A stretch of DNA of 64,000 bases from Desulfatiglandales bacterium. GTDB lineage: Bacteria; Desulfobacterota; DSM-4660; Desulfatiglandales; Desulfatiglandaceae. Positions within the stretch are counted from its first letter, which is position 1. Each line of letters opens with the position of its first letter. A program made the position numbers and the translations under genes. Positions 1 to 64,000 of this stretch are shown here, piece after piece. The notes below the pieces were generated by a model. The model did not search any database. It was given only the letters and a program-made list of their open reading frames with translations, and was not told the origin of the DNA. The stretch is taken from NCBI GenBank assembly GCA_963662465.1, contig OY759599.1:768001-832000 (forward strand), read 5' to 3'.

Positions 1-493
1 GATAGCTGAAGATGATTTCATCAAAGCTCTTGGCGGCGGGATCGCCTTCCCGTGCGGCACGAATGTCCTTGGCCAGCAGGGTCCGAATTTCCCGCATTTT
101 TTTACCGAAGTCGATGGCCGCTTCTTCACCCCGTTCCCGACAGAGACTGCAGGGTTGTTCGTAACGGATACAGTCATGGCGGACGGCCAGGGTGATTTGC
201 TGGGAAAGAATTTCGAAAAATTCGGTGATTTCCTGACCGAAATAGTAACCCAGGGTGACCTCGTCCACCCGTTTTGAGATAAAATAACCCGGATAGAGAA
301 TGCGAAAGGCCCGGTGCAGGAGATCGATGATGGCTTCCCTGGAGCTGATGGGTTCCAGGCCCACGTGATCAAAGCAATCCTCGCGACTGCAGGACATCAC
401 CAGTTCATCGACGATGCCGGGAATCTCCTTTCGAAACTTGCGGGATGTCTTGATTTCAATTTCACATTGCCGGCGTTTCAGTTCGGCATCCAC
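1..493 (-). CDS. cysE: Serine O-acetyltransferase (5' part; runs off the window start)
   Basis: Not in the ORF track. Manual minus-strand translation from GTG at 493 (AAGGGAG RBS upstream) ends ...IRTLLAKDIRAAREGDPAAKSFDEIIFSY, the GDPAA..EII.SY signature of CysE/EpsC. Lies directly downstream of nifS. Confidence 0.85.
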   Translation of the reverse strand, partial: MDAELKRRQCEIEIKTSRKFRKEIPGIVDELVMSCSREDCFDHVGLEPISSREAIIDLLHRAFRILYPGYFISKRVDEVTLGYYFGQEITEFFEILSQQITLAVRHDCIRYEQPCSLCRERGEEAAIDFGKKMREIRTLLAKDIRAAREGDPAAKSFDEIIFSY

Positions 494-508
494 TGGTTAT
501 CTCCCTTT

Positions 509-1702
509 TCAAAACGGCATTTTATCGGCGCCGCAAGACTTTGCTTTTTCTTCCCAGTACGGGGAAAGCGCCCGCAGTTTTTCGATGATGGGGGGAAGGG
601 TTTCCACCACAAAATCGATTTCTTCTTCCGTGTTGTAAATGCTCAGGCTGAACCGTATGGAGCCATGGGCCATGGTAAAGGGAACTCCCATGGCGCGCAG
701 TACATGGGACGGTTGCAGGGACCCCGATGTGCAGGCGGAGCCCGATGAGGCGCAGATGCCGTAACCATCCATCTGAAGCAGAATGGCTTCCCCTTCGATG
801 AATTCAAAACTGATATTGCTGGTATTGGGAAGGCGAGGGGCCTTTCCTCCGTTGACCATGGCATTGGGAACGGCGTTGAGAATTCCCCGTTCCAGCTTAT
901 CGCGAAGATCTTTCACCCGCGTGTTTTCCTCTTCCATGTGTTCCAGGGCCAGCTGACAGGCTTTCCCGAGGCCGATGACGCCGGCGGTGTTTTCCGTACC
1001 GCCCCGCCGCCCCATCTCCTGGTGGCCGCCGATGATGAAGGGGGCAAAGGGAACGCCTTTTCGGATATAGAGGATTCCCACGCCCTTGGGCCCATGAAGC
1101 TTGTGACCGGACAGGGAGAGCATGTCCATATGGCTGTCTTTCAGGTTAATGGGAATTTTGCCTACTGCCTGAACCCCATCCGAATGAAACAGGATGCCGC
1201 GCTCTTTGGCAAGGGCCGCAGCCGCTTCCACCGGGAAAATGACGCCTGTTTCGTTGTTGCCCCACATGATGGTGGCAATGGCCGTATCCGGCGTAAGGCT
1301 TTCCTCGTAGACCGCCATGTCCAGGTTTCCGTCTTTGTCCACTGGGATTTCGGTAATCCGGTAACCGTTTTGGGCCAGATGGTCGCAAAAGGATTTAATG
1401 GCCGGATGCTCCACCCGGCTGGTGACAATGTGGCGTTTGTCGGGGTTTAGTTGGAGCGCGGACCGTATGGCGGCGTTGTTGCTCTCCGATCCGCAACTGG
1501 TAAAGAGGATTTCGCCCGGCTCAACCCCCAAAAGCGCGGCTGTGCGTTCACGGGCTTCACGGATCTTTCTGCCCACCTGCCCGCCGAAGGTATGGGCACT
1601 GGATGGGTTGCCGTATAATTCAGTGAAATAGGGCTGCATTTCCGCCAGCACTTCGGGGGCTACCCGGGTCGTGGCATTGTTGTCCAGATAGATCGTTTTC
1701 AT
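509..1702 (-). CDS. nifS: Cysteine desulfurase NifS
   Basis: YLDNNATT, SGHKLHGPKG (PLP lysine) and SSGSACTSG (catalytic Cys); start overlaps the nifU stop. Confidence 0.95.
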   Translation of the reverse strand: MKTIYLDNNATTRVAPEVLAEMQPYFTELYGNPSSAHTFGGQVGRKIREARERTAALLGVEPGEILFTSCGSESNNAAIRSALQLNPDKRHIVTSRVEHPAIKSFCDHLAQNGYRITEIPVDKDGNLDMAVYEESLTPDTAIATIMWGNNETGVIFPVEAAAALAKERGILFHSDGVQAVGKIPINLKDSHMDMLSLSGHKLHGPKGVGILYIRKGVPFAPFIIGGHQEMGRRGGTENTAGVIGLGKACQLALEHMEEENTRVKDLRDKLERGILNAVPNAMVNGGKAPRLPNTSNISFEFIEGEAILLQMDGYGICASSGSACTSGSLQPSHVLRAMGVPFTMAHGSIRFSLSIYNTEEEIDFVVETLPPIIEKLRALSPYWEEKAKSCGADKMPF

Positions 1703-2523
1703 TGGGTCACCTCCTCAACCACCAGTTCCGGCCACACCATTTCTCTCAGCTTTGCTTCTACAAAATTCTTAAGGGTTTGCTGGGAGGCTTTACATACCGC
1801 GCAACTTCCCTGCATTTTCACCAGGACCCGGTTGCCGATGACGTCCACCAGCTCGATGTTGCCGCCGTCCTGCTTCAGGGAAGGACTGATTTCATTAGAA
1901 ATGGTTTCTTCAATCTTTTTGATTTTCTGCATGTTGGAAAGCTGTGGCCGAACAGGCGCCTTTTCCTCTCCCCGCACCTTTTCGATAATTTTTTTGATGG
2001 CATCGTGGCAGTTTTCACAACCGCCCCCGGCCTTGGTGTAGTTGGTGACGTCTTCGATGGTCAAAAGATTGTTGGCCCTGACCGCCCCTTCGATTTCCAG
2101 GTCCGTAATACCGAAACATTCACAGACGATTTCCCCTTCTTTTTCCGGAACAACTTCCCCTTTGTAATAGGCGATGGCTTCCGTCAGGGCCTGTTGACCC
2201 AGGACGGAACAGTGCATTTTTTCCTTGGGGAGCCCGCCCAGGTAATCGGCGATGTCCTCGTTGGTTAGTTTTTCCGCCTCTTCAATGGTTTTGCCCTTGA
2301 TCATTTCCGTGAGGGCTGAAGACGAGGCAATGGCGCTGGCGCACCCGAAGGTTTTGAATTTAGCATCGATGATTTTGCCGTTATCATCTGTTTTGAAGGT
2401 GAGCTTAAGGGCATCGCCGCAAGACATGGAACCGACCTCGGCAACGCCTTGAGCGTCTTCCACCTCGCCTACATTCCTTGGATTCAGAAAATGTTCCTTG
2501 ACCTTATCGGTGTATTCCCACAT
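1699..2523 (-). CDS. nifU: Fe-S cluster assembly scaffold NifU (IscU, BFD-like 2Fe-2S and Nfu domains)
   Basis: MWEYTDKVKEHF start after a GGAGG RBS; SCGD, FGCASA, KMHCS, VCECF, GGCENC and C-terminal GSCAVC motifs. Confidence 0.95.
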   Translation of the reverse strand: MWEYTDKVKEHFLNPRNVGEVEDAQGVAEVGSMSCGDALKLTFKTDDNGKIIDAKFKTFGCASAIASSSALTEMIKGKTIEEAEKLTNEDIADYLGGLPKEKMHCSVLGQQALTEAIAYYKGEVVPEKEGEIVCECFGITDLEIEGAVRANNLLTIEDVTNYTKAGGGCENCHDAIKKIIEKVRGEEKAPVRPQLSNMQKIKKIEETISNEISPSLKQDGGNIELVDVIGNRVLVKMQGSCAVCKASQQTLKNFVEAKLREMVWPELVVEEVTQ

Positions 2524-2714
2524 GGGGCCCTCCTTAGGTTGGAAGAAAGTTTTAATATTTCTCTGATGTATAACATGAAAAGGGGTTCTGCTCAATACCG
2601 AACTATATTCTTGAAGACTTCCCGTTTTTTATATATTAATTCAGAAATAGCGTAGCTCGAATACGCATTAAACGGTTTTGTAAACCGCTGAGAAAACTAG
2701 TGGAGGCGAAAAAA

Positions 2715-5087
2715 ATGACGTTTCAGATCGCACTGGTATTGTCCATTTTAGGCTTGGCCGTCGTCTTTCTGGTGACCGAGTGGATGCCCATGGAGGTTGT
2801 GGCCCTCCTGGTTCTGGGAAGTTTGGCGGTAACCGGTCTGGTGAACCCCACCGATGCCCTTGCGGGATTCAGCAATCCCGCGGTGGTTACGGTTTGGGCG
2901 GTATTTATCCTGAGCGGCGGGCTTACTCGGACCGGCGTGGGGAACATCATCGGCAATCGGGTGGCGAAACTGGCCGGTGGAAACGATACGCTGCTGGTGA
3001 TGATCGTCATGGTTATTGCCGGTCTCCTGTCCGCTTTTATGAACAACGTGGCTGTGGCGGCCCTCATGCTCCCGGTTGTCATGGATATTTGCAGAAATAC
3101 GGAGCGGAGCCCGTCTACCCTGTTGCTGCCGCTGGCTTACGGTTCCCTGCTGGGAGGGTTGTTAACCCAGATCGGAACCCCGCCCAATATCCTGGTGAGC
3201 GCATTGCTTCAAGAGAACCATCTGAAGCCCTTTGGGCTTTTTGATTTCACCCCCGTGGGCAGTTTTATATTTGTCATCGGCGTTCTGTTCATGACCTTTG
3301 TGGGACGCCGCATGTTGCCCAAACACGATTTTTTGAAAGATACCGAGGGTCTCCTCGAATCCAATCTGGATTCCCAGTACAGCATGGAGGACAGCATCTT
3401 TCGCGTCCGGGTGCCGATGACGTCTCCCCTGGCGGGGAAAACCCTGGCTGAAACGCGCATGGGCACGGTGCTGGGCATGGATGTGATGGGCATTACCAGG
3501 GAAAATAAGAGTCTTCTGGCCCCGGATCCTCGGGAACAGCTGCATGCGGGGGATCTTCTCGTGGTCAAGGGGCTTCGGGAACGGCTGAATGAGTTGCGGT
3601 TATGGGAGGCGCTTATCCTTCAAATCAAGGGCGTCCGAATAGAGGAAGTCTTTTCAAAGGAGATTGCGTTGCGCGAAGTGACTCTGGGCCGGGAATCATT
3701 CATGAATGGAAAGACCTTGAACGAAGTGGACTTTCGAAACCGGTTTGAGGCCATGGTACTCGCCATTCGTCGCGATAAAACCATTCGAAGGACCAGTCTT
3801 CAGGATGATGTGCTTCAAGAAGGAGACCGGCTACTGATCCAGGGAAGGAAAGAGGATATTCAAGCCCTTTGCGGGGAAACGGGGTTCGAGGTCTGCGAAG
3901 CCGTTTTGCAGGATCATTTGAACGCCCATTACCACCTGGACGAACGTCTGATGCGCCTGACCATTCCCTTGGATTCGCCCGTGGGGGGCAAAACATTAAA
4001 AGACAGCCGTCTGGCCGAAGTTCTGGGGATGAGGGTACTCTGCATCATTCGCGGCGACGGCGCCGTTCAAATGCCCGATGCCATGGAAATCCTTCAACCG
4101 AAGGACCAATTGGTGATGGAAGGCCATATGGGGGCGCTTGAGATTCTTAAAGGATTTCAAACCCTGGAAGTGGTGGGCGGAGAAAGGCCTGCTTTGAAAA
4201 CGCTGGTGTCGGATAAAATCGGTCTGGTTGAAACCATTTTGTCCCCCCATTCCACCCTGGCTGGAAAAAGTCTTCGGCGCCTTCATTTCAGAGAGAAATT
4301 CGGACTCAATGTTCTGGCTGTTTGGCGCCGGGGGAACGTCTATGCCGGCAATTTGCGGGATATGGCCCTGGACTTTGGGGATGCGTTATTATTGCATGGC
4401 CCCAGGGAAAAGCTGCGCGTGCTGGGACAGGAGCCCGATTTTATCGTACTGACGCAATCGGCCCAGGAACTCCCACGAATGGAAAAGGCCCCCCTGTCTT
4501 CCATCCTTATGGCGGCTACCTTTGTTCCCGTTATTCTGGGGTGGATTCCCATCTATATCGCTACCGTGATCGGCGCGGCCCTGATGGTGCTGTTTCGATG
4601 CTTGACCATGGAAGAGGCTTATCGGGCCATTGAGTGGAAGGCCGTATTTCTCATTGCGGGCATGTTCCCTCTGGGAACGGCTCTGGATCAGTCGGGGGCC
4701 GCCAAATTCCTGGCGGAAGGCGTGGTCGCCTCGGTGGGGCCACTGGGGCCCACGGCGGTCATGCTGGCCCTGTTGCTGTTGACTTTCCTGGCCACCTGTT
4801 TTATTCCCACGGCGGCCCTGGTGTTATTGCTGGCGCCAATTATCCTGAACACCAGTCAGCAGATGGGCGTCACGCCCTACGGGTTCATGATGGCCATGGC
4901 CATGGCGGCATCCGCCAGCTTCATGACCCCCATTTCTCACCCGGCCAACCTCCTGGTGATGGGACCCGGCGGATATCGCTTTAAAGATTACATCAAGGTG
5001 GGTGGGCTTCTGACGCTGGTGGTCCTGGTGATCATCATGGTGGTGGTGCCTCTGTTCTGGCCTCTCACCCCTTTGCCCGGGCGGTAA
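2715..5087 (+). CDS. SLC13/CitMHS-type anion permease with TrkA-C (RCK_C) domains
   Basis: Hydrophobic N and C termini with GFSNPAV, SAFMNN, IGTPPN and TPISHPANLLVMGPGGY; central repeated SPLAGKTL-like TrkA-C units; GGAGG RBS before ATG 2715. Confidence 0.85.
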   Translation: MTFQIALVLSILGLAVVFLVTEWMPMEVVALLVLGSLAVTGLVNPTDALAGFSNPAVVTVWAVFILSGGLTRTGVGNIIGNRVAKLAGGNDTLLVMIVMVIAGLLSAFMNNVAVAALMLPVVMDICRNTERSPSTLLLPLAYGSLLGGLLTQIGTPPNILVSALLQENHLKPFGLFDFTPVGSFIFVIGVLFMTFVGRRMLPKHDFLKDTEGLLESNLDSQYSMEDSIFRVRVPMTSPLAGKTLAETRMGTVLGMDVMGITRENKSLLAPDPREQLHAGDLLVVKGLRERLNELRLWEALILQIKGVRIEEVFSKEIALREVTLGRESFMNGKTLNEVDFRNRFEAMVLAIRRDKTIRRTSLQDDVLQEGDRLLIQGRKEDIQALCGETGFEVCEAVLQDHLNAHYHLDERLMRLTIPLDSPVGGKTLKDSRLAEVLGMRVLCIIRGDGAVQMPDAMEILQPKDQLVMEGHMGALEILKGFQTLEVVGGERPALKTLVSDKIGLVETILSPHSTLAGKSLRRLHFREKFGLNVLAVWRRGNVYAGNLRDMALDFGDALLLHGPREKLRVLGQEPDFIVLTQSAQELPRMEKAPLSSILMAATFVPVILGWIPIYIATVIGAALMVLFRCLTMEEAYRAIEWKAVFLIAGMFPLGTALDQSGAAKFLAEGVVASVGPLGPTAVMLALLLLTFLATCFIPTAALVLLLAPIILNTSQQMGVTPYGFMMAMAMAASASFMTPISHPANLLVMGPGGYRFKDYIKVGGLLTLVVLVIIMVVVPLFWPLTPLPGR

Positions 5088-5256
5088 CATGTTCAGGTGC
5101 TAGTGAGATTATCGTTATACCGCTAAAGAATAAGTTGTTAACTTTGTTGCCATAATGATATAAAATTGTTATAGAATAAACAAAAATACAGCAATATTAT
5201 TTCAATCGAAGCAGAGGTATAAAGTCTTGAGGTTGCCAGATGTTGCTAGGCGTATC

Positions 5257-5385
5257 CGTAGACGTCATACGGCAGATATTACAGTTCAGGGAACAGAGGG
5301 GCGGCGGGCTGTTGTGAGAACAGGGTGGCTTGTTTCTCATGAAATAAAAGAAGCGCATCTTGTAACGCTTTATGTGAAAAAATAG
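5257..5385 (+). pseudogene. 3' remnant of a DUF6883-like gene
   Basis: Reads RRRHTADITVQGTEGRRAVVRTGWLVSHEIKEAHLVTLYVKK*, resembling the DUF6883 C-terminus (TGW...LVTxY). No ATG start; stop lies 9 bp before the DUF4926 gene. Confidence 0.55.
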
Positions 5386-5394
5386 GGTAAGCAA

Positions 5395-5727
5395 ATGCCA
5401 AAAATTGGTGATATAATCGAACTAATAAAAGACATTCCGAAAAGAAATCTACGTTCGGGAGTCAGGGGTACAATTGTTCATTGCCATAACGATGAGGTCT
5501 ATGAAACCGAATTTGCAGATGAAAACGGCGAAACCATTGATTTCCTAGCCTTGAATTCGAAACAGTTTATTGTCGTATGGCGTATTGAAACGCGGAAATG
5601 GGTTCCGATAGCTGAACAGACTGCGGATTTAATTGCCAACCTGCCTGATGAAACGGCAAAAGAGATATTGGACTTTGCACGTTTTCTGTCTGCACGCATC
5701 CCCGTTCAGGCGTCTGCAACTCTTTAA
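5395..5727 (+). CDS. DUF4926-domain protein with a short helical C-terminal extension
   Basis: GDIIELIKDIP..L..G..GTIVH...YETEF....GET matches the DUF4926 pattern; the tail LPDETAKEILDFARFL resembles DUF2281-type antitoxin helices. Confidence 0.7.
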   Translation: MPKIGDIIELIKDIPKRNLRSGVRGTIVHCHNDEVYETEFADENGETIDFLALNSKQFIVVWRIETRKWVPIAEQTADLIANLPDETAKEILDFARFLSARIPVQASATL

Positions 5728-5809
5728 AAACAGTTCGAAAAGCGGTATAATAATGGAGTTCCGGGGACACCTTACTTAATTATAACCAAAAAATACACTG
5801 GATAAACCA

Positions 5810-6118
5810 GTGATTTTCTCGTTGGGAACAATAGGCCTTGTTACGGATTTAGCATTTAAAATGACACCTTATTCAAAATACAGATTAAAACTCAGAAGCC
5901 TTACTAAACATCAACAGAAGGTCGATGATGAAAATATGTGGGACCGATGCAATACCATTAGCGATGAAAAAGTATTGTCCACTCTTGGTATCAACACCAT
6001 TAACAAAAATATTCGCGCAGAATTAAATGAAAGATCAGAATTAGTTTTGAAGTATTTAGGTGTTTTAATCGGGGTTATCGGAGCTTTTACAGGGTTATTT
6101 GCTGTAATATTACATTAA
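5810..6118 (+). CDS. AT-rich hypothetical membrane protein, possibly a 5'-truncated fragment
   Basis: 102-aa ORF, visibly AT-rich, with a C-terminal hydrophobic helix; GTG start with no clear RBS. Confidence 0.4.
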   Translation: MIFSLGTIGLVTDLAFKMTPYSKYRLKLRSLTKHQQKVDDENMWDRCNTISDEKVLSTLGINTINKNIRAELNERSELVLKYLGVLIGVIGAFTGLFAVILH

Positions 6119-6222
6119 TGAAAAGCATACGTATCAGTCCTATACAATTCCTAGATATGCTATTTACCTAAATGATTCCCAACAACACCTTTCACAAAGA
6201 AGAGAGGAGATCAAAAAATACC

Positions 6223-6993
6223 ATGCGCGTGATGACGTTTAACCTCCGTTTTGAAAATGACCAGGATGGCGGCAACAGCTGGGCCAACCGGCGACATTGG
6301 GTGATAGCGCTGGTTGAGCAATATGCCCCCGCAATTCTGGGAACACAGGAAGGGCGTCCGTCCCAGTTGGACTATCTTGAAAAACGACTTTCCGACTACC
6401 GGATGCATGCACCGGCCCGAGTATGGGACGACACCTGCCAGTATCCCACACTCTTTTTTCGGAAAGATGGTTTTCGGAAACTGGATGGAGCGGAATTCTG
6501 GCTTTCAAAAACGCGGAAAATTCATCGCAGCATGGATTGGGACAGTGCCTTTCCCCGCATGATCAGTATTTTAAGGCTGGAAACCAAAAATTCCTCACGG
6601 ATCTTCAGCGTGGCTGTTACCCATTTGGATCATATGGGCTCAAAAGCGCGTTTAGAGCAGGCCAAAATCATCGCTGAGTGGGTTCGAAAGCAGTCCGATC
6701 CGGTGATCCTCATGGGGGATTTCAATGATGGCCCCGACTCGAAAGCGCATGGTTTACTGGTGGACGGGACTACGGGGCTCACGGATTCCTGGCAGGTTCT
6801 GCACCGCCCGGAGGGAAAACAGAGCTTTACCCACCATGGGTTTACCGGCATTCCCCATGAGGACAGAATAGACTGGATATTGACAACCACGCCGCCGCAC
6901 GTTGTGGATGCCCGGATTGTTCATGATCAATTTGATGGGCGGTATGCATCAGATCATTTTCCCTATTATGTTGATTTGACGTGGGATGTTTAA
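6223..6993 (+). CDS. Endonuclease/exonuclease/phosphatase (EEP) family protein
   Basis: MRVMTFNLR, GTQE, THLDH, MGDFND, RIDWIL and SDHFP motifs. Confidence 0.9.
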   Translation: MRVMTFNLRFENDQDGGNSWANRRHWVIALVEQYAPAILGTQEGRPSQLDYLEKRLSDYRMHAPARVWDDTCQYPTLFFRKDGFRKLDGAEFWLSKTRKIHRSMDWDSAFPRMISILRLETKNSSRIFSVAVTHLDHMGSKARLEQAKIIAEWVRKQSDPVILMGDFNDGPDSKAHGLLVDGTTGLTDSWQVLHRPEGKQSFTHHGFTGIPHEDRIDWILTTTPPHVVDARIVHDQFDGRYASDHFPYYVDLTWDV

Positions 6994-7101
6994 ACCCTCA
7001 CCGAAAATGCCATTTGACAATCAACCTTAAAAAATGGGATTTGCCTTTCCGGAAATGAGTGAATCCTTGGGAGCAGCGAATTTTCAGTAATGAGGACGAC
7101 G

Positions 7102-7665
7102 ATGGTAAATTTTAAGTTCGACCACCTTTTCAAACTACGGCTCACAGTCGCCCGTTTCGGTGAAATGGACAACGCCCGCTGGTGGAACACGAAAGGAATC
7201 ATGGGCCGATATGGCGCCCTCACATTGAGTCGTGGGTTTCCCAAAACCCATCGATTTGCGCAAGCCAAAATCACCTTTGCCGTTGCCGCTCACCGATGTA
7301 AAGAGATATATGCTTATCCAGGCGCCGTTACCCTATGGGATTTACCGCCTGAGATCGAAGATCGGTTTCAGGAGAAATGGCATGAATGGCTGGATGATAT
7401 CGATCATTGGACTCCTTTTTTCCAATCCCTGGAACACATATCAGGCATGGAACTTCTGGATCTTTTGACGCAGCAGGGTCTGATCAATCCGGAGCAGGTC
7501 GAAATGGCGCAGAAACTGCGACGGTCGTCCGAGGGCCGGTCGGTCCGGATTTCCGCCTGCGAATCCCTGGATGATGAGGCCCTGTCCCTGCTGGCGGCGG
7601 GATTCTTCAGAGGGGAGCAGGGCAAGCCGGCGGTACCCTATTTGCCCTTGACCACCAACTCGTAA
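7102..7665 (+). CDS. brxE: BrxE family protein
   Basis: LFKLRLTVARFGEMDNARWWNTKG...GFPKTHRFAQA...TLWDLP resembles BrxE; first gene of the BREX run; GAGG RBS before ATG 7102. Confidence 0.7.
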   Translation: MVNFKFDHLFKLRLTVARFGEMDNARWWNTKGIMGRYGALTLSRGFPKTHRFAQAKITFAVAAHRCKEIYAYPGAVTLWDLPPEIEDRFQEKWHEWLDDIDHWTPFFQSLEHISGMELLDLLTQQGLINPEQVEMAQKLRRSSEGRSVRISACESLDDEALSLLAAGFFRGEQGKPAVPYLPLTTNS

Positions 7666-7672
7666 GGATAAG

Positions 7673-8452
7673 ATGAACAGGCAAAAACGAAAACTCTCCA
7701 CTCGTTTTACCCGCAAAGGCGCTCTCATTGAAGAGACCTATGCCGCGTTTCAACATTGGGACCTTTCGATTCCCTTCAGGAAAAACATTGAGAAGATTCG
7801 GGAAGAAAACGCCATCGGCGCCCGGAATGAAAAGTGGCTGCATGAAATCCTGACAACGCTTTCCAGCCGGTTTGGCGGCAATGAGTCCATTGCTCCCCTG
7901 GTATTGATGGTGCAAGGGAACCTCGTCCTTTACAAATGGAAGCCATGTCTCCTGTGGCATATGGGCAACATCGATGCGCTTTATTATCGCTTCGCCTGCA
8001 AATGGTTGTTCACCCGATTTCGAGAGGGCGCCTATATGATCCGCACTGAGGATGCCCTGCCTTTCGTGAGAAAGATCACTGATGGGCAGATTGCGTCCGG
8101 AGGAAAACTTTCGGAATACGGAGCTTTGAGAGCGGCCAGGGATCTTCTGAAAATGGCCGGTGATTTTAATTTGCTGGAGGGGAAGGTGAAAAAGAAATTC
8201 GCCAACTACCATATCCCCCAGGAGGCGTTTGTTTATGTGCTGCGCGGGCTCTTGGATATGGGGTACACCACTTCCCAGGTGTTGGCGTCAACAGACTGGC
8301 GTCTCTTCTTGATGGATGCCGATGACGTGGAGCGGGAACTCTTGAGGCTCCACCAGTACAAAGTTCTTGAATACGACGTGGCCGGAAGCATTGCGCAGCT
8401 CACGCTTTCGAGTCCATCGCTTGAAGCATACGCAAAGGAAATTTCAAGATGA
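7673..8452 (+). CDS. brxA: BREX protein BrxA (DUF1819-like)
   Basis: Position between brxE and brxB; C-terminal DWRLFLM...VERELLRLHQ...YDVAGS typical of BrxA-like proteins. Confidence 0.7.
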   Translation: MNRQKRKLSTRFTRKGALIEETYAAFQHWDLSIPFRKNIEKIREENAIGARNEKWLHEILTTLSSRFGGNESIAPLVLMVQGNLVLYKWKPCLLWHMGNIDALYYRFACKWLFTRFREGAYMIRTEDALPFVRKITDGQIASGGKLSEYGALRAARDLLKMAGDFNLLEGKVKKKFANYHIPQEAFVYVLRGLLDMGYTTSQVLASTDWRLFLMDADDVERELLRLHQYKVLEYDVAGSIAQLTLSSPSLEAYAKEISR

Positions 8453-9027
8453 CCCATTGGAAAAAGAGAATGAAGGACGATCTGGAACCTGTTCTTCAAC
8501 TGCCTGACCCCAGACCCAAGATCAGTGCCTACGACAACATGCCCTATGCCATTTTCCGATATCCTCCGGAAGACGAGTTCGCGGTGCGGGCCGAAATGAG
8601 TATGCTTCAAATTCGGCTGGAACTATCCGGCAAAAGAGTTACGCGGATTTCCCTGGCGGAATGCATGGCAGCGGCGCTTACGGCCGAGGAAATGACTTTT
8701 GAAGCACTTGCCGAGCAGGAAAAATCCCTTGGCCTTGAAATTGTTATCGATACGGTCCATAACGTGCTGGATGAATACCAGCCTCTGGACCAACTGGTGC
8801 TTCAAAGGATGCCGCCGGCCGCTGACCCCACGCGAGATATCGTCTTTATCATCCGGGCAGGAGCGCTTTTCCCCATTTACCGGACCTCGTCCCTGTTGGA
8901 GCAGCTGATGGGAACCATCCAGATCCCGGCGGTGTTGTTCTATCCCGGCGATCTGGACGGCGCCGCCGGTTTGCGGTTTATGGGAATTCTGGATGCGGAA
9001 CATAACTACAGGCCAAAAATCTTTTAA
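8449..9027 (+). CDS. brxB: BREX protein BrxB (DUF1788-like)
   Basis: IFRYPPEDE, GALFPIYRTSSLL, VLFYPG, LRFMG and NYR signatures; ATGA overlap with brxA. Confidence 0.85.
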   Translation: MTHWKKRMKDDLEPVLQLPDPRPKISAYDNMPYAIFRYPPEDEFAVRAEMSMLQIRLELSGKRVTRISLAECMAAALTAEEMTFEALAEQEKSLGLEIVIDTVHNVLDEYQPLDQLVLQRMPPAADPTRDIVFIIRAGALFPIYRTSSLLEQLMGTIQIPAVLFYPGDLDGAAGLRFMGILDAEHNYRPKIF

Positions 9028-9039
9028 GGGTGTAATGCC

Positions 9040-12000
9040 ATGACGATCATAAAGGACTTGTTTGCCAACCCAATAGATCGGCACATCGAGGAAGTGATCA
9101 AAGTGGACCAGACCGATGAAGCGCTGGTCCAGGACGAAATCACGGAATACGTGGTTACCAAGTCCATCTGTGGGCATTACCGAGGCATCCTGGAGCGTTA
9201 CTGGGAAACCCCGAAAAAGCCCCACGAGGGCATCGGCGTCTGGGTGTCGGGTTTCTTCGGTTCCGGTAAATCCAGTTTTGCCAAGAACCTTGGTTTGGCC
9301 ATTGAAAACCGGAAACTCAAAAGCGAAGGGGCGGCATCGCTATTTGGAAAGCAAACCAGGGACGACGCCATTCAAGTGCTGCTGACCAACATCAGCGAGC
9401 ATGTGCCCACCCAGGCCGTCATCTTCGACGTGTCCACGGACCGGGGCATCCGTTCCGGAAACCAGACGATCACGGAAATTATGTACCGCCTTTTCCTGGA
9501 TCGGCTGGGATACGCCAAAGACCTGGATCTTGCCGGGTTGGAGATCACCCTTGAAGGGGAAAGTCGCCTGGATCTATTCAAGGAAATCTTTCAAAAACTC
9601 TATGACAAGAACTGGGATCGGGAAAAGGGAAAAGTGGCCTTTGCCATCGCCTGGGCCAGTCGGGTAATGCATGAATTGGAACCCGATACCTATGCCACCT
9701 TTGATTCGTGGAGCCAGGCGGCCAAAAATCGGGCCGACATCACCCCCAACCTGCTGGCCGAACGGTGTAAAATGCTCATGGAGAGACGTCGCCCCGGAAA
9801 AAGCCTGGCTTTCGTGATTGATGAGGTGGGCCAGTTTGTGGCCCGGGATATTCAGAAAATGCTGGACCTGCAGGCTGCTGTCCAGAGTCTTGGCCGCGTG
9901 GGAAGGGGCAAAATGTGGATCGTGGTTACCTCCCAGGAACGCCTGAATGAACTGGTTGGAGGGTTGGACGATAAAAGGGTTGAGCTGGCCAGGCTCATGG
10001 ACCGGTTCCCCTTGCAGGTGCATCTGGAGACTTCGGACATCTCTGAAGTGACCAGCAAGCGGATACTGTTCAAAAACGCATCGGCCGAAAAGGCCCTGCG
10101 GGAACTTTTTTCCACCCACCGGGGCAGGCTCACGGAAAATACCCGCTTGAGCGCGGACATCCGATTGCCCGAGCTTTCCACCGATGCCTTTGTGGACCTC
10201 TACCCCATGCTCCCCTACCAGATCGGGCTTATTATTCAGATTGTTTCGGGTCTTCGCACCCAGGGCGGCGCCGCACGGCACGTGGGCGGCGCCAACCGCA
10301 CCATCATCAAACTGGCCCAGCAGCTTCTCATCCATCCGGAAACGGCTCTGGCGAAAAAGCCTGTCGGCGCCCTGGTCCGTCTGGATCAGATTTACGACCT
10401 GGTGGCCGGAAATATCTCAAGCGAGATTCGAGGAAAAATATCGGAGATTAAAAAGGAGGTTCCCCACCCCCTGGCCCAACCCGTGGCCAAGGCCATTTGT
10501 TTGCTGCAATTCGTTAAAAGCGTTCATCGCACCGCCGAAAACATCGCAGCCACGCTACATGAATCTGTAGATTCGGATTCCAGGCTGCCCGAGGTTCGAG
10601 AAGCTCTGGAGGCCCTCAAAAAGGCACACAAGGTACGTGAGGGGGAAGACGGTTACCGTATCCCCACCCCCGCCGAAGACGACTGGGAGCGGCTGCGCAT
10701 GGGGTTGCCCGCGCCCAGGCACGGAGATGTGAACCGAATTCACAGCGATGTACTCAGCGGTTTCTGGCAACCACCACCGTCCCACAACCTCAAGGACACA
10801 AAACTGTTCAAAGCCGGTCTTACATTGAATGGTCGAGGCATTGTTGAAGGAGACATTACGGTTCATGTAGCACTGGCGGAATCTGGAAAGGAATTTGAAG
10901 CGCAGGCCGCTGAGATGCGGAAACGCAGCCAGAACGAGACCAGCGGCATCTTCTGGGCGGCGCCTCTGGATGACGCCATCGACCGGCAGACGGTTGAGAT
11001 TTTCAGATCCCGGGAAATGCTCTCTGCAAAGGGCCGTGGCGCCAAAACCAAGGATGAAACCGCTCTGGTGGCCGAAGAAAAGATTCGCCTTCGCCGTCAT
11101 GAGGACGAACTGAAGCGCCTTCTCCGGCAGACCTGTTTGAACGGGACCGTGTTTTTTAGAGGGAATGACCGAAGCCCCGGTGGCGAAGTGGAGACTCTGA
11201 AAAAGGCAACGGAAATCGTGATGGGCCAGGCCCTTCCCGATGTGTTTGATCGGTTTGAGGAAGCGGCGGCCCGCGTGAAGAAACAGGATCTGGACAGCCT
11301 TATGACCACGGAGAACCTGCGCGGTCTCAGCTCGGTGTTTGCATTGTTGGACCTGTTGCGCGATGAAGGGGGAAAAGCCGTTTTCAAAACCGAAGCCGAT
11401 CCACTGGCCGAGGTGCTGGCCAAGATCAAAAACCGTACCGATTACGGGGAGAATGCCGGCGGCAAATATCTGGAGAGCGCGTTTTCAAAAGAACCCTTTG
11501 GCTGGGACTTTGATGTGGTTCGGCTGCTGGCGGTTTGTCTGCTTCGGGCCGGCGCCATTGAAGCCACCAGCAAGGGGCAAATCATCCAATCCGCCCTGAG
11601 CGTGGATGCGAAAAACACCTTTTCCAGCAATAACCTGTTTCGCCAGACATCCTTCCGTCCCAAGGAGGTGTTTGATTTTACGGAACTCATCAAGGCCAAC
11701 GAAAATGTAAAGGATGTGTTTGGTGGCGACATCTCCGATCTCACCCCAACAGTTGCCGCGGAAACCATCCGTGAAAAGTCAGGGAAACGGGAAAAAGAGG
11801 TTCAGGACATGTATAACCTTCTGGTGGCCAATCACCTGCCCGGTTCGGAGATATTGGGGGAAGCCTGCGATCTCATACGGACCATCCGCACCGGCAGTGA
11901 AGAACAGACCATCCTGACCTTTAACAGCGCTTGCAAAGAATTGAAGGAAGCCGTCAAGAGAACGGCGGAACTGACCCACGTCCTCACCGAACCGGCGCAG

Positions 12001-12576
12001 GATGATATTAAAAGGGCGGGTGCGACCCTGACAACCCAGTGGCCTTTTCTGGCCGGAGAGCCGGATCTGGATGAGGCCTTCAAAGAAAAGGCGGAAACCC
12101 TCAAAGATCTTCTGGATCGAGAAACCTTCTTTCGGGAACTGTCGACCATTGATCAACATGCAAGGGAACTGAAGAAGGAGTACGAGAGACGATTTGTGGA
12201 AGCCTCGGCTGGCCGAAAGCAGGCATATACTGCCGTCATGGAAGATTTGGAGAAAACTCCCGGCTGGGAAAAGCTCACCGATGAACAGAAAAAGCTCATC
12301 AGCGATCCCATTGAGCCATATGTACTTAAGGACCCGGTGCCTTCCACGCCCATTCCCCAGCTTCGCGCCGATTGCGATGCGGCGCCCGGGCGTCTCAACC
12401 GGGTTGTGGAAGAAATGATGCGGATTTTGGATGGCAATCGGGTTATCAAGGTAAACGCCGCCAGTTTCTTTGCAGGCGGTGTGGAAACCGAAGAGCAGTT
12501 GGATGCCGCCCTTCAGGGTTTGAGGGAAACCTGTGAAAGCCACATCGGGGCTGGCAAGAAGGTGCTGATTCAATAA
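9040..12576 (+). CDS. brxC: BREX P-loop ATPase BrxC
   Basis: 1178 aa; EYVVT, Walker A GVWVSGFFGSGKS, Walker B FVIDEVGQ, VTSQE and DRF motifs. Confidence 0.92.
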   Translation: MTIIKDLFANPIDRHIEEVIKVDQTDEALVQDEITEYVVTKSICGHYRGILERYWETPKKPHEGIGVWVSGFFGSGKSSFAKNLGLAIENRKLKSEGAASLFGKQTRDDAIQVLLTNISEHVPTQAVIFDVSTDRGIRSGNQTITEIMYRLFLDRLGYAKDLDLAGLEITLEGESRLDLFKEIFQKLYDKNWDREKGKVAFAIAWASRVMHELEPDTYATFDSWSQAAKNRADITPNLLAERCKMLMERRRPGKSLAFVIDEVGQFVARDIQKMLDLQAAVQSLGRVGRGKMWIVVTSQERLNELVGGLDDKRVELARLMDRFPLQVHLETSDISEVTSKRILFKNASAEKALRELFSTHRGRLTENTRLSADIRLPELSTDAFVDLYPMLPYQIGLIIQIVSGLRTQGGAARHVGGANRTIIKLAQQLLIHPETALAKKPVGALVRLDQIYDLVAGNISSEIRGKISEIKKEVPHPLAQPVAKAICLLQFVKSVHRTAENIAATLHESVDSDSRLPEVREALEALKKAHKVREGEDGYRIPTPAEDDWERLRMGLPAPRHGDVNRIHSDVLSGFWQPPPSHNLKDTKLFKAGLTLNGRGIVEGDITVHVALAESGKEFEAQAAEMRKRSQNETSGIFWAAPLDDAIDRQTVEIFRSREMLSAKGRGAKTKDETALVAEEKIRLRRHEDELKRLLRQTCLNGTVFFRGNDRSPGGEVETLKKATEIVMGQALPDVFDRFEEAAARVKKQDLDSLMTTENLRGLSSVFALLDLLRDEGGKAVFKTEADPLAEVLAKIKNRTDYGENAGGKYLESAFSKEPFGWDFDVVRLLAVCLLRAGAIEATSKGQIIQSALSVDAKNTFSSNNLFRQTSFRPKEVFDFTELIKANENVKDVFGGDISDLTPTVAAETIREKSGKREKEVQDMYNLLVANHLPGSEILGEACDLIRTIRTGSEEQTILTFNSACKELKEAVKRTAELTHVLTEPAQDDIKRAGATLTTQWPFLAGEPDLDEAFKEKAETLKDLLDRETFFRELSTIDQHARELKKEYERRFVEASAGRKQAYTAVMEDLEKTPGWEKLTDEQKKLISDPIEPYVLKDPVPSTPIPQLRADCDAAPGRLNRVVEEMMRILDGNRVIKVNAASFFAGGVETEEQLDAALQGLRETCESHIGAGKKVLIQ

Positions 12577-12622
12577 GGGCACCGCCGGCTAAAATAAGAC
12601 GAAAAGAGGATGGGACCGGAGG

Positions 12623-12691
12623 ATTTGGGAAAAAGAATATGTATCGGGGGAAACCAAGTTTATTACTTTGTTCCCAGACAAGGAGACATAG
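12623..12691 (+). pseudogene. 3' remnant of a DUF6883-like gene
   Basis: Reads IWEKEYVSGETKFITLFPDKET*, resembling the (T)IW......TKFITLxP C-terminus of DUF6883; TAG lies 2 bp before the DUF4926 ATG. Confidence 0.45.
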
Positions 12692-12693
12692 AA

Positions 12694-12948
12694 ATGACCT
12701 ATCAATTATTTTCCCGCATATCTCTTGCGGAGGATTTACCTGAGTATGGCCTTCGGAAAGGAGATCTGGCGACCATCGTTGAGCGGCATGAAGGAATGCC
12801 CGGTCAGGAGACAGGCTATTCATTGGAAGTATTCAATGCGCTTGGGGAAACCATTACCGTAATTGTGGCAGAGGAATCCAAAATCCTTCCCGTCCATGCC
12901 GATGAAATTCTGCAAGTTCGACATCTTGAAAATGTTTCCACAATGTAG
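12694..12948 (+). CDS. DUF4926-domain protein
   Basis: LFSRISLAEDLPEYGLRKGDLATIVE...GYSLEVFNALGETI; AAGGAG RBS supports ATG 12694 over 12610. Confidence 0.8.
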   Translation: MTYQLFSRISLAEDLPEYGLRKGDLATIVERHEGMPGQETGYSLEVFNALGETITVIVAEESKILPVHADEILQVRHLENVSTM

Positions 12949-12951
12949 ACC

Positions 12952-12983
12952 GTAGGTTGGATAGAGCGGAGAGATACCCAACA
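12952..12983 (+). repeat. REP-like GTAG-headed imperfect palindrome
   Basis: GTAG GTTGGATAGAGCGGAGAGATACCCAACA: GTAG tetranucleotide followed by GTTGG...CCAAC arms, directly after a stop codon. Confidence 0.5.
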
Positions 12984-13044
12984 AAGGCGGGTCGGATGTG
13001 TTCGTAGCCTCAAAAGAGACCGAGGACAAAGGGGAAAAGGCATC

Positions 13045-13335
13045 ATGAAAAAAGAGCAAATTGTTTTATCCCTGAAGCGGTTCAAAACCCTGAAAGGACA
13101 GGAATACCAGATCAGAAGAATCGGGCTATTCGGCTCTGCCGTGCGGGATCGCATGAACCCGCAAAGCGATATTGATGTGGTCGTTGAACTGGAACGACAG
13201 GACCTGTTTGCGCTGATCGGCATCAAGCAGGATCTGGAAGATCAATTGCATCGGCAGGTGGATGTGGTGAGCTACAGAGAAGAAATGAACCGTTTTCTCA
13301 AAACCAGGATTGAAAAAGAGGCTATCTATGTATGA
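13045..13335 (+). CDS. MNT minimal nucleotidyltransferase antitoxin (MntA-like)
   Basis: 96 aa; exact GSX10DXD motif (GSAVRDRMNPQSDID) plus VDVV. Confidence 0.9.
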   Translation: MKKEQIVLSLKRFKTLKGQEYQIRRIGLFGSAVRDRMNPQSDIDVVVELERQDLFALIGIKQDLEDQLHRQVDVVSYREEMNRFLKTRIEKEAIYV

Positions 13336-13717
13336 TCGGGAACTGGTGCTGGAGATCGCGTCTCAAATCCATAATGCAACTCAAACCATTATGAGGCGGT
13401 TTGCAGTGATACAATCGCCTGAAGATTTCACAAGCTCAGAGGCCGGTATGGAAAAGCTGGATGGCCTCTGCATGCAGCTTATTGCCATAGGCGAGGGACT
13501 CAAAAATCTTGACAAAGTTACCGACCACGCCCTGCTGCTCCGTTATCCACAGGTAGAGTGGAAAAAGGCTAAGGGGCTCAGGGACATCATCAGTCATCAT
13601 TACTTTGATGTGAATGCCGAGGCCATATTTGAGGTATGCAAAATGCATATACCAGTCCTTGGTAAAACGATCGCAAAAATGATGGATGATGTCACCAGAC
13701 TTTCTGAAGGAGAATGA
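13328..13717 (+). CDS. HEPN (DUF86) RNase toxin (HepT-like)
   Basis: IGE...W...GLRDIISHHYF gives the RX4HXY motif; overlaps the MNT stop and the pglX start. Confidence 0.9.
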   Translation: MYDRELVLEIASQIHNATQTIMRRFAVIQSPEDFTSSEAGMEKLDGLCMQLIAIGEGLKNLDKVTDHALLLRYPQVEWKKAKGLRDIISHHYFDVNAEAIFEVCKMHIPVLGKTIAKMMDDVTRLSEGE

Positions 13718-16700
13718 TGGACAAGCAGACCCGAAACCTCATTCAGAAGGCCACCCAGGATGCCCGCAATCTCCTGGAATCCGAGTTCGGCGAACAGCTT
13801 GAAGGCGTGTTTGATATCCTTCCCAACGGACGGATTGCACCGGAACCAGGGAAACATTTGAACCCAGGACAATGCATCATCCGGAAGAAATTGATCGCTG
13901 CCATCGAGCATGAAAAAGCAGGGGGCGTTTCCGATGCCGAGGCCGTCAGCAATTATCTTCGGGAAGCGTCTTTTACCTGTTTGAATCGCTTTGCGGCCTT
14001 GAAGATGCTGGAGGCTCGGGGGCTGGTACAGGAGTGTGTGTCCAAGGGGGAGCAATCTTCCGGGTTCAAGGAATTCTGCGGCCTGGCGCCGGGCCTGCTG
14101 GAACTGCCCGACAAAGGTTACCGGCTGTATATCGAAAGCCTTTTCGATGAGCTTTCAACAGAGATCCGGGTGCTGTTTGACCGCCGGGATTTAGCGTCTC
14201 TTTTGTGGCCTGGGCGAAAAGCCTTTGATGGGTTGCTTGATATTTTGAATCGGGAAGAGATCGCGGGGGTTTGGGGCGAAGACGAGACCATCGGCTGGGT
14301 GTACCAGTATTTCAACAGCGGGGAAGAGCGAAAGAAGATGAGGGATGCATCAGCCGCTCCTCGGAACTCCCGGGAACTGGCCGTGCGCAACCAGTTTTTC
14401 ACTCCACGTTATGTGGTGGAGTTCCTGACCGACAACACCCTGGGGCGCATCTGGTATGAGATGCGACAAGGGGATACGGTGCTGAAGGATGAATGCCGGT
14501 ATCTGGTTCGGCGGCCGAATGAGGTATTTCTTGGGCCGGGTGAAAAAGCCCCGGCTGAGGATGATGGGGATACCGACCTTTCCCAGGAGGAGCTTCTCAA
14601 AAAAACGGTTTACATCGAACATCGACCAAAGAAAGACCCACGAGACATCAAAATCCTGGATCCCGCATGTGGTTCAGGGCATTTTTTGCTCTACGCTTTC
14701 GATTTGCTGGAACGAATCTATGAAGAGTCCTGGGGGGACAAGGAACTACCTCAGCCTGAGGCCACCGGCAGAATGCTACGAGAAGATTATCAAACCCTTG
14801 AGAACCTTCGATGCCATATCCCCAAACTGATCATTGAACATAATCTCCACGGCATCGACATTGACCACCGGGCGGTTCAAATTGCGGCACTCAGTCTTTG
14901 GATGCGGGCGCAGCGTTCTTGGAAACGGATGAGCCTGAATCCCCACGAGCGGTCGCAGATCAACAAATCGAATGTCGTGACCGCCGAACCTATGCCTGGT
15001 GAAGAGGACATGCGGCGGGACTTTACGGCCGGCCTTAAGCCACGGGTGCTGGGACAGCTGGTGGATGAGATATTCGAAAAAATGAAGTTGGCTGGGGAGG
15101 CGGGGGCGCTCCTGAAAATCGAAGAAGAAATTAAAGATGCCGTTGCGGAGGCAAAACGCCAATGGCTGGAAGTCCCGGAACCCGAACAGCAATTGCTGTT
15201 CCCCGGCGTGGTTGCTCGTAAACCCAGGCAATTGGAGTTCCGATTTGATGTAGAAAGTGTAAAGGAAGAAAGCTTCTGGAACCAGGCTGAGGAACGTATC
15301 CTAAAAGTTCTGAAGGACTATGCTGAGCGAGCTGAAAACGGGCATACTATCCGACGACATTTGTTTGCCGAAGACGCCGCACGTGGGTTTGCATTCATCA
15401 GCCTTCGCCTTAAGCGTTATGATGTTGTGTTGATGAATCCACCGTTCGGTGAAGCCACGTCTCTTGGGAAGGCATACATCGATGGTCTTTGCAAACGCAG
15501 CTCCAACGACATGTTCCAAACGTTCGTTGAGACTATGCTTTCTTTGACCTGGGAGGGTGGAAGAGTCGGCGTCCTCAGCGCTCGCACAGGGTTCTTTCTA
15601 GGCAATAGCGAGAACTGGCGTAGGGATGTGGTGTTTCGGAATCGTCTAACCTGTTTTGTGGATCTTGGCCTGGGAGTACTTGATGCTGCATTGGTCGAAG
15701 TAGCCAGTTACATCATCGAGCATGGGGAACCTGATTCAAGAGGGATTTTTGTCAACCGCCAGCTTTCGACCCGTGATAAGGAACCGGGGCTTATTGATTC
15801 AATAAGAAGGATAGAGACCGAGTTAAACGCGGATACGTTCATTGTCGAGCAAGGCATCATCTCCAAAGTACCCGGCTGTGTATTTGCCTATTGGGCACCG
15901 ACTCACTTCCTCAATAGATATGAATCAACCGGACTTTTCGGGGAAGTGGTTTCCAAAGTTCATCCAGGTTTATGCACTGGCAATGATTTCAGATTTGTTA
16001 GGTTAGGATGGGAGGCACCTTCCACCAATTTAGGACGGGGATACAGGTGGCAGAGGTTTTCCAAAGGTGGTGAGTATTCGCCCTTCTTTGATGACATTCA
16101 CCTAGCTGTGGATATGATAAGGAAAAGTGGAGCACATTACTACGGTATCCCTGGGGCTAGGTTTCAGAACATACGATACTATTATCTGCAAGGAGCAACA
16201 TATACAGTTCGGACTGCAAGTGCCTTCGCTGCCAAAGTCCTTCCCATGGACTGTATCTTTAGCCACAATGCTCAGAGTTGGTTTGTTAATTCAAGCGATC
16301 GGTGCTTGTTGTCGATAGCTTTCCTGTCCTGCAGGGTTCCTCAAGTTTTCTTAGAACTAGCCGTCGGTTCCGGTGATATTGCCACCGCAGGCAGTGCTGC
16401 TAGGCGTTACACAACGGCTGTTGTGGAAAGTGTCCCCGCTGATCCTATCGACCAAATCAACACTACTAGAAATAAAGAATTAGCGCATCTTTTGTTCACA
16501 AATCGCATTAAAGAATTTGCCCGCCTTGAAACTAGTTGCTTATTTGTTCGATTGTTTACAGGCTACAAAGCCACAGGACTTCATGAATCCGCTTTACATG
16601 CCACGATAGCTATGTTCGATGAAATTCTCTTTGCTTTGAAGTGGTCCAAAGAACTTGATGACGAAGTTTCAAAGGCATTTAGGATGAATGATGAAGAGGT

Positions 16701-18141
16701 TTCCTTTGTTGATGCTGAAATCGGTCCACATCCCTGGTGTTATACGAACAGCCCAGGGGAAAGGGAGGTCCACCGTCTTCTTAGTTGCTCAATAGAGGAA
16801 TTAATGCGCTTTTCTGTTGAAGGACAGGGTTCCAAGCGATGGTTCACAAAAAAGAGCTACTTTGTTGATCGACGTATCGAGATAGTCAGCCACATCTTAG
16901 AATCCTCCCCTAAAGGGATCGTTGATGCCGCCAAGAAGCAGAGAATAGTGTCCAATCTACGAGGTTTTGCTGAATCTGTCTTTTCGGAATGTATAGGAAT
17001 GCTCATGGGACGCTGGGATCTCCGTTTTGCCTTGGACCCCTCGCTTGTCCCTAAACTCCCAGCCCCCTTTGACCCACTCCCTGTCTGTCCGCCCGGAATG
17101 CTAATCAGCCCCAACGGCCTACCAGCCCAACCCAACCAAATCGTCAGTGAGGAATGGCTCCGCGCTCGCCCAGACGCAAACACCCTCCCACCCGATGGTT
17201 CCGTCCAGAACCCCACCATCCCGGATTCAGAATACCCCATCCGCATCTCCTGGGACAGCATCCTGGTGGACGACCCGGGTTTCAACAACGACCAACTCCA
17301 CCATGAGGACATCATTCGCCGCATCCGAGAAGTCCTGACCGTCCTCTGGAAAGACAAGGCCCAGGACATCGAGCAGGAGGCCTGCGATATCCTGGGTATT
17401 CCAGATCTCCGCACCTACTTCCGCAAAAACTTCTTCCCGGATCACATCAAACGCTACTCCAAAAGCCGCCGAAAAGCCCCCATCTACTGGCAGCTCTCTA
17501 CACCATCAGCATCGTATTCGATCTGGCTCTATTACCATCGGTTCACCAAAGACACCTTCTACCAGATACTCAACGAATTCGTGACTCCCAAACTCCAGTT
17601 TGAAGAACGGGAACTCACCAGCGCCCGCCAGCAATATGGCGCAAATCCCACCGCAACTCAGCGAAAAGAGATTGCGGCCCGGGAAACCTTCGTGGCCGAA
17701 CTCAAAACCTTCAAAGAGGAGGTGGCCCGCATCGCGCCGCTCTGGAATCCCAACCTGAACGACGGCGTCATCATCAACTTCGCCCCCCTGTGGCGACTGG
17801 TCCCTCAGAACCGCTCCTGGCAAAAGGAGTGCAAGAAAGTCTGGGACAAACTGGTCAAGGGTGACTACGACTGGGCGCACCTGGCCATGCACCTGTGGCC
17901 TGAACGGGTGGTCCCCAAATGCACCACGGACCGGAGCCTGGCCATTGCCCATGAACTGGATGAAATCCTCTGGGAGGAAGATGAAAAGGGTAAACGGAAT
18001 CCAAAAGACATTTCAAGAGAGACCCTGGAGAATCTGATTCAGGAACGCACCTCCATCACGGTCAAGGCCGCTTTGGAAGACCTGTTAAAAGCACCTGTCC
18101 CCACCGGCGCGACCCGCAAAAAACGCAAAAGGAAAACCTGA
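13714..18141 (+). CDS. pglX: BREX adenine-specific DNA methyltransferase PglX (BrxX)
   Basis: IGWVYQYF, QFFTPRYVV, motif I LDPACGSGHF, motif IV MNPPF, C-terminal HIKRYSKSRRKAPIYW and LNDGVIINFAPL. Confidence 0.92.
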   Translation: MMDKQTRNLIQKATQDARNLLESEFGEQLEGVFDILPNGRIAPEPGKHLNPGQCIIRKKLIAAIEHEKAGGVSDAEAVSNYLREASFTCLNRFAALKMLEARGLVQECVSKGEQSSGFKEFCGLAPGLLELPDKGYRLYIESLFDELSTEIRVLFDRRDLASLLWPGRKAFDGLLDILNREEIAGVWGEDETIGWVYQYFNSGEERKKMRDASAAPRNSRELAVRNQFFTPRYVVEFLTDNTLGRIWYEMRQGDTVLKDECRYLVRRPNEVFLGPGEKAPAEDDGDTDLSQEELLKKTVYIEHRPKKDPRDIKILDPACGSGHFLLYAFDLLERIYEESWGDKELPQPEATGRMLREDYQTLENLRCHIPKLIIEHNLHGIDIDHRAVQIAALSLWMRAQRSWKRMSLNPHERSQINKSNVVTAEPMPGEEDMRRDFTAGLKPRVLGQLVDEIFEKMKLAGEAGALLKIEEEIKDAVAEAKRQWLEVPEPEQQLLFPGVVARKPRQLEFRFDVESVKEESFWNQAEERILKVLKDYAERAENGHTIRRHLFAEDAARGFAFISLRLKRYDVVLMNPPFGEATSLGKAYIDGLCKRSSNDMFQTFVETMLSLTWEGGRVGVLSARTGFFLGNSENWRRDVVFRNRLTCFVDLGLGVLDAALVEVASYIIEHGEPDSRGIFVNRQLSTRDKEPGLIDSIRRIETELNADTFIVEQGIISKVPGCVFAYWAPTHFLNRYESTGLFGEVVSKVHPGLCTGNDFRFVRLGWEAPSTNLGRGYRWQRFSKGGEYSPFFDDIHLAVDMIRKSGAHYYGIPGARFQNIRYYYLQGATYTVRTASAFAAKVLPMDCIFSHNAQSWFVNSSDRCLLSIAFLSCRVPQVFLELAVGSGDIATAGSAARRYTTAVVESVPADPIDQINTTRNKELAHLLFTNRIKEFARLETSCLFVRLFTGYKATGLHESALHATIAMFDEILFALKWSKELDDEVSKAFRMNDEEVSFVDAEIGPHPWCYTNSPGEREVHRLLSCSIEELMRFSVEGQGSKRWFTKKSYFVDRRIEIVSHILESSPKGIVDAAKKQRIVSNLRGFAESVFSECIGMLMGRWDLRFALDPSLVPKLPAPFDPLPVCPPGMLISPNGLPAQPNQIVSEEWLRARPDANTLPPDGSVQNPTIPDSEYPIRISWDSILVDDPGFNNDQLHHEDIIRRIREVLTVLWKDKAQDIEQEACDILGIPDLRTYFRKNFFPDHIKRYSKSRRKAPIYWQLSTPSASYSIWLYYHRFTKDTFYQILNEFVTPKLQFEERELTSARQQYGANPTATQRKEIAARETFVAELKTFKEEVARIAPLWNPNLNDGVIINFAPLWRLVPQNRSWQKECKKVWDKLVKGDYDWAHLAMHLWPERVVPKCTTDRSLAIAHELDEILWEEDEKGKRNPKDISRETLENLIQERTSITVKAALEDLLKAPVPTGATRKKRKRKT

Positions 18142-18142
18142 T

Positions 18143-20680
18143 ATGAACCCGTTTCACCAATACTTGGAAAGGCAACTGACCGAGCGCTTCAAAAAACGCC
18201 CCGTGCTGGTCTGGTATGATCCGAGGAAAGAATTCGAACCGTTTGTGGATGCCCTGCCGACACAAGGCGGTCCGGAAAACGGCATTTACAGGGTGGCCAT
18301 CGGGGACCTGACCGTGTCGCTGGCCCGTTTTGAAGGATCTTTTTTCGGCATCAAGGCCGCGGTGGAACCCCTGGTGGACAAGGACCATCCCGATCCCCTG
18401 CTGCTCTACATCCCCGGAGCATCCCGGGACCGAAAAGGTTCGGTACTCATGGAGCTTGAAAAAGGGGGTGAGTGCTTTGAGTGGCAACTGAAACGGCTGG
18501 CCCGGTTCTGCCTGCTGGAAAAAGGCGATTCGGACGGCATCATCGACAATCTGCTGGCCCCTGAACTCACCTACCAGGACATCGTGGGCTTTCTGACCCG
18601 GGAAACAGGTGAGGTCCCCTCCCTCCTGAAGATGCTCTTTGATGGCGTAAAAGAAAACAGCATTCTCCTGGCACGATGGCTGTGTGACCCCGACATGGAT
18701 AACAAGATCCTTTCAAAAGGGGTGCAAGCGGAATTGTTTCTTCTTTTGTCCTCCCGCCTGGGACTGGAATTGACAAACGTCACTCCCCTGGCGGAGGCCC
18801 GGGAAAAGGTCCTTCGGTACGTTCTGGTAGGCGAATTCCGGGATGACCTTTCCTGCGATGCGCCCCCAACCGTTGCCATGGTTCCGGAATCCCGGAACAA
18901 AGAACAGCTTTCATTGATTCGAAAAACAGCCCTTGCCATGCGTGACAACCATCCCGTTGCCTATGCGACCATCTCCCGTAACATAGAGAAAGATCTAGGA
19001 CTTTCGGCACACACCATCGAACCATCAAACCTGGGCCGGGTGGATACCTTCCCCTTCGAAGAAAAGGCGCTTCTCAAATGGGCGGGGATACTCATTTTGA
19101 AAGGGGAATACCGGCAGGCCCTGACGCTCATCTCAGAACGCCGACGAAGCTTCTGGGCGGATCGAACACTTGAGCGGCAATCCCAGTGGACCGCCTGCCG
19201 ACTCATGGCCCGGCTGGGGGAGCGCATCCAAACGGCCCGAAAGGGGCTTTTAAAAACCGGCCATGCGCCTCCCCAATGGATTGATGCCTACTGCAACCCG
19301 GAGGGATGGCACAGGGTGGACCTGGCTCAGCAGCAGATGGAGGCATGGACCGCTAAAATGACCGTGGACCCGGAGGCCGAAACGGCCCTTGAAAAGGTTC
19401 GGCAGACCTATGAGGATCTGCTTCAGGATATGGCCGTGGGGTTCATGGAGGCCCTGGAGCGTTCGGGATGGATCGTAGCGGATCTGCTTCAGCAGACGGA
19501 CGTACACCCAAAGATGGTGGATGGGGAAAAGACGCCTGTGGCCTATTTTCTGGTAGATGCCATGCGGTTTGCCATGGCCCATGAATTTGTGAAAATGCTC
19601 CCCATGGCAAGCGATGTGACGGTGAAACCGGCCGTAGCCGCCTGGCCTACGATCACCCCAGTCGGCATGGCCGCCTTGCTGCCTGGGGCTTCAGCGGGAT
19701 TTAGCGTGGTGGAATCGGGCGGGAAGCTGGCGGCTCGAATCGATAACACGGCATTACCGGATGTCAGCGCCCGGTTGAAATTTTTGAAAGCCCGGGTTCC
19801 CGGCATGAAGGAAATGCTCCTTGAAAAACTGCTGCAGATGTCCGGCAAAAGGCTTACAGGTGCTGTGTCCGGGGTTCCTCTGTTGGTGGTTCGTTCCCAG
19901 GAAATTGATGCCCTGGGGGAGATGACGGGCGGGCTCATCGCCCGGCAGGTCATGGACACCATGGTGGGAAATGTAGTTCGTGCGGTTCGAAAACTGGCCG
20001 ATTGCGGCATCACCCGGTTCGTGGTCACCGCGGACCATGGTCATTTGTTTACCCGGAAAAAAGAGGACGCCTTCAAGACGGATTCACCGGGTGGAAAAAC
20101 CCTGGAAATCCATCGCCGTTGCTGGATCGGGCAGGGTGGCAGCACACCGGTCGGAACCATTCGGCTTTCCGCATCCCAATTGGGTTACGACAGCGACCTG
20201 GAATTCGTTTTTCCCAGGGGGATCGGCGTATTTAAAAGCGGAGGCGACCTGGGATATCACCATGGGGGCCTGAGTCTGCAGGAAATGATTATTCCGGTCA
20301 TCAGCTTTCGCATGAAACGGGAAAAGCGCATGATGGAACCGGGAAGCATCGTTTTACTTTCGGACGTTCCTGAAAAGCTGGCCAATCGAACATTCGGCAT
20401 CAAGCTGGAAATGGGGGGACTTTTCAACCAAAGCCCCCTCAAGGTTCGGCCCATACTCCTGAGCCGGGATGTGATCGTGGGAAAAGCCGGCATGGCCCTG
20501 GATGGGGATTTTGAACAGGATAGCGGTTGCGTAATTCTTCAACCCGGAAAGAAGGCCGGCGTGGGCATGCTTCTTGAAAATGAAGACTGTAAAACGATCC
20601 GGGTGATGATCCAGGATCCGGCAACGGATGCTGTACTGGCCCAATCCGATGATATCCCCGTTAACTTAGGAACCCAATAA
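18143..20680 (+). CDS. pglZ: BREX alkaline-phosphatase-fold protein PglZ
   Basis: VWYDP, FLVDAMRF, PTITPVGMAALLP, TADHGH and YHHGGLSLQEM motifs. Confidence 0.92.
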   Translation: MNPFHQYLERQLTERFKKRPVLVWYDPRKEFEPFVDALPTQGGPENGIYRVAIGDLTVSLARFEGSFFGIKAAVEPLVDKDHPDPLLLYIPGASRDRKGSVLMELEKGGECFEWQLKRLARFCLLEKGDSDGIIDNLLAPELTYQDIVGFLTRETGEVPSLLKMLFDGVKENSILLARWLCDPDMDNKILSKGVQAELFLLLSSRLGLELTNVTPLAEAREKVLRYVLVGEFRDDLSCDAPPTVAMVPESRNKEQLSLIRKTALAMRDNHPVAYATISRNIEKDLGLSAHTIEPSNLGRVDTFPFEEKALLKWAGILILKGEYRQALTLISERRRSFWADRTLERQSQWTACRLMARLGERIQTARKGLLKTGHAPPQWIDAYCNPEGWHRVDLAQQQMEAWTAKMTVDPEAETALEKVRQTYEDLLQDMAVGFMEALERSGWIVADLLQQTDVHPKMVDGEKTPVAYFLVDAMRFAMAHEFVKMLPMASDVTVKPAVAAWPTITPVGMAALLPGASAGFSVVESGGKLAARIDNTALPDVSARLKFLKARVPGMKEMLLEKLLQMSGKRLTGAVSGVPLLVVRSQEIDALGEMTGGLIARQVMDTMVGNVVRAVRKLADCGITRFVVTADHGHLFTRKKEDAFKTDSPGGKTLEIHRRCWIGQGGSTPVGTIRLSASQLGYDSDLEFVFPRGIGVFKSGGDLGYHHGGLSLQEMIIPVISFRMKREKRMMEPGSIVLLSDVPEKLANRTFGIKLEMGGLFNQSPLKVRPILLSRDVIVGKAGMALDGDFEQDSGCVILQPGKKAGVGMLLENEDCKTIRVMIQDPATDAVLAQSDDIPVNLGTQ

Positions 20681-22728
20681 TGGAAGAAAAATATACTCAG
20701 ATCCCGGAGCGGGACGCGCTGGACGATAAGATTAACCGCGTCTTTTCCGGACGGGTGGTGCGAAAGGATCTGGTCAGAAAAGTGAAGGTGGGCGCCAATG
20801 TCCCGGTATTTGTGCTGGAATTCCTGTTGGGCAAATACTGTGCGTCATCGGATGAAATGGCCATTCAGATGGGCCTTCAGGTGGTCAATAAAACTTTGGC
20901 GGAAAACTACATCGGTCCGGACGAGTCCACTCGGGCAAAGAGCCTGGTGAAGGAGGAAAACACCCACACCTTTATCGACAAGGTCAAGGTGCGCCTGGTG
21001 GATTCCGACTACTGGGCCGAAGTGGTCAATTTCGGGGACCGGTTTGTGCATGTCCCCTCCCACTACGTGCGGGAATATGACCGACTGCTCATGGGCGGCG
21101 TCTGGTCTCAGGTGGACCTGCGGTTTGATTACGACGAAGAGAGCCGGGGGAAACACCCTTTCTGGATTGACAAGCTGGCCCCTATCCAGATCGCCACCTT
21201 TGACATCAATGACTATTGCAGCTTGCGGACGGAATTTACTTCCGAAGAATGGGTGGATTTGCTGGTGCGGAGCATGGGCTATGAAGCTGGGGAAATGGAC
21301 CGGCGATTGAAGCTGCATTTTCTCATTCGCCTTCTTCCCCTCTGTGAACGCAATTACAACCTGGTAGAGCTGGGACCCCGGGGAACCGGTAAGAGCTTCG
21401 TTATTCAGGAAATTTCTCCCTACTGCGCCCTGTTGACCGGCCCTACCACCGTGGCCAATATGTTTGGGCACATGAGCGGTCGGCACAAGGGAATGGTTTC
21501 CATCTGGGACGTGGTGGGCTTTGACGAGGTAGCCGATCTTCAGAAGATGCCCAAAGAAGTCATCACAACCCTCAAAACCTACTGCGAATCGGGCACCTTC
21601 CAGCGGGGCAAGGACGCGGATTCAGGGAATGCCGGCATCGTCATGTTCGGAAACACCAACCAGCCCATCGACGTCATGGTGCAAACAGGCCATCTCTTCG
21701 CTCCCATGCCGGATGTGATCCGGGACGACATGGCCTTTATCGACCGCATCCATTTCTACCTGCCCGGCTGGGAAATTCCAAAAATGCGGGTGGAGCTGTT
21801 CACCCGACATTACGGCTTTGTGGTGGATTATCTGGCTGAGGCCTTAAGGGCTTTGCGCAAACATAACTTCACCGAGGTTATCGACCAGCATTTCAGCCTT
21901 GGTTCCCACTTAAATGCCCGGGACCGGAAGGCCGTTAGAAAGACAGTATCGGGCCTCATGAAGATCCTCTACCCTAACGGCGAGGCGACCTCTGACGAGC
22001 TGAAGGAAATCACGGAACTGGCCCTTGAAGGCCGCCGAAGAGTTAAAGAACAGCTCAAGAAGATGGGCTCCTTTGAATATTATCACACCTCCTTCAGCTA
22101 CATGGAAAAGGAGACCGGCGAAGAACACTTTGTGGGCACGCCCGAAATGGGCGGTCGGGGCCTCATTTCATCAGACCCCCTGGCCCCGGGAACCGTTTAC
22201 AGCGCCACCGTCAACGCCGAAGGCACGGTGGGCATGTACCGCATCGAGGTGAGTGTATCGCCGGGGACCGGGAAGCTCAAAACTGCGGGTGGAGTTTCCG
22301 GGATTACCAAGGAATCCATCCAGCGTGCCTTTGGCTACCTGGCCGCCACCAAAGGTGAGCTGGGTCTGGCCCGTGAAGTAGACAATTCCGATTTTCATGT
22401 GGAGGTCTTGGATCTCTTGAACAACAAGGTTCAGGGAGAACTGGGGGTGGCCTTTTTCGTGGCCGTTTTTTCCGCCATCCGCAAGAGTCCCGCAACACCG
22501 GCAACCCTGATTATCGGCGACATGAGCATCCAGGGCAACATCAAGCCTGCCCGCTCCCTGGTGGAACCCCTTCAGGTGGCCAAAGACAACGGCGCCAAAC
22601 GCGCGCTCATTCCCATCGAAAACAAACGCAACTTCCTGGATGTGGATGCCGACATCATGGAACACGTGGACCCGGTCTTTTATGGGGAACCGAGGGCGGC
22701 GGCTTTGAAAGCCCTGGCGTTGAGTTAA
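20680..22728 (+). CDS. brxL: BREX Lon-related AAA+ protein BrxL
   Basis: FSGRVVRKDL, ANVPVFVLEFLLGKYC, Walker A ELGPRGTGKS, FDEVA, AFIDRIH and a C-terminal Lon-like domain. Confidence 0.92.
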   Translation: MEEKYTQIPERDALDDKINRVFSGRVVRKDLVRKVKVGANVPVFVLEFLLGKYCASSDEMAIQMGLQVVNKTLAENYIGPDESTRAKSLVKEENTHTFIDKVKVRLVDSDYWAEVVNFGDRFVHVPSHYVREYDRLLMGGVWSQVDLRFDYDEESRGKHPFWIDKLAPIQIATFDINDYCSLRTEFTSEEWVDLLVRSMGYEAGEMDRRLKLHFLIRLLPLCERNYNLVELGPRGTGKSFVIQEISPYCALLTGPTTVANMFGHMSGRHKGMVSIWDVVGFDEVADLQKMPKEVITTLKTYCESGTFQRGKDADSGNAGIVMFGNTNQPIDVMVQTGHLFAPMPDVIRDDMAFIDRIHFYLPGWEIPKMRVELFTRHYGFVVDYLAEALRALRKHNFTEVIDQHFSLGSHLNARDRKAVRKTVSGLMKILYPNGEATSDELKEITELALEGRRRVKEQLKKMGSFEYYHTSFSYMEKETGEEHFVGTPEMGGRGLISSDPLAPGTVYSATVNAEGTVGMYRIEVSVSPGTGKLKTAGGVSGITKESIQRAFGYLAATKGELGLAREVDNSDFHVEVLDLLNNKVQGELGVAFFVAVFSAIRKSPATPATLIIGDMSIQGNIKPARSLVEPLQVAKDNGAKRALIPIENKRNFLDVDADIMEHVDPVFYGEPRAAALKALALS

Positions 22729-22795
22729 TAGGGGCATTATTCTTAAAAAACGACCCGGCTTTAAAAACTGGAGAAGTGATGCACGTTTTATCGAA

Positions 22796-22829
22796 GGACG
22801 TCATGCCAAGAGCGTAACGCCCTTTTTTT
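22796..22829 (+). terminator. Possible intrinsic terminator after brxL
   Basis: Imperfect stem GGACGTCATGC/GCGTAACGCCC followed by T7; two mismatches weaken it. Confidence 0.3.
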
Positions 22830-22940
22830 GATTGTTTCAAAGGGTGAATTGGCGTAACCTGAGAACTGTTGAAACATGAAAGATGTGAGACTTGGACTTA
22901 CAGACCTCCCGGAAAACAGTTCGGAATTCCATGATGTGTT

Positions 22941-23216
22941 ATGACTGAAATTCTCAGCATGAAAACCGTCTTTGTTTTTCCCAGCCTCATCGCTTTGATG
23001 CTGTTCGTCTGCATGCTTTATGTGTACCGAAAGGGCAGAACATATCAGGGTTTCAGGCATTGGGCCCTTGCGTCCTTGTTGTATGCGCTTGGCAGCTGTC
23101 TGATTTTATTGCGGAATATTGCCTCCGATCTGGTCAGCATCATAGCGGCCAATATTCTGCTGATCGCCTCCATGTTGATAATCTCCCAGCGGGCTTGTCG
23201 AAATTACGCCAAATAA
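22941..23216 (+). pseudogene. Truncated membrane sensor N-terminus (GGDEF/kinase-type transmembrane region)
   Basis: Three hydrophobic helices with GFRHWALA..LILLR..SIIAANIL, then an abrupt stop with no output domain. Confidence 0.45.
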
Positions 23217-23312
23217 ATGCTTCATCCAGAATCATCTTCATGTTATAAACTTGAATTTGAGTTTCATGTGTTATCGTTGTATTCATGTGAACAAACTAAG
23301 GGAGGGATAAAT

Positions 23313-23630
23313 ATGGAAAATCCCAGAACGCGAAGTGCCCGAACGGTTTTGCGAGAATGTTTCTGGGGAGATTATCAATTAACCGCCGAAGAACTGCTCC
23401 ACAGGCTGGATAAAAATGATGTTGGATTTGACCGTTTCGTGTTTTCCAAGATTGTGGAAAACAGCGATTATCCTTCTCGGCATATTCGTGTACTGTTTCA
23501 TCCGGACAAATGGCAAAAACTGCTGGATCGTTACATGAAAGCAGGCGGAAATTCAAAAAGACTTCGCCTCGTGGCAGCCAACATGACGGGAGACTACGAT
23601 CTGGCAAAGGAATATGCATGGGGAATTTAG
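23313..23630 (+). CDS. Putative antitoxin partner of an AbiEii-like nucleotidyltransferase
   Basis: GGAGG RBS; 105 aa with a CFWGDY motif; overlaps the start of the downstream NTase. Confidence 0.55.
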   Translation: MENPRTRSARTVLRECFWGDYQLTAEELLHRLDKNDVGFDRFVFSKIVENSDYPSRHIRVLFHPDKWQKLLDRYMKAGGNSKRLRLVAANMTGDYDLAKEYAWGI

Positions 23631-24259
23631 ACTACCGTATGTTGTACCGCATTCAGGATCGGGTGCTAAAAATTGTTTCAAGTGCTGATACCCACTTTTA
23701 CCTCACTGGAGGCACTTGTTTGAATCGGTTTTATTTTGAAAAGCGGCACTCCGCGGACTTGGATTTTTTCTCCAACGAGAGCAACCTGTTTCGAGAAGAT
23801 GTTCGAATGCTGCTGGATGTGTTCAATGCAAACGATTCTAAATATGAGGTCTTGGTCGATGCCCGGGATTTTGTAAGGCTTTTGATGTCATCTGTACTCA
23901 AAGTCGATGTGGTCAACGACAGGGTTTACCGTTTCGGCAGAAATATCAGAACTCCTGACGGTCTCATCTTGGACAACACCCTGAATATTGCCGCAAACAA
24001 GATATGCGCAGTTCTGGGGCGGGACGAACCCAAGGATGTGTTTGACCTGTATACCTTGTTTTGTCACGCAGGGTTGGACTGGGACAATGTCCTTGCCGTG
24101 TCGAGAAGAAAATGCGCTTTTGAAACGGAAGTTCTCGAATACCGGCTGAGGTCATTTCCCATCCACCTGGTGGATTTTCTGCCGGTTCTGTCACCATCGT
24201 TCCTGAGGGATTTTAAGGCAGGCTATGGTGGAATGGTGGCGGCTATTTGTGCTGTTTAG
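23618..24259 (+). CDS. AbiEii/AbiGii-family nucleotidyltransferase toxin
   Basis: FYLTGGTCL, RHSADLDFF, ANKICAVLGRDEPKDVFDL. Confidence 0.88.
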   Translation: MGNLDYRMLYRIQDRVLKIVSSADTHFYLTGGTCLNRFYFEKRHSADLDFFSNESNLFREDVRMLLDVFNANDSKYEVLVDARDFVRLLMSSVLKVDVVNDRVYRFGRNIRTPDGLILDNTLNIAANKICAVLGRDEPKDVFDLYTLFCHAGLDWDNVLAVSRRKCAFETEVLEYRLRSFPIHLVDFLPVLSPSFLRDFKAGYGGMVAAICAV

Positions 24260-24382
24260 CGGGTGAGCGGCTCAGCATCCATTCTCTTGACCGCCCCGAC
24301 TTGCCAGGTGATTGATCACAACCGTTTTGAACCCATTTTTTTTGCGTTGGTTCGCTTTAAGCCAATTTAAAGGAGCTCGATT

Positions 24383-25354
24383 ATGGCAAAACCGAAGTGT
24401 AAAATTTGTAATGATAAACGCGCCAAAAGAAAATGTTCGGTATACAATGATCAATTCATCTGCCCTTCATGCTGTGCTGATTTGCGCAACGAGGCATGTG
24501 AAGGGTGTCGTTATTACCAGGCCGCAGTCAGATATGAAGGATCGAAAACAGAAGCCAAAACGAAGAAAAAGTTCATCATGGAAATCAATGAGGAGGTTGA
24601 AGACGCTGTTGACGGCGCCATGAAATGGGTGGGGGAAGGGAATTTCAAAAAAGCACGCGGCATACTCCATGATCTCGATAAACAGCACCCCGGGAATCAT
24701 TTAGTCATGTATGGGTTTGGAACGGCGTGCGCTCTCGAAGACAATCTTGAAGATGCCATAGAATATTTTAATAAAGCCATTGAGATTTTTCCCTATTTTG
24801 CTCATGCCTATTACAATCTGGGCGCCGCCTATCAAAAGAAATACGATCTGCGAAAATCCGTTGATTGTATGCAGCGGGTCATTGACATCGGAGGAGATGA
24901 TGAATTGGTTCAGAAGGCACGGGATTTAATCCGATTTCTTGAAAAAATGGTCATGAAAAACTCCAAAATCAGTCTGGATGAATATTTGAAAGCCCAGGAT
25001 TTGTTTGAAGCCGCATTTTCCCATATGGAGAAGGGCCGATGGGAACGGGCTATTCCAGAATTCCGGAAATGTATTAAAATCAATCCGGATCATGCGCAGA
25101 GCTATGGGAATATGGGCCTTTGCCATGCCCAATTGGGTGAGAAATCAAAAGCATTGGCCGCTTTCGACGAGGCATTGAAAATTGACCCCGAATATGAACC
25201 GGCGATTGTCAACAAGACCCATGTAGAAAAAATGCGGGATGGTGAGCCTTCGACCATTCTGCCAATGGAATCCATCGAGTATTATCGGGAGTATCCCCAC
25301 AGGAAGAAGAGTTATATTCAATCTCTTTTGAACAAAGCTGAGGAGGATTCATAG
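24383..25354 (+). CDS. TPR-repeat protein with N-terminal Cys-rich (Zn-finger-like) domain
   Basis: CKIC-X8-C-X8-CPSCC-X7-CEGC followed by TPR consensus units (AYYNLG, SYGNMG); AAGGAG RBS. Confidence 0.75.
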   Translation: MAKPKCKICNDKRAKRKCSVYNDQFICPSCCADLRNEACEGCRYYQAAVRYEGSKTEAKTKKKFIMEINEEVEDAVDGAMKWVGEGNFKKARGILHDLDKQHPGNHLVMYGFGTACALEDNLEDAIEYFNKAIEIFPYFAHAYYNLGAAYQKKYDLRKSVDCMQRVIDIGGDDELVQKARDLIRFLEKMVMKNSKISLDEYLKAQDLFEAAFSHMEKGRWERAIPEFRKCIKINPDHAQSYGNMGLCHAQLGEKSKALAAFDEALKIDPEYEPAIVNKTHVEKMRDGEPSTILPMESIEYYREYPHRKKSYIQSLLNKAEEDS

Positions 25355-25382
25355 AAGGGCGTTGCTCTTTTGAAAACACCCG

Positions 25383-26477
25383 CTACCTGAAATACTGCTT
25401 CAATTTCTCAAGATCGTTTCCCACTTCGGCCAGGGCCAGCATCAACAACAGACGCGCTTTGGTTCCCATGAGGTCTCCGGCCAAAATGGCGCCCTTTTCC
25501 GCCAGCATGCCGCCGCCTCCCTTGTCGCCGTAGGCCGGTTCCACCGAGCCGTAATAAACCCGGGTGGATATAATCACCGGAATGTTTTTTGAAAGGGCGT
25601 ACAGAATGGCGTCACAGGTATCCGCATTGACATTGCCCGCGCCCAGGGCGTCAATGACCAGGCCTTTGGCCCCTTTATCCACGGCGTAACGGATGAGATC
25701 CCCATGGTCCCCGGCGAAGGTACTCAGGAACGGTACAGGGGGAAGCGTTGCGGGAAGGGGCAATTTTATTCCGTGAACCCTGTTGTTGAATCGCGTGACC
25801 TTGCCGTTATACACGTAGCCCAGATACCCCTTTTCACCGGATTGAAAGGTCTGCACATTGGTGGTCTGGGTTTTTCTCACCGCTCTTGCCCCATTGATGT
25901 AGGAATTGAGGGTTACGGTAACGCCCATTCCCTGCCCCTCCTTTGACGAAGCCTGCACAACGGCGTTCAGGATATTGCCGGGCCCGTCCGAACAGGGGGC
26001 GGAGGCATCTTTCATGGCCCCGGTAAACACCACCGGCTTGTCGCTGTGAACGGTCAATGACAGGAAGTACGCCCCTTCGGCCATGGTGTCCGTTCCATGG
26101 GTGATCACCACGCCGGCGATATCGGGTCTTTTGATGATGTCGTTCACTTTTCTGCTGAGTTTCAGCCAGATCTCCGGTGTCATCTGTGAGCTGTCAATGT
26201 TCATGAAATTCAAAACACCGATGTTGGCAATCTTGTCTAAACCGGGTACGGCGTTTACCAGTTCATCTCCGGTAAGTGTCGGGACAGACTTGCCGGACTT
26301 GGGATCCTTCTTTTCAGCGATGGTTCCGCCGGTGGTGACGATGGCCACATTCGGCAGTTTCGGATCGGTGACGTGGATCTTGAGATCCGAAGATTCTGCT
26401 GCCCCTGAGAAATGTGGAAAAAAGGACGATAACAAGAGTACGATGATGAATGTGGAAAAAAGTCTTACGGGCTTCAT
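25383..26477 (-). CDS. ansB: Secreted type II L-asparaginase
   Basis: Signal peptide; TTGGTIA, HGTDTM and TGAM motifs. Confidence 0.88.
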   Translation of the reverse strand: MKPVRLFSTFIIVLLLSSFFPHFSGAAESSDLKIHVTDPKLPNVAIVTTGGTIAEKKDPKSGKSVPTLTGDELVNAVPGLDKIANIGVLNFMNIDSSQMTPEIWLKLSRKVNDIIKRPDIAGVVITHGTDTMAEGAYFLSLTVHSDKPVVFTGAMKDASAPCSDGPGNILNAVVQASSKEGQGMGVTVTLNSYINGARAVRKTQTTNVQTFQSGEKGYLGYVYNGKVTRFNNRVHGIKLPLPATLPPVPFLSTFAGDHGDLIRYAVDKGAKGLVIDALGAGNVNADTCDAILYALSKNIPVIISTRVYYGSVEPAYGDKGGGGMLAEKGAILAGDLMGTKARLLLMLALAEVGNDLEKLKQYFR

Positions 26478-26518
26478 AGTGTTCTCCGTTCCATAATGTC
26501 TGCAATATTTATGCTTTC

Positions 26519-26536
26519 CGTAAACTACAGTTTACG
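26519..26536. promoter_or_regulatory. Palindrome upstream of asparaginase (candidate operator)
   Basis: CGTAAAC-TACA-GTTTACG, perfect 7-bp arms in a divergent intergenic region. Confidence 0.35.
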
Positions 26537-26620
26537 CAAAAATCTTTGAAAATGTCAAATGGACAAAACACTTACCTTCCGTCGTTTTTCAAGAAGTTTT
26601 GCTTGTAAACAATTCTGATA

Positions 26621-26637
26621 AGTAATAATGTTTTACT
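26621..26637 (+). promoter_or_regulatory. Candidate TA autorepression operator overlapping a -10-like box
   Basis: AGTAA-TAATGTT-TTACT inverted repeat about 30 bp upstream of the AbrB-like gene, with TTGTAA at 26603. Confidence 0.3.
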
Positions 26638-26665
26638 ATCAGAAAATAAAATGAGGTGCAAATGA

Positions 26666-26911
26666 ATGGAAATAAGAAAAGTCTCAATAAAATCACAGGT
26701 AACTTTGCCCAAAGAATTTGCAGGGAAACTGGTTTCAATTGAAAACCTTTCTGAAGGGGTTATTCAGATTAAAATGGGCGAATTCATTCCCCATTCCGAG
26801 AGAATGTTTCACACGGAAGAATACAGAAAACGCCTGGAAAAGTTTGACCGATGGATGGATCAACACGAGCCTGAAGAATCAAATTTGGAAGACCTATCGG
26901 GAGACAGATGA
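26666..26911 (+). CDS. AbrB/MazE-like antitoxin
   Basis: KVSIKSQVTLPKEF AbrB-type N-terminus with an acidic C-terminus; GAGG RBS. Confidence 0.65.
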   Translation: MEIRKVSIKSQVTLPKEFAGKLVSIENLSEGVIQIKMGEFIPHSERMFHTEEYRKRLEKFDRWMDQHEPEESNLEDLSGDR

Positions 26912-26912
26912 A

Positions 26913-27215
26913 ATGAAGGTTCGCCTTGATTTAAACAACCCCGATTTTCAAAAAGAATGGTTTTCTTTGCAAAAAGAAGAGTTTGCAATCTCAAGGAATA
27001 CGTTGAAAAAGATCGTTATGATGGATTGGCATCAGGTCTATCATGATAGGGGCCTGAAATGGGAAAAGATTCAGTCCATAAAAACAGATAAAGGAAGGGA
27101 ACTCTATACCATCCGCCTGAGCAGAAAACGCCGAGCCGTGGTATGCCGGAAAAATGATTTTATGATCTTTGTTTCACTTCATCCGGATCATGATTCCGCC
27201 TACAAGATGGCATAA
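26913..27215 (+). CDS. RelE/ParE-superfamily-like toxin
   Basis: Basic 100-aa ORF 1 bp after the antitoxin; GLKWEKI, LYTIRLSRKRRAV and HPDHDSAY fit a RelE-like fold. Confidence 0.6.
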   Translation: MKVRLDLNNPDFQKEWFSLQKEEFAISRNTLKKIVMMDWHQVYHDRGLKWEKIQSIKTDKGRELYTIRLSRKRRAVVCRKNDFMIFVSLHPDHDSAYKMA

Positions 27216-27223
27216 AGGCCCTC

Positions 27224-28321
27224 TCAATCACTATCCGCAAGTTCCTTAGCAACCGCTTTGATGGTTTCCTCAATTTCCAGAAATGCATCCACCACATCCG
27301 GGTCGAAATGAGTGCCGCGCCCTTCGCTGATAATGGCCACGGCCTTTTCATGGGTGAACGGGGGTTTATAAACCCGTTTGCAGATGAGGGCGTCATACAC
27401 GTCCGCCACCGCCATGATCCGCCCGGAAAGGGGAATTTCCTCTCCTTTCAACCCTTGTGGATACCCGGAACCGTCCCATTTTTCCTGGTGGGTACGGGCG
27501 ATGTCCCTGGCGTGGGAGAGAAAGGAGGGCCGGATTTCCGCATCAAACAATTCCTCCGCCTTCAGAAGGGCCTGGTATCCCAACTCACAGTGGGTCTTCA
27601 TGGTGGCGAATTCTTCATCGGTGAGCTTGCCCGGCTTGTGCAAAACGGCATCGGGAACACCCACCTTGCCGATGTCGTGCAATGGCGCGGACTTGTAGAG
27701 CAGCTCCACTGTCTTTTTGTCCAGAACCTGCCCATGCTTTGGATGGTCCGCCATTTTTTGGGCCAGAGCCTGCACGTAACGCTGGGTTCGCAGGATATGC
27801 CCGCCGGTTTCATTGTCCCGGGTCTCCGCAAGGGATGCAAGGCTGTGAATGGTGATATCCTGGGTGACCGCCAGGTCCCGGGTACGCTCCGCCACTTTGA
27901 TTTCCAGAATTTCGTTCTGCATCTCCAGTTCACGGCCGGCCAGAACCAGGGAGAGGTGGGTCTTCACCCGGGCCTGCACCTCGGTAATTTCAAAGGGTTT
28001 GGTGATGTAATCGACGGCGCCCATCTGAAACCCCCTGGTCTTGTTTTCGATTTCCGTCAGCGCCGTCAGAAAGATGATGGGGATTTTGGCATAGCGTTCA
28101 TCTGCTTTTAGCGTTTGGCAGACTTCATAGCCGTCCATCTCCGGCATCATGATATCCAGCAGAATCAAATCCGGCGGTTCTTCCGCCACGGTCTCAACGG
28201 CTTCCCGGCCGTCCATGGCCACCGAGACATCATAGAGTTCGCCCAGGGCATCCACCAGAATATCCACATTGGCTTCCGTATCGTCCACCACCAGCACGGT
28301 GCAATCCGACAATTCTTTCAT
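27224..28321 (-). CDS. Response regulator REC + HD-GYP cyclic-di-nucleotide phosphodiesterase (RpfG-like)
   Basis: VVDD/LLDIMMP/KPF receiver; RDNETGGH, LHDIGK, QEKWDGSGYP, ADVYDAL and RVYK. Confidence 0.92.
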   Translation of the reverse strand: MKELSDCTVLVVDDTEANVDILVDALGELYDVSVAMDGREAVETVAEEPPDLILLDIMMPEMDGYEVCQTLKADERYAKIPIIFLTALTEIENKTRGFQMGAVDYITKPFEITEVQARVKTHLSLVLAGRELEMQNEILEIKVAERTRDLAVTQDITIHSLASLAETRDNETGGHILRTQRYVQALAQKMADHPKHGQVLDKKTVELLYKSAPLHDIGKVGVPDAVLHKPGKLTDEEFATMKTHCELGYQALLKAEELFDAEIRPSFLSHARDIARTHQEKWDGSGYPQGLKGEEIPLSGRIMAVADVYDALICKRVYKPPFTHEKAVAIISEGRGTHFDPDVVDAFLEIEETIKAVAKELADSD

Positions 28322-28395
28322 TGAACTTCACCTGTCCTTTCACTTTATTTTTCAAGTCGGCCGTCAGAAGCAAAGCCTCTTAAAAGCCGGAACCA

Positions 28396-29556
28396 TCAGG
28401 CAGAGGCAAAAACCTGAATGGTTTCCTCGCGAAACTCCGTTTTAGAGGAGTTATGAAGGATTTCAAAAAGAAACGGGTTGATTTTGGTACCCGCCTCTAT
28501 CAGCCGTATGCCATTGCTCGTGAAGACATCCGCGGCAATCACCATCCCAACGGTCAGGTCTTTTGGATAAAGTTTTCTGACAGCCATGTGGGCAGGTTCC
28601 GGTTCGCTCTCAACAATCCGGGAAAACATTTCCACCAGTTTGGGGCCGTACTCTTTTTCACCGGTTTTCAGCTCGGCCATTGCCGCGGATGGGGTTTTTC
28701 CGCTGTAGGTCAACTTCTCATACTCCAGAACCAGCTTTAGAATCCGACTTCCAATGTGAATCATGCGCTGTGCCTGATCATCCCCCTGGAACCCGGTTTC
28801 TTTTTGGAGTTCCTGCTGGCGTGCGATGATCTCTGCCACCTCTGTTAACCTTGGGATTTTGCGAATCAGTTCATACCCTATCTGAGGGTGCCGATTGTAG
28901 GTTTCCTTCTCCTCCACCAAAACCTTCTCTCCCCGGAAAATTTTCTCGATGGTTTCAGGCGGTACGATAACACAACCGATCTGGCTCAACATGGCGGCCA
29001 TTCGAATCTGCCAGAAGTCCGTTAGTTTGAAGGCTGCCATCACCTTGCTGACATGGCGTTTCAGCCGGGATGTTCGGCTGAATGCCGTGGGATTGGCAAC
29101 GGAAAGAATTTCCGTGAGAACCTCGATGGCGCCCCCCAGCGTTTTTACCACCAGATCGCGAAGTTCAAGCTCCGCCAGGCGCAGTTTCAGGTGGGTTTTT
29201 ACACGGGCGTTGACTTCCGCAATTTCAAAGGGCTTGGTGATATAATCCACCGCTCCTAACTGGAAACCCTTGGTCTTGTTGCTAATTTCCGTTAGAGCTG
29301 TCAGAAAAATGATGGGGATGTTGGCGTAGCGTTCATTGCCCTTTAATCTTTGGCACACCTCATACCCATCCATTTCGGGCATCATGATGTCCAATAAAAT
29401 CAGGTCCGGTGGTTCTTCCGCCACGGCTTCAAGGGCCGCCACGCCATCCATGGCCACCGACACATCATACAGCTCCCCCAGTGCATCCACCAGGATGTCC
29501 ACATTGGCTTCCGTATCGTCCACCACGAGTACGGTGCAATCCGATAGTTCCTTCAT
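28396..29556 (-). CDS. Response regulator REC + degenerate HD-GYP-like domain
   Basis: Intact REC; the HD dyad appears as SQ (LSQIGC) and GYP is absent. Confidence 0.8.
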   Translation of the reverse strand: MKELSDCTVLVVDDTEANVDILVDALGELYDVSVAMDGVAALEAVAEEPPDLILLDIMMPEMDGYEVCQRLKGNERYANIPIIFLTALTEISNKTKGFQLGAVDYITKPFEIAEVNARVKTHLKLRLAELELRDLVVKTLGGAIEVLTEILSVANPTAFSRTSRLKRHVSKVMAAFKLTDFWQIRMAAMLSQIGCVIVPPETIEKIFRGEKVLVEEKETYNRHPQIGYELIRKIPRLTEVAEIIARQQELQKETGFQGDDQAQRMIHIGSRILKLVLEYEKLTYSGKTPSAAMAELKTGEKEYGPKLVEMFSRIVESEPEPAHMAVRKLYPKDLTVGMVIAADVFTSNGIRLIEAGTKINPFLFEILHNSSKTEFREETIQVFASA

Positions 29557-29565
29557 TAGACTCAC

Positions 29566-32439
29566 CTATCCTTTCAGTTTGTTTTGCAGGTCTTCCAGAA
29601 GGGGTAAAGCCTCCTTGAATTTGTATTTATTGATCAACCGCTCCAGATCGGCCATTTCAATGCTCACGGCCGCCGGCCAGGGAGCCTTCTTCAACTCCGC
29701 CATGGCTTCCTTGCAGGGTTTCGGTTTTCGAGTTTTTAAATGGGGGATCATTTCTTCCAGTGCGGCCAAAAAAATTTTCGGATCAGCTTCTTCCGCACCA
29801 GTTTTGACGATTTCAACCTGTTTCGGTTCATCCCCCAGGATTCCCAGAGCCTCTACAACATCTCTTAGGACACCGCCAAAATTGGAAATCTTCTCTTCAT
29901 AGGTTTCCCGCTCTCCCTGTTTGATGGCGGACTCCAAAGCCGCACCGGCGTCCTGAAGGGGGCCCGCCCCCACGTTACCGGCCACCCCTTTGATGCTGTG
30001 GGCCAGACGTTCCGCCTCATCGGCCTTTTCCGATTGCAACAGGCCCCTTATTTCCTCATCCGTCTTGGCGTAATCGTCGCGAAGTTTCATAAGGATGTTG
30101 CGATAGAGTTTCTCATTACCCCCCACGCGCATAAGCCCTTCTTCCACATTAATTCCCTCAATGGATTGGGGAAGTTGATCCTTGGGTGGTGCAGGAGGGG
30201 CTGATGGGGCAGGTGCTGTTTCGAGGGGTTCTACCCTATCCGATTTGGGTTCAAATCCCCTCACCCCCGGCTGTATCCACTGGCCCAGGCAGGAGAAAAG
30301 CTGTTTTACGTCAATGGGTTTGGCCACATGGTCGTTCATGCCGGCTTCAATTGCTTTTTCCTTGTCACCGGCCATGGCGTTGGCGGTCATGGCGATGATG
30401 GGCATGTCGTCAAAACGCTTATCTTTGCGGATTTCGAGGGAGGCCGTGTATCCATCCATCACCGGCATCTGGATGTCCATGAGCACGGCCTGGTAATTGC
30501 CCGTCTGCACCGCATCCACCGCCTGCCGGCCATCTCCCACTGTGGTGACCTTAAGACCCGCCCCCCCCAGAATCTCCTGGGCCACCTGTTGATTGATCTC
30601 GTTGTCTTCCACCAGGAGCACCTGAGCGCCCTTGATATGATCCACCCCTTCGGGGTCAACACCCGGTCCCCGCCGTTTTTGTCCGGATCCGCTGCCTTTA
30701 CCAAAGGCGGCCATGGCGGCATCCAACAGCATTGAAGGGGCTACCGGTTTGATCAGAAACCCATCCAGACCGATCCGGTCCGCCTGGTTCATGATCTCTT
30801 CACGACCGTAGGCGGTCACCAGAATGATTTTGGGTATCTTGTTGAGGTCAGGATGATTCTTTATTTTTTCGGAAGCCGTTAGCCCATCCATACCCGGCAT
30901 CTGCCAATCCATGAAGATGAGATCAAAGGGATTGTCCGGGTCCGCCTTTTCCACCTCCGCCAGTCCTTTTAGTCCATCCGTGGCCAGGGTCACCTCAAAA
31001 GACATGGAGGTAAGCATATCTTCCAGTATTTCACGGCTGGTATCGTTATCGTCCACCACCAGCACCTTGAGGTTTTTGAGATCGGGGTCAGGCTGTAGTA
31101 TTCTCTCTTTTTGAGCCTCACCAATACCTAAAACCGCCGTAAAGATAAATTCACTGCCCACCCCCGGTTCGCTCTCCACCCAGATCTCGCCGCCCATCAT
31201 CTCCACCAGCCGCTTGCTGATGGTCAACCCCAGGCCGGTTCCACCGTATTTTCGGGTGGTGGAGGCATCCGCCTGACTGAAGGCCTGAAAGAGTTTTCCC
31301 CGCTGTTCTTCGGTAAGCCCGATGCCCGTATCCCGAACCCCGAACCGCACCTTTACATGATCTGAGGGCACCTGATCATCCATCGTCTCCATCACTGCGG
31401 CTGAAATGACAATTTCACCGGTTTCCGTAAACTTCACGGCATTATTGGATAGATTCACCAGGACCTGGCTCAGGCGCAGGGGGTCTCCCTGAAGGTCATT
31501 GGGCAGTTCCGGATCCACTTTCATCAGCAGCTCCAACCCTTTTTCCTGGGACTTGACACTCACCAGAGTGGACACACTGTCCAGGGTCTTGTCCAGGCTG
31601 AAATCGATGATCTCCATGTCCATCTTACCGGCCTCGATCTTGCTGAAATCGAGGATGTCGTTGATGATGCCGAGAAGCGCCTGAGCACTGGAGTGGATTT
31701 TAACCAGATAATCGACCTGCTTGGGATCCAGATCGGTCTTTAGCGCCAAGTGACTCATGCCCATAATGGCGTTCATGGGGGTACGGATCTCGTGGCTCAT
31801 GTTGGCCAGGAAATCACTCTTGGCCTTGGTGGCTTCCTCGGCTTTCTGCTTTTCCTCATCCAGGTCCTGCATCATGTTGAGCATGGCGCGCCTGGCTTCG
31901 GCCAACTCCTCAAGCTGCTCCTGAAGCGCCTCGGAAGCCTCTTCGGCGGAATCCCTGGCCGCCTCGATCTCCTCGGTGGAATTTTTCAAGGCTTCATTTT
32001 TCTCCTGCATCTCACGCAGCAATTCCCCCCTGGACGCTTTGGACAGATTTTTCCGCACGGTTTCGAGGAAATGCTCCGAAGGGCTGAAGCCTGGATTGGG
32101 CAAATATTTGAAAACAAGAACCTTTGATGGCGAACCTTCCCCGTTTCCCTCATGAATAACATCGAAAAAGGGCGCACCGTGGGATGCAATGGCTGTGTTT
32201 CCACCGTATGAGAATCTTATGGTCAAACCGCTCTGCCCATTACGGTCTTCAAGACCGATGGCAACATCCACATCAAAGGCATTACGAACGTCGTTTCTCA
32301 AAAGCTCGGAAAAAGCCGCCACCAGCCTTGTGGCATCCATGTCATCATATTCCAGTGTTTCGGCCAGCCTGAAGATTTTGCGCCTGGCATCAGAAAACGT
32401 TTCGGCATTTTTTACGGAAATATTACCCAATTCAATCAT
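29566..32439 (-). CDS. Hybrid histidine kinase (RsbT-like input, HisKA, HATPase, REC, REC, Hpt)
   Basis: [28 protein letters not shown], two receivers and Hpt [13 protein letters not shown] 32439 overlaps the rsbX-like stop. Confidence 0.92.
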
Positions 32440-33023
32440 AGCCCATACCTCAATACAATACACGATGCATCATCGCTGTCCTTACCCAACCGGTCCATCA
32501 GATCCGCCGCTATTTTCCGCGCTGAACCCTTCAGAAGGTCCGGGTAGAAAATCGGATCAAAGTGTTCCTTTATCCCGTCGGAGTTCAAAATCAGGATATC
32601 CCCGGAAGACACTTTTGCCCGTTGTTTTTTGGGCGTGGGCATTCTGTACCCGAGAACACCGTCCCGGGAAACAAAGGTGACGGGGGACGGTCCGTAAAGC
32701 CGCGCCGTAATATTTCCCACGCCCACAAATTCCATTTCGCCGTTCACCAGGTTCAAATGGCAGAGGGCGGCAACGGCCCCTCGGGTCCCCTTCAAACAGG
32801 CATGCAATCCGTTCATCAATTCCTCCAGATCGGAAAGATGGCTTTCCTCAAGATAGCGCTCCCCGATTTCCGCCACCTGGTGGGCATTTTTGCCATGGCC
32901 CAGCACATCCATGAGGGCTAAAAAGCATTGGTCATCGGATACCCGGATGACCCCCGCATCGCCGCATTCGTCCTCCGGACCGGTGAGTGAGCGCTTCAAC
33001 AAATGGGTGTCAACCTTAAGCAT
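32436..33023 (-). CDS. rsbX: RsbX-like PP2C/SpoIIE phosphatase
   Basis: ECGD, DVLGHG, GTRGAV, GVGNI, SDGI and DDASC; directly after rsbT. Confidence 0.8.
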
Positions 33024-33438
33024 TCCGTCTCCATTTTCTGGCAACAATCCGCGTGCCGGCGCCTGGTTTCGATTGAATGTCAAATTCGTCCATAATCCTT
33101 TTTATGCTGGAGAGCCCCAGACCCAGACCGTGGCCCTTGCTGACCCCTTCTTCCATGGCCCCTTGGATGTCCTCGATGCCGGGTCCCTGGTCCTCCACGG
33201 TAAACTCAAAGCCCACACGGTCCTCATCTTTAACAGCCCTGAGCCTGACCCTTCCTTTTTCGGCATACCGAATCACGTTCGTGGAGGCTTCGGACGCGGC
33301 CGTGGCGATCAGGTATTGCTGGTTCTCGTCAAATCCCATTTGGGCGGTGAGGTGCCTGACGGCGTAGACCACCCGGGCATGGTCCGACAACTCAACCAGA
33401 TCGATGATCCTTTCTTCAATAATGCCGTTATTCTCCAA
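33016..33438 (-). CDS. rsbT: RsbT-like Ser/Thr switch kinase
   Basis: ATAASEASTNVIRYA, EDQGPGI, GLGLGL..IKRIMDEF and GTRIVARKW. Confidence 0.88.
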   Translation of the reverse strand: MENNGIIEERIIDLVELSDHARVVYAVRHLTAQMGFDENQQYLIATAASEASTNVIRYAEKGRVRLRAVKDEDRVGFEFTVEDQGPGIEDIQGAMEEGVSKGHGLGLGLSSIKRIMDEFDIQSKPGAGTRIVARKWRRNA

Positions 33439-33465
33439 CTTAAAATATCTCCCGGGTTACCCGAT

Positions 33466-33897
33466 TCACGGGATGACGCCTGATTTCGACTCCACGGGCC
33501 CAAACCGCTTCAGGGCACGATTCCTTAAAAACGCGAACCCGTCATCCATGCTGATGGCCGTCGGAATGTTCCCGAGATCTAGCCCCAGATCCACCGCCGC
33601 GGACGCAACACCCGGCTGAAAGCCCACAAACACAATATCGGCGCCCAGCATGGATACCATTTTTGCGGTATTCGTCAGAACGGTAAAGCTGTAAGCATCA
33701 ACGATCCGAAGAACGGAAACATCAAACAGGACCCCCTTGGCAGCGGTTTCGTTTACTTTTCGAAGGACCGCTTTTTGAAGCCCCACGGCGTAATGATCAT
33801 CCAGTTCCGCATTGACGGGCACCACCAGAAAGCCGCCCACCGTGTGCATGCCCAATGCGGAAAAATTTTCAACATCTTCCATAGTTATCTTCTCCAT
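33466..33897 (-). CDS. rsbS: RsbS-like STAS protein
   Basis: Single STAS domain (ELDD, GVLFDVS, LGA...VGFQPGVA...DLGL) between rsbR and rsbT. Confidence 0.85.
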   Translation of the reverse strand: MEKITMEDVENFSALGMHTVGGFLVVPVNAELDDHYAVGLQKAVLRKVNETAAKGVLFDVSVLRIVDAYSFTVLTNTAKMVSMLGADIVFVGFQPGVASAAVDLGLDLGNIPTAISMDDGFAFLRNRALKRFGPVESKSGVIP

Positions 33898-33925
33898 CTC
33901 GGTATAATTTACAGATAAGCTACCT

Positions 33926-34735
33926 TTATTTCGTTTGGACCACCTCCAGCTTCAATATGGCAAATGCATCGGCCAGGGAATCCTGAAGGTTTGAATTGGT
34001 GGTCACGTCTCCCAGTTCAATGCCCAGTTGAACCAGGGTCTCGGCCACGGCGGGGGATATGCCGGAAACAATGCACCGGCACCCCATGAGCCTCGTGGCT
34101 TTGGCGATTTTAATAAGATGGTTGGCCACCGCCGTGTCAACCGTGGCCACCCCCGCAATATCCAGAATAATGACTTTGGCCAGGGTTTCCGTTATCTTCT
34201 TCAACATGGTGTGCATCATCTGTTGAGCACGCAGGGAATCCACCACCCCCACCACGGGAAGAATGATGACCCGGTCCCACAGCTTTATGACCGGGGTCGA
34301 TATCTCCATGATGGTGCGGCTCTGTTCCTGAAGTTTCCGCTCCTGTTGAACCCGGTTGGTGATATCCAGGATGTATTCCAGCCCGCCGATGATATTCCCC
34401 GCTTTGTCCTTTAAGGCCGCGGCGGTGTATTCAATGGGGATCGACCTCCCACCGATTTTTGCCTCATTGCGAACGGTACACGTTTCAGTGCCTCCCATAA
34501 CTTGTTTCATTCGGCATTCCGGTGTCCGGCAGTGGAGCGAATCGAAAACCTCGTAACAATGACTCCCTTTGATTTCCTCCCAACTTTTTCCGGAGAGCTT
34601 TAAACCCGCATCATTCATGAAAATGAGATTCAGATCGAGATCCACCGCCATAATCGGCGTGGGAAGCTGATCCAGAATCTGGATTGCGAGATCGTTGTTG
34701 ATCTGCACACTGCTGCCGTTAATTTTTTGGTTCAT
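33926..34735 (-). CDS. rsbR: RsbR-like stressosome sensor (PAS + STAS)
   Basis: N-terminal PAS; EISTPVIKLW, GVVDSLRA, LDIAGVATVDTAVANHL and GISPAVA. Confidence 0.88.
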   Translation of the reverse strand: MNQKINGSSVQINNDLAIQILDQLPTPIMAVDLDLNLIFMNDAGLKLSGKSWEEIKGSHCYEVFDSLHCRTPECRMKQVMGGTETCTVRNEAKIGGRSIPIEYTAAALKDKAGNIIGGLEYILDITNRVQQERKLQEQSRTIMEISTPVIKLWDRVIILPVVGVVDSLRAQQMMHTMLKKITETLAKVIILDIAGVATVDTAVANHLIKIAKATRLMGCRCIVSGISPAVAETLVQLGIELGDVTTNSNLQDSLADAFAILKLEVVQTK

Positions 34736-34770
34736 GGATTGCCTCCAGTTTTTGGGTGTTGAATATACGG

Positions 34771-37700
34771 TTATTGAACAATCTCGTATTTTTCTTCCCG
34801 GCCGAGTTTTTCCAGAAGTTGGTTGACTTCTTCCTTCAGACCGATCATTTTTATCTCCCTGCCCACCACCAGTCGGTTGAACTGTTCCAGCTCTTCCAGC
34901 CTCTCCTTCAGTTCCTGTTCGGCCTTCTTCAGTTCCGAGATATCGATAAAGCTTTCCAGAAGATGTGTTTTCCCACTCAGTTTCACCCGCGTCACGGTTT
35001 TGAGTATCGGTATTTCCTGACCCGCGGCGGTAAGAAGAACCCGTTCGGCATTTTCAATTTCCTGCTCACTGTCCAGTACGGGACAGTCATTCACTGCCTT
35101 GGGACAAACAAACTCATGACAAATGTGGCCGATGATTTCCGTGCCGGGCAACCCGATCATTTGGGCCGCCAAGGGATTTACGTCAACGATGGTACGGTTT
35201 TCGGGATCAATGATGATCACACCGGTGTTGATGGCATTTAAAATCGTCTGGACACGCTGTTCGCTCTCTTTAACCGCCTTTTCCGCCTGCTTCTTTTCCG
35301 TTTCGTCTTTTGAAAAAACCGCAATAACCCAGCGATTCTCCAATTGCGTCAAAACAATTGAAAGCATAACATTCAGAATACGCCCGTCTTTTGTTTTGTG
35401 GAGGCCTTCGGTCTCAACGTGGGAATGGGTCTGAAGGACCTCCATCAAGCCGGTAAATTTTTCTTCATTGAATTCCATATCGATCTGGGGCACATGCATG
35501 CTCATGAGCTCCTCCCGGGTGTAACCCAGTGAACTGCACGCCGCTTCATTGGCATAGATAAACATACCGGTCTCGGGATCCACCCAGAAGATCGTGAGAG
35601 CCGCTTTGTCCACCGTGGTCTGAGTGAACCGCAGGCGATCTTCCGATTGTTTGCGGTCGCTAATATCCGTGACCATGGCAAAAGCGCCGATCCTTTCATT
35701 GTTTTCGTCATAGAGCGGCGAAACATTGTAAAGACAATTGACCTGGCTACCGTCGGGCCTGGAAAGGGCGATTTCATAGGCACTGGTAATGCCCTGTTTT
35801 CGAAGCTCAATCTGTTCCAGAAATATTTTCTTGTTCTCTTCGTCCACAAAATCAAAGATGGTTTTGCCGATCACCTCATCTTTCTCCCTCCCCATAATAT
35901 GGCACATGGCGGGGTTCTGATCGACAATTTCCTGACTGGCATTGACCAATTGGAAACCTTCAGCGGCTGTTTCCAGAATCGTTTTGAGCTTTTTCTCACT
36001 TTCTTTCATGGCATCTTCCGCAATTTTGCGGTCAGTAAAGTCGCGCAGGCTTTCGATGGCGCCTACCGGTTTCCCGCTGGTGTCATAAAGAATGGCCGCA
36101 ATACCGGAAAGGTAAGTGCCACCATCGCCCATGTGGGGATGGAAAGATTCCGACACAAGACAATTCCCTTCCTTCTTTACGCTCAGGTATTTTTTCCCCA
36201 GTTCCTCATCCCATTGTTTTACCAAATCCACCAGAATCGGGCGGCGGTCACCATAGAATGGCAAGGCGTATTCATAATCCCCTTTACCCACGATGTTTCC
36301 CTTCTTTACGCCGGTAAGTTTCTCCATGGCGCGATTCCAAAACTGCACTTTGCCCTCAACATCGATTGCAAGAATGGGATCCGGCAGAAAGTCAATGAGA
36401 TCGGCCATGCGTTGTTCAGAATCTTTTATGGCCTCCTCAGCCTTCTTGCGCTCGGTGATGTCTCGCACCGTGCCAACCGCAAACCATTCTTCATCTACCT
36501 GGAAGGATGACAGCGTTACCTCAACCGGGAATTCATCGCCCTTTCGGTTGCGGGCGTTAATCTCGGTGGTGGTTCCCAGGACAGGGCCTTCCCCATTTTC
36601 GGCAAAATGTTTCAGCCCGGCGTAGATTTTCTCATGGTACACTTCGGGCGCGGCCATCTGGTGAAAATCCATCCCCATGGCCTCGGCTTCGGTGTAGCCG
36701 AAAAGCTTCTCCGCCGCGGGATTCCAGAACAGCACTTTCCCCTGTCCATCGATCATCACCAGTGCATCTTCCGCAGCTTGGCTCATGGCCTTGATTTTGC
36801 GCTCGCTTCTGATATGATCCAGTTCCGCCAGTTTCCGGCTTGTAATATCCAGTATTAATCCGTTATAAATGAGATCCCCTTCAGCGTTACGACTGGGAGA
36901 GGCATTGAGGCGGATCCATTTGACAGCGCCTTCTTTGGAAATTATACGGCCCACATGATTCATGTCCGCTTCAGCCAAGAGGTCCGTTTGGACCTCTTTC
37001 TTGACCCTCTCAAAATCCTCCGGATGCCATGGAAGGCGCTCTTTCCCCCTCATCACCTGCTCCACCGGCATTCCGAAAAAGGCTTCGGCCTTTGGACTCA
37101 GGTACAGGTATTCGGGCCTGCCGTCGGCGTCAAACCGGATCTGAATGATGGCCCCTGGTGTGGTTGCGGCAATGGTCTGGAAACGCTCCTCGGCACGCTT
37201 GCGTTGGACCATCTCCCTGGCCATGCGCCGGTTCCAGATGATGATGATGGTCAAAATCAATCCGATAACCATGGCAACGGCAATCCCCATTTTGATCAAG
37301 AAAGCCCAGTCGGTGCGTTGGGCGAAGCGCACGTTAATCCAGCGGTTGGCGATATTTCGCTTCTCTTCTTCAGGTATGGAATTGAGGGCCTTGTCAAGGA
37401 TGGTTGCCAGTTGTGGCCAGTCCTTGCGCACGCCAAAACGCAGGCTTGAACTGTAACCTGTCGAGGCGGCCACCTTGAGATCCGCAAGACCCAATTTGCT
37501 AATGGCATATACAATCGAAGCCGAGTTATCCACATAGGCCGCGGCTTGTCCTTCGGCTACCGCCTTAAGGCCCTGTTCGATATCGTCTACCAATACCAGC
37601 TTCATTTCAGGGAAATCCTGTTCCAGCATCTCCTGCACAAAATACCCTTTGACCACCGCCACTTGGGCGTCTTTCAAACTTTTCATTTCAGCAATGAACG

Positions 37701-39537
37701 GTGCGTCTTTCCGGGTAACGGCAACGGTCTGAAAATCCAGATAGGGGCGTGTGAACTGAAGAAATTCCGCGCGCTTCGGCGATTTGGCGACACAAGGCAG
37801 AACATCCAGTTCCCCGGCTTTCACGGCATCCATGACGCCATGCCAACTCAAACTCTTCACCGGCGTCATCTCCACATTCAGTTTCTCACTCATGAGGAAC
37901 ACGTAGCTGGAGGAAATCCCTTCGTACTCCCCTCCGGCACTGACGCCCTCAAAAGGCATGAAATTGGGATCCACGCCCAGGCGGATATGAGGATGTTTTT
38001 TGAGCCACTCCTTTTCCTCGAAGGTCAGCACCATGGGGCGGGCTTTTCCGGAATACTGGCGCAAGTCGGGATTTGAAACCCAGCGCCCTTCGACATCCCG
38101 TATTTCCTTTTCCGTAATTTCGTCAAAACCACTGTTTATGGATTTAAGTCGGAACCCATCTTCCTTTAAAACAGCGGCAAAAAGATTTCGAATCGGGGTG
38201 GTTTCCCTGGAAACCCGAATCTCCCCCTGCAATCCCATGTCTTCAATAGCCCGCTGCAATGTAATCCCAACATCATATATGGCGATGACATCACCGTCCT
38301 GCAGGCCGGTAAGGAGTTCTGGGTATCCCTCATAAGGGATGCGAACAATTTCCGGATACTGCTCACGAAGCTGACTCTCCTCCCCCGACCCGGCAATCAC
38401 ACCGACGCGAGCGCCGGAGAGTTCAGCAAGCATCATGGGTTTCCTGCTTGTTTTAAAGGCCAGGCTGTCCTGCACGTCAAAGATGGGGACTGAGAAGGAA
38501 AGAAACGTTTCGCGTTTCGGGGTTTTGTACAGACCCGAGTGAAAATCGGCTCTTCCATCTTTGACCATCTGAAGTGTTTCTTCCCAGTCTCCGAAAACAA
38601 ACTCGATTTTACGAAAGTTCTTTGAGGACCACAAACGCCAGAGATCCACCAGGATTCCCGCAGCCTTGCCCGAAGGGGTCAGCATGGTAAAGGGCGGGTA
38701 GTACCGATCGCAGGCAATGGTTAATACCCCTTTGGGTTTGATTATTTTTGAACCGATCCAGCGCCGTTCGATCTGCACCTTTTCTTCCGGGGAGATCTTG
38801 TCAAAACATGACTTTATGACAGGCGGCAAAACCGTATCGCCTTTTTTTACCGCGGCCTGAAAGGCATTGGTATAAAGAGGCTTGTCCGAAAAATAACGAA
38901 AGTTTGAAAGGAGTTGTATTTTCTTGAGGAAGTAAAGGCCGACGGGGGTATCTATGACGAATACCCGGATTTCCCCCTTTTTAACGGCCTTGAACAGATC
39001 TCCATTGTTGACATATTCGGCGAGAGCGGCCCCGGGCAGATTAGTGCGCAGATAGTCCACTGCAAAATCTCCCTTGATGACGCCGATGCGAAACCCCAGC
39101 AGATCTTTCAGGGTTTTAATGCCATAAATGTCTTTGTGGAAAAAGAAATGGGTATCCGCTTTGATGAGGGGGGCAACATAGTCCAGGTAGGTTGCTCTTT
39201 GCTCCGAATAGAAACAGCCGCCCTGAACGTCCACTTTCCCCTCTTTGGTGAGCTTCAGGGTTTCACCAAAAGGCGCCAGGACGAAGTTGATCTTGATACC
39301 GCTTTTTTGGGACCACAACTGCCAGAGATCCACCAGCCACCCGTCAGCGACCCCTTTCGCGTCTCGGAAATAGAACGGGGCAGTGTCCTGTGCCACCGCC
39401 ACAGTGATTTCTTTGATATCTTGAGAGCCTTCCTTTGCCGCAGCCACAATCGGCATGCCTAAAACAGTCAGAAAAAATCCCAGACAAAACAACCAGGACC
39501 CGAAAACTCCGGCAATGCTCCTTTTAAAACACGGCAT
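34771..39537 (-). CDS. Membrane sensor with 3 periplasmic PBPb domains and 6 PAS domains, no catalytic output domain
   Basis: Signal/TM, three PBP repeats (APF, YPPF, FMPF), TM ending WNRR, six PAS-PAC units ending DIT/DFT/DIS/DET, then a short C-terminal helix. No H-box, GGDEF, EAL or MCP motif seen. Confidence 0.85.
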   Translation of the reverse strand: MPCFKRSIAGVFGSWLFCLGFFLTVLGMPIVAAAKEGSQDIKEITVAVAQDTAPFYFRDAKGVADGWLVDLWQLWSQKSGIKINFVLAPFGETLKLTKEGKVDVQGGCFYSEQRATYLDYVAPLIKADTHFFFHKDIYGIKTLKDLLGFRIGVIKGDFAVDYLRTNLPGAALAEYVNNGDLFKAVKKGEIRVFVIDTPVGLYFLKKIQLLSNFRYFSDKPLYTNAFQAAVKKGDTVLPPVIKSCFDKISPEEKVQIERRWIGSKIIKPKGVLTIACDRYYPPFTMLTPSGKAAGILVDLWRLWSSKNFRKIEFVFGDWEETLQMVKDGRADFHSGLYKTPKRETFLSFSVPIFDVQDSLAFKTSRKPMMLAELSGARVGVIAGSGEESQLREQYPEIVRIPYEGYPELLTGLQDGDVIAIYDVGITLQRAIEDMGLQGEIRVSRETTPIRNLFAAVLKEDGFRLKSINSGFDEITEKEIRDVEGRWVSNPDLRQYSGKARPMVLTFEEKEWLKKHPHIRLGVDPNFMPFEGVSAGGEYEGISSSYVFLMSEKLNVEMTPVKSLSWHGVMDAVKAGELDVLPCVAKSPKRAEFLQFTRPYLDFQTVAVTRKDAPFIAEMKSLKDAQVAVVKGYFVQEMLEQDFPEMKLVLVDDIEQGLKAVAEGQAAAYVDNSASIVYAISKLGLADLKVAASTGYSSSLRFGVRKDWPQLATILDKALNSIPEEEKRNIANRWINVRFAQRTDWAFLIKMGIAVAMVIGLILTIIIIWNRRMAREMVQRKRAEERFQTIAATTPGAIIQIRFDADGRPEYLYLSPKAEAFFGMPVEQVMRGKERLPWHPEDFERVKKEVQTDLLAEADMNHVGRIISKEGAVKWIRLNASPSRNAEGDLIYNGLILDITSRKLAELDHIRSERKIKAMSQAAEDALVMIDGQGKVLFWNPAAEKLFGYTEAEAMGMDFHQMAAPEVYHEKIYAGLKHFAENGEGPVLGTTTEINARNRKGDEFPVEVTLSSFQVDEEWFAVGTVRDITERKKAEEAIKDSEQRMADLIDFLPDPILAIDVEGKVQFWNRAMEKLTGVKKGNIVGKGDYEYALPFYGDRRPILVDLVKQWDEELGKKYLSVKKEGNCLVSESFHPHMGDGGTYLSGIAAILYDTSGKPVGAIESLRDFTDRKIAEDAMKESEKKLKTILETAAEGFQLVNASQEIVDQNPAMCHIMGREKDEVIGKTIFDFVDEENKKIFLEQIELRKQGITSAYEIALSRPDGSQVNCLYNVSPLYDENNERIGAFAMVTDISDRKQSEDRLRFTQTTVDKAALTIFWVDPETGMFIYANEAACSSLGYTREELMSMHVPQIDMEFNEEKFTGLMEVLQTHSHVETEGLHKTKDGRILNVMLSIVLTQLENRWVIAVFSKDETEKKQAEKAVKESEQRVQTILNAINTGVIIIDPENRTIVDVNPLAAQMIGLPGTEIIGHICHEFVCPKAVNDCPVLDSEQEIENAERVLLTAAGQEIPILKTVTRVKLSGKTHLLESFIDISELKKAEQELKERLEELEQFNRLVVGREIKMIGLKEEVNQLLEKLGREEKYEIVQ

Positions 39538-39620
39538 TTGCGTTACCCCTTGTAATTTCAATGTTTTTTTCTAAATATCCTCTGGGAAACATGAACTTTA
39601 AAACATTCTCATTCCCCTGT

Positions 39621-42413
39621 TTATTCCTTTAATTTTTTCTGAAGACCTTCCACCAGGGGCAGAGCCTCTTTAAATTTGTATTTGTTGATGAACCTTTCCA
39701 GATCTGCCATCTCCACGCCTACCGCCGCCGGCCAGGGCACCTTTTTGATCTCCGCCATGGCCTCCTTGCACGGTTTCGGCTTACGGGTTTTCAGATGGGG
39801 AATCAATTCTTCCAGGGCGGCTGCAAGCGCTTCAGGATCGACTTCCCCCCCAGCCTTTTGGGCCATATCGGCCGGTTTGGGTTCCTCGCCCAAAACCCCG
39901 AGCGCTGCCACAACATCTTTCAACACACCTCCGAAAGCGGAAATCCGTTCATCATCGGTATCGGAAAGCCCTGCTTTGATGGCGGACTCCAGCGCCGCTG
40001 CCGCCGCCTGTAACGGCCCCGCCCCCACGTTGCCGGCCACCCCTTTGATGCTGTGGGCCAGACGTTCCGCTGCTTCCCCTTTTTCGGCCTTCAGCAGATC
40101 TTTGAGTTCCTGTTCGGTATCGGCATAGTCATCCCGAAGCTTTATGAGCAGTTTGCGGTAAAGCTTTTTATTTCCGCCCACGCGCATAACCCCTTCCTTG
40201 ATATTGATGCCGTTTACGACATCCGGAAGATGATCTTCAGCCACGGCGGCGGAAGGTTCAACAGCCGGTAAAGGGATATCAGTCCTGGGTTCGAATCCCC
40301 GCACACCCGGTTTGATCCACTGGGCCAGGCAGGAGAACAGCTGGTTCAGATCGATGGGTTTGGCTACGTGGTCGTTCATGCCGGCATCAACCGCCTTTTC
40401 ACGGTCTCCCGCCATGGCGTTGGCCGTCATGGCGATGATGGGAATGGGGATTGCGGATTGCGGATTGCGGATTTTCTCTTCCCCTTCCCATTTGCGGATT
40501 TCGCCGGTAGCCGTGTACCCGTCCATGACCGGCATCTGAATATCCATTAAGACCGCATGGTAGTTGTTGTCCGCCTGCACCGCTTCCAAAGCTTGCTTTC
40601 CGTTACTAACGGTAGTGACCCTGAGGCCTGACCCACCAAGAATTTCCTCGGCCACCTGCTGGTTGATTTCGTTGTCTTCCGCCAGCAGCACGTGGGCGCC
40701 TCTGATTTTTTCCGCTCCTTCCGGTTCACTCGAATGTTTCCTGCCGCGTCTTTTGGAAGCATCCAGTTTGCCAAAGGCGGCCATGGTGGCGTCCAGCAGC
40801 GTCGAAGGGGTGAGCGGTTTGATGAGGAAACCGTCCAGTCCCATTTGATCGGCCCGGGTCATGATCTCTTCCCGGCCAAAGGCGGTCACCATGATGATTT
40901 TGGGAATCTTGGCAAGGCCTGCATGGTTCCTGATTTTTTCAGACACCGTAAACCCGTCCATTCCGGGCATTTTCCAATCCATAAGCACCAGTTCAAAGGG
41001 ATCTTCCTTATCTGCTTTTTCCAGTTCCCTGAGCCCTTCTTCCCCACCGGGGACAAGGGTCGCTCTAAAGGACATGGCAGCCAGCATTCCTTCCAGAATG
41101 TCGCGGCTGGTTTGGTTGTCGTCCACCACCAGCACTTTGAGGTTCCTGAGATCCGGGTCGGGCACGAGAGCGGGCTTTTCATCCCCTTTTCCAAGGCCGA
41201 AAAGAGCGGTGAAGATGAATTCGCTGCCCACTCCGGGTTCGCTTTCCACCCAGATCTCTCCCCCCATCATCTCCACCAGCCGCTTGCTGATGGTGAGCCC
41301 CAGACCGGTTCCGCCGTATTTCCGGGTGGTGGAGGCATCGGCCTGGCTGAAGGCCTGAAACAGTTTGCCCCGCTGTTCCTCGGTAAGTCCTATCCCCGTA
41401 TCCCGGACGCCGAACCGCACCCTTACCTGATCTGGGGGCATCTGATCCTTGGTTTTCTCCTCCAGGGTGGCGGAGATGACGATCTCTCCTTTTTCCGTGA
41501 ATTTGACGGCATTGTTACTGAGGTTCACCAGCACCTGGCCCAGGCGAAGGGGGTCCCCAAGAAGGTTATTGGGGAGTTTCCGGTCCACCTTCAACAGCAG
41601 TTGCAGTTCCTTTTCCTGGGACTTCACACCCACCAGGTTGGCCACATTGTCCAGGGCATCATCCAGCTTGAAATTGATGGTTTCCATGTCCATCTTGCCC
41701 GCTTCGATCTTGCTGAAATCTAAGATGTCGTTGATGATGCCCAAGAGCGCCTTGGCGCTGGACTGTATTTTCACCAGGTAGTCTTGCTGCTTGGGGTTCA
41801 ACTCCGTTTTTAGGGCCAGGTGGCTCATGCCGATGACGGCGTTCATGGGGGTCCGGATCTCGTGGCTCATGTTGGCCAGAAAATCGCTTTTGGCCTTGGT
41901 GGCCTCTTCGGCTTTCTGTTTCTCCTCGTCCAGGTCCTGCATCATGTTCAGCATGGCACGCCTCGCATCCGCCAACTTTTCAATCTGAGCCTGCATGGAA
42001 TCCTCGGACTCCCTGCTTTTGGCGAAAGCGGCTTCCAACTGCTCGGCCATACTGTTAAAGGCCTCTGAAAAATCCCCCATGAAATCGACCTTGTGACTGA
42101 AATCCCCTTTGGCGATCTGCTGAGTGGTCCAGGTCAGGTGGCGCAGACTTCCCTGGAGGTTTTTCAGGTTACCCATCAGGGCGCTGTTGCTTCGAGGCGG
42201 TTGGTATTCGACATCGCCGCCGGACAGTGCCTGGGCCAGATCGGCAGTGGCGGCGTAATCCGTGAGGAATTTGTTGATGTAGCCAACCGCCTGCCGAATC
42301 TCGTTGTCAGGAAAATCGTCGGGCAAAAGGATAGGGCCGGGCTTCTTACCTTTCATGATCAGATAGAAGACCTCACTGATCTTGTCAATGATCTCTTCCT
42401 TGACTTCCAGCAT
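39621..42413 (-). CDS. Cytoplasmic hybrid histidine kinase (HAMP, HisKA, HATPase, REC, REC, Hpt)
   Basis: IAKGDFS...[22 protein letters not shown], two receivers and [11 protein letters not shown]pt; no TM helix; starts 4 bp after the V4R gene. Confidence 0.92.
40448..40473. repeat. Heptamer tandem repeat (GGATTGC)x3.7 inside a kinase receiver domain
   Basis: GGATTGC GGATTGC GGATTGC GGATT, encoding IRNPQSAI on the minus strand. Confidence 0.8.
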
Positions 42414-42417
42414 GTAT

Positions 42418-42945
42418 TTATGCCCTCGGCTTGATGTCAAAACGGCAGACGCGGTCACCGGTGCACCAGCAGTCGATCTCCTTCACATCAAACTCTTTGC
42501 CCGTAAATTCCAGGAACAGGCCGTTGATAAACCCCTCATCGTAAGTACAGATGCTTTCATCAGTGATGGGCAGCCCGGAACAATCCAGATCCTCCGCCAC
42601 CGTCAGGATAAAGTGCATGTTCTCCATGTCGGCTTTTTCAACGCGCAGAATACCGATGCTCAAATCGGACAACAGCCTTTGTACCTCTTCAACAAATGCA
42701 TTGAAGTCAGACTTCTGCGTCACCAGATTCTTGAAAAACTGGCGGCCCGCGGACTGCCCGGCTTCGTAATAAATGCGGTCGGCGGCCTCGGGGCCATAAT
42801 GCTTGATCAGTACGTCGCGCAGGGTAAATTGCATGAGGCGGTAGACCGCCACGCTCATGGTGTTCCCCAGGTTGGGCCGACCTTCGGCGATATCGCCCAG
42901 CATACTCCAATCAAATTGCAGTTCATCCCGCTCTTCCTTAAACAT
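42418..42945 (-). CDS. Stand-alone V4R-domain protein
   Basis: GRPNLG, IGILRVE, EDLDCSG, CTYDEG and [22 protein letters not shown]. Confidence 0.88.
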
Positions 42946-43048
42946 TATGAATCCTCCTTATTGTTATTAAATTCAGATTCTTGGATCATTATATGTCTAT
43001 CTTGGGCGCTCAGTCAATACCTCAAGTCTTTAATGTTGTATCGGGTTC

Positions 43049-43210
43049 CTATTGAAAAAACTCGTATTTTTCATCTCCGGGAGAGTGGGAGCAGGGCACG
43101 GACTGAAAATACAATCGAACGACGGCGCCGCCGTCCTGATGGTTACCGATCTCGATACGCCCCCCGTGTGCCTCGGCGATAAGCTTGGCGCCCAGCAGAC
43201 TCAACCCCAC
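43049..43210 (-). pseudogene. 3' remnant of a histidine kinase (HATPase G2 region)
   Basis: Manual translation VGLSLLGAKLIAEAHGGRIEIGNHQDGGAVVRLYF...*; the rest of the gene is missing. Confidence 0.6.
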
Positions 43211-43224
43211 ATTCTCATTTTCCG

Positions 43225-43512
43225 TTATCCTTTCAATTTGCGTTGATCGAAAATCATTGTAGATCCTTTTTCATTCAGGAATTCCGCGATCTCCAGTTCC
43301 AGACCCCTCAATAAATCTTCATATTCCGTTCTGCGAACAGGCGCCTCTTCCAGAGTGGATTGATTCCATTTTGTGAGTGCCTCGAAACAGATCTGGTAAT
43401 CATTGCAGAGGGTGTGAAACCCGTCATCGCTCTTGAGCAGGGAATGAATTGTTTTCTTTCGAAAGGGAAAGCGTTTAATCACATGAAAAAGACTCGATTT
43501 TATGACCGACAT
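43225..43512 (-). CDS. Small helical hypothetical protein (F..LCxDY..C..AL..W)
   Basis: 95-aa ORF from ATG 43512, divergent from the TPR regulator. Confidence 0.6.
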   Translation of the reverse strand: MSVIKSSLFHVIKRFPFRKKTIHSLLKSDDGFHTLCNDYQICFEALTKWNQSTLEEAPVRRTEYEDLLRGLELEIAEFLNEKGSTMIFDQRKLKG

Positions 43513-43631
43513 GGTGACCCCCATAAAAAGACGGTTGTTAAGGTTTCTTGAAAGTGTATAATGGGCACGCTTTAAAACAACTAATTTAGGGTATATTAGG
43601 TAATGTGCGCGGATGATCCGGAAGGACCGAA

Positions 43632-45269
43632 ATGCCTCAAATAAACCAAATCGATTCGACGTCCTACCGGGAACCGGATCAGGCAATCAAGAATGAAGAA
43701 ATTCAACTTCAATTGAAAAGAATCCTTGATAGTCCTGAGTTTCACGGAACCCAAGGCCAGCGGGAATTTCTTCAGTTCGTGGTTTCTGAAACACTTGCCG
43801 GCAGAGCCGATGAGATCAAGGGATACACGGTTGCCACTCGGGTTTTCGGCAGGAAAAACGATTTCGACCCCAACCTCGATCCCATTGTCAGCATTCAGGC
43901 CAATAAATTGAGACGGGCTCTGGAACGGTATTATCTGGTAGCCGGCCAAAAGGATCCCCTTCGAATCGATATCCCCAAGGGCGGCTATGTGCCGTTCTTT
44001 CATCAACTGACAGCTGTGGAACCGGATGACGGGATTTGTTCCGCCAAAGGTTTGGGGTCCGCATCTGATGTATCCTGGCCTACGCTTCTGGTACGGCCTT
44101 TTGAGAATCTCACAAACGACCCGGACATGGACTATATGGCCATCGGTCTGGCAACAGAACTTGCCATGGAGATTACCCGATACCAGGAAATCATGGTTCT
44201 GATGGTTCGCCAAAAAGTCTCCGGAACGCAGATTATGCATGCGGAAGCCAGGTTTGCCCTTGATGGAAATATTCGTAAAGACGATTCCGGCATCAAAATT
44301 ACCGTACAGCTTACCGATTTATCCAACGGTTTGCAAATCTGGTGTGATCATAACCACTTTAAGCCGGACGCCGGTCGGATGATTCAATTTCAGGAAGCGG
44401 TGGCCCGAAGCGCCACCGCCAAAATCGGCAGTGAATGCGGTATCATCGCCAGAACCGTCGGTCGCGAATCCAAAGACACTCCCGCAACGCAATTGAAAAC
44501 CTACCAGGCCATTCTGCGATATCATGATTTCAGTGCCAACTTTACTCAGGATACCTTTGAACGTGCACTTGAAGCGCTTCAACTGGCAATCGACATCGAA
44601 CCGCAAAGGGGTCTCGTCTGGGCCATGCTGGCCCGCCTCTACGGTAACAATTACAGTCTGGAACTGTTCGATCGATTTATGCCGATGGGAGATGCTGTGG
44701 CATTTGCTCAGAAAGGGGCCAGGCTGGAACCTGAAAGCCAGTTGGTACGGCTGATCCTTGCCTATATACTCATGTTTGAAAACAACCTTAAAGAAGGAAT
44801 TGCCGAAGTAGACCGGGCAATTTTGCTGAATCCCAATGCACTGCTTCATATGGAAAACTGCGGATACCTGCTCACCCTTCTGGGAGACTGGCAGCGCGGG
44901 ACCGCACTGATCAATAAAGCCATCGAGCAGAATCCCTTCTATAACATCATTGTCCATCATGCCCTGTGGGTGGATTGGGTACGCCGGAAAGAATACCGGA
45001 TGGCATACATGGAAACCCTGAACTTCAGAACACCGAATCTTTTCTGGGAGCCGCTGATGAAGGCCGCAGGCTTCGGATTGCTGGGGAAAATTGACGAAGG
45101 ACGGCAGGCGGCAAAGGATTTGCTCAGGCTCAAACCGGATTTTCCCTCGCGGGGTCTTGTGCTGATCAGATACTACATTAAATTCAATGAGATTGTTGTT
45201 CGTATCGTCAAGGGCCTGCAAAACGTGGGGGTAGACCTCCATTTACCTGATAGTCGAGGAAAACCATGA
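43632..45269 (+). CDS. TolB-like/TPR regulator (adenylate-cyclase-associated family, no cyclase domain seen)
   Basis: QLKRILDSPEF...FLQFVV..IKGYTVATRVFGR..DPIV..LRRALERYY..IPKGGYVP; VRPFENL TolB-like segment; C-terminal TPRs. Confidence 0.75.
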   Translation: MPQINQIDSTSYREPDQAIKNEEIQLQLKRILDSPEFHGTQGQREFLQFVVSETLAGRADEIKGYTVATRVFGRKNDFDPNLDPIVSIQANKLRRALERYYLVAGQKDPLRIDIPKGGYVPFFHQLTAVEPDDGICSAKGLGSASDVSWPTLLVRPFENLTNDPDMDYMAIGLATELAMEITRYQEIMVLMVRQKVSGTQIMHAEARFALDGNIRKDDSGIKITVQLTDLSNGLQIWCDHNHFKPDAGRMIQFQEAVARSATAKIGSECGIIARTVGRESKDTPATQLKTYQAILRYHDFSANFTQDTFERALEALQLAIDIEPQRGLVWAMLARLYGNNYSLELFDRFMPMGDAVAFAQKGARLEPESQLVRLILAYILMFENNLKEGIAEVDRAILLNPNALLHMENCGYLLTLLGDWQRGTALINKAIEQNPFYNIIVHHALWVDWVRRKEYRMAYMETLNFRTPNLFWEPLMKAAGFGLLGKIDEGRQAAKDLLRLKPDFPSRGLVLIRYYIKFNEIVVRIVKGLQNVGVDLHLPDSRGKP

Positions 45270-46774
45270 CAAAAAGGCAGAGAGGTTCCCGATGGGCTAT
45301 CCGTCCTTTGGTGCCGGAAACGGTGTACACGGATCGGAAGGAATACCTGGATTATCTGTACCGGTCCGCCCTGGAAACCATCACCCGTCGCAGCATGTCC
45401 ACGGTTTTGTTAGGCCGGCGCCGCATGGGCAAGACCGAAATCTTCAAACGGGTGGTCAACCGACTTTTTTTTGATCAGGAAAACCCGGCGGATCTGGATC
45501 ACAGCGTGGCGCCGGTCTATTTCAGTTTTCCGGATACGGTGGTGGATCGCTGGGATTTCAGTAACACCCGTCTGCCCCAGTACAGCTTTGACATCGTGGG
45601 TTGGATGCAGCAGGCGGTGGAATCCCCCACCTGTCCTCATTTCGTGACCGGTTCGGCCATGGGCATCCTGGCCAGGGAGATTCTGGGTTGGGGCGCCTTG
45701 TTCGGTCGCTTCAGAAGCAAACCCATTGAGCCGTTGACCCAGTACTGGGGGGCCGAACTGGCCTTGCGGGCCGGACGCTATTTCCATTGGGAAACCCCCG
45801 AAGAAATGGCCCCTGTGATAGCGGAACGATGCGGCGGCAATCCTTTCTATATCCAAGCCGTGGCCCAGCAGGCCGGAGAGCAGGGAAAAGTGTTGGATTC
45901 TGAAAGGCAATTGGGGCACATCCTGGCCGTTGATCTTTCCTCCGGTTTCATCTGAGGGGAGTTGAGCGATCAGGTCAACCGCTGGATCGAAAGGATCAAT
46001 ACCTCCGGGATTACCAAGGCCATCCTCTACCTGTCGGCGCTGGAGGAAGGAGAACGTCTGGACCTGAACCGTATTCAGAAAGAGGTATGGAAACGGGAAG
46101 GGGTGGATGTTCCCATGGCAGAAATCCGGGATGTGCTGATAAAACTCTCCCGGGGGGATCTTCTGGAATACATGGAACTGGGGGGCTGGTTCCGAAAGGT
46201 GCGGGATCCCATCCTGCTGGAGTTCTTGAAGGTGTGGGGGCGTATCGAAGTCGATTCAATGGATGCGGCCCAGGTTCAAAATGAACTGATAACCGGTTAT
46301 CGAAAGCAGAAACGCCGGTTCAGCGAATACAAGGGATATTTGGCGGAAGTCTTCATGGCCCAGGTCCTGTGGGCGGCCCAGGACAAGACACTTTCGGGAG
46401 ATTTTTTTCATGCCGATCATGATGTGTTTTTTCCTCGGTTCATCTTTGTACGCCACCGCATGACACTCGGTTCCGGCAAAGGCCGGGAGATCGATGTGGT
46501 GGGGGCCGGCGGCGGGTACAACTGGGTTTGTCAGAGCAAATGGGTCAAGGGAAAGAAAGTGGGGCCTTCGGCTGTGAAGGAATTGATGGAACAAAGGGAA
46601 GTGGTTCGAAAAGATCTGGACGCCATCACCATGACCGCCTGGCTGTTCGCCTGTGAAGGATTGACGCCCGAAGCGGAGAAACTGGCTGAGGCTGAGGGCA
46701 TTCTCTGGTCAAAAATCCATGATTTCAATGAATTGCTTACGCACATGGGGCTAAGAAAATTGCCGGATTTATGA
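45266..46774 (+). pseudogene. P-loop ATPase + Mrr-like PD-(D/E)xK nuclease, disrupted
   Basis: Walker A GRRRMGKT with no Walker B (apparent deletion near 45560); in-frame TGA at 45953 (GFI*GEL) continues into EIDVVG...CQSKW. Confidence 0.7.
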
Positions 46775-46796
46775 TCTTTATTGAAAGGGGTTAATC

Positions 46797-48518
46797 GTGA
46801 AAAATTTACTTATGAAATGGGTTGTTTTTTTTCTAATTTCATTGCCGGTATGCGTTTTTTCGGGCTGTTCGGACAATGACGGTACGGAAGGAAAGACGGC
46901 CCAAATTGCGGTGATGGTGACCGGCGATCTGGAAAGTCGTATTGTTCCCCAGGATATATTACGAGATGGCCAAACCCTGTCGGTTGGCGGACTTTCGCGG
47001 ATTGCGGTGGCAGCAAAAGCAGTTCGCGGTACGGTGGATGGTTCCTTGCTGCTGTCTGCGGGAAACGATGTTTTGGGTTCCTTCTACCATATGTTTCAAG
47101 GCAAACCCGAAATGCAGGGCATGACCATGGCAGGTTATGACGCGGTAACACCCGGCACACATGAGTTTGACTACGGTACTTCGGTCTACGCCGGCGCCCT
47201 TCAGTTTGCCGGTTTTGATGTGATATCCGCCAACCTTGAGGTCAGCGACGAAACGGTTTCCGACCGGATTCCGCCCTGTGTTGTCAAGGAAATCGCCGGA
47301 ATTCGCGTCGGTATTTTCGGCCTCACGGCGCCTGATTTTGCGTTGCTGTGCAATCCAACAGGCGGCGGTGTTCAGGTGGATCCGGATATTATCCCCATTT
47401 CGAAGGGTCTGGTGAACCAGTTGAGACTGAACGCATGTGACGTGGTGATCGCACTGACCCATATGGGCCTTTCATGGGCGCGGGAACTGGCCCGGAGTGT
47501 TGATGGCATCGATATCATTATTGACGGTTACGACCGCACCCCCATTTATGAGACGGTCAACAATACCGTCATTGTTCAGGAAGCTTCGGGCGGCGAATAC
47601 CTCACTGTTTTGAATTTTACCTTTCAGAACGGGTATATCCGGCATCCATCGTTAAAGCGGCTTCTGATGGATTCACAGGTGGGCTCCGACCCTGAAATCC
47701 AGTCCCTGATGGAATCCTACATGACCTTGTACGAGGAAGGGCTCAGTCAGAAGATCGGCGAGTCCCTCGTTGATCTGGATGCCCGTGAGGACCAGCTGCG
47801 CAGGGGCGAAACCAACCTGGGTGACCTGGTGGCCGACAGCTGGACGGAGCGGTTCCCGCGGGCCGACATATCTCTGGTAAACAGCGGTTCAATCCGGGGT
47901 TCGAGGATCTATCCGGCCGGCCCCCTGACCTATTTGACCGTCAATGAGATCCTCCCTTTTCGGGGCAGAATCATCATGGTGGAAATGACGGGCGCCGATA
48001 TCCGGCAGGCCCTTGAAATTTCGGCATCGGCCATCCGTGTGACGGAAGATGGGTGCGCGGAAGGCAACCGGGCCCCAACAGGCGGTTTTCTGCAGGTGGG
48101 GAGGCTCCGAATAACCCTTGATTTGGAAAAACCGTGCTTTTGTGGTTATTATTCGGGCAAAGAACTGGAAGAAGTGATTCATTACGGCTCAAGAGTTGCG
48201 GATGTTCTGGTGTACCGGGATAACGACTGGGTTCAACTGGAGGCTTCGGAAACATACCGGGTACTGGTCAATGCCTATATTTCCGAAGGGGGAGACGGGC
48301 AGTACCTGTTTCTGAAAGACGGACTCGAAAAAATCCCCACAAACATGGTTACAACCGATGTGCTGGCGGATTATATCATTCGGCGCACGCCCATCTCGCC
48401 TGAAATCGATGGCAGAATCGATCTGTCAGCTACCTGCTGGAACGGGTACGGTATATCCACCGCAACCCATTGCGGGCAGGGATCATTAGGAGACAGCCAT
48501 GAGCCCCCAAACCCATGA
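46797..48518 (+). CDS. 5'-nucleotidase/UshA-family lipoprotein with degenerate metal site
   Basis: Lipobox FSGC; GGLSRI, HEFDYG, LTHMG, ETNLGDLVAD, NSGSIRG and GGDG motifs. Confidence 0.8.
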   Translation: MKNLLMKWVVFFLISLPVCVFSGCSDNDGTEGKTAQIAVMVTGDLESRIVPQDILRDGQTLSVGGLSRIAVAAKAVRGTVDGSLLLSAGNDVLGSFYHMFQGKPEMQGMTMAGYDAVTPGTHEFDYGTSVYAGALQFAGFDVISANLEVSDETVSDRIPPCVVKEIAGIRVGIFGLTAPDFALLCNPTGGGVQVDPDIIPISKGLVNQLRLNACDVVIALTHMGLSWARELARSVDGIDIIIDGYDRTPIYETVNNTVIVQEASGGEYLTVLNFTFQNGYIRHPSLKRLLMDSQVGSDPEIQSLMESYMTLYEEGLSQKIGESLVDLDAREDQLRRGETNLGDLVADSWTERFPRADISLVNSGSIRGSRIYPAGPLTYLTVNEILPFRGRIIMVEMTGADIRQALEISASAIRVTEDGCAEGNRAPTGGFLQVGRLRITLDLEKPCFCGYYSGKELEEVIHYGSRVADVLVYRDNDWVQLEASETYRVLVNAYISEGGDGQYLFLKDGLEKIPTNMVTTDVLADYIIRRTPISPEIDGRIDLSATCWNGYGISTATHCGQGSLGDSHEPPNP

Positions 48519-49329
48519 GAATCCGGACCATGACCCATTGCTGGTCCCTACCCAAGAGCAGTGGAACCTGATGTCGGAAGCGGAAAAAAACATAAAAGAA
48601 GCACGGATCATCGCAGCGCTGGAACGGGAATTCAACATGCTGGGCGAAACAACCCTTCATTTTGATGCCAGGGCCTCTGCAAGCGAAGTGTTGCGCCGTT
48701 ATTTCAAGGACCAGGGCAAGACGGTTTTTGTGGCATCCGACCTGCATACCCTCTATCCGGGGGAGCGTGCCTTTTATCCCGATCTCCTGGTGGTTTTTGA
48801 TGTGCCGGATCATCATCGGCGCAGCTGGAATGTTTTGAGGGAAGGAAAGGGCCTTGATTTTGTGATGGAAATTCTGTCAAGGGAAACCAAGCGAAAAGAC
48901 CGGGTGGAAAAATTGAACCTTTATGCCCGGGTGGGCATTCCGGAGTACATCATTTTTGATCCGGATGCGTTGAGATTGCGTGGATACCATCTGGTCAAAA
49001 ATATATACCAGGAGATGGCCGAAACAGACGGCTATTGTTTTTCCAAAATCCTGGGGCTTCAGGTGCGGGTTGATGGAGACAAGATCCGATTTTCCGTGCC
49101 GGAGGGTTTGGAAATCCCATTTTCCGATGAACTCACCGCCCGTCTGAACGAAAAAATCGGTCGAAAAGACAGGCTCATCGCTGATTATGCCAGAGAATTG
49201 AAAGCTTTGGAACAGATCGCCGAGACGGAAAGAGAACGGGCCGAAGCGGAAGAGCAGCGGGCCGAAGCGGAAAAACGGCGGGCGGATGAGGCGGAAGAAG
49301 AAATAAAGCGATTGCGGACCCTGCTTTAA
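48499..49329 (+). CDS. Uma2-family endonuclease with C-terminal coiled-coil repeats
   Basis: YPDLLVV, VMEILS, K..LYARVGIPEYIIFDP; RAEAE repeats. Confidence 0.88.
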   Translation: MSPQTHENPDHDPLLVPTQEQWNLMSEAEKNIKEARIIAALEREFNMLGETTLHFDARASASEVLRRYFKDQGKTVFVASDLHTLYPGERAFYPDLLVVFDVPDHHRRSWNVLREGKGLDFVMEILSRETKRKDRVEKLNLYARVGIPEYIIFDPDALRLRGYHLVKNIYQEMAETDGYCFSKILGLQVRVDGDKIRFSVPEGLEIPFSDELTARLNEKIGRKDRLIADYARELKALEQIAETERERAEAEEQRAEAEKRRADEAEEEIKRLRTLL

Positions 49330-49651
49330 ATCGAGGTCATTTTTGCCCTTCTCTTCTCCGCCCATCACCCCCAAAGCTGTTGCAACATTCTTCAGCACTT
49401 TGCCGAAAGCGGAAATTTCCGCTTCATGGGTATATGCTTCGCCTCCCTTGAGCGAGAATAATGTCCGGATGATCATGGCGAAGCTGTGCTTCTTCTCCCG
49501 AACCGGCGATAACGCCGACCGTTTCATTGGAGAGTTTATCCAAGGTCAGCGGATTCTGGTTCGTTCTGAATGCCAGATTGCCCTGAACGGCGAAAACAGG
49601 CTCGGAAAAGGACAAAAATATCTCCCGTAACTTGTGATTTAAGCGCTTCAA
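49330..49651 (-). pseudogene. Collapsed remnant of a paralogous PBP sensor / hybrid kinase locus
   Basis: REIFLSFSEPVF...VGVIAGSGEEAQLR matches PBP domain 2 of the 34771-39537 sensor. After about 49452, in another frame, EISAFGKVLKNVATALGVMG matches the Hpt end of both kinases. Confidence 0.75.
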
Positions 49652-49724
49652 ACCTTGCGATTTCTTTGATACAATACTTTTTTGGGATACATGAGAAGAA
49701 AAAAGGAAAAGGTGAAGTCAGGAT

Positions 49725-50465
49725 ATGGCCCTAAAAGAACTGCTGGCAAAAATTGACGATCGGCAAAACCGAATCAATGAAATGCGCCCCCTGGCCGGTG
49801 AAACGCTTGCTTCCCTGAGAGATTACTACAAAATAGGGCTTACCTGGTCAAGTAATGCCATGGAAGGAAACACCCTGACGGAATCCGAAACAAAAGTTGT
49901 CATTGAAGACGGTCTCACCATTGGGGGAAAACCGCTGAGGGATCATCTCGAAGCGTGCGGCCATGCCGACGCTTTTCAGGAAATGATGGCGTGGATACAA
50001 AAACAGACCATCAACGAAGATGATCTTCTTAAAATGCATCATCTATTCTACCGAAAAATTGACCCGGATAATGCCGGTGTATATCGAAAAAACAGGGTTT
50101 TTATTTCAGGTTCACATTATCCGCTCCCTGATCCCGAGCGGGTTCCCGATTTGATTAAAAACCTGATCGCAACCATTGAAAAAAATCGAACCACAATGCA
50201 TCCGGTGCTGACAGCGGCAAGGGCGCATCTTGACTTTGTGTTGATTCATCCCTTTGTCGATGGTAACGGAAGAGTGGCAAGGCTTATGATGAACCTTATC
50301 CTTTTGCAGGGAGGCTTCGGCATTGCGTTGATTTCGCCCATACTTCGGTCGGATTATATCGCATCTCTCGAAGCCGCCCGAAAAAACGATGACGCCTTCT
50401 TAATGCTGATTTGCGGATGCGTATACGAGACACAAAAGGATTATTTAAGGATGATGGGGTTCTGA
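49725..50465 (+). CDS. Fic family protein (class II-like)
   Basis: HPFVDGNGRVAR plus the N-terminal inhibitory motif SNAMEGN. Confidence 0.92.
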   Translation: MALKELLAKIDDRQNRINEMRPLAGETLASLRDYYKIGLTWSSNAMEGNTLTESETKVVIEDGLTIGGKPLRDHLEACGHADAFQEMMAWIQKQTINEDDLLKMHHLFYRKIDPDNAGVYRKNRVFISGSHYPLPDPERVPDLIKNLIATIEKNRTTMHPVLTAARAHLDFVLIHPFVDGNGRVARLMMNLILLQGGFGIALISPILRSDYIASLEAARKNDDAFLMLICGCVYETQKDYLRMMGF

Positions 50466-50500
50466 ACGCGGGGTCAACTCTTCAAAAGCTTGCCCTGATG

Positions 50501-51388
50501 TCAATATTTCCTGCGCCGCATGTGCCCAACGCTTTCAATGACTACCAGCAGGAGTCCGAACCATACCAGTGAAAAGGTAACCAGTCTCCCCGATGGGAAG
50601 CTTTCCTTGTAAATCCAATAGCCCAATACGCCCATCATTGTCGGTGCGATGTACTGCATCATGCCTACAATGGAATAGTTGAGTTTTTTTGTGGCGCTGA
50701 TAAACCAGATGAGCGGCAGCGTGGTGACGAGTCCCGCCGACAACAGCAGACCGGTGGTTAAAACTCCATGGTTCAGGAATGCAAGGCCATCATGTCGACT
50801 CAGGTAGATCAGATAAGCAACCGCAAACGGCAGCAGCAAAAGCGTTTCAATCAGCAATCCTTCACTGCCGCCGATGTTGGCCTTTTTGCGGATCAAACCG
50901 TAGGTCCCGAATGTGCCGGCCATAATGATGGCCAGCGTGGGGAATTGTCCGAACCGAAAAATCTCCTGGGTTACGCCGATGGTCGCCAGCAATACCGCAA
51001 ACATCTGAATCCTGGACAATTTTTCCTTTAAAATAATGGCGGCGAGCGCCACATTGACCAACGGGTTTATGAAATACCCGAGACTGGCTTCAAGGACTCT
51101 CCCATTTACGACGGCATATATGTAGGTCAACCAGTTGATGGTCAGCAGGACCGCGCCGATGCCCAATGTCCACCCATTGCGTTTGAGCAGTGAAATGGCG
51201 CTCTTGAAGAACTTTCGATTGATGATCAGCAGCAATCCCGCCAGGATGAATGTCGACCAGATGATGCGATGGGATACAATTTCAAGGGGCGATACCGCCG
51301 ACATGGCTTTGAAATAAAACGGGGTCAATCCCCAGAAAACGAATGCGGCGGCCGCCAGAAGAAAGCCGGTTCTTTGATCCCCATCCAT
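50501..51388 (-). CDS. rarD: EamA-family transporter RarD
   Basis: WGLTPFY, HRIIWS, EASLGYFINPL, YGLIRK and QYIAPT. Confidence 0.9.
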   Translation of the reverse strand: MDGDQRTGFLLAAAAFVFWGLTPFYFKAMSAVSPLEIVSHRIIWSTFILAGLLLIINRKFFKSAISLLKRNGWTLGIGAVLLTINWLTYIYAVVNGRVLEASLGYFINPLVNVALAAIILKEKLSRIQMFAVLLATIGVTQEIFRFGQFPTLAIIMAGTFGTYGLIRKKANIGGSEGLLIETLLLLPFAVAYLIYLSRHDGLAFLNHGVLTTGLLLSAGLVTTLPLIWFISATKKLNYSIVGMMQYIAPTMMGVLGYWIYKESFPSGRLVTFSLVWFGLLLVVIESVGHMRRRKY

Positions 51389-51393
51389 CTAAT

Positions 51394-51894
51394 TTAACTG
51401 ACAAGCTTAAACTTTTCTTTTACAGCCCCGCAAACCGGACAGTTGTCCTTTGGCGCATCCTCAGCCACAAACCCGCAAACCTGGCAGACATAATAGTCGG
51501 TTTCCCGTTCCGACAGCATATCGTTCATGGCTTTTTTGTAGAGGTCCGCATGACCGCTTTCCACGTCCCGGGACCTTGAAAAGGCCTTGGCGATGGATTC
51601 CTTTCCCTCATCCGCGGCATCCTTGATGAGTTTCGGATATTCCGTCACATTGGCATTGATTTCGTTGTTGAAAGCGGTTTCCAGGTTTTCCTCCGTTGAT
51701 CCGATTTTGCCCCGCATTAATTCCAGATACCGGCGTGCATGCACGGACTCAGCCGCTGAAATGGCACGAAACAAGTGAGCAATTTGGGTGTAACCTTCGG
51801 TTTCCGCCTTTTTGGCGAAGGCTTCATTTCGAATCGCGGCCTTGGATTCCGCGGCAAAGGCATAGGCCAGATTTTTTTCCGTCAAATCCGTCAT
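51394..51894 (-). CDS. Rubrerythrin family protein
   Basis: AFAAESKA, ESVHA, VESGH and C-terminal CQVCG...CPVCG; GGAGG RBS before ATG 51894. Confidence 0.9.
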   Translation of the reverse strand: MTDLTEKNLAYAFAAESKAAIRNEAFAKKAETEGYTQIAHLFRAISAAESVHARRYLELMRGKIGSTEENLETAFNNEINANVTEYPKLIKDAADEGKESIAKAFSRSRDVESGHADLYKKAMNDMLSERETDYYVCQVCGFVAEDAPKDNCPVCGAVKEKFKLVS

Positions 51895-52201
51895 TGGGTT
51901 GACCTCCCTAAAATTCAATGATGATGCGTTTTTGTTTCTTTGCGCGGGCGATGAACCGTGTAAGGGTTTCCCGCATGAAACTTGCGCCACAATATTGCAT
52001 CAAGCGATAGCCAAGTCAAATGTTCATGTAAAAAGGTTCGATCTGCGTGGTTGGTTTTTCTCTCTAATTGATCCATGGGGAGTTAGTGGGGTATTGGTTT
52101 TCACGAAATGGCCTCTTGCATCAAGCTTTTTCATGGCTTATACTCATTTTTCAAGATTATGGTTTTTATGAATCCAATTTCACGGAAAGATATCGTTTTT
52201 C

Positions 52202-53752
52202 ATGAACTCGGAAACCCCACATCGTTTTTCAGAGGCAGTCACGGTTTTTCATGAAAAGCGTCTGCCTGAAAAGGCAACGCCGACCGGATATTCAGCCCTG
52301 ATTGGCGCCTATAATTTGTCCGTTCCGTTGCCGAGAACGCTCTTTGCCATCGGTGAACGCCACAAGGTCTACGAGGATGCGGGGTGGCGTATCTTGACGC
52401 CGCGCCATGCGCCAAAGGCGAGCTTGGAAGGCCATCTTGCTTTTGCCTTAAAATACGAGGGACTGGATCTTGCCGTACTCAAACGTCTCTTTATTGCGGT
52501 CGGACCGGATGAAATAGCAGCGATGGTGCGTGCTAAGCCCACGGGCCGTTATACACGACGCATCTGGTTTTTATATGAGTGGCTTACAAACGAACAGCTG
52601 GCCTTGCCCGATGCAGGGAAAGGGGCATATGTACCCGCCGTCGATCCCCGCAAGCAATGGACGATCGAGGGTGAAAAATCCCCGCGTCACCGCGTAAGGA
52701 ACAACCTTCCGGGCACGCCGGCATTCTGTCCCTTGATCTTCCGCACGAAAAGGCTCGATGAATTCATCGAAATGGATCTACCTGCGCGGGCTCGGGCGGT
52801 AGTGGGCAATGTACCCCGGGACCTGTTGGCGCGTGCGGCGGCTTTCCTGCTCCTGAAGGACTCGAAATCGAGTTACGCCATTGAAGGCGAACGGGCGCCC
52901 CAGGACCGCATACAACGATGGGGCCGTGCCATTGGGGAAGCAGGCCGTCAGTCGATCGACCTGGAGGAACTGTTGCGGTTGCAAAAAATTGTTATTGGCG
53001 ATGCCCGCTTTGTGCGGCTTGGGCTTCGGAGGGAAGGGGGATTTGTGGGGGAACATGATCGCCGGACACGCATACCGTTGCCCGACCACATCAGCGGGCG
53101 ATCGGAAGATCTTGCTTCTCTTATCGACGGCTTGGTTGCCTTTGACCGGGGACCTTCGCAAAAACTCGACGCTATCTTCGCTGCCGCGATTTTGGCCTTC
53201 GGTTTCATTTATGTTCATCCTTTTGAGGACGGGAACGGTCGCATTCACCGCTGCCTCATCCATCATGTTCTTACCCAAAGAGGGATAAATCCGCCGGGCG
53301 TGGTGTTCCCGGTATCGGCTGCTATTCTAGAGCGAATCGACGAATACCGTCGTATTCTGGAGAGTTATTCACGGCGGCTTTTGCCGGTGATAAAGTGGAA
53401 GCCTACTGAGAACGGGAACGTCAATGTTTTGAACAATACGGTCGACTTTTACCGTTTTTTTGACGCAACGCCGCATGCAGAATTCCTTTACGCCTGCGTT
53501 CGAAAAACCATAGAGGAAGACCTGCCGCATGAAACAGAATTCATCAGGCGGTATGATGAGTTCAGTGAACGGGTGGGGAACATTGTGGATATGCCCCATC
53601 GCACCGTAGACCTTCTTTTCCGTTTTCTCAGGCAGAACAAGGGTCACTTATCAAAAAGGGCGCGTGAGGGTGAGTTCGCCGAACTCACAGTGCAGGAAAC
53701 GAAACGCATTGAGCGAATTTTCGACGATGTCTTTGTCGATTTTGTGTTGTGA
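52202..53752 (+). CDS. Long Fic family protein
   Basis: HPFEDGNGRIHR and SYAIEGE; N-terminal FALKYEG domain. Confidence 0.9.
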   Translation: MNSETPHRFSEAVTVFHEKRLPEKATPTGYSALIGAYNLSVPLPRTLFAIGERHKVYEDAGWRILTPRHAPKASLEGHLAFALKYEGLDLAVLKRLFIAVGPDEIAAMVRAKPTGRYTRRIWFLYEWLTNEQLALPDAGKGAYVPAVDPRKQWTIEGEKSPRHRVRNNLPGTPAFCPLIFRTKRLDEFIEMDLPARARAVVGNVPRDLLARAAAFLLLKDSKSSYAIEGERAPQDRIQRWGRAIGEAGRQSIDLEELLRLQKIVIGDARFVRLGLRREGGFVGEHDRRTRIPLPDHISGRSEDLASLIDGLVAFDRGPSQKLDAIFAAAILAFGFIYVHPFEDGNGRIHRCLIHHVLTQRGINPPGVVFPVSAAILERIDEYRRILESYSRRLLPVIKWKPTENGNVNVLNNTVDFYRFFDATPHAEFLYACVRKTIEEDLPHETEFIRRYDEFSERVGNIVDMPHRTVDLLFRFLRQNKGHLSKRAREGEFAELTVQETKRIERIFDDVFVDFVL

Positions 53753-53799
53753 AGCTCATTTTAGATGAAAATACAGTTCGCATTTTTTTGAGGTGAAAA

Positions 53800-54825
53800 A
53801 TGCCCATCCCCGGGAATCTACTGACCACGGCCATGGCCGTTATGCCCCACAAAAATGTGGACCGAGCCCTTGAGCTGGCGCTGTCTCTGGATATCCCTTT
53901 CTGGCCGCAATTGCCCCGATACAACTATTACGAGGACATGTATGTTCAGGCCTCCGAACATTTCCCGGGTATTCTGCTGGATATGGAAAAACAGACCCTT
54001 CGCTTTTCACGGGAAAAGTTCATGGTTGAACTGGAAGCGTGCATGAATCATTTTGATGAGCCCGAATATTTTGACATCAGCGATGTCTATTCGGCGGTTT
54101 ACAAACGATTTCTGGCGCTGGATCTATCCGACAGACCGGCCATTCGAGGCCAGTTGGAAGGCCCCATCAGTTTCGGGTTCAATGTTGCGGATGAAAATGA
54201 TCGGCCGATCCTTTTTGACGATACCGTGCGGCCCTTCATGCTTGAATTTATGGCCAGGCGGGTGAACATACAACTCACCCGCCTCAAAAAGAAAAACCCC
54301 AACGCTTTCATGTTTGTGGATGAACCGGGGCTGCAGTTCCTGTTCAGCGCCATGGCGGGATATGGGGATCAGGCGGCCCGGGGCGATATGGAGACGTTTT
54401 TTTCCATGATTGAAAGGCCTCGCGGTGTCCATCTCTGCGGTAATCCGGACTGGGATTTTCTGTTGGCCCAGGACCTCGATATCCTTTCTCTGGATGTGTA
54501 TTCCAATGGTGAAGTTTTTGCTGCCTATGCCCCGGGCATCAAAAGATTCCTGGATCGAGGCGGTGTCCTGGTATGGGGAATTGTTCCCACCAATTTTGAA
54601 CCTTTTGAGAAAGAAAACCTGGATTCCCTTGAAGACCGTTTGGAGACCCTCTGGTTGGCGCTTTCCAGAAAAGGGATTGACAGGGAGTTTTTATTTTCCC
54701 GAAGTCTGCTTTCGCCCGCCACCTGTTGCCTGGTGAACCCGGACGGGGAAAAAACCGTTGAAGCGGCTTTTCAGACCATCAGCACGCTATCTAAAAGGCT
54801 CAGGGAGAAATATGGGCTTCCCTAA
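53800..54825 (+). CDS. Cobalamin-independent methionine synthase-like (core MetE/UROD-fold) protein
   Basis: PFWPQLP, QLEGPISF, FVDEPGL, GVHLCGN, WGIVPT and SPATCCL (HxC...C Zn ligands). Confidence 0.7.
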   Translation: MPIPGNLLTTAMAVMPHKNVDRALELALSLDIPFWPQLPRYNYYEDMYVQASEHFPGILLDMEKQTLRFSREKFMVELEACMNHFDEPEYFDISDVYSAVYKRFLALDLSDRPAIRGQLEGPISFGFNVADENDRPILFDDTVRPFMLEFMARRVNIQLTRLKKKNPNAFMFVDEPGLQFLFSAMAGYGDQAARGDMETFFSMIERPRGVHLCGNPDWDFLLAQDLDILSLDVYSNGEVFAAYAPGIKRFLDRGGVLVWGIVPTNFEPFEKENLDSLEDRLETLWLALSRKGIDREFLFSRSLLSPATCCLVNPDGEKTVEAAFQTISTLSKRLREKYGLP

Positions 54826-54849
54826 AACCAACATGAAAGGACGATTGTT

Positions 54850-55389
54850 ATGCCTGATATCAACCAAAAAGCAGTGGACCGAAAAGTGCTTCTGTCCGAT
54901 GGAACCGAAAAACGACTGAGCCAATTCTGGAAAAAAGAAACATTGGTTCTGGTATTTCTTCGCCATTTCGGCTGACCCTTCTGCCGAAAGCAGGTGGCGC
55001 AGTTGCGCGACAAAGCGGACGATTTTACGAAAGCCAAAGTCCGGGTGCTTCTGGTGGGGATGGGGTCCCCAAAGGGATCGAAAGAATTTCTGAAACGCTT
55101 TGAGGTTCCTTTTTCCATGGTCTGTGATCCGGACCGAAAACTTTATGATGATTATGGTCTCAAACGAATGGGGGTCCTGGATTTTCTCTCACCATCCCTG
55201 GCGTTAAAAAGCCTGTCGGTCGTGGCTCAGGGTAATCTGGTGGGGGTGCCCGAAGGGGATGTGAAACAACTGGCGGGCGTGTTTATTATCAATGTCTCGG
55301 GCGTTGTTCGGTTTCGTCATCTTTCAGCGGATCCGGCGGACTTTCCACCGGCTGAAGATGTGCTGGCGGCGCTTGAATCTATTTCATAA
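54850..55389 (+). CDS. Selenoprotein: AhpC/TSA-like (thioredoxin-fold) redox protein with UxxC motif
   Basis: ATG 54850 (AAAGGA RBS) reads MPDINQ...LVFLRHFG-TGA(54973)-PFCRKQVAQLR in frame with the annotated 54994 ORF; CDPDRKLY..YGL and QLAGVF motifs. Confidence 0.85.
54976..55010 (+). promoter_or_regulatory. Candidate bacterial SECIS
   Basis: GTGGCGCA-GT-TGCGCGAC hairpin with an apical G about 27 nt after the UGA. Confidence 0.5.
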
Positions 55390-55416
55390 CAGGCTCTGAG
55401 GAAAGGGGAGGGAAGC

Positions 55417-57657
55417 ATGAGTGAATGGCAGAAAACAAGCTGTGTGTTGTGCGCCCAGAATTGCGGTTTACGGGTCAAGGTGGAAAACAATCGCATCATC
55501 AAAGTAAAACCGGACCGGGACAACCCCAGGAGTCAGGGGTACGTCTGCCGCAAGGGCCTTAATGTAATCTATCACCAATACCCGAAAGGTCGCCTGACCG
55601 AACCCCTCAAACGGGTTGGCGATTCCTTTGAGCCCATCCCCTGGGGACAGGCCCTGGGGGAGATTTCGGATAAGATTGGAGAAGTGGTCAAAGCGCACGG
55701 CCCCCGCGGCCTGGCATACATGGGCGGCAGCGCTCAGGGAGGTCATTTTGAAGCGGCATTCGGGCTGAGTCTTCTCAGAGCGATGGGTTCCCAGTACTAT
55801 TACTCATCCGCCGGACAGGAATTCAGTGGTTCATGGTGGGTATTCGGGCGCATGCTGGGAAAGCAGTACAATGTACTCATGCCCGATGAACACGCGGCCG
55901 AAATGCTGGTGGGGTGGGGCTGGAACGGCATAATGAGTCACCAGATGCCCCGGGCCCGCAAGGTGCTGACGGATTTCAGCAAAGACCCCGACCGCCTCCT
56001 GGTGGTGGTGGACCCCCGAAAAAGCGAAACCGCGGCCATTGCCGACATTCACCTTGCGGTTCGTCCCGGCGCCGATGCCCTTCTGGTCAAGGCCATGATT
56101 GCGCTTATTCTCGATGAAGGATGGGAAAACAAGGATTATATCCGCAACAACGTGGCGGGTTGGGAACAGGTGGCGCCGTGGTTTGAGGGCTTTGATGTCA
56201 AAGCCGCCCTTGGGGTTTGCGGGCTGGACTATGATCAGGTGCGACACCTGTGCCGGCTTATGACCACCCGGCGATGGTGCTTTCACTCGGATCTGGGCAT
56301 CTATATGGGTCGGAACAGCACCCTTAACTCTTATTTTCTGAATATTCTGGGGGCGGTCTGCGGCATTTTATGCGTGCCCGGGGGCAACGTCATCCCCGGC
56401 ATGGTTATGCCCATGGGATTTCATGCGGATGAACGAAATCCCGATATTTGGCGTACGGTTGCCACAAACATGCCGCCCGCGGCGGCCGGTTCCTTTCCCC
56501 CTAACGTCATGCCTGAGGAGATCTTAAACGACCATCCCGACCGATTGCGGGCGGTGATGGTGAGCGCCTGCAATCCCCTTCGGTCCTATGCAGACACTCA
56601 GGCCTTTGAAGCGGCGTTTAAAAAGTTGGATCTGCTGGTGGTCAATGACATTGTGATGAGTGAAACGGCGCAACTGGCCCATTACGTGTTGCCCTGTCGC
56701 ACTTACTACGAATCCTGGGACGGCACGTTCTTTCCCTGGACCTACCCCAAGGTGTTCTTTCAGATGCGGGGACCCGTGGTGGAATCCGAAGGTCAGTGCC
56801 TGGAGGCGAGTCAGATTTTTACCATTCTGGCTGACAGGCTGGGATTGATCCCCGAGATTCCCGGAGACCTGTTCCATGCCGCGGGCGGCGACCGAATGGC
56901 TTTCGCGGCAAAACTGATGAAATGGGCTGTATCGGAACCCCGCGCCATGAAAATCATGCCCTTTGTGCTGGCCAAAACCCTGGGCCGGGTGTGGGGGAGC
57001 GCCGCCCTGTCGGCCCTGTGGGGCATTTTGATGATGGGGCCTGAATCGCTTCGGAAAAATGCGGCGAGGGCCGGGTTTGAGCCGGGAATGGACCAGGGGG
57101 AGCGTATTTTTCAGGCCCTGATGGATAATCCCCAGGGCGTGTGGGTGGGGGAGGTCGATCCGGACGATAATATGGCGGCCGTCAAAACCCCTTCAGGGAA
57201 GATTGAGGTCTACATCCCTGAATTGGCGGATCAGGCTCAGAAAATCGATGCCGCGAGCGAAGCCCTGGGGCTTCGAATGTTCGACGAATTCCCCATGATT
57301 CTGAATGCCGGAAGGCATATGGACACGAATGCCAACACCCTCATGCGAAATTCGGAATGGAATCGGGGAAAGCGGGCCTGCACCGTGGCGGTGAGTCCGA
57401 ATGACGCTGCGGCCCTTGAGCTGATGGATGGGGATTTGGTGCAAGTGGTTACCGAAGCCGGCAAAGCGGTGGGGGAGCTTCAGGTTTCCGGTCAAGTGCG
57501 TGAGGGCACGGTATTGATTCCCCATGGATTCGGGCTGACCTATGACGGAGAGGTGTATGGTATTAACGTCAACCAGTTGACCCGAAGTACCCACAGGGAT
57601 CCTTTGGGCACGCCGTTGCATCGGTACGTGCCTTGCCGACTGGAGAAGGTTGATTGA
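55417..57657 (+). CDS. Molybdopterin-dependent oxidoreductase, catalytic subunit
   Basis: CVLCAQNC...VCRKG 4Fe-4S motif, VDPRKSETA, ETAQLAHYVLP and C-terminal PHGFG...NVNQLT; no Tat signal seen. Confidence 0.9.
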   Translation: MSEWQKTSCVLCAQNCGLRVKVENNRIIKVKPDRDNPRSQGYVCRKGLNVIYHQYPKGRLTEPLKRVGDSFEPIPWGQALGEISDKIGEVVKAHGPRGLAYMGGSAQGGHFEAAFGLSLLRAMGSQYYYSSAGQEFSGSWWVFGRMLGKQYNVLMPDEHAAEMLVGWGWNGIMSHQMPRARKVLTDFSKDPDRLLVVVDPRKSETAAIADIHLAVRPGADALLVKAMIALILDEGWENKDYIRNNVAGWEQVAPWFEGFDVKAALGVCGLDYDQVRHLCRLMTTRRWCFHSDLGIYMGRNSTLNSYFLNILGAVCGILCVPGGNVIPGMVMPMGFHADERNPDIWRTVATNMPPAAAGSFPPNVMPEEILNDHPDRLRAVMVSACNPLRSYADTQAFEAAFKKLDLLVVNDIVMSETAQLAHYVLPCRTYYESWDGTFFPWTYPKVFFQMRGPVVESEGQCLEASQIFTILADRLGLIPEIPGDLFHAAGGDRMAFAAKLMKWAVSEPRAMKIMPFVLAKTLGRVWGSAALSALWGILMMGPESLRKNAARAGFEPGMDQGERIFQALMDNPQGVWVGEVDPDDNMAAVKTPSGKIEVYIPELADQAQKIDAASEALGLRMFDEFPMILNAGRHMDTNANTLMRNSEWNRGKRACTVAVSPNDAAALELMDGDLVQVVTEAGKAVGELQVSGQVREGTVLIPHGFGLTYDGEVYGINVNQLTRSTHRDPLGTPLHRYVPCRLEKVD

Positions 57658-57706
57658 GGGTTGGCCAAAAAAAGGGTCTAAGAAGACTCAGGAATTTTTG
57701 GAGTGA

Positions 57707-59287
57707 AATCCATTTGCCGGCAAGGGCAGAATCGTAACGGGAAAGAGCTTCATCGGCAGATTTGAGGGTCTGAGAACTGTTGCGAATACGGTTACGGATT
57801 TGCCCATGCCGAATAATCTGGCCATTATCGGCTATCCGTGAATCGGCAAGAGCAGTTTGGTCAAGCAGGCTATCATGGAAAAAAAGGAATGCCTGCTGGA
57901 AAAGAACAAACTTGCCATTTGGGTGGATTTCTCTGCTTTCTCCAGCCGCGAAGCCTTTTTCAAGGGTTTGGTCCGCTATTCCTTCGAGAATCTAAAACGG
58001 GCCGGGAAAACCATTGATCATGAACTGCTGGAAAAGGCATCAGCGGTGTTGGCGTTCCAAAAGGCATGGGACGACATGAAGTATGATATGGAGATTTACT
58101 TCGAAACACTCCGCGCCAAAGGGTATTATACGATTTTTGTTCTGGATGAGTTCGATGAAGCAAGGACCAAATTCAGGGATAATGCAGAGGCGTTTAGAGA
58201 AATGAGGCATCTTGGGTATGATTCCCGGCAATACGGCATCGCCTTTGTGACCACTTCGCGCCGAAGCATAAGGGACATCGAAATACAAAGCAAGGTCAGT
58301 TCAACCCTCGACGGCATTTTTGGAAAAGAATATCTGACCATGTATGACGACACTGACCTTTGTCAATACTATGGGCTTTACGAGGACGTTGGGCTGCACT
58401 TAACCGATATTCAGAAACATCGAATTGAATACTATTGCGGTGGCCATCCGTACTTGTTGGCGTCATTGGGGTTTCAAGTTGTCGAGAGGTTTAAGGAAGT
58501 TGGAGAGATAAACATTGATGCGGTTTTCCGGAGAACCCAGTTGCAGTTTTCGGACTATTATGAACTCCTCATCTCGCTTTTGAGGGAAGACAGGACCTTT
58601 GCAAATCTCCTGTAAATTCTTTTTGGACCCAAAATTGATGTGAGGCCGGCTGATATTGAAGAGCTTCTCACTTATGGGCTTATCAAGAAGGGAGAAAGGT
58701 ATTTTATCGCCTTTTCGGAACATTTCCAAAACTATCTACGGTACAAAGAAAAAGAGGAAAGCATCCGGATAGATACATGGAAGCGGCTTAGTGATGCCGA
58801 AACGGGATTGCGACAGCCTATTTTGAATGTGTTCAAAGAGAAATTCGGCGATGCATGGGAAGAAAACTATCTCAACAGAAAGGCGCTTACCAAAGGGATA
58901 TTGACCAATACGGCCAATACAATAAGTATTATATGCCAATACAATAACGCGCCTGACAAGAAGAAGCGGTTGAATGAAGTCTTTCAACAGCTCAAAGGCG
59001 CTTACCAAAGGGATATTGACCAATACGGAAGCCTGGCTCTCAATTTAACTTTGATCGACCAAAGCTATATCCATCAATTATTTGATTATTTTATTCTTTT
59101 CTCATGGGATGATCTGTTTCGGGAAATCTTTCAAAAGGAAAAGAGGTACTGGAAAGATGCCAAACAATGCCTTGAAAGGATAAGAAATCCCATGGCCCAT
59201 CAGAAAATTCAGGTGCTGCTGCAGTCCGAAATAAAAAGGGCCTAGGAATACTGTGACGAGATTATAGAAATTACAAGAGCCTACTGA
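57707..59287 (+). pseudogene. AAA ATPase fused to a Swt1-like HEPN domain, with nonsense mutations
   Basis: One frame reads NPF...FIGR, Walker A GYP*IGKSS (TGA 57839), Walker B VLDEFD, CGGHPYL, TAA 58613, RNPMAH (Rx4H), TAG 59243 and final TGA 59285. Confidence 0.75.
58879..59028 (+). repeat. 35-bp direct repeat (58879-58913 and 58994-59028)
   Basis: AAAGGCGCTTACCAAAGGGATATTGACCAATACGG occurs twice, with starts 115 bp apart. Confidence 0.85.
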
Positions 59288-59323
59288 TCCAAGTCGTTTC
59301 CGGAGGCGATGGCATCTGCATCA

Positions 59324-59348
59324 GGGCAGGCACAGGGGCCTGCCCTAC
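59324..59348 (-). repeat. REP-like GTAG-headed hairpin
   Basis: Minus strand GTAGGGCAGGCCCCTGTGCCTGCCC with GGGCAGGC/GCCTGCCC arms, between convergent genes. Confidence 0.6.
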
Positions 59349-59409
59349 AATGACAATGCTGACATAACGAGGTGAATTCAACACCCGTGAACGGTTACGA
59401 ATTTTATGG

Positions 59410-59957
59410 TCATTTCGCAGATGCCTCGGTTCTTTGAGCTTTTGCCGACAGTTTCTCCTCCGCCCAATCCCGAATCTCTTCCAAGCTTTCAGCCTCAAAA
59501 AACCTCTCTCCCAATTCTTCAAGCTGCTCTGTTGTCAAATCGGCATAAAAGTCGATGAAGTCTGCATATTTTCGCTGCTTTTCCGGACTTGTCTCAAGCC
59601 GGGCCATGCCGGTTTGCGCCGCCAGATACATCTCAAGACGATCCTCCGGCGGATAGGCCATATTGGGAAGATTCAACCGCGCAACAATGTTGTCGCTGTC
59701 ATAATATCGGGCCGATAGCAAGCCTTTGAGTTTGCACATCAAATATCGAAATTCCAAATAGGCCCATGAATTGCCGCCCAATCGCAGATAGGTCCGATGG
59801 TCTCCTGTTCTCAAAAAGATCACAACCGGAATCACACGGTCCGTTCCCATCAATTCCGCTAGATCCAAACAATAGCGGGCTAAACGGTATATCGAAAACT
59901 CGCTGGTTTTGGTCTCTTCTTCCACCACAAACAGAATGGCTTCTCTCCTGCCATCCG
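59410..59957 (-). pseudogene. 5'-truncated Rpn/DUF4351-like putative nuclease gene
   Basis: DGRREAILFVVEEET..FSIYRLARYCLDLAEL..VIPVVIFL...TEQLEELGERFFEAESLEEIRDW (DUF4351-like tail); no N-terminus. Confidence 0.55.
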
Positions 59958-61378
59958 ATGCGGCCGGTTCCGAAGAGGCCCTTTACCGGGAGTTTGCAGC
60001 ACAGGGTGTGCCTTCCGAATTACAGGTTTTCAGCACAGCGGGTGCGGGCCATAACGACCTGATTTTGGAACCTGCCAAGAAGCGTTATTTTGGCGGGCGC
60101 CCGGACTGGCAGAAACTTTTCAGCAGGGGTCTCGGCATGGCGGTTTCACAGGTGATCAGCGATGCCGCAAATGTTTATGACGATGATCAGGGGGATGAAA
60201 AAGAATTGACCATCGCCCAGAAGGCGAGAAGATGGTTTATTTCCAGCTATCCGCTTCTGGGGTCGCTGTCCGCTGATTTCAGGCTTATTGAAGACCCGGT
60301 TCTGTGCGTCCGCATGAGGGTGAGCGTGGCCGCCGTGAACGCGGAATTAAAGGAAATCTATGTCAATCCCGCGGCTGCTTTGGATGAGGCCCAATGCCGA
60401 TTTGTCCTGGCCCATGAACTGTTGCACGTGGTGTTGAATCATCACTCACGAAGTCAGGGGCGGGATTTCTTTTTGTGGAATGTGGCCTGCGATTTCGTCA
60501 TCAACGGGTGGCTTGTGGAAATGAACGCGGGCGACATGCCGGATCGCGGCACCTTGTATGACCTTGAACTGAAGGGGCTTTCCGCTGAAGCGGTGTATGA
60601 CCGCATGGCGACGGACATGAGGCTGTTTCGAAAACTGACCACCCTGCGGGGGGTGGGCCTTGGGGATATGCTGGAAGGGGCGGGTTCCGAGTGGTGGCGG
60701 CGCGGGGATGGTATGACCCTGGATGAATTTTACCGCCGGTGTTTGGGGCAGGGACTGGTCTATCATCAGACCCACGAACGGGGATATCTGCCGGCGGGCC
60801 TGGTTGAAGAAATTCGGGCCTTAAGCCAACCGCCCATCCCCTGGGATGTGGAACTGGCCCGCTGGTTTGATGTGCATTTTCTCCCCGTGGAAAAGGTGCG
60901 CTCCTATGCCAGGCAAAGCAGACGACAGTCCTCGACGCCGGATATTCCCAGACCCCGCTGGACGCCCATTCACGGGGCCATGGAGGGAAGAACATTCGGC
61001 GTTATTCTGGATACCTCCGGTTCCATGGATCGAAACCTTCTGGCCAAAGCTCTAGGCGCCATTTCCGGATACAGCATATCCAGAGATGTCCCCCGGGTTC
61101 GGGTGGTTTTTTGTGATGCCGTGGCCTATGATCAGGGGTATATGGCGCCCGAAGATATTGCCGAAAGCGTAAAGATCAGAGGCAGAGGCGGAACCGTGCT
61201 TCAACCGGCCGTCACCCTGCTTGAAAACGCGGCGGATTTCCCAAAGGACGGCCCCATCCTGATCATTACCGACGGATATTGCGATCCCCTTCGAATCAGA
61301 AGAGAGCACGCATTCGTGATTCCCAGGGGCAGGCGCCTGCCCTTTGCTCCCAGGGGGGAAGTGTTTTATATGGATTGA
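59950..61378 (+). pseudogene. DUF2201 metallopeptidase + vWA protein, 5'-truncated
   Basis: FVLAHELLH (HExxH), WNVACD, DTSGSM, GRGGT and IITDG. Its 5' end runs into the opposite-strand Rpn-like remnant, and the usual MoxR partner is absent. Confidence 0.7.
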
Positions 61379-61856
61379 GGGGGGGGCTTCCTGTCGTCAT
61401 ATGACCAGGCTCTTAACGCTTTTGTTGTTGATACGGTGATCCCTGAGAAACATGACTTTTTCATAATACGGTTTTCCATCTCTGAAATATTTCAACATTC
61501 TCAATGGGGTGAAGGCGCTCTTCTTATTCCCCATTGGGGTGGATGGAACGGACGCCCGGAGTTCGTCCCCAATACTCATTTTCATTTGATCCGCACTCCC
61601 ACGGCAAGGCGGAAGCATGTAACCCTACCGTGCGTAGAATTCGGCTGAATCGTCCCGCAACCAACCTTCCGCCTGTTCTGCGAGCTGTTTACGATATGCT
61701 GAGTTAATTGCAGATTGACGCTTTTTGTGGCAAGCGAGACTCTATTTGCCGAAAAACTTCATCCGTTGTGAAGGCTCTTTGGGGTAACGGATGTGTCCGA
61801 CACTTCAAAACCGCCCACATGATCCATCCAGAAGTTCAGGGATGCTCTCCATGCTG

Positions 61857-62135
61857 TTATCCACCCCCTTCCTTGAACGTGTCCGAGTTCAGGAAACAGA
61901 TGCGCTCAAACCCCAGGGAGGCCACCACGAAGGTCTTGAGTTTCAGGTCCCGGTATTTTCGGGCCAGCCGGTCCCCGTAATCTATGGCCTGAGCTTTGCC
62001 GTCTTTCAGGGCCTTGGCAACTGCGGGAAAGGTATAAAGTTCGTCTAAAGCCATTGCCCGAATAACCTCCCCCGTGAGACCCAGGGCCTTGAGGGTCAGG
62101 AATTTGAATTCGATGAGTACGTCGAAAACGGATAT
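61857..62135 (-). pseudogene. 3' remnant of an AAA-ATPase-like / PD-(D/E)xK nuclease gene
   Basis: Manual extension reads VFDVLIEFKFLTLKALGLTGE...QAIDYG..L..KY..LKLKTFVVASLGFERI. Confidence 0.6.
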
Positions 62136-63209
62136 CTACAGAAAACGGCCATCGATCCGGCCAAGTTCGGCCTGCTGATAGGACTGTTTTCGGCGGTTTC
62201 CCTGGTTTTCAGACCTCTGGTCAGCCCCTTTTTTAACGCCGGCAATGCCAGGCCGTTCGTTTTTTTGGGAGTTTTTCTGGTGGTCGGCGCCTTGGCCTCG
62301 TACAGCCTGGCCCGGGGCTTCTGGAGCCTGGTCCTCATCAGGTCGTTTCACGGCCTGGCCTTCGTGGTCCTGGGCGCCGCCCTGACGGCGATCCTGGTCG
62401 GGCACATCCCCCAGGAACGCAGCAGTCAGGCTTTCGGGTACGTCGGCATCATTACGATATTGCCCACCACCGTCATTCCGTCGCTTTTCCCCTTATTGAT
62501 CGAGACGTTTGGCGGGTTTAACCAGATACTTCTTTTTTTCGCCGGGGTGACGATCCTGGTCTTTCCGATGGTTTTATTCGTCAAACCGAAGGTGGAAGGT
62601 TTGAAGGCACAGGCGGGTACGGGTCGTCTGAGTCGCCGGGAAATAATTGAGGACCTGACCGATGGGCGCGTCCTGGCGGTCCTGGCTTCCATGCTGATGC
62701 TCTATTGCGGCAACGCCCTGGTATTTTTTTTCGTGGCCGGTTACGCGACAAGCCTGGGAGTCTCGGGTGTGGGAATTTTTTTCACCCTTTCCACGGCGGC
62801 GGAGCTGGGGGTTCGGGTTGTGGTCGGGTCGCATTTCGACCGAATGAACAAACCCCGCTTGATTTGCCTGACCATGCTTTTCCTGGCTCTCTCGTACGCA
62901 ATTCTGGCCTGCGGTTGGGGCGCCCTCCTGTTTTTCGCCTTGATGGGACTGTTAATCGGGCTGGGTTGGGGCGTCGCCCTGCCGGTTTTCAACGGCTTGC
63001 TGTTCGATCTTTCGTCGCCGAAATATAAAGCTTTCAACACCAATCTGGGGTTCCAGATGTACCAGGCCGGATATTTTATCGGACCGTTTATCGGAGGGTA
63101 TGTGGTCGCCCGGTGGGAATTTTCGGTTCTTTTTTGTATTTGCGCGGGGCTGAGCGTACTGGGCGCGGCCATGATACTCATGCGGCATAGCCGCGGTTTT
63201 AAGTTTTAA
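62130..63209 (+). pseudogene. MFS transporter lacking its 5' end
   Basis: Frame reads GYLQKTAIDPAKFGLLIGLFSAVSLVFRPL... with MFS motifs (IRSFHG, GSHFDRMNK); no in-frame ATG upstream; first TM helix missing. Confidence 0.7.
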
Positions 63210-63230
63210 GTTTTAGGTTTTAAGTTTTTA
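63196..63230 (+). repeat. Heptamer tandem repeat (GTTTTAA)x~5
   Basis: GTTTTAA GTTTTAA GTTTTAG GTTTTAA GTTTTTA, spanning the MFS stop codon. Confidence 0.8.
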
Positions 63231-63370
63231 TACCAATGAATTCAGTCTGTTATATTGATCATCTTGTTTTTTAGAAGCATTTAATCTGTAAGTCGCTAAT
63301 GGTCGGGATTGGGCGCAAACCAAGCTTGTTTAATTCGCGAAATTAACTCGTGGGATGAAAGGAAAATATA

Positions 63371-64000
63371 ATGGATTCCATACAAGAACAAAAAAGGGAA
63401 ATCGCTCCGGACCAGACCTGGGAGATCGACCTGTTTCGGCCCGAGGACGCCGAGGGGGTGACCGCGTTGTTCCTGGAAATCTACGGCCGGGACTATCCCA
63501 TCAAAAAGTTTATCGATCCCCAACTCCTGATTGAGGAAAATCTTTCCGGACGGACGGTTTCCAGCGTGGCCCGGACGCACGGGGGGGACATTGTCGGCCA
63601 TAACGCCGTTTACAATAGCGCATACTGGCCCGGTGTCTTTGAGTCAGGGGCCGGCGTGGTTCAACGTCATTACCGGGGGCCGGGCAAAAAAATATTTGTC
63701 AGGATGGTCGAACACGGATACAAGCATCTGAAGACTTCCGGTCGCGGCTCCGGGATTATGGGGGAGCCGCTTTGCAGTCATATTATCACCCAAAGACTGA
63801 GCAGGGAACAGGGATGGATGACACAGGCGCTGGAAGTGGACCTTATGCCGGCAACAACCTACACCAGGGAAAAAACCCTGTCCGGACGGGTGTCCACGAT
63901 CATGGATTTCAAAACAATTATAGCCCGGCCCCACCGGGTGTATATTCCTCCGGTTTATCGGAACCAGTTGGATTTTTGTTATCGGGAGCATGATGATGAA
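63371..64000 (+). CDS. GNAT-fold protein (5' part; runs off the window end)
   Basis: Not in the ORF track. ATG 63371 after AAGGA reads MDSIQEQ...FRPEDAEGVTALFLEIYGRDYP...GDIVGH...ESGAGVVQRHYRG and stays open to 64000. Confidence 0.7.
   Translation, partial: MDSIQEQKREIAPDQTWEIDLFRPEDAEGVTALFLEIYGRDYPIKKFIDPQLLIEENLSGRTVSSVARTHGGDIVGHNAVYNSAYWPGVFESGAGVVQRHYRGPGKKIFVRMVEHGYKHLKTSGRGSGIMGEPLCSHIITQRLSREQGWMTQALEVDLMPATTYTREKTLSGRVSTIMDFKTIIARPHRVYIPPVYRNQLDFCYREHDDE

Follow-up and report, generated by a model that had tools for sequence, protein, structure and literature searches.

A membrane sensor without an output domain and two hybrid kinases carry candidate halves of a helical junction in a Desulfatiglandales operon

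Genes and features of the operon

The window, a stretch of 64,000 nucleotides, comes from contig OY759599.1 (positions 768,001 to 832,000) of a Desulfatiglandales bacterium. Its reverse strand encodes a large sensor that ends in a conserved tail (tail A) and two hybrid kinases that share a conserved helix (helix B), together with V4R, stressosome and response regulator genes. The features are listed by their positions in the window.

42418..42945, minus strand: V4R-domain protein of 175 aa (Pfam V4R, E 5e-15), directly upstream of kinase 1
39621..42413, minus strand: hybrid kinase 1 (P0002), composed of an N-terminal domain, a HAMP-like stretch, helix B, HisKA, HATPase_c, REC, REC and Hpt
41889..41999, minus strand: helix B of kinase 1, a 37-residue profile (genome profile search, E 2.6e-20) with a 15-residue core at 41922-41966
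34771..39537, minus strand: output-less sensor of 1588 aa, with three periplasmic SBP_bac_3 domains, TM, six PAS domains and tail A
34774..34935, minus strand: tail A, the last 54 residues of the sensor (tail profile, E 2e-29)
33926..34735, minus strand: RsbR-like PAS-STAS protein (Pfam), 35 nt downstream of the sensor
33466..33897, minus strand: RsbS-like STAS protein (Pfam STAS)
33016..33438, minus strand: RsbT-like HATPase_c_2 protein (Pfam; NCBIfam anti-sigma F factor type, below cutoff)
32436..33083, minus strand: PP2C/SpoIIE phosphatase in the RsbX position (Pfam SpoIIE, E 1.3e-8)
29566..32463, minus strand: hybrid kinase 2 (P0003), composed of an unassigned N-terminal domain, a coiled coil, helix B, HisKA, HATPase_c, REC, REC and Hpt
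31819..31929, minus strand: helix B of kinase 2 (profile search and hmmsearch), with a 15-residue core at 31852-31896
27224..29565, minus strand: two REC-HD-GYP response regulators (28396-29565 and 27224-28321; Pfam Response_reg and HD_5)

The open reading frame of the sensor (34771-39561) gives 1596 aa if read from the TTG at 39561; the database entry of the sensor (P0004) has 1588 aa, in agreement with the ATG at 39537. Pfam places three SBP_bac_3 and six PAS domains on the protein and finds neither an enzymatic or output domain nor a STAS domain in it. Hydropathy indicates two membrane segments, at about residues 16-42 and 751-778. The C-terminus reads ...ELEQFNRLVVGREIKMIGLKEEVNQLLEKLGREEKYEIVQ-stop, with the stop codon at 34771-34773 directly behind the tail. 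The original prediction of an output-less sensor with three periplasmic binding domains, a transmembrane part, six PAS domains and a terminal tail is thus borne out. All 22 relatives found for the sensor terminate in tail A, one of them with a 20-residue extension, and, like the sensor itself, they are free of kinase and other enzymatic domains; the input part is not joined to kinase core, receiver and Hpt in one polypeptide.

The frame of kinase 1 is open to 42458; its likely start is the ATG at 42413, and orthologues begin at the equivalent methionine. Kinase 2 likely starts at Met 9 (nt 32439). Neither kinase has a membrane segment (maximum 19-aa hydropathy of 1.64 and 1.43, respectively). 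Helix B lies ahead of the H-box in both, just before HisKA, and is separate from the HAMP-like Pfam match of kinase 1 (residues 102-143, below cutoff). Two soluble kinases with an identical segment before HisKA had been predicted, and the cores lie within 3 nt of the coordinates given then. The segment is present in both as claimed, but its identity carries no information alone because the kinases are paralogues, identical in 581 of 827 residues (70%) from helix B onward, with homology that begins at the flank of helix B (nt 466/541, 78% nt identity).

The 8.16-Mb host genome contains one tail A (unfiltered hmmsearch, E 5e-22; next best 0.87) and two copies of helix B (E 6e-20 and 7e-19; next best 3.1), all within this single operon. 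Helix B of kinase 2 lies 2845 nt downstream of tail A on the same strand. The spacing is 2834 nt in locus L104 and 3082 nt in locus L108, in both cases to a helix-B kinase, and the RsbR orthologue of L104 (61% identical) likewise directly follows a tail-bearing sensor. Helix B of kinase 1 lies on the same strand 7225 nt upstream of tail A, a rare arrangement, as a helix B within 5 kb upstream was found in 4 of 32 same-strand pairs of the phylum sample described below. The order of the genes makes kinase 2 the canonical partner of the sensor. In locus L076, an orthologue of the V4R protein (60% identical) is located between a tail-bearing sensor upstream and a helix-B kinase downstream. Both local layouts therefore recur: sensor with tail A, V4R protein and B-kinase, and sensor with tail A, RsbR and further genes, and a B-kinase about 2.8-3.1 kb on. 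The stressosome module of RsbR, RsbS, RsbT and RsbX is complete in the cluster (32436-34735; four genes by Pfam), and the two REC-HD-GYP regulators are likely the end of the relay.

Tail A and helix B are coupled in neighbouring genes and in single chains

Tail A is a widespread module that is nearly always C-terminal. Its profile retrieves 10,341 cluster representatives (E<=1e-3), of which 1,631 also pass E<=1e-10, and it has no match in Pfam, NCBIfam or the PDB. Residues R26, E27, K34, N38, L40 and Y50 (tail numbering) are invariant in the profile. Past a near-invariant glycine, the tail has a conserved tyrosine and a mostly hydrophobic end, which could be the start of a connector. Among the fetched top matches that fit the motif expression (123 of P0045-P0190), the motif ends 15-39 residues from the C-terminus in 120, with a modal distance of 16. 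The tail is preceded by PAS chains behind SBP, Cache, CHASE, GAF, PocR or REC domains, and in REC-PAS-tail proteins it is the sole 'output'. For 73 of the 103 tail A matches of at least 200 aa, the five best Pfam hits are input or receiver domains only. A search of 168 tail carriers detected a kinase core in none (phmmer, best E 0.41; positive control 7e-130), nor an H-box or GGDEF in any of them. Sensor orthologues that run into a kinase, which the original prediction had named as a sign against itself, were thus seen neither here nor among the 22 relatives. The spread of both motifs over deltaproteobacteria, archaea and CPR bacteria, as given in the original prediction, proved real in a broad sample of many phyla.

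Helix B is followed by HisKA, PAS or GGDEF in partner proteins. It starts anywhere from residue 33 to residue 1109, just before the output domain, and is therefore not simply a free end or a free docking head.

Tail A and helix B lie next to each other far more often than expected by chance. The same 401 genomes (phylum sample) were searched for both motifs, and contained 98 tail A sites in 63 genomes and 53 helix B sites in 47 genomes. Both motifs occur in 34 genomes, only A in 29, only B in 13 and neither in 325 (helix B at E<=0.01), which corresponds to an odds ratio of 29 across genomes that are related and not independent. Helix B shares a contig with a tail A at 32 of its 53 sites, always on the same strand, without a single opposite-strand pair, and at 26 of the 53 it lies 89-3563 nt downstream of the tail. 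Seen from the tail, a helix B follows within 5 kb at 31 of 98 sites and does not at 67. In the broad sample, which includes CPR bacteria and archaea, 63 terminal A genes are followed by 3 kb or more of sequence. A same-strand helix B was found within 4 kb of the tail gene in 21 of these 63, none was detectable in 42, and none lay on the opposite strand (0/63). The loci used to train the iterated helix B model were also those in which positions were later counted, with strand and side unused in training. Co-occurrence of the motifs had been named beforehand as a test, and in both samples they co-occur and adjoin.

The stop of the sensor gene and the start of the partner gene often overlap or nearly touch (-23, -4, -4 and +10 nt). 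Tandem arrays have two to three tail A genes, followed by one helix B gene. In a second class of neighbourhood, formed by seven loci, a CheR-like gene follows the tail gene, and in six of them the next gene encodes a membrane kinase without any B-like motif; helix B is thus not the sole possible partner of tail A. Among 42 non-redundant neighbour pairs, Asn38 of A is accompanied by an asparagine in B in 33 of 33, and where A lacks Asn38, B has tyrosine or histidine in five of nine.

Both motifs also occur within single chains, where A comes first and is separated by a loop or an inserted PocR sensor domain from B, which the next domain follows. Such chains were unforeseen in the original prediction. 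Protein P0050 contains A (338-387), a 25-residue loop and B (412-437), and in most A-B forms a PocR domain or a chain break takes the place of the short loop. Inspected proteins with an internal A and PocR have the B-like motif AA[LM][SN]LAEDA after PocR in nine of nine cases, and the two inspected with an N-terminal PocR and no A lack it. Among 130 PocR proteins, an upstream A is accompanied by B in 77 of 79 cases, against 9 of 40 where PocR is N-terminal and A is absent. In 80 metagenome loci, B occurs in 40 of 40 that have A and in 0 of 18 that lack it. Half of the B-carrying PocR proteins (44/88) end within 40 residues after B, so an output domain behind B is not obligatory. The PocR forms also have a separate ...RT.EL stretch after B. 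AlphaFold2 output for a one-chain form places helices at 22-64 and 244-311, and gives helix positions only, with no contacts. The presence of A and B in single chains is the best argument for one structural unit. The counts are of related sequences and not of events, and the one-chain coupling and the asparagine covariation could each go back to a single clade, or a handful, in which the pair was passed on as a block.

Candidate working of the junction and alternative explanations

We propose, with a probability of about 0.65, that sensor and kinases form a split sensor-kinase system, with the sensor as its detached input half, and that A and B make up a single helical junction, widespread and unnamed, of which each provides one half. 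A periplasmic ligand would bind to the solute-binding domains of the sensor, and the signal would be carried by the transmembrane helix, and then by the chain of PAS domains, to dimeric A helices. These may pack on the B helices of a kinase dimer, and form a HAMP-like four-helix junction with a cut connector. The packing would alter the balance of kinase and phosphatase activities, and phosphate would pass along REC, REC and Hpt until it reaches the two REC-HD-GYP regulators. In each kinase, the module that precedes B may stand where PocR stands in the single-chain proteins, and each kinase would then merge two inputs. In kinase 1 this module would be the HAMP-like domain together with the adjacent V4R protein, and in kinase 2 the N-terminal domain, putatively fed by the stressosome. 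The anatomy, the spread of A and B and their coupling are observed here; that A and B touch, how the bundle is built, which way the effect goes and that both kinases are addressed is inferred.

The sensor could be taken for a truncated kinase gene, a pseudogene or the product of an assembly break, since its set of domains matches what EvgS/BvgS-type kinases have at the N-terminus; residues 475-788 of the sensor align with positions 256-565 of the NCBIfam EvgS model, far below cutoff. The shared tail end of the 22 kinase-free relatives and the fixed distance from motif to stop in most fetched top matches make this extremely improbable. The truncated-kinase reading is refuted by the tails of the relatives, the spread of the tail, the position of the motif and the absent kinase cores. 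It is also rather improbable that the sensor serves as an extracytoplasmic input arm of the stressosome, with its tail touching RsbR or RsbT and not the kinases. The start of rsbR 35 nt past the sensor stop would suit such an arm, as would the sensor-then-RsbR order in L104 and L108, but the B-kinase is still present 2.8-3.1 kb on in both loci. RsbR-like proteins make up only 2 of the 76 listed downstream genes in the broad sample, RsbR has no B-like motif at E<=100 in a genome-wide scan, and the V4R-type layout occurs without stressosome genes.

We consider it unlikely, if less so, that the tail caps C-termini in general or serves as a handle for something other than helix B (for dimer stabilisation, for a CheR-like enzyme or for a different common factor), that helix B is just the signalling helix of one kinase lineage, and that their adjacency is due only to block inheritance of operons. 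The 42 tail genes without detectable B, the CheR-like loci with B-less kinases and the REC-PAS-tail proteins agree with this explanation, and kinship among the genomes inflates the statistics. However, the coupling holds while the surroundings vary, with A after SBP, Cache, CHASE, GAF, PocR or REC and B before HisKA, PAS or GGDEF. Order and strand are fixed, B after PocR in a single chain occurs essentially only with A upstream, and the one A and two B of the genome share one operon.

Relation to known systems and significance

BvgS/EvgS-type kinases combine solute-binding 'Venus flytrap' domains, TM, PAS, HisKA, HATPase, REC and Hpt in one chain, and the sensor and a kinase of this operon together have the same domain inventory. 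The sensor corresponds to the input part (periplasmic solute-binding domains, TM and PAS), and residues 171-553 and 196-575 of the kinases align with positions 693-1065 and 693-1062 of the NCBIfam EvgS model, far below cutoff. In contrast to BvgS and EvgS, the chain is interrupted here after the PAS region and before the phospho-acceptor domain, with a conserved helix on either side of the break (A or B), and one sensor faces two kinases.

A HAMP domain consists of two amphipathic helices and a connector, and forms a four-helix bundle in the dimer. A and B may resemble it as a two-helix relay between input and output; in P0050 they are arranged as A, loop and B. Unlike HAMP, however, neither has a match to the Pfam model (PF00672) at E<=10, the helices are longer, the connector can be a whole PocR domain or a chain break, and the bundle of A and B is our proposal. 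The S-helix, a coiled coil of about 40 residues between input and output, has a central ERT signature that is absent from tail A and helix B.

Stand-alone sensors such as H-NOX with HnoK and LuxP with LuxQ control a neighbouring kinase, and resemble the present sensor in being separate proteins encoded beside their kinase. Contact in these pairs is made via globular domains, and we know of no docking motif common to them, whereas A and B recur across phyla with many sensor and output domains. Chemoreceptors, several of which serve one CheA kinase through CheW, are comparable to the arrays of two to three tail genes before one B gene. No CheA or CheW is encoded in the loci inspected, and an A-B contact would differ in pairing one helix with another, at the input helix that belongs to the kinase itself.

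Split histidine kinases are reportedly cut inside the kinase core, whereas the cut proposed here falls between the sensor and the phospho-acceptor domain. Extracts of two papers describe such kinases as two-component kinase function distributed over two polypeptides (PMC3591291, PMC7656254). Extracts of two others describe Vibrio-type stressosome loci with two-component output, with a hybrid kinase and regulators behind the RsbR-S-T-X genes, as in this operon (PMC9237108, PMC10014275). Compared with the loci of those extracts, the present one adds a tail-bearing membrane sensor before rsbR and a second, V4R-linked paralogous kinase. No description of a pairing of tail A with helix B was found in the literature searched, and our results point to it as an undescribed way to plug separate sensors into kinases.

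More tentatively, at slightly less than even odds, A and B may form a universal non-covalent, HAMP-like plug and socket, from archaea and CPR bacteria to proteobacteria, that would wire any number of separate sensors (PAS, Cache, solute-binding, PocR or receiver) to a kinase, a cyclase or a further sensor module. Chains would then be assembled as by the docking domains of polyketide synthases, and in this operon one periplasmic receptor would drive two paralogous kinases, each with a second input (V4R or stressosome).

To our knowledge, thousands of output-less 'PAS domain S-box proteins' are annotated, and the signalling target of none of them can be stated. If the proposed junction exists, the link of a detached sensor to its kinase would be directly testable by a two-hybrid assay and a few point mutants, and the helices would provide a compact natural pair for joining sensors to kinases in engineered circuits. 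With the tail as plug and the pre-kinase helix as socket, the partners of output-less sensors would become predictable from sequence alone, and many-to-one sensor wiring would be readable in genomes.

The sensor, the two kinases and their gene row

The genome containing the window is a single contig of 8.16 Mb, in which the window spans C1:768001-832000. A tightly packed row of genes occupies positions 27224-42945 of the window on the minus strand.

Genes of the row, in order
42418-42945, minus strand: V4R protein, first in the row
39621-42413, minus strand: hybrid kinase 1 (N-terminal domain, HAMP-like stretch, HisKA, HATPase_c, REC, REC, Hpt)
34771-39537, minus strand: giant sensor, after kinase 1
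35 nt beyond the sensor, minus strand: RsbR-like PAS-STAS protein
after the RsbR-like gene, minus strand: RsbS-like STAS protein
after the RsbS-like gene, minus strand: RsbT-like HATPase_c_2 protein
after the RsbT-like gene, minus strand: PP2C/SpoIIE phosphatase
29566-32463, minus strand: hybrid kinase 2 (core the same as in kinase 1)
end of the row, minus strand: two REC-HD-GYP regulators

Three minus-strand ORFs upstream of the V4R gene (43225-43686, 43596-44240 and 44319-45242) have no Pfam match. They are overlapped in the 43225-45269 region by a plus-strand ORF of 545 aa with weak TPR matches below the cutoff.

The sensor is composed of three SBP_bac_3 stretches and six PAS stretches. Hydropathy places one hydrophobic segment at about residues 16-42 and another at about 751-778. 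Pfam detects no enzymatic domain in it. The end of the ORF and the Pfam content thus confirm the original prediction of an output-less sensor with a distinct C-terminal tail; we call the last 54 residues of the sensor tail A. Hydropathy identifies no hydrophobic segments in kinases 1 and 2. An identical 15-residue core of helix B, the segment just ahead of HisKA, precedes the H-box in both, within 3 nt of the predicted positions. The identical segments are present as predicted, but their identity is uninformative, because the two kinases are paralogues with 581 of 827 residues identical. The nucleotide homology of the kinase genes starts at nt 466 and 541, at the flank of helix B, which places helix B within the kinase unit that the two genes share by duplication. 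Ahead of helix B, the two kinases have different input modules. The N-terminal part of kinase 2 (about 140 aa; window 32016-32439, minus strand) has no Pfam match, and its first 141 residues give no BLASTP alignment to the RsbT-like protein at E≤100. The genome holds one tail A and two helices B, all within this operon, and gene order marks kinase 2 as the canonical partner of the sensor.

In relatives of the kinases, helix B follows the motif [AT]R[RK]AMLN[MIL][ML][EQ]DL and is kept behind three types of N-terminal module: HAMP-like, kinase-2 type, and PAS/GAF. Helix B is often located deep inside its protein. Homology between A and B was rejected, with an hhalign probability of 1.9%.

Spread and anatomy of tail A

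A word-based search that used the final 58 residues of the sensor identified 22 relatives, not counting the protein of the window itself. Each of the 22 ends in tail A, one of them with a 20-residue extension, and no kinase domain is recorded for any of them. A profile built from eight tails and searched against 1.84 billion representatives matched 10,341 proteins with a cutoff of E≤1e-3, of which 1,631 remain at E≤1e-10. From the best 150 of the 10,341 matches, 146 proteins not yet in the set were retrieved, and 123 fit the motif regex; the motif ends 15-39 residues from the C-terminus in 120 of the 123, most commonly at exactly 16. The domains of tail carriers are input or receiver domains only (PAS types, PocR, SBP_bac_3, GAF, CHASE, Cache, HAMP and REC, from Pfam top-five lists for 73 of the 103 matches of at least 200 aa), and four of the carriers examined have no Pfam match. 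In 168 tail carriers, phmmer detects no kinase core (best E 0.41, against 7e-130 for the control), and neither an H-box nor GGDEF is present. The sensor could have been a truncated kinase or a pseudogene; this was rejected, as all 22 relatives end in the tail instead of running on into a kinase, the distance from motif to stop is regular in the top matches, and kinase cores are found in 0 of the 168 carriers.

The consensus of tail A is ..RK.AE..L.....ELE.FN.L..GRE.RMIELK.EIN.LL..LG...KY.IV, with R26, E27, K34, N38, L40 and Y50 invariant in 23-24 diverse rows. No sequence match in Pfam, NCBIfam or the PDB covers the tail. The best PDB hit of the tail profile is a colicin coiled coil (E 0.4), and Pfam and NCBIfam searches with tail A and helix B alone at E≤10 return only sub-threshold coiled-coil noise. 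The parts of the literature available to us contain no description of either motif.

A broad multi-phylum sample of tail A loci, collected with a degenerate DNA pattern, comprises at least 121 stretches. Among the matches listed, the bacteria belong to Desulfobacterota, Bacteroidota, Ignavibacteriota, Nitrospirota, Chloroflexota, Planctomycetota, Omnitrophota and Cloacimonadota, together with Gammaproteobacteria and the CPR groups Saccharibacteria, Nomurabacteria and Nealsonbacteria; the archaea belong to Methanosarcinales, Methanobacteriota and Micrarchaeota.

Two variant forms were observed. Proteins P0087, P0090, P0093, P0098 and P0126 consist of a response-regulator receiver, PAS and the tail, which is their sole candidate output. 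A short-tail subtype, present at loci L053, L059, L060 and L046 (genomes G097, G060, G018 and G049), lacks Asn38 and the G...KY.IV end. The gene after it overlaps or begins within about 110 nt, and encodes a coiled coil, RRAMLY[IML][LM]ED with Tyr replacing Asn, and a PAS-like domain.

Tail A and helix B in one chain and in neighbouring genes

Where tail A is internal, an acidic linker and then a PocR domain come after it. A B-like AA[LM][SN]LAEDA comes after PocR in all nine inspected proteins with an internal A; two PocR proteins without A continue without a B-like motif. In protein P0050, A (338-387) and B (412-437) are joined by a 25-residue loop, and P0050 looks like its relative P0078 minus PocR. 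We examined 130 PocR proteins, 123 of which contain the core motif. B follows PocR in 77 of the 79 with A upstream, the two exceptions being a near-miss variant and a garbled sequence, and in 9 of the 40 with a PocR that is N-terminal in its record and no A. Half of the B-carrying PocR proteins (44/88) end within 40 residues past B, so that a chain can also terminate with helix B. P0193, P0195, P0202, P0212, P0215, P0221 and others have B near the C-terminal end; such proteins are typically Cache-GAF-A-PocR-B chains of about 800 aa.

A metagenome set of 80 loci, with 62 distinct PocR instances biased towards relatives of the PocR protein P0259 (81-96% identity in the best 25 loci), has B in 40 of 40 informative cases with A. 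B is found in none of 18 N-terminal PocR genes without A for which upstream DNA is present. Since these loci close to P0259 include no N-terminal PocR with B, the nine exceptions are probably shortened gene calls.

Both profiles were searched in the same 401 genomes of the phylum, A at E≤1e-4 (profile A2, 24 rows, row 21 with a one-letter error at its first position) and B at E≤0.01. Profile A2 is also the source of the HMM used for A in the scripted scans. A has 98 sites in 63 genomes, with none in the six other genomes of the family or the seven of the order, and B has 53 sites in 47 genomes. Both are present in 34 genomes, A only in 29, B only in 13 and neither in 325, giving an odds ratio of 29 for co-occurrence across related genomes that are not independent. 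For 32 of the 53 B sites there is an A site on the same contig, in every case encoded on the same strand; B is 89-3563 nt downstream of A at 26 of these sites, up to 5 kb upstream at four, and further upstream at two. Counted from the A side, 31 of 98 sites have B within 5 kb downstream and 67 do not. A and B lie within about 5 kb of each other in 28 of the 34 genomes with both, a count that, like those for one-chain coupling, is taken over related sequences.

Among the matches listed in the broad sample, only those terminal A genes were counted that are followed by 3 kb or more of DNA. A same-strand B occurs within 4 kb of 21 of these 63 genes, and an opposite-strand B within that distance of none; the other 42 are without a nearby B. 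In close pairs, the stop of A and the start of B are separated by -23, -4, -4 and +10 nt, and the domain after B is PAS, GGDEF or HisKA. Ala14 and Asp21 of helix B are invariant in 42 neighbour pairs, and Asn17 occurs in 37. Two or three A sensor genes precede one B gene in tandem arrays at L263 (G049:C8), L264 (G296:C43) and L266 (G222:C3). The order B, PAS, A within a single protein is found in P0073 and at L262 (G001:C7), in the middle module of its array. At the Saccharibacteria locus L099, a gene overlapping the stop of the tail gene by 8 nt encodes a B-like TKLAIINILEDY at the start of its protein. The B model missed this stretch, so the A-B pair count is a lower bound.

The arrangement of the window recurs elsewhere. 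Among the matches listed, seven loci of the broad sample have a sensor with A and then V4R, followed at about 1 kb by a B kinase of the kinase-1 type; the V4R protein of one of them, L076 from Dethiosulfatarculus, is 60% identical to that of the window. At loci L104 and L108, the sensor with A is followed by RsbR, further genes and a B kinase of the kinase-2 type, 2834 and 3082 nt away, respectively; the distance from A to helix B of kinase 2 in the window is 2845 nt. The RsbR protein of L104 is 61% identical to the RsbR-like protein of the window. In the window, a single sensor is positioned between both kinase types.

A putative split helical junction

The best reading of these sequence patterns is that A and B would be two halves of one helical junction, split here between the sensor and the kinases. 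We infer the contact of A with B, its geometry, the sign of its effect and the use of both kinases. An Asn-Asn covariation between A and B, counted over pairs of related sequences, is only a hint. In the AlphaFold2 model of P0210, a one-chain form of 315 aa (alignment of 71 rows; mean pLDDT 88.4, pTM 0.64), which gives helix extents and not contacts, A forms a single helix (22-64), a linker of low confidence comes next, and B is part of a long helix (244-311). In the PDB, Foldseek matches the PocR core only weakly, to GAF/PAS-like structures (best E 1.1e-3). A complex prediction with two copies each of kinase 1 residues 138-262 and the 54-residue tail gave ipSAE values of 0.02 and 0.01 with a separate alignment per chain; this counts neither for nor against binding.

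The nearest analogy is HAMP, to a split form of which the A/B junction may be likened. However, neither A nor B has a profile match and a bundle geometry is only presumed; therefore, we do not claim membership in the HAMP family. Published split histidine kinases are reportedly cut within the kinase core. 'Split histidine kinases' (PMC3591291, PMC7656254) and, in Vibrio, stressosomes with two-component outputs (PMC9237108, PMC10014275) are already known.

Among the matches listed, a CheR-like gene of about 275 aa with an FFR[DN]PLTF motif directly follows the tail sensor at seven loci from Bacteroidota, Chloroflexota and Ignavibacteriota (L073, L102, L123, L077, L129, L112 and L128). In six of the seven, the next gene encodes a membrane kinase of about 1000 aa without a B-like motif. 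This class may represent another type of partner; alternatively, the tail may be a substrate for methylation. A CheB/CheR-like fusion was observed at locus L070.

We hypothesize that in the A/B junction input would enter through A, and a second input would occupy the connector position, which PocR takes in the one-chain forms. In the window, the N-terminal modules of the kinases, linked to V4R or to the stressosome, would take this position, and B would pass the merged signal into the next domain.
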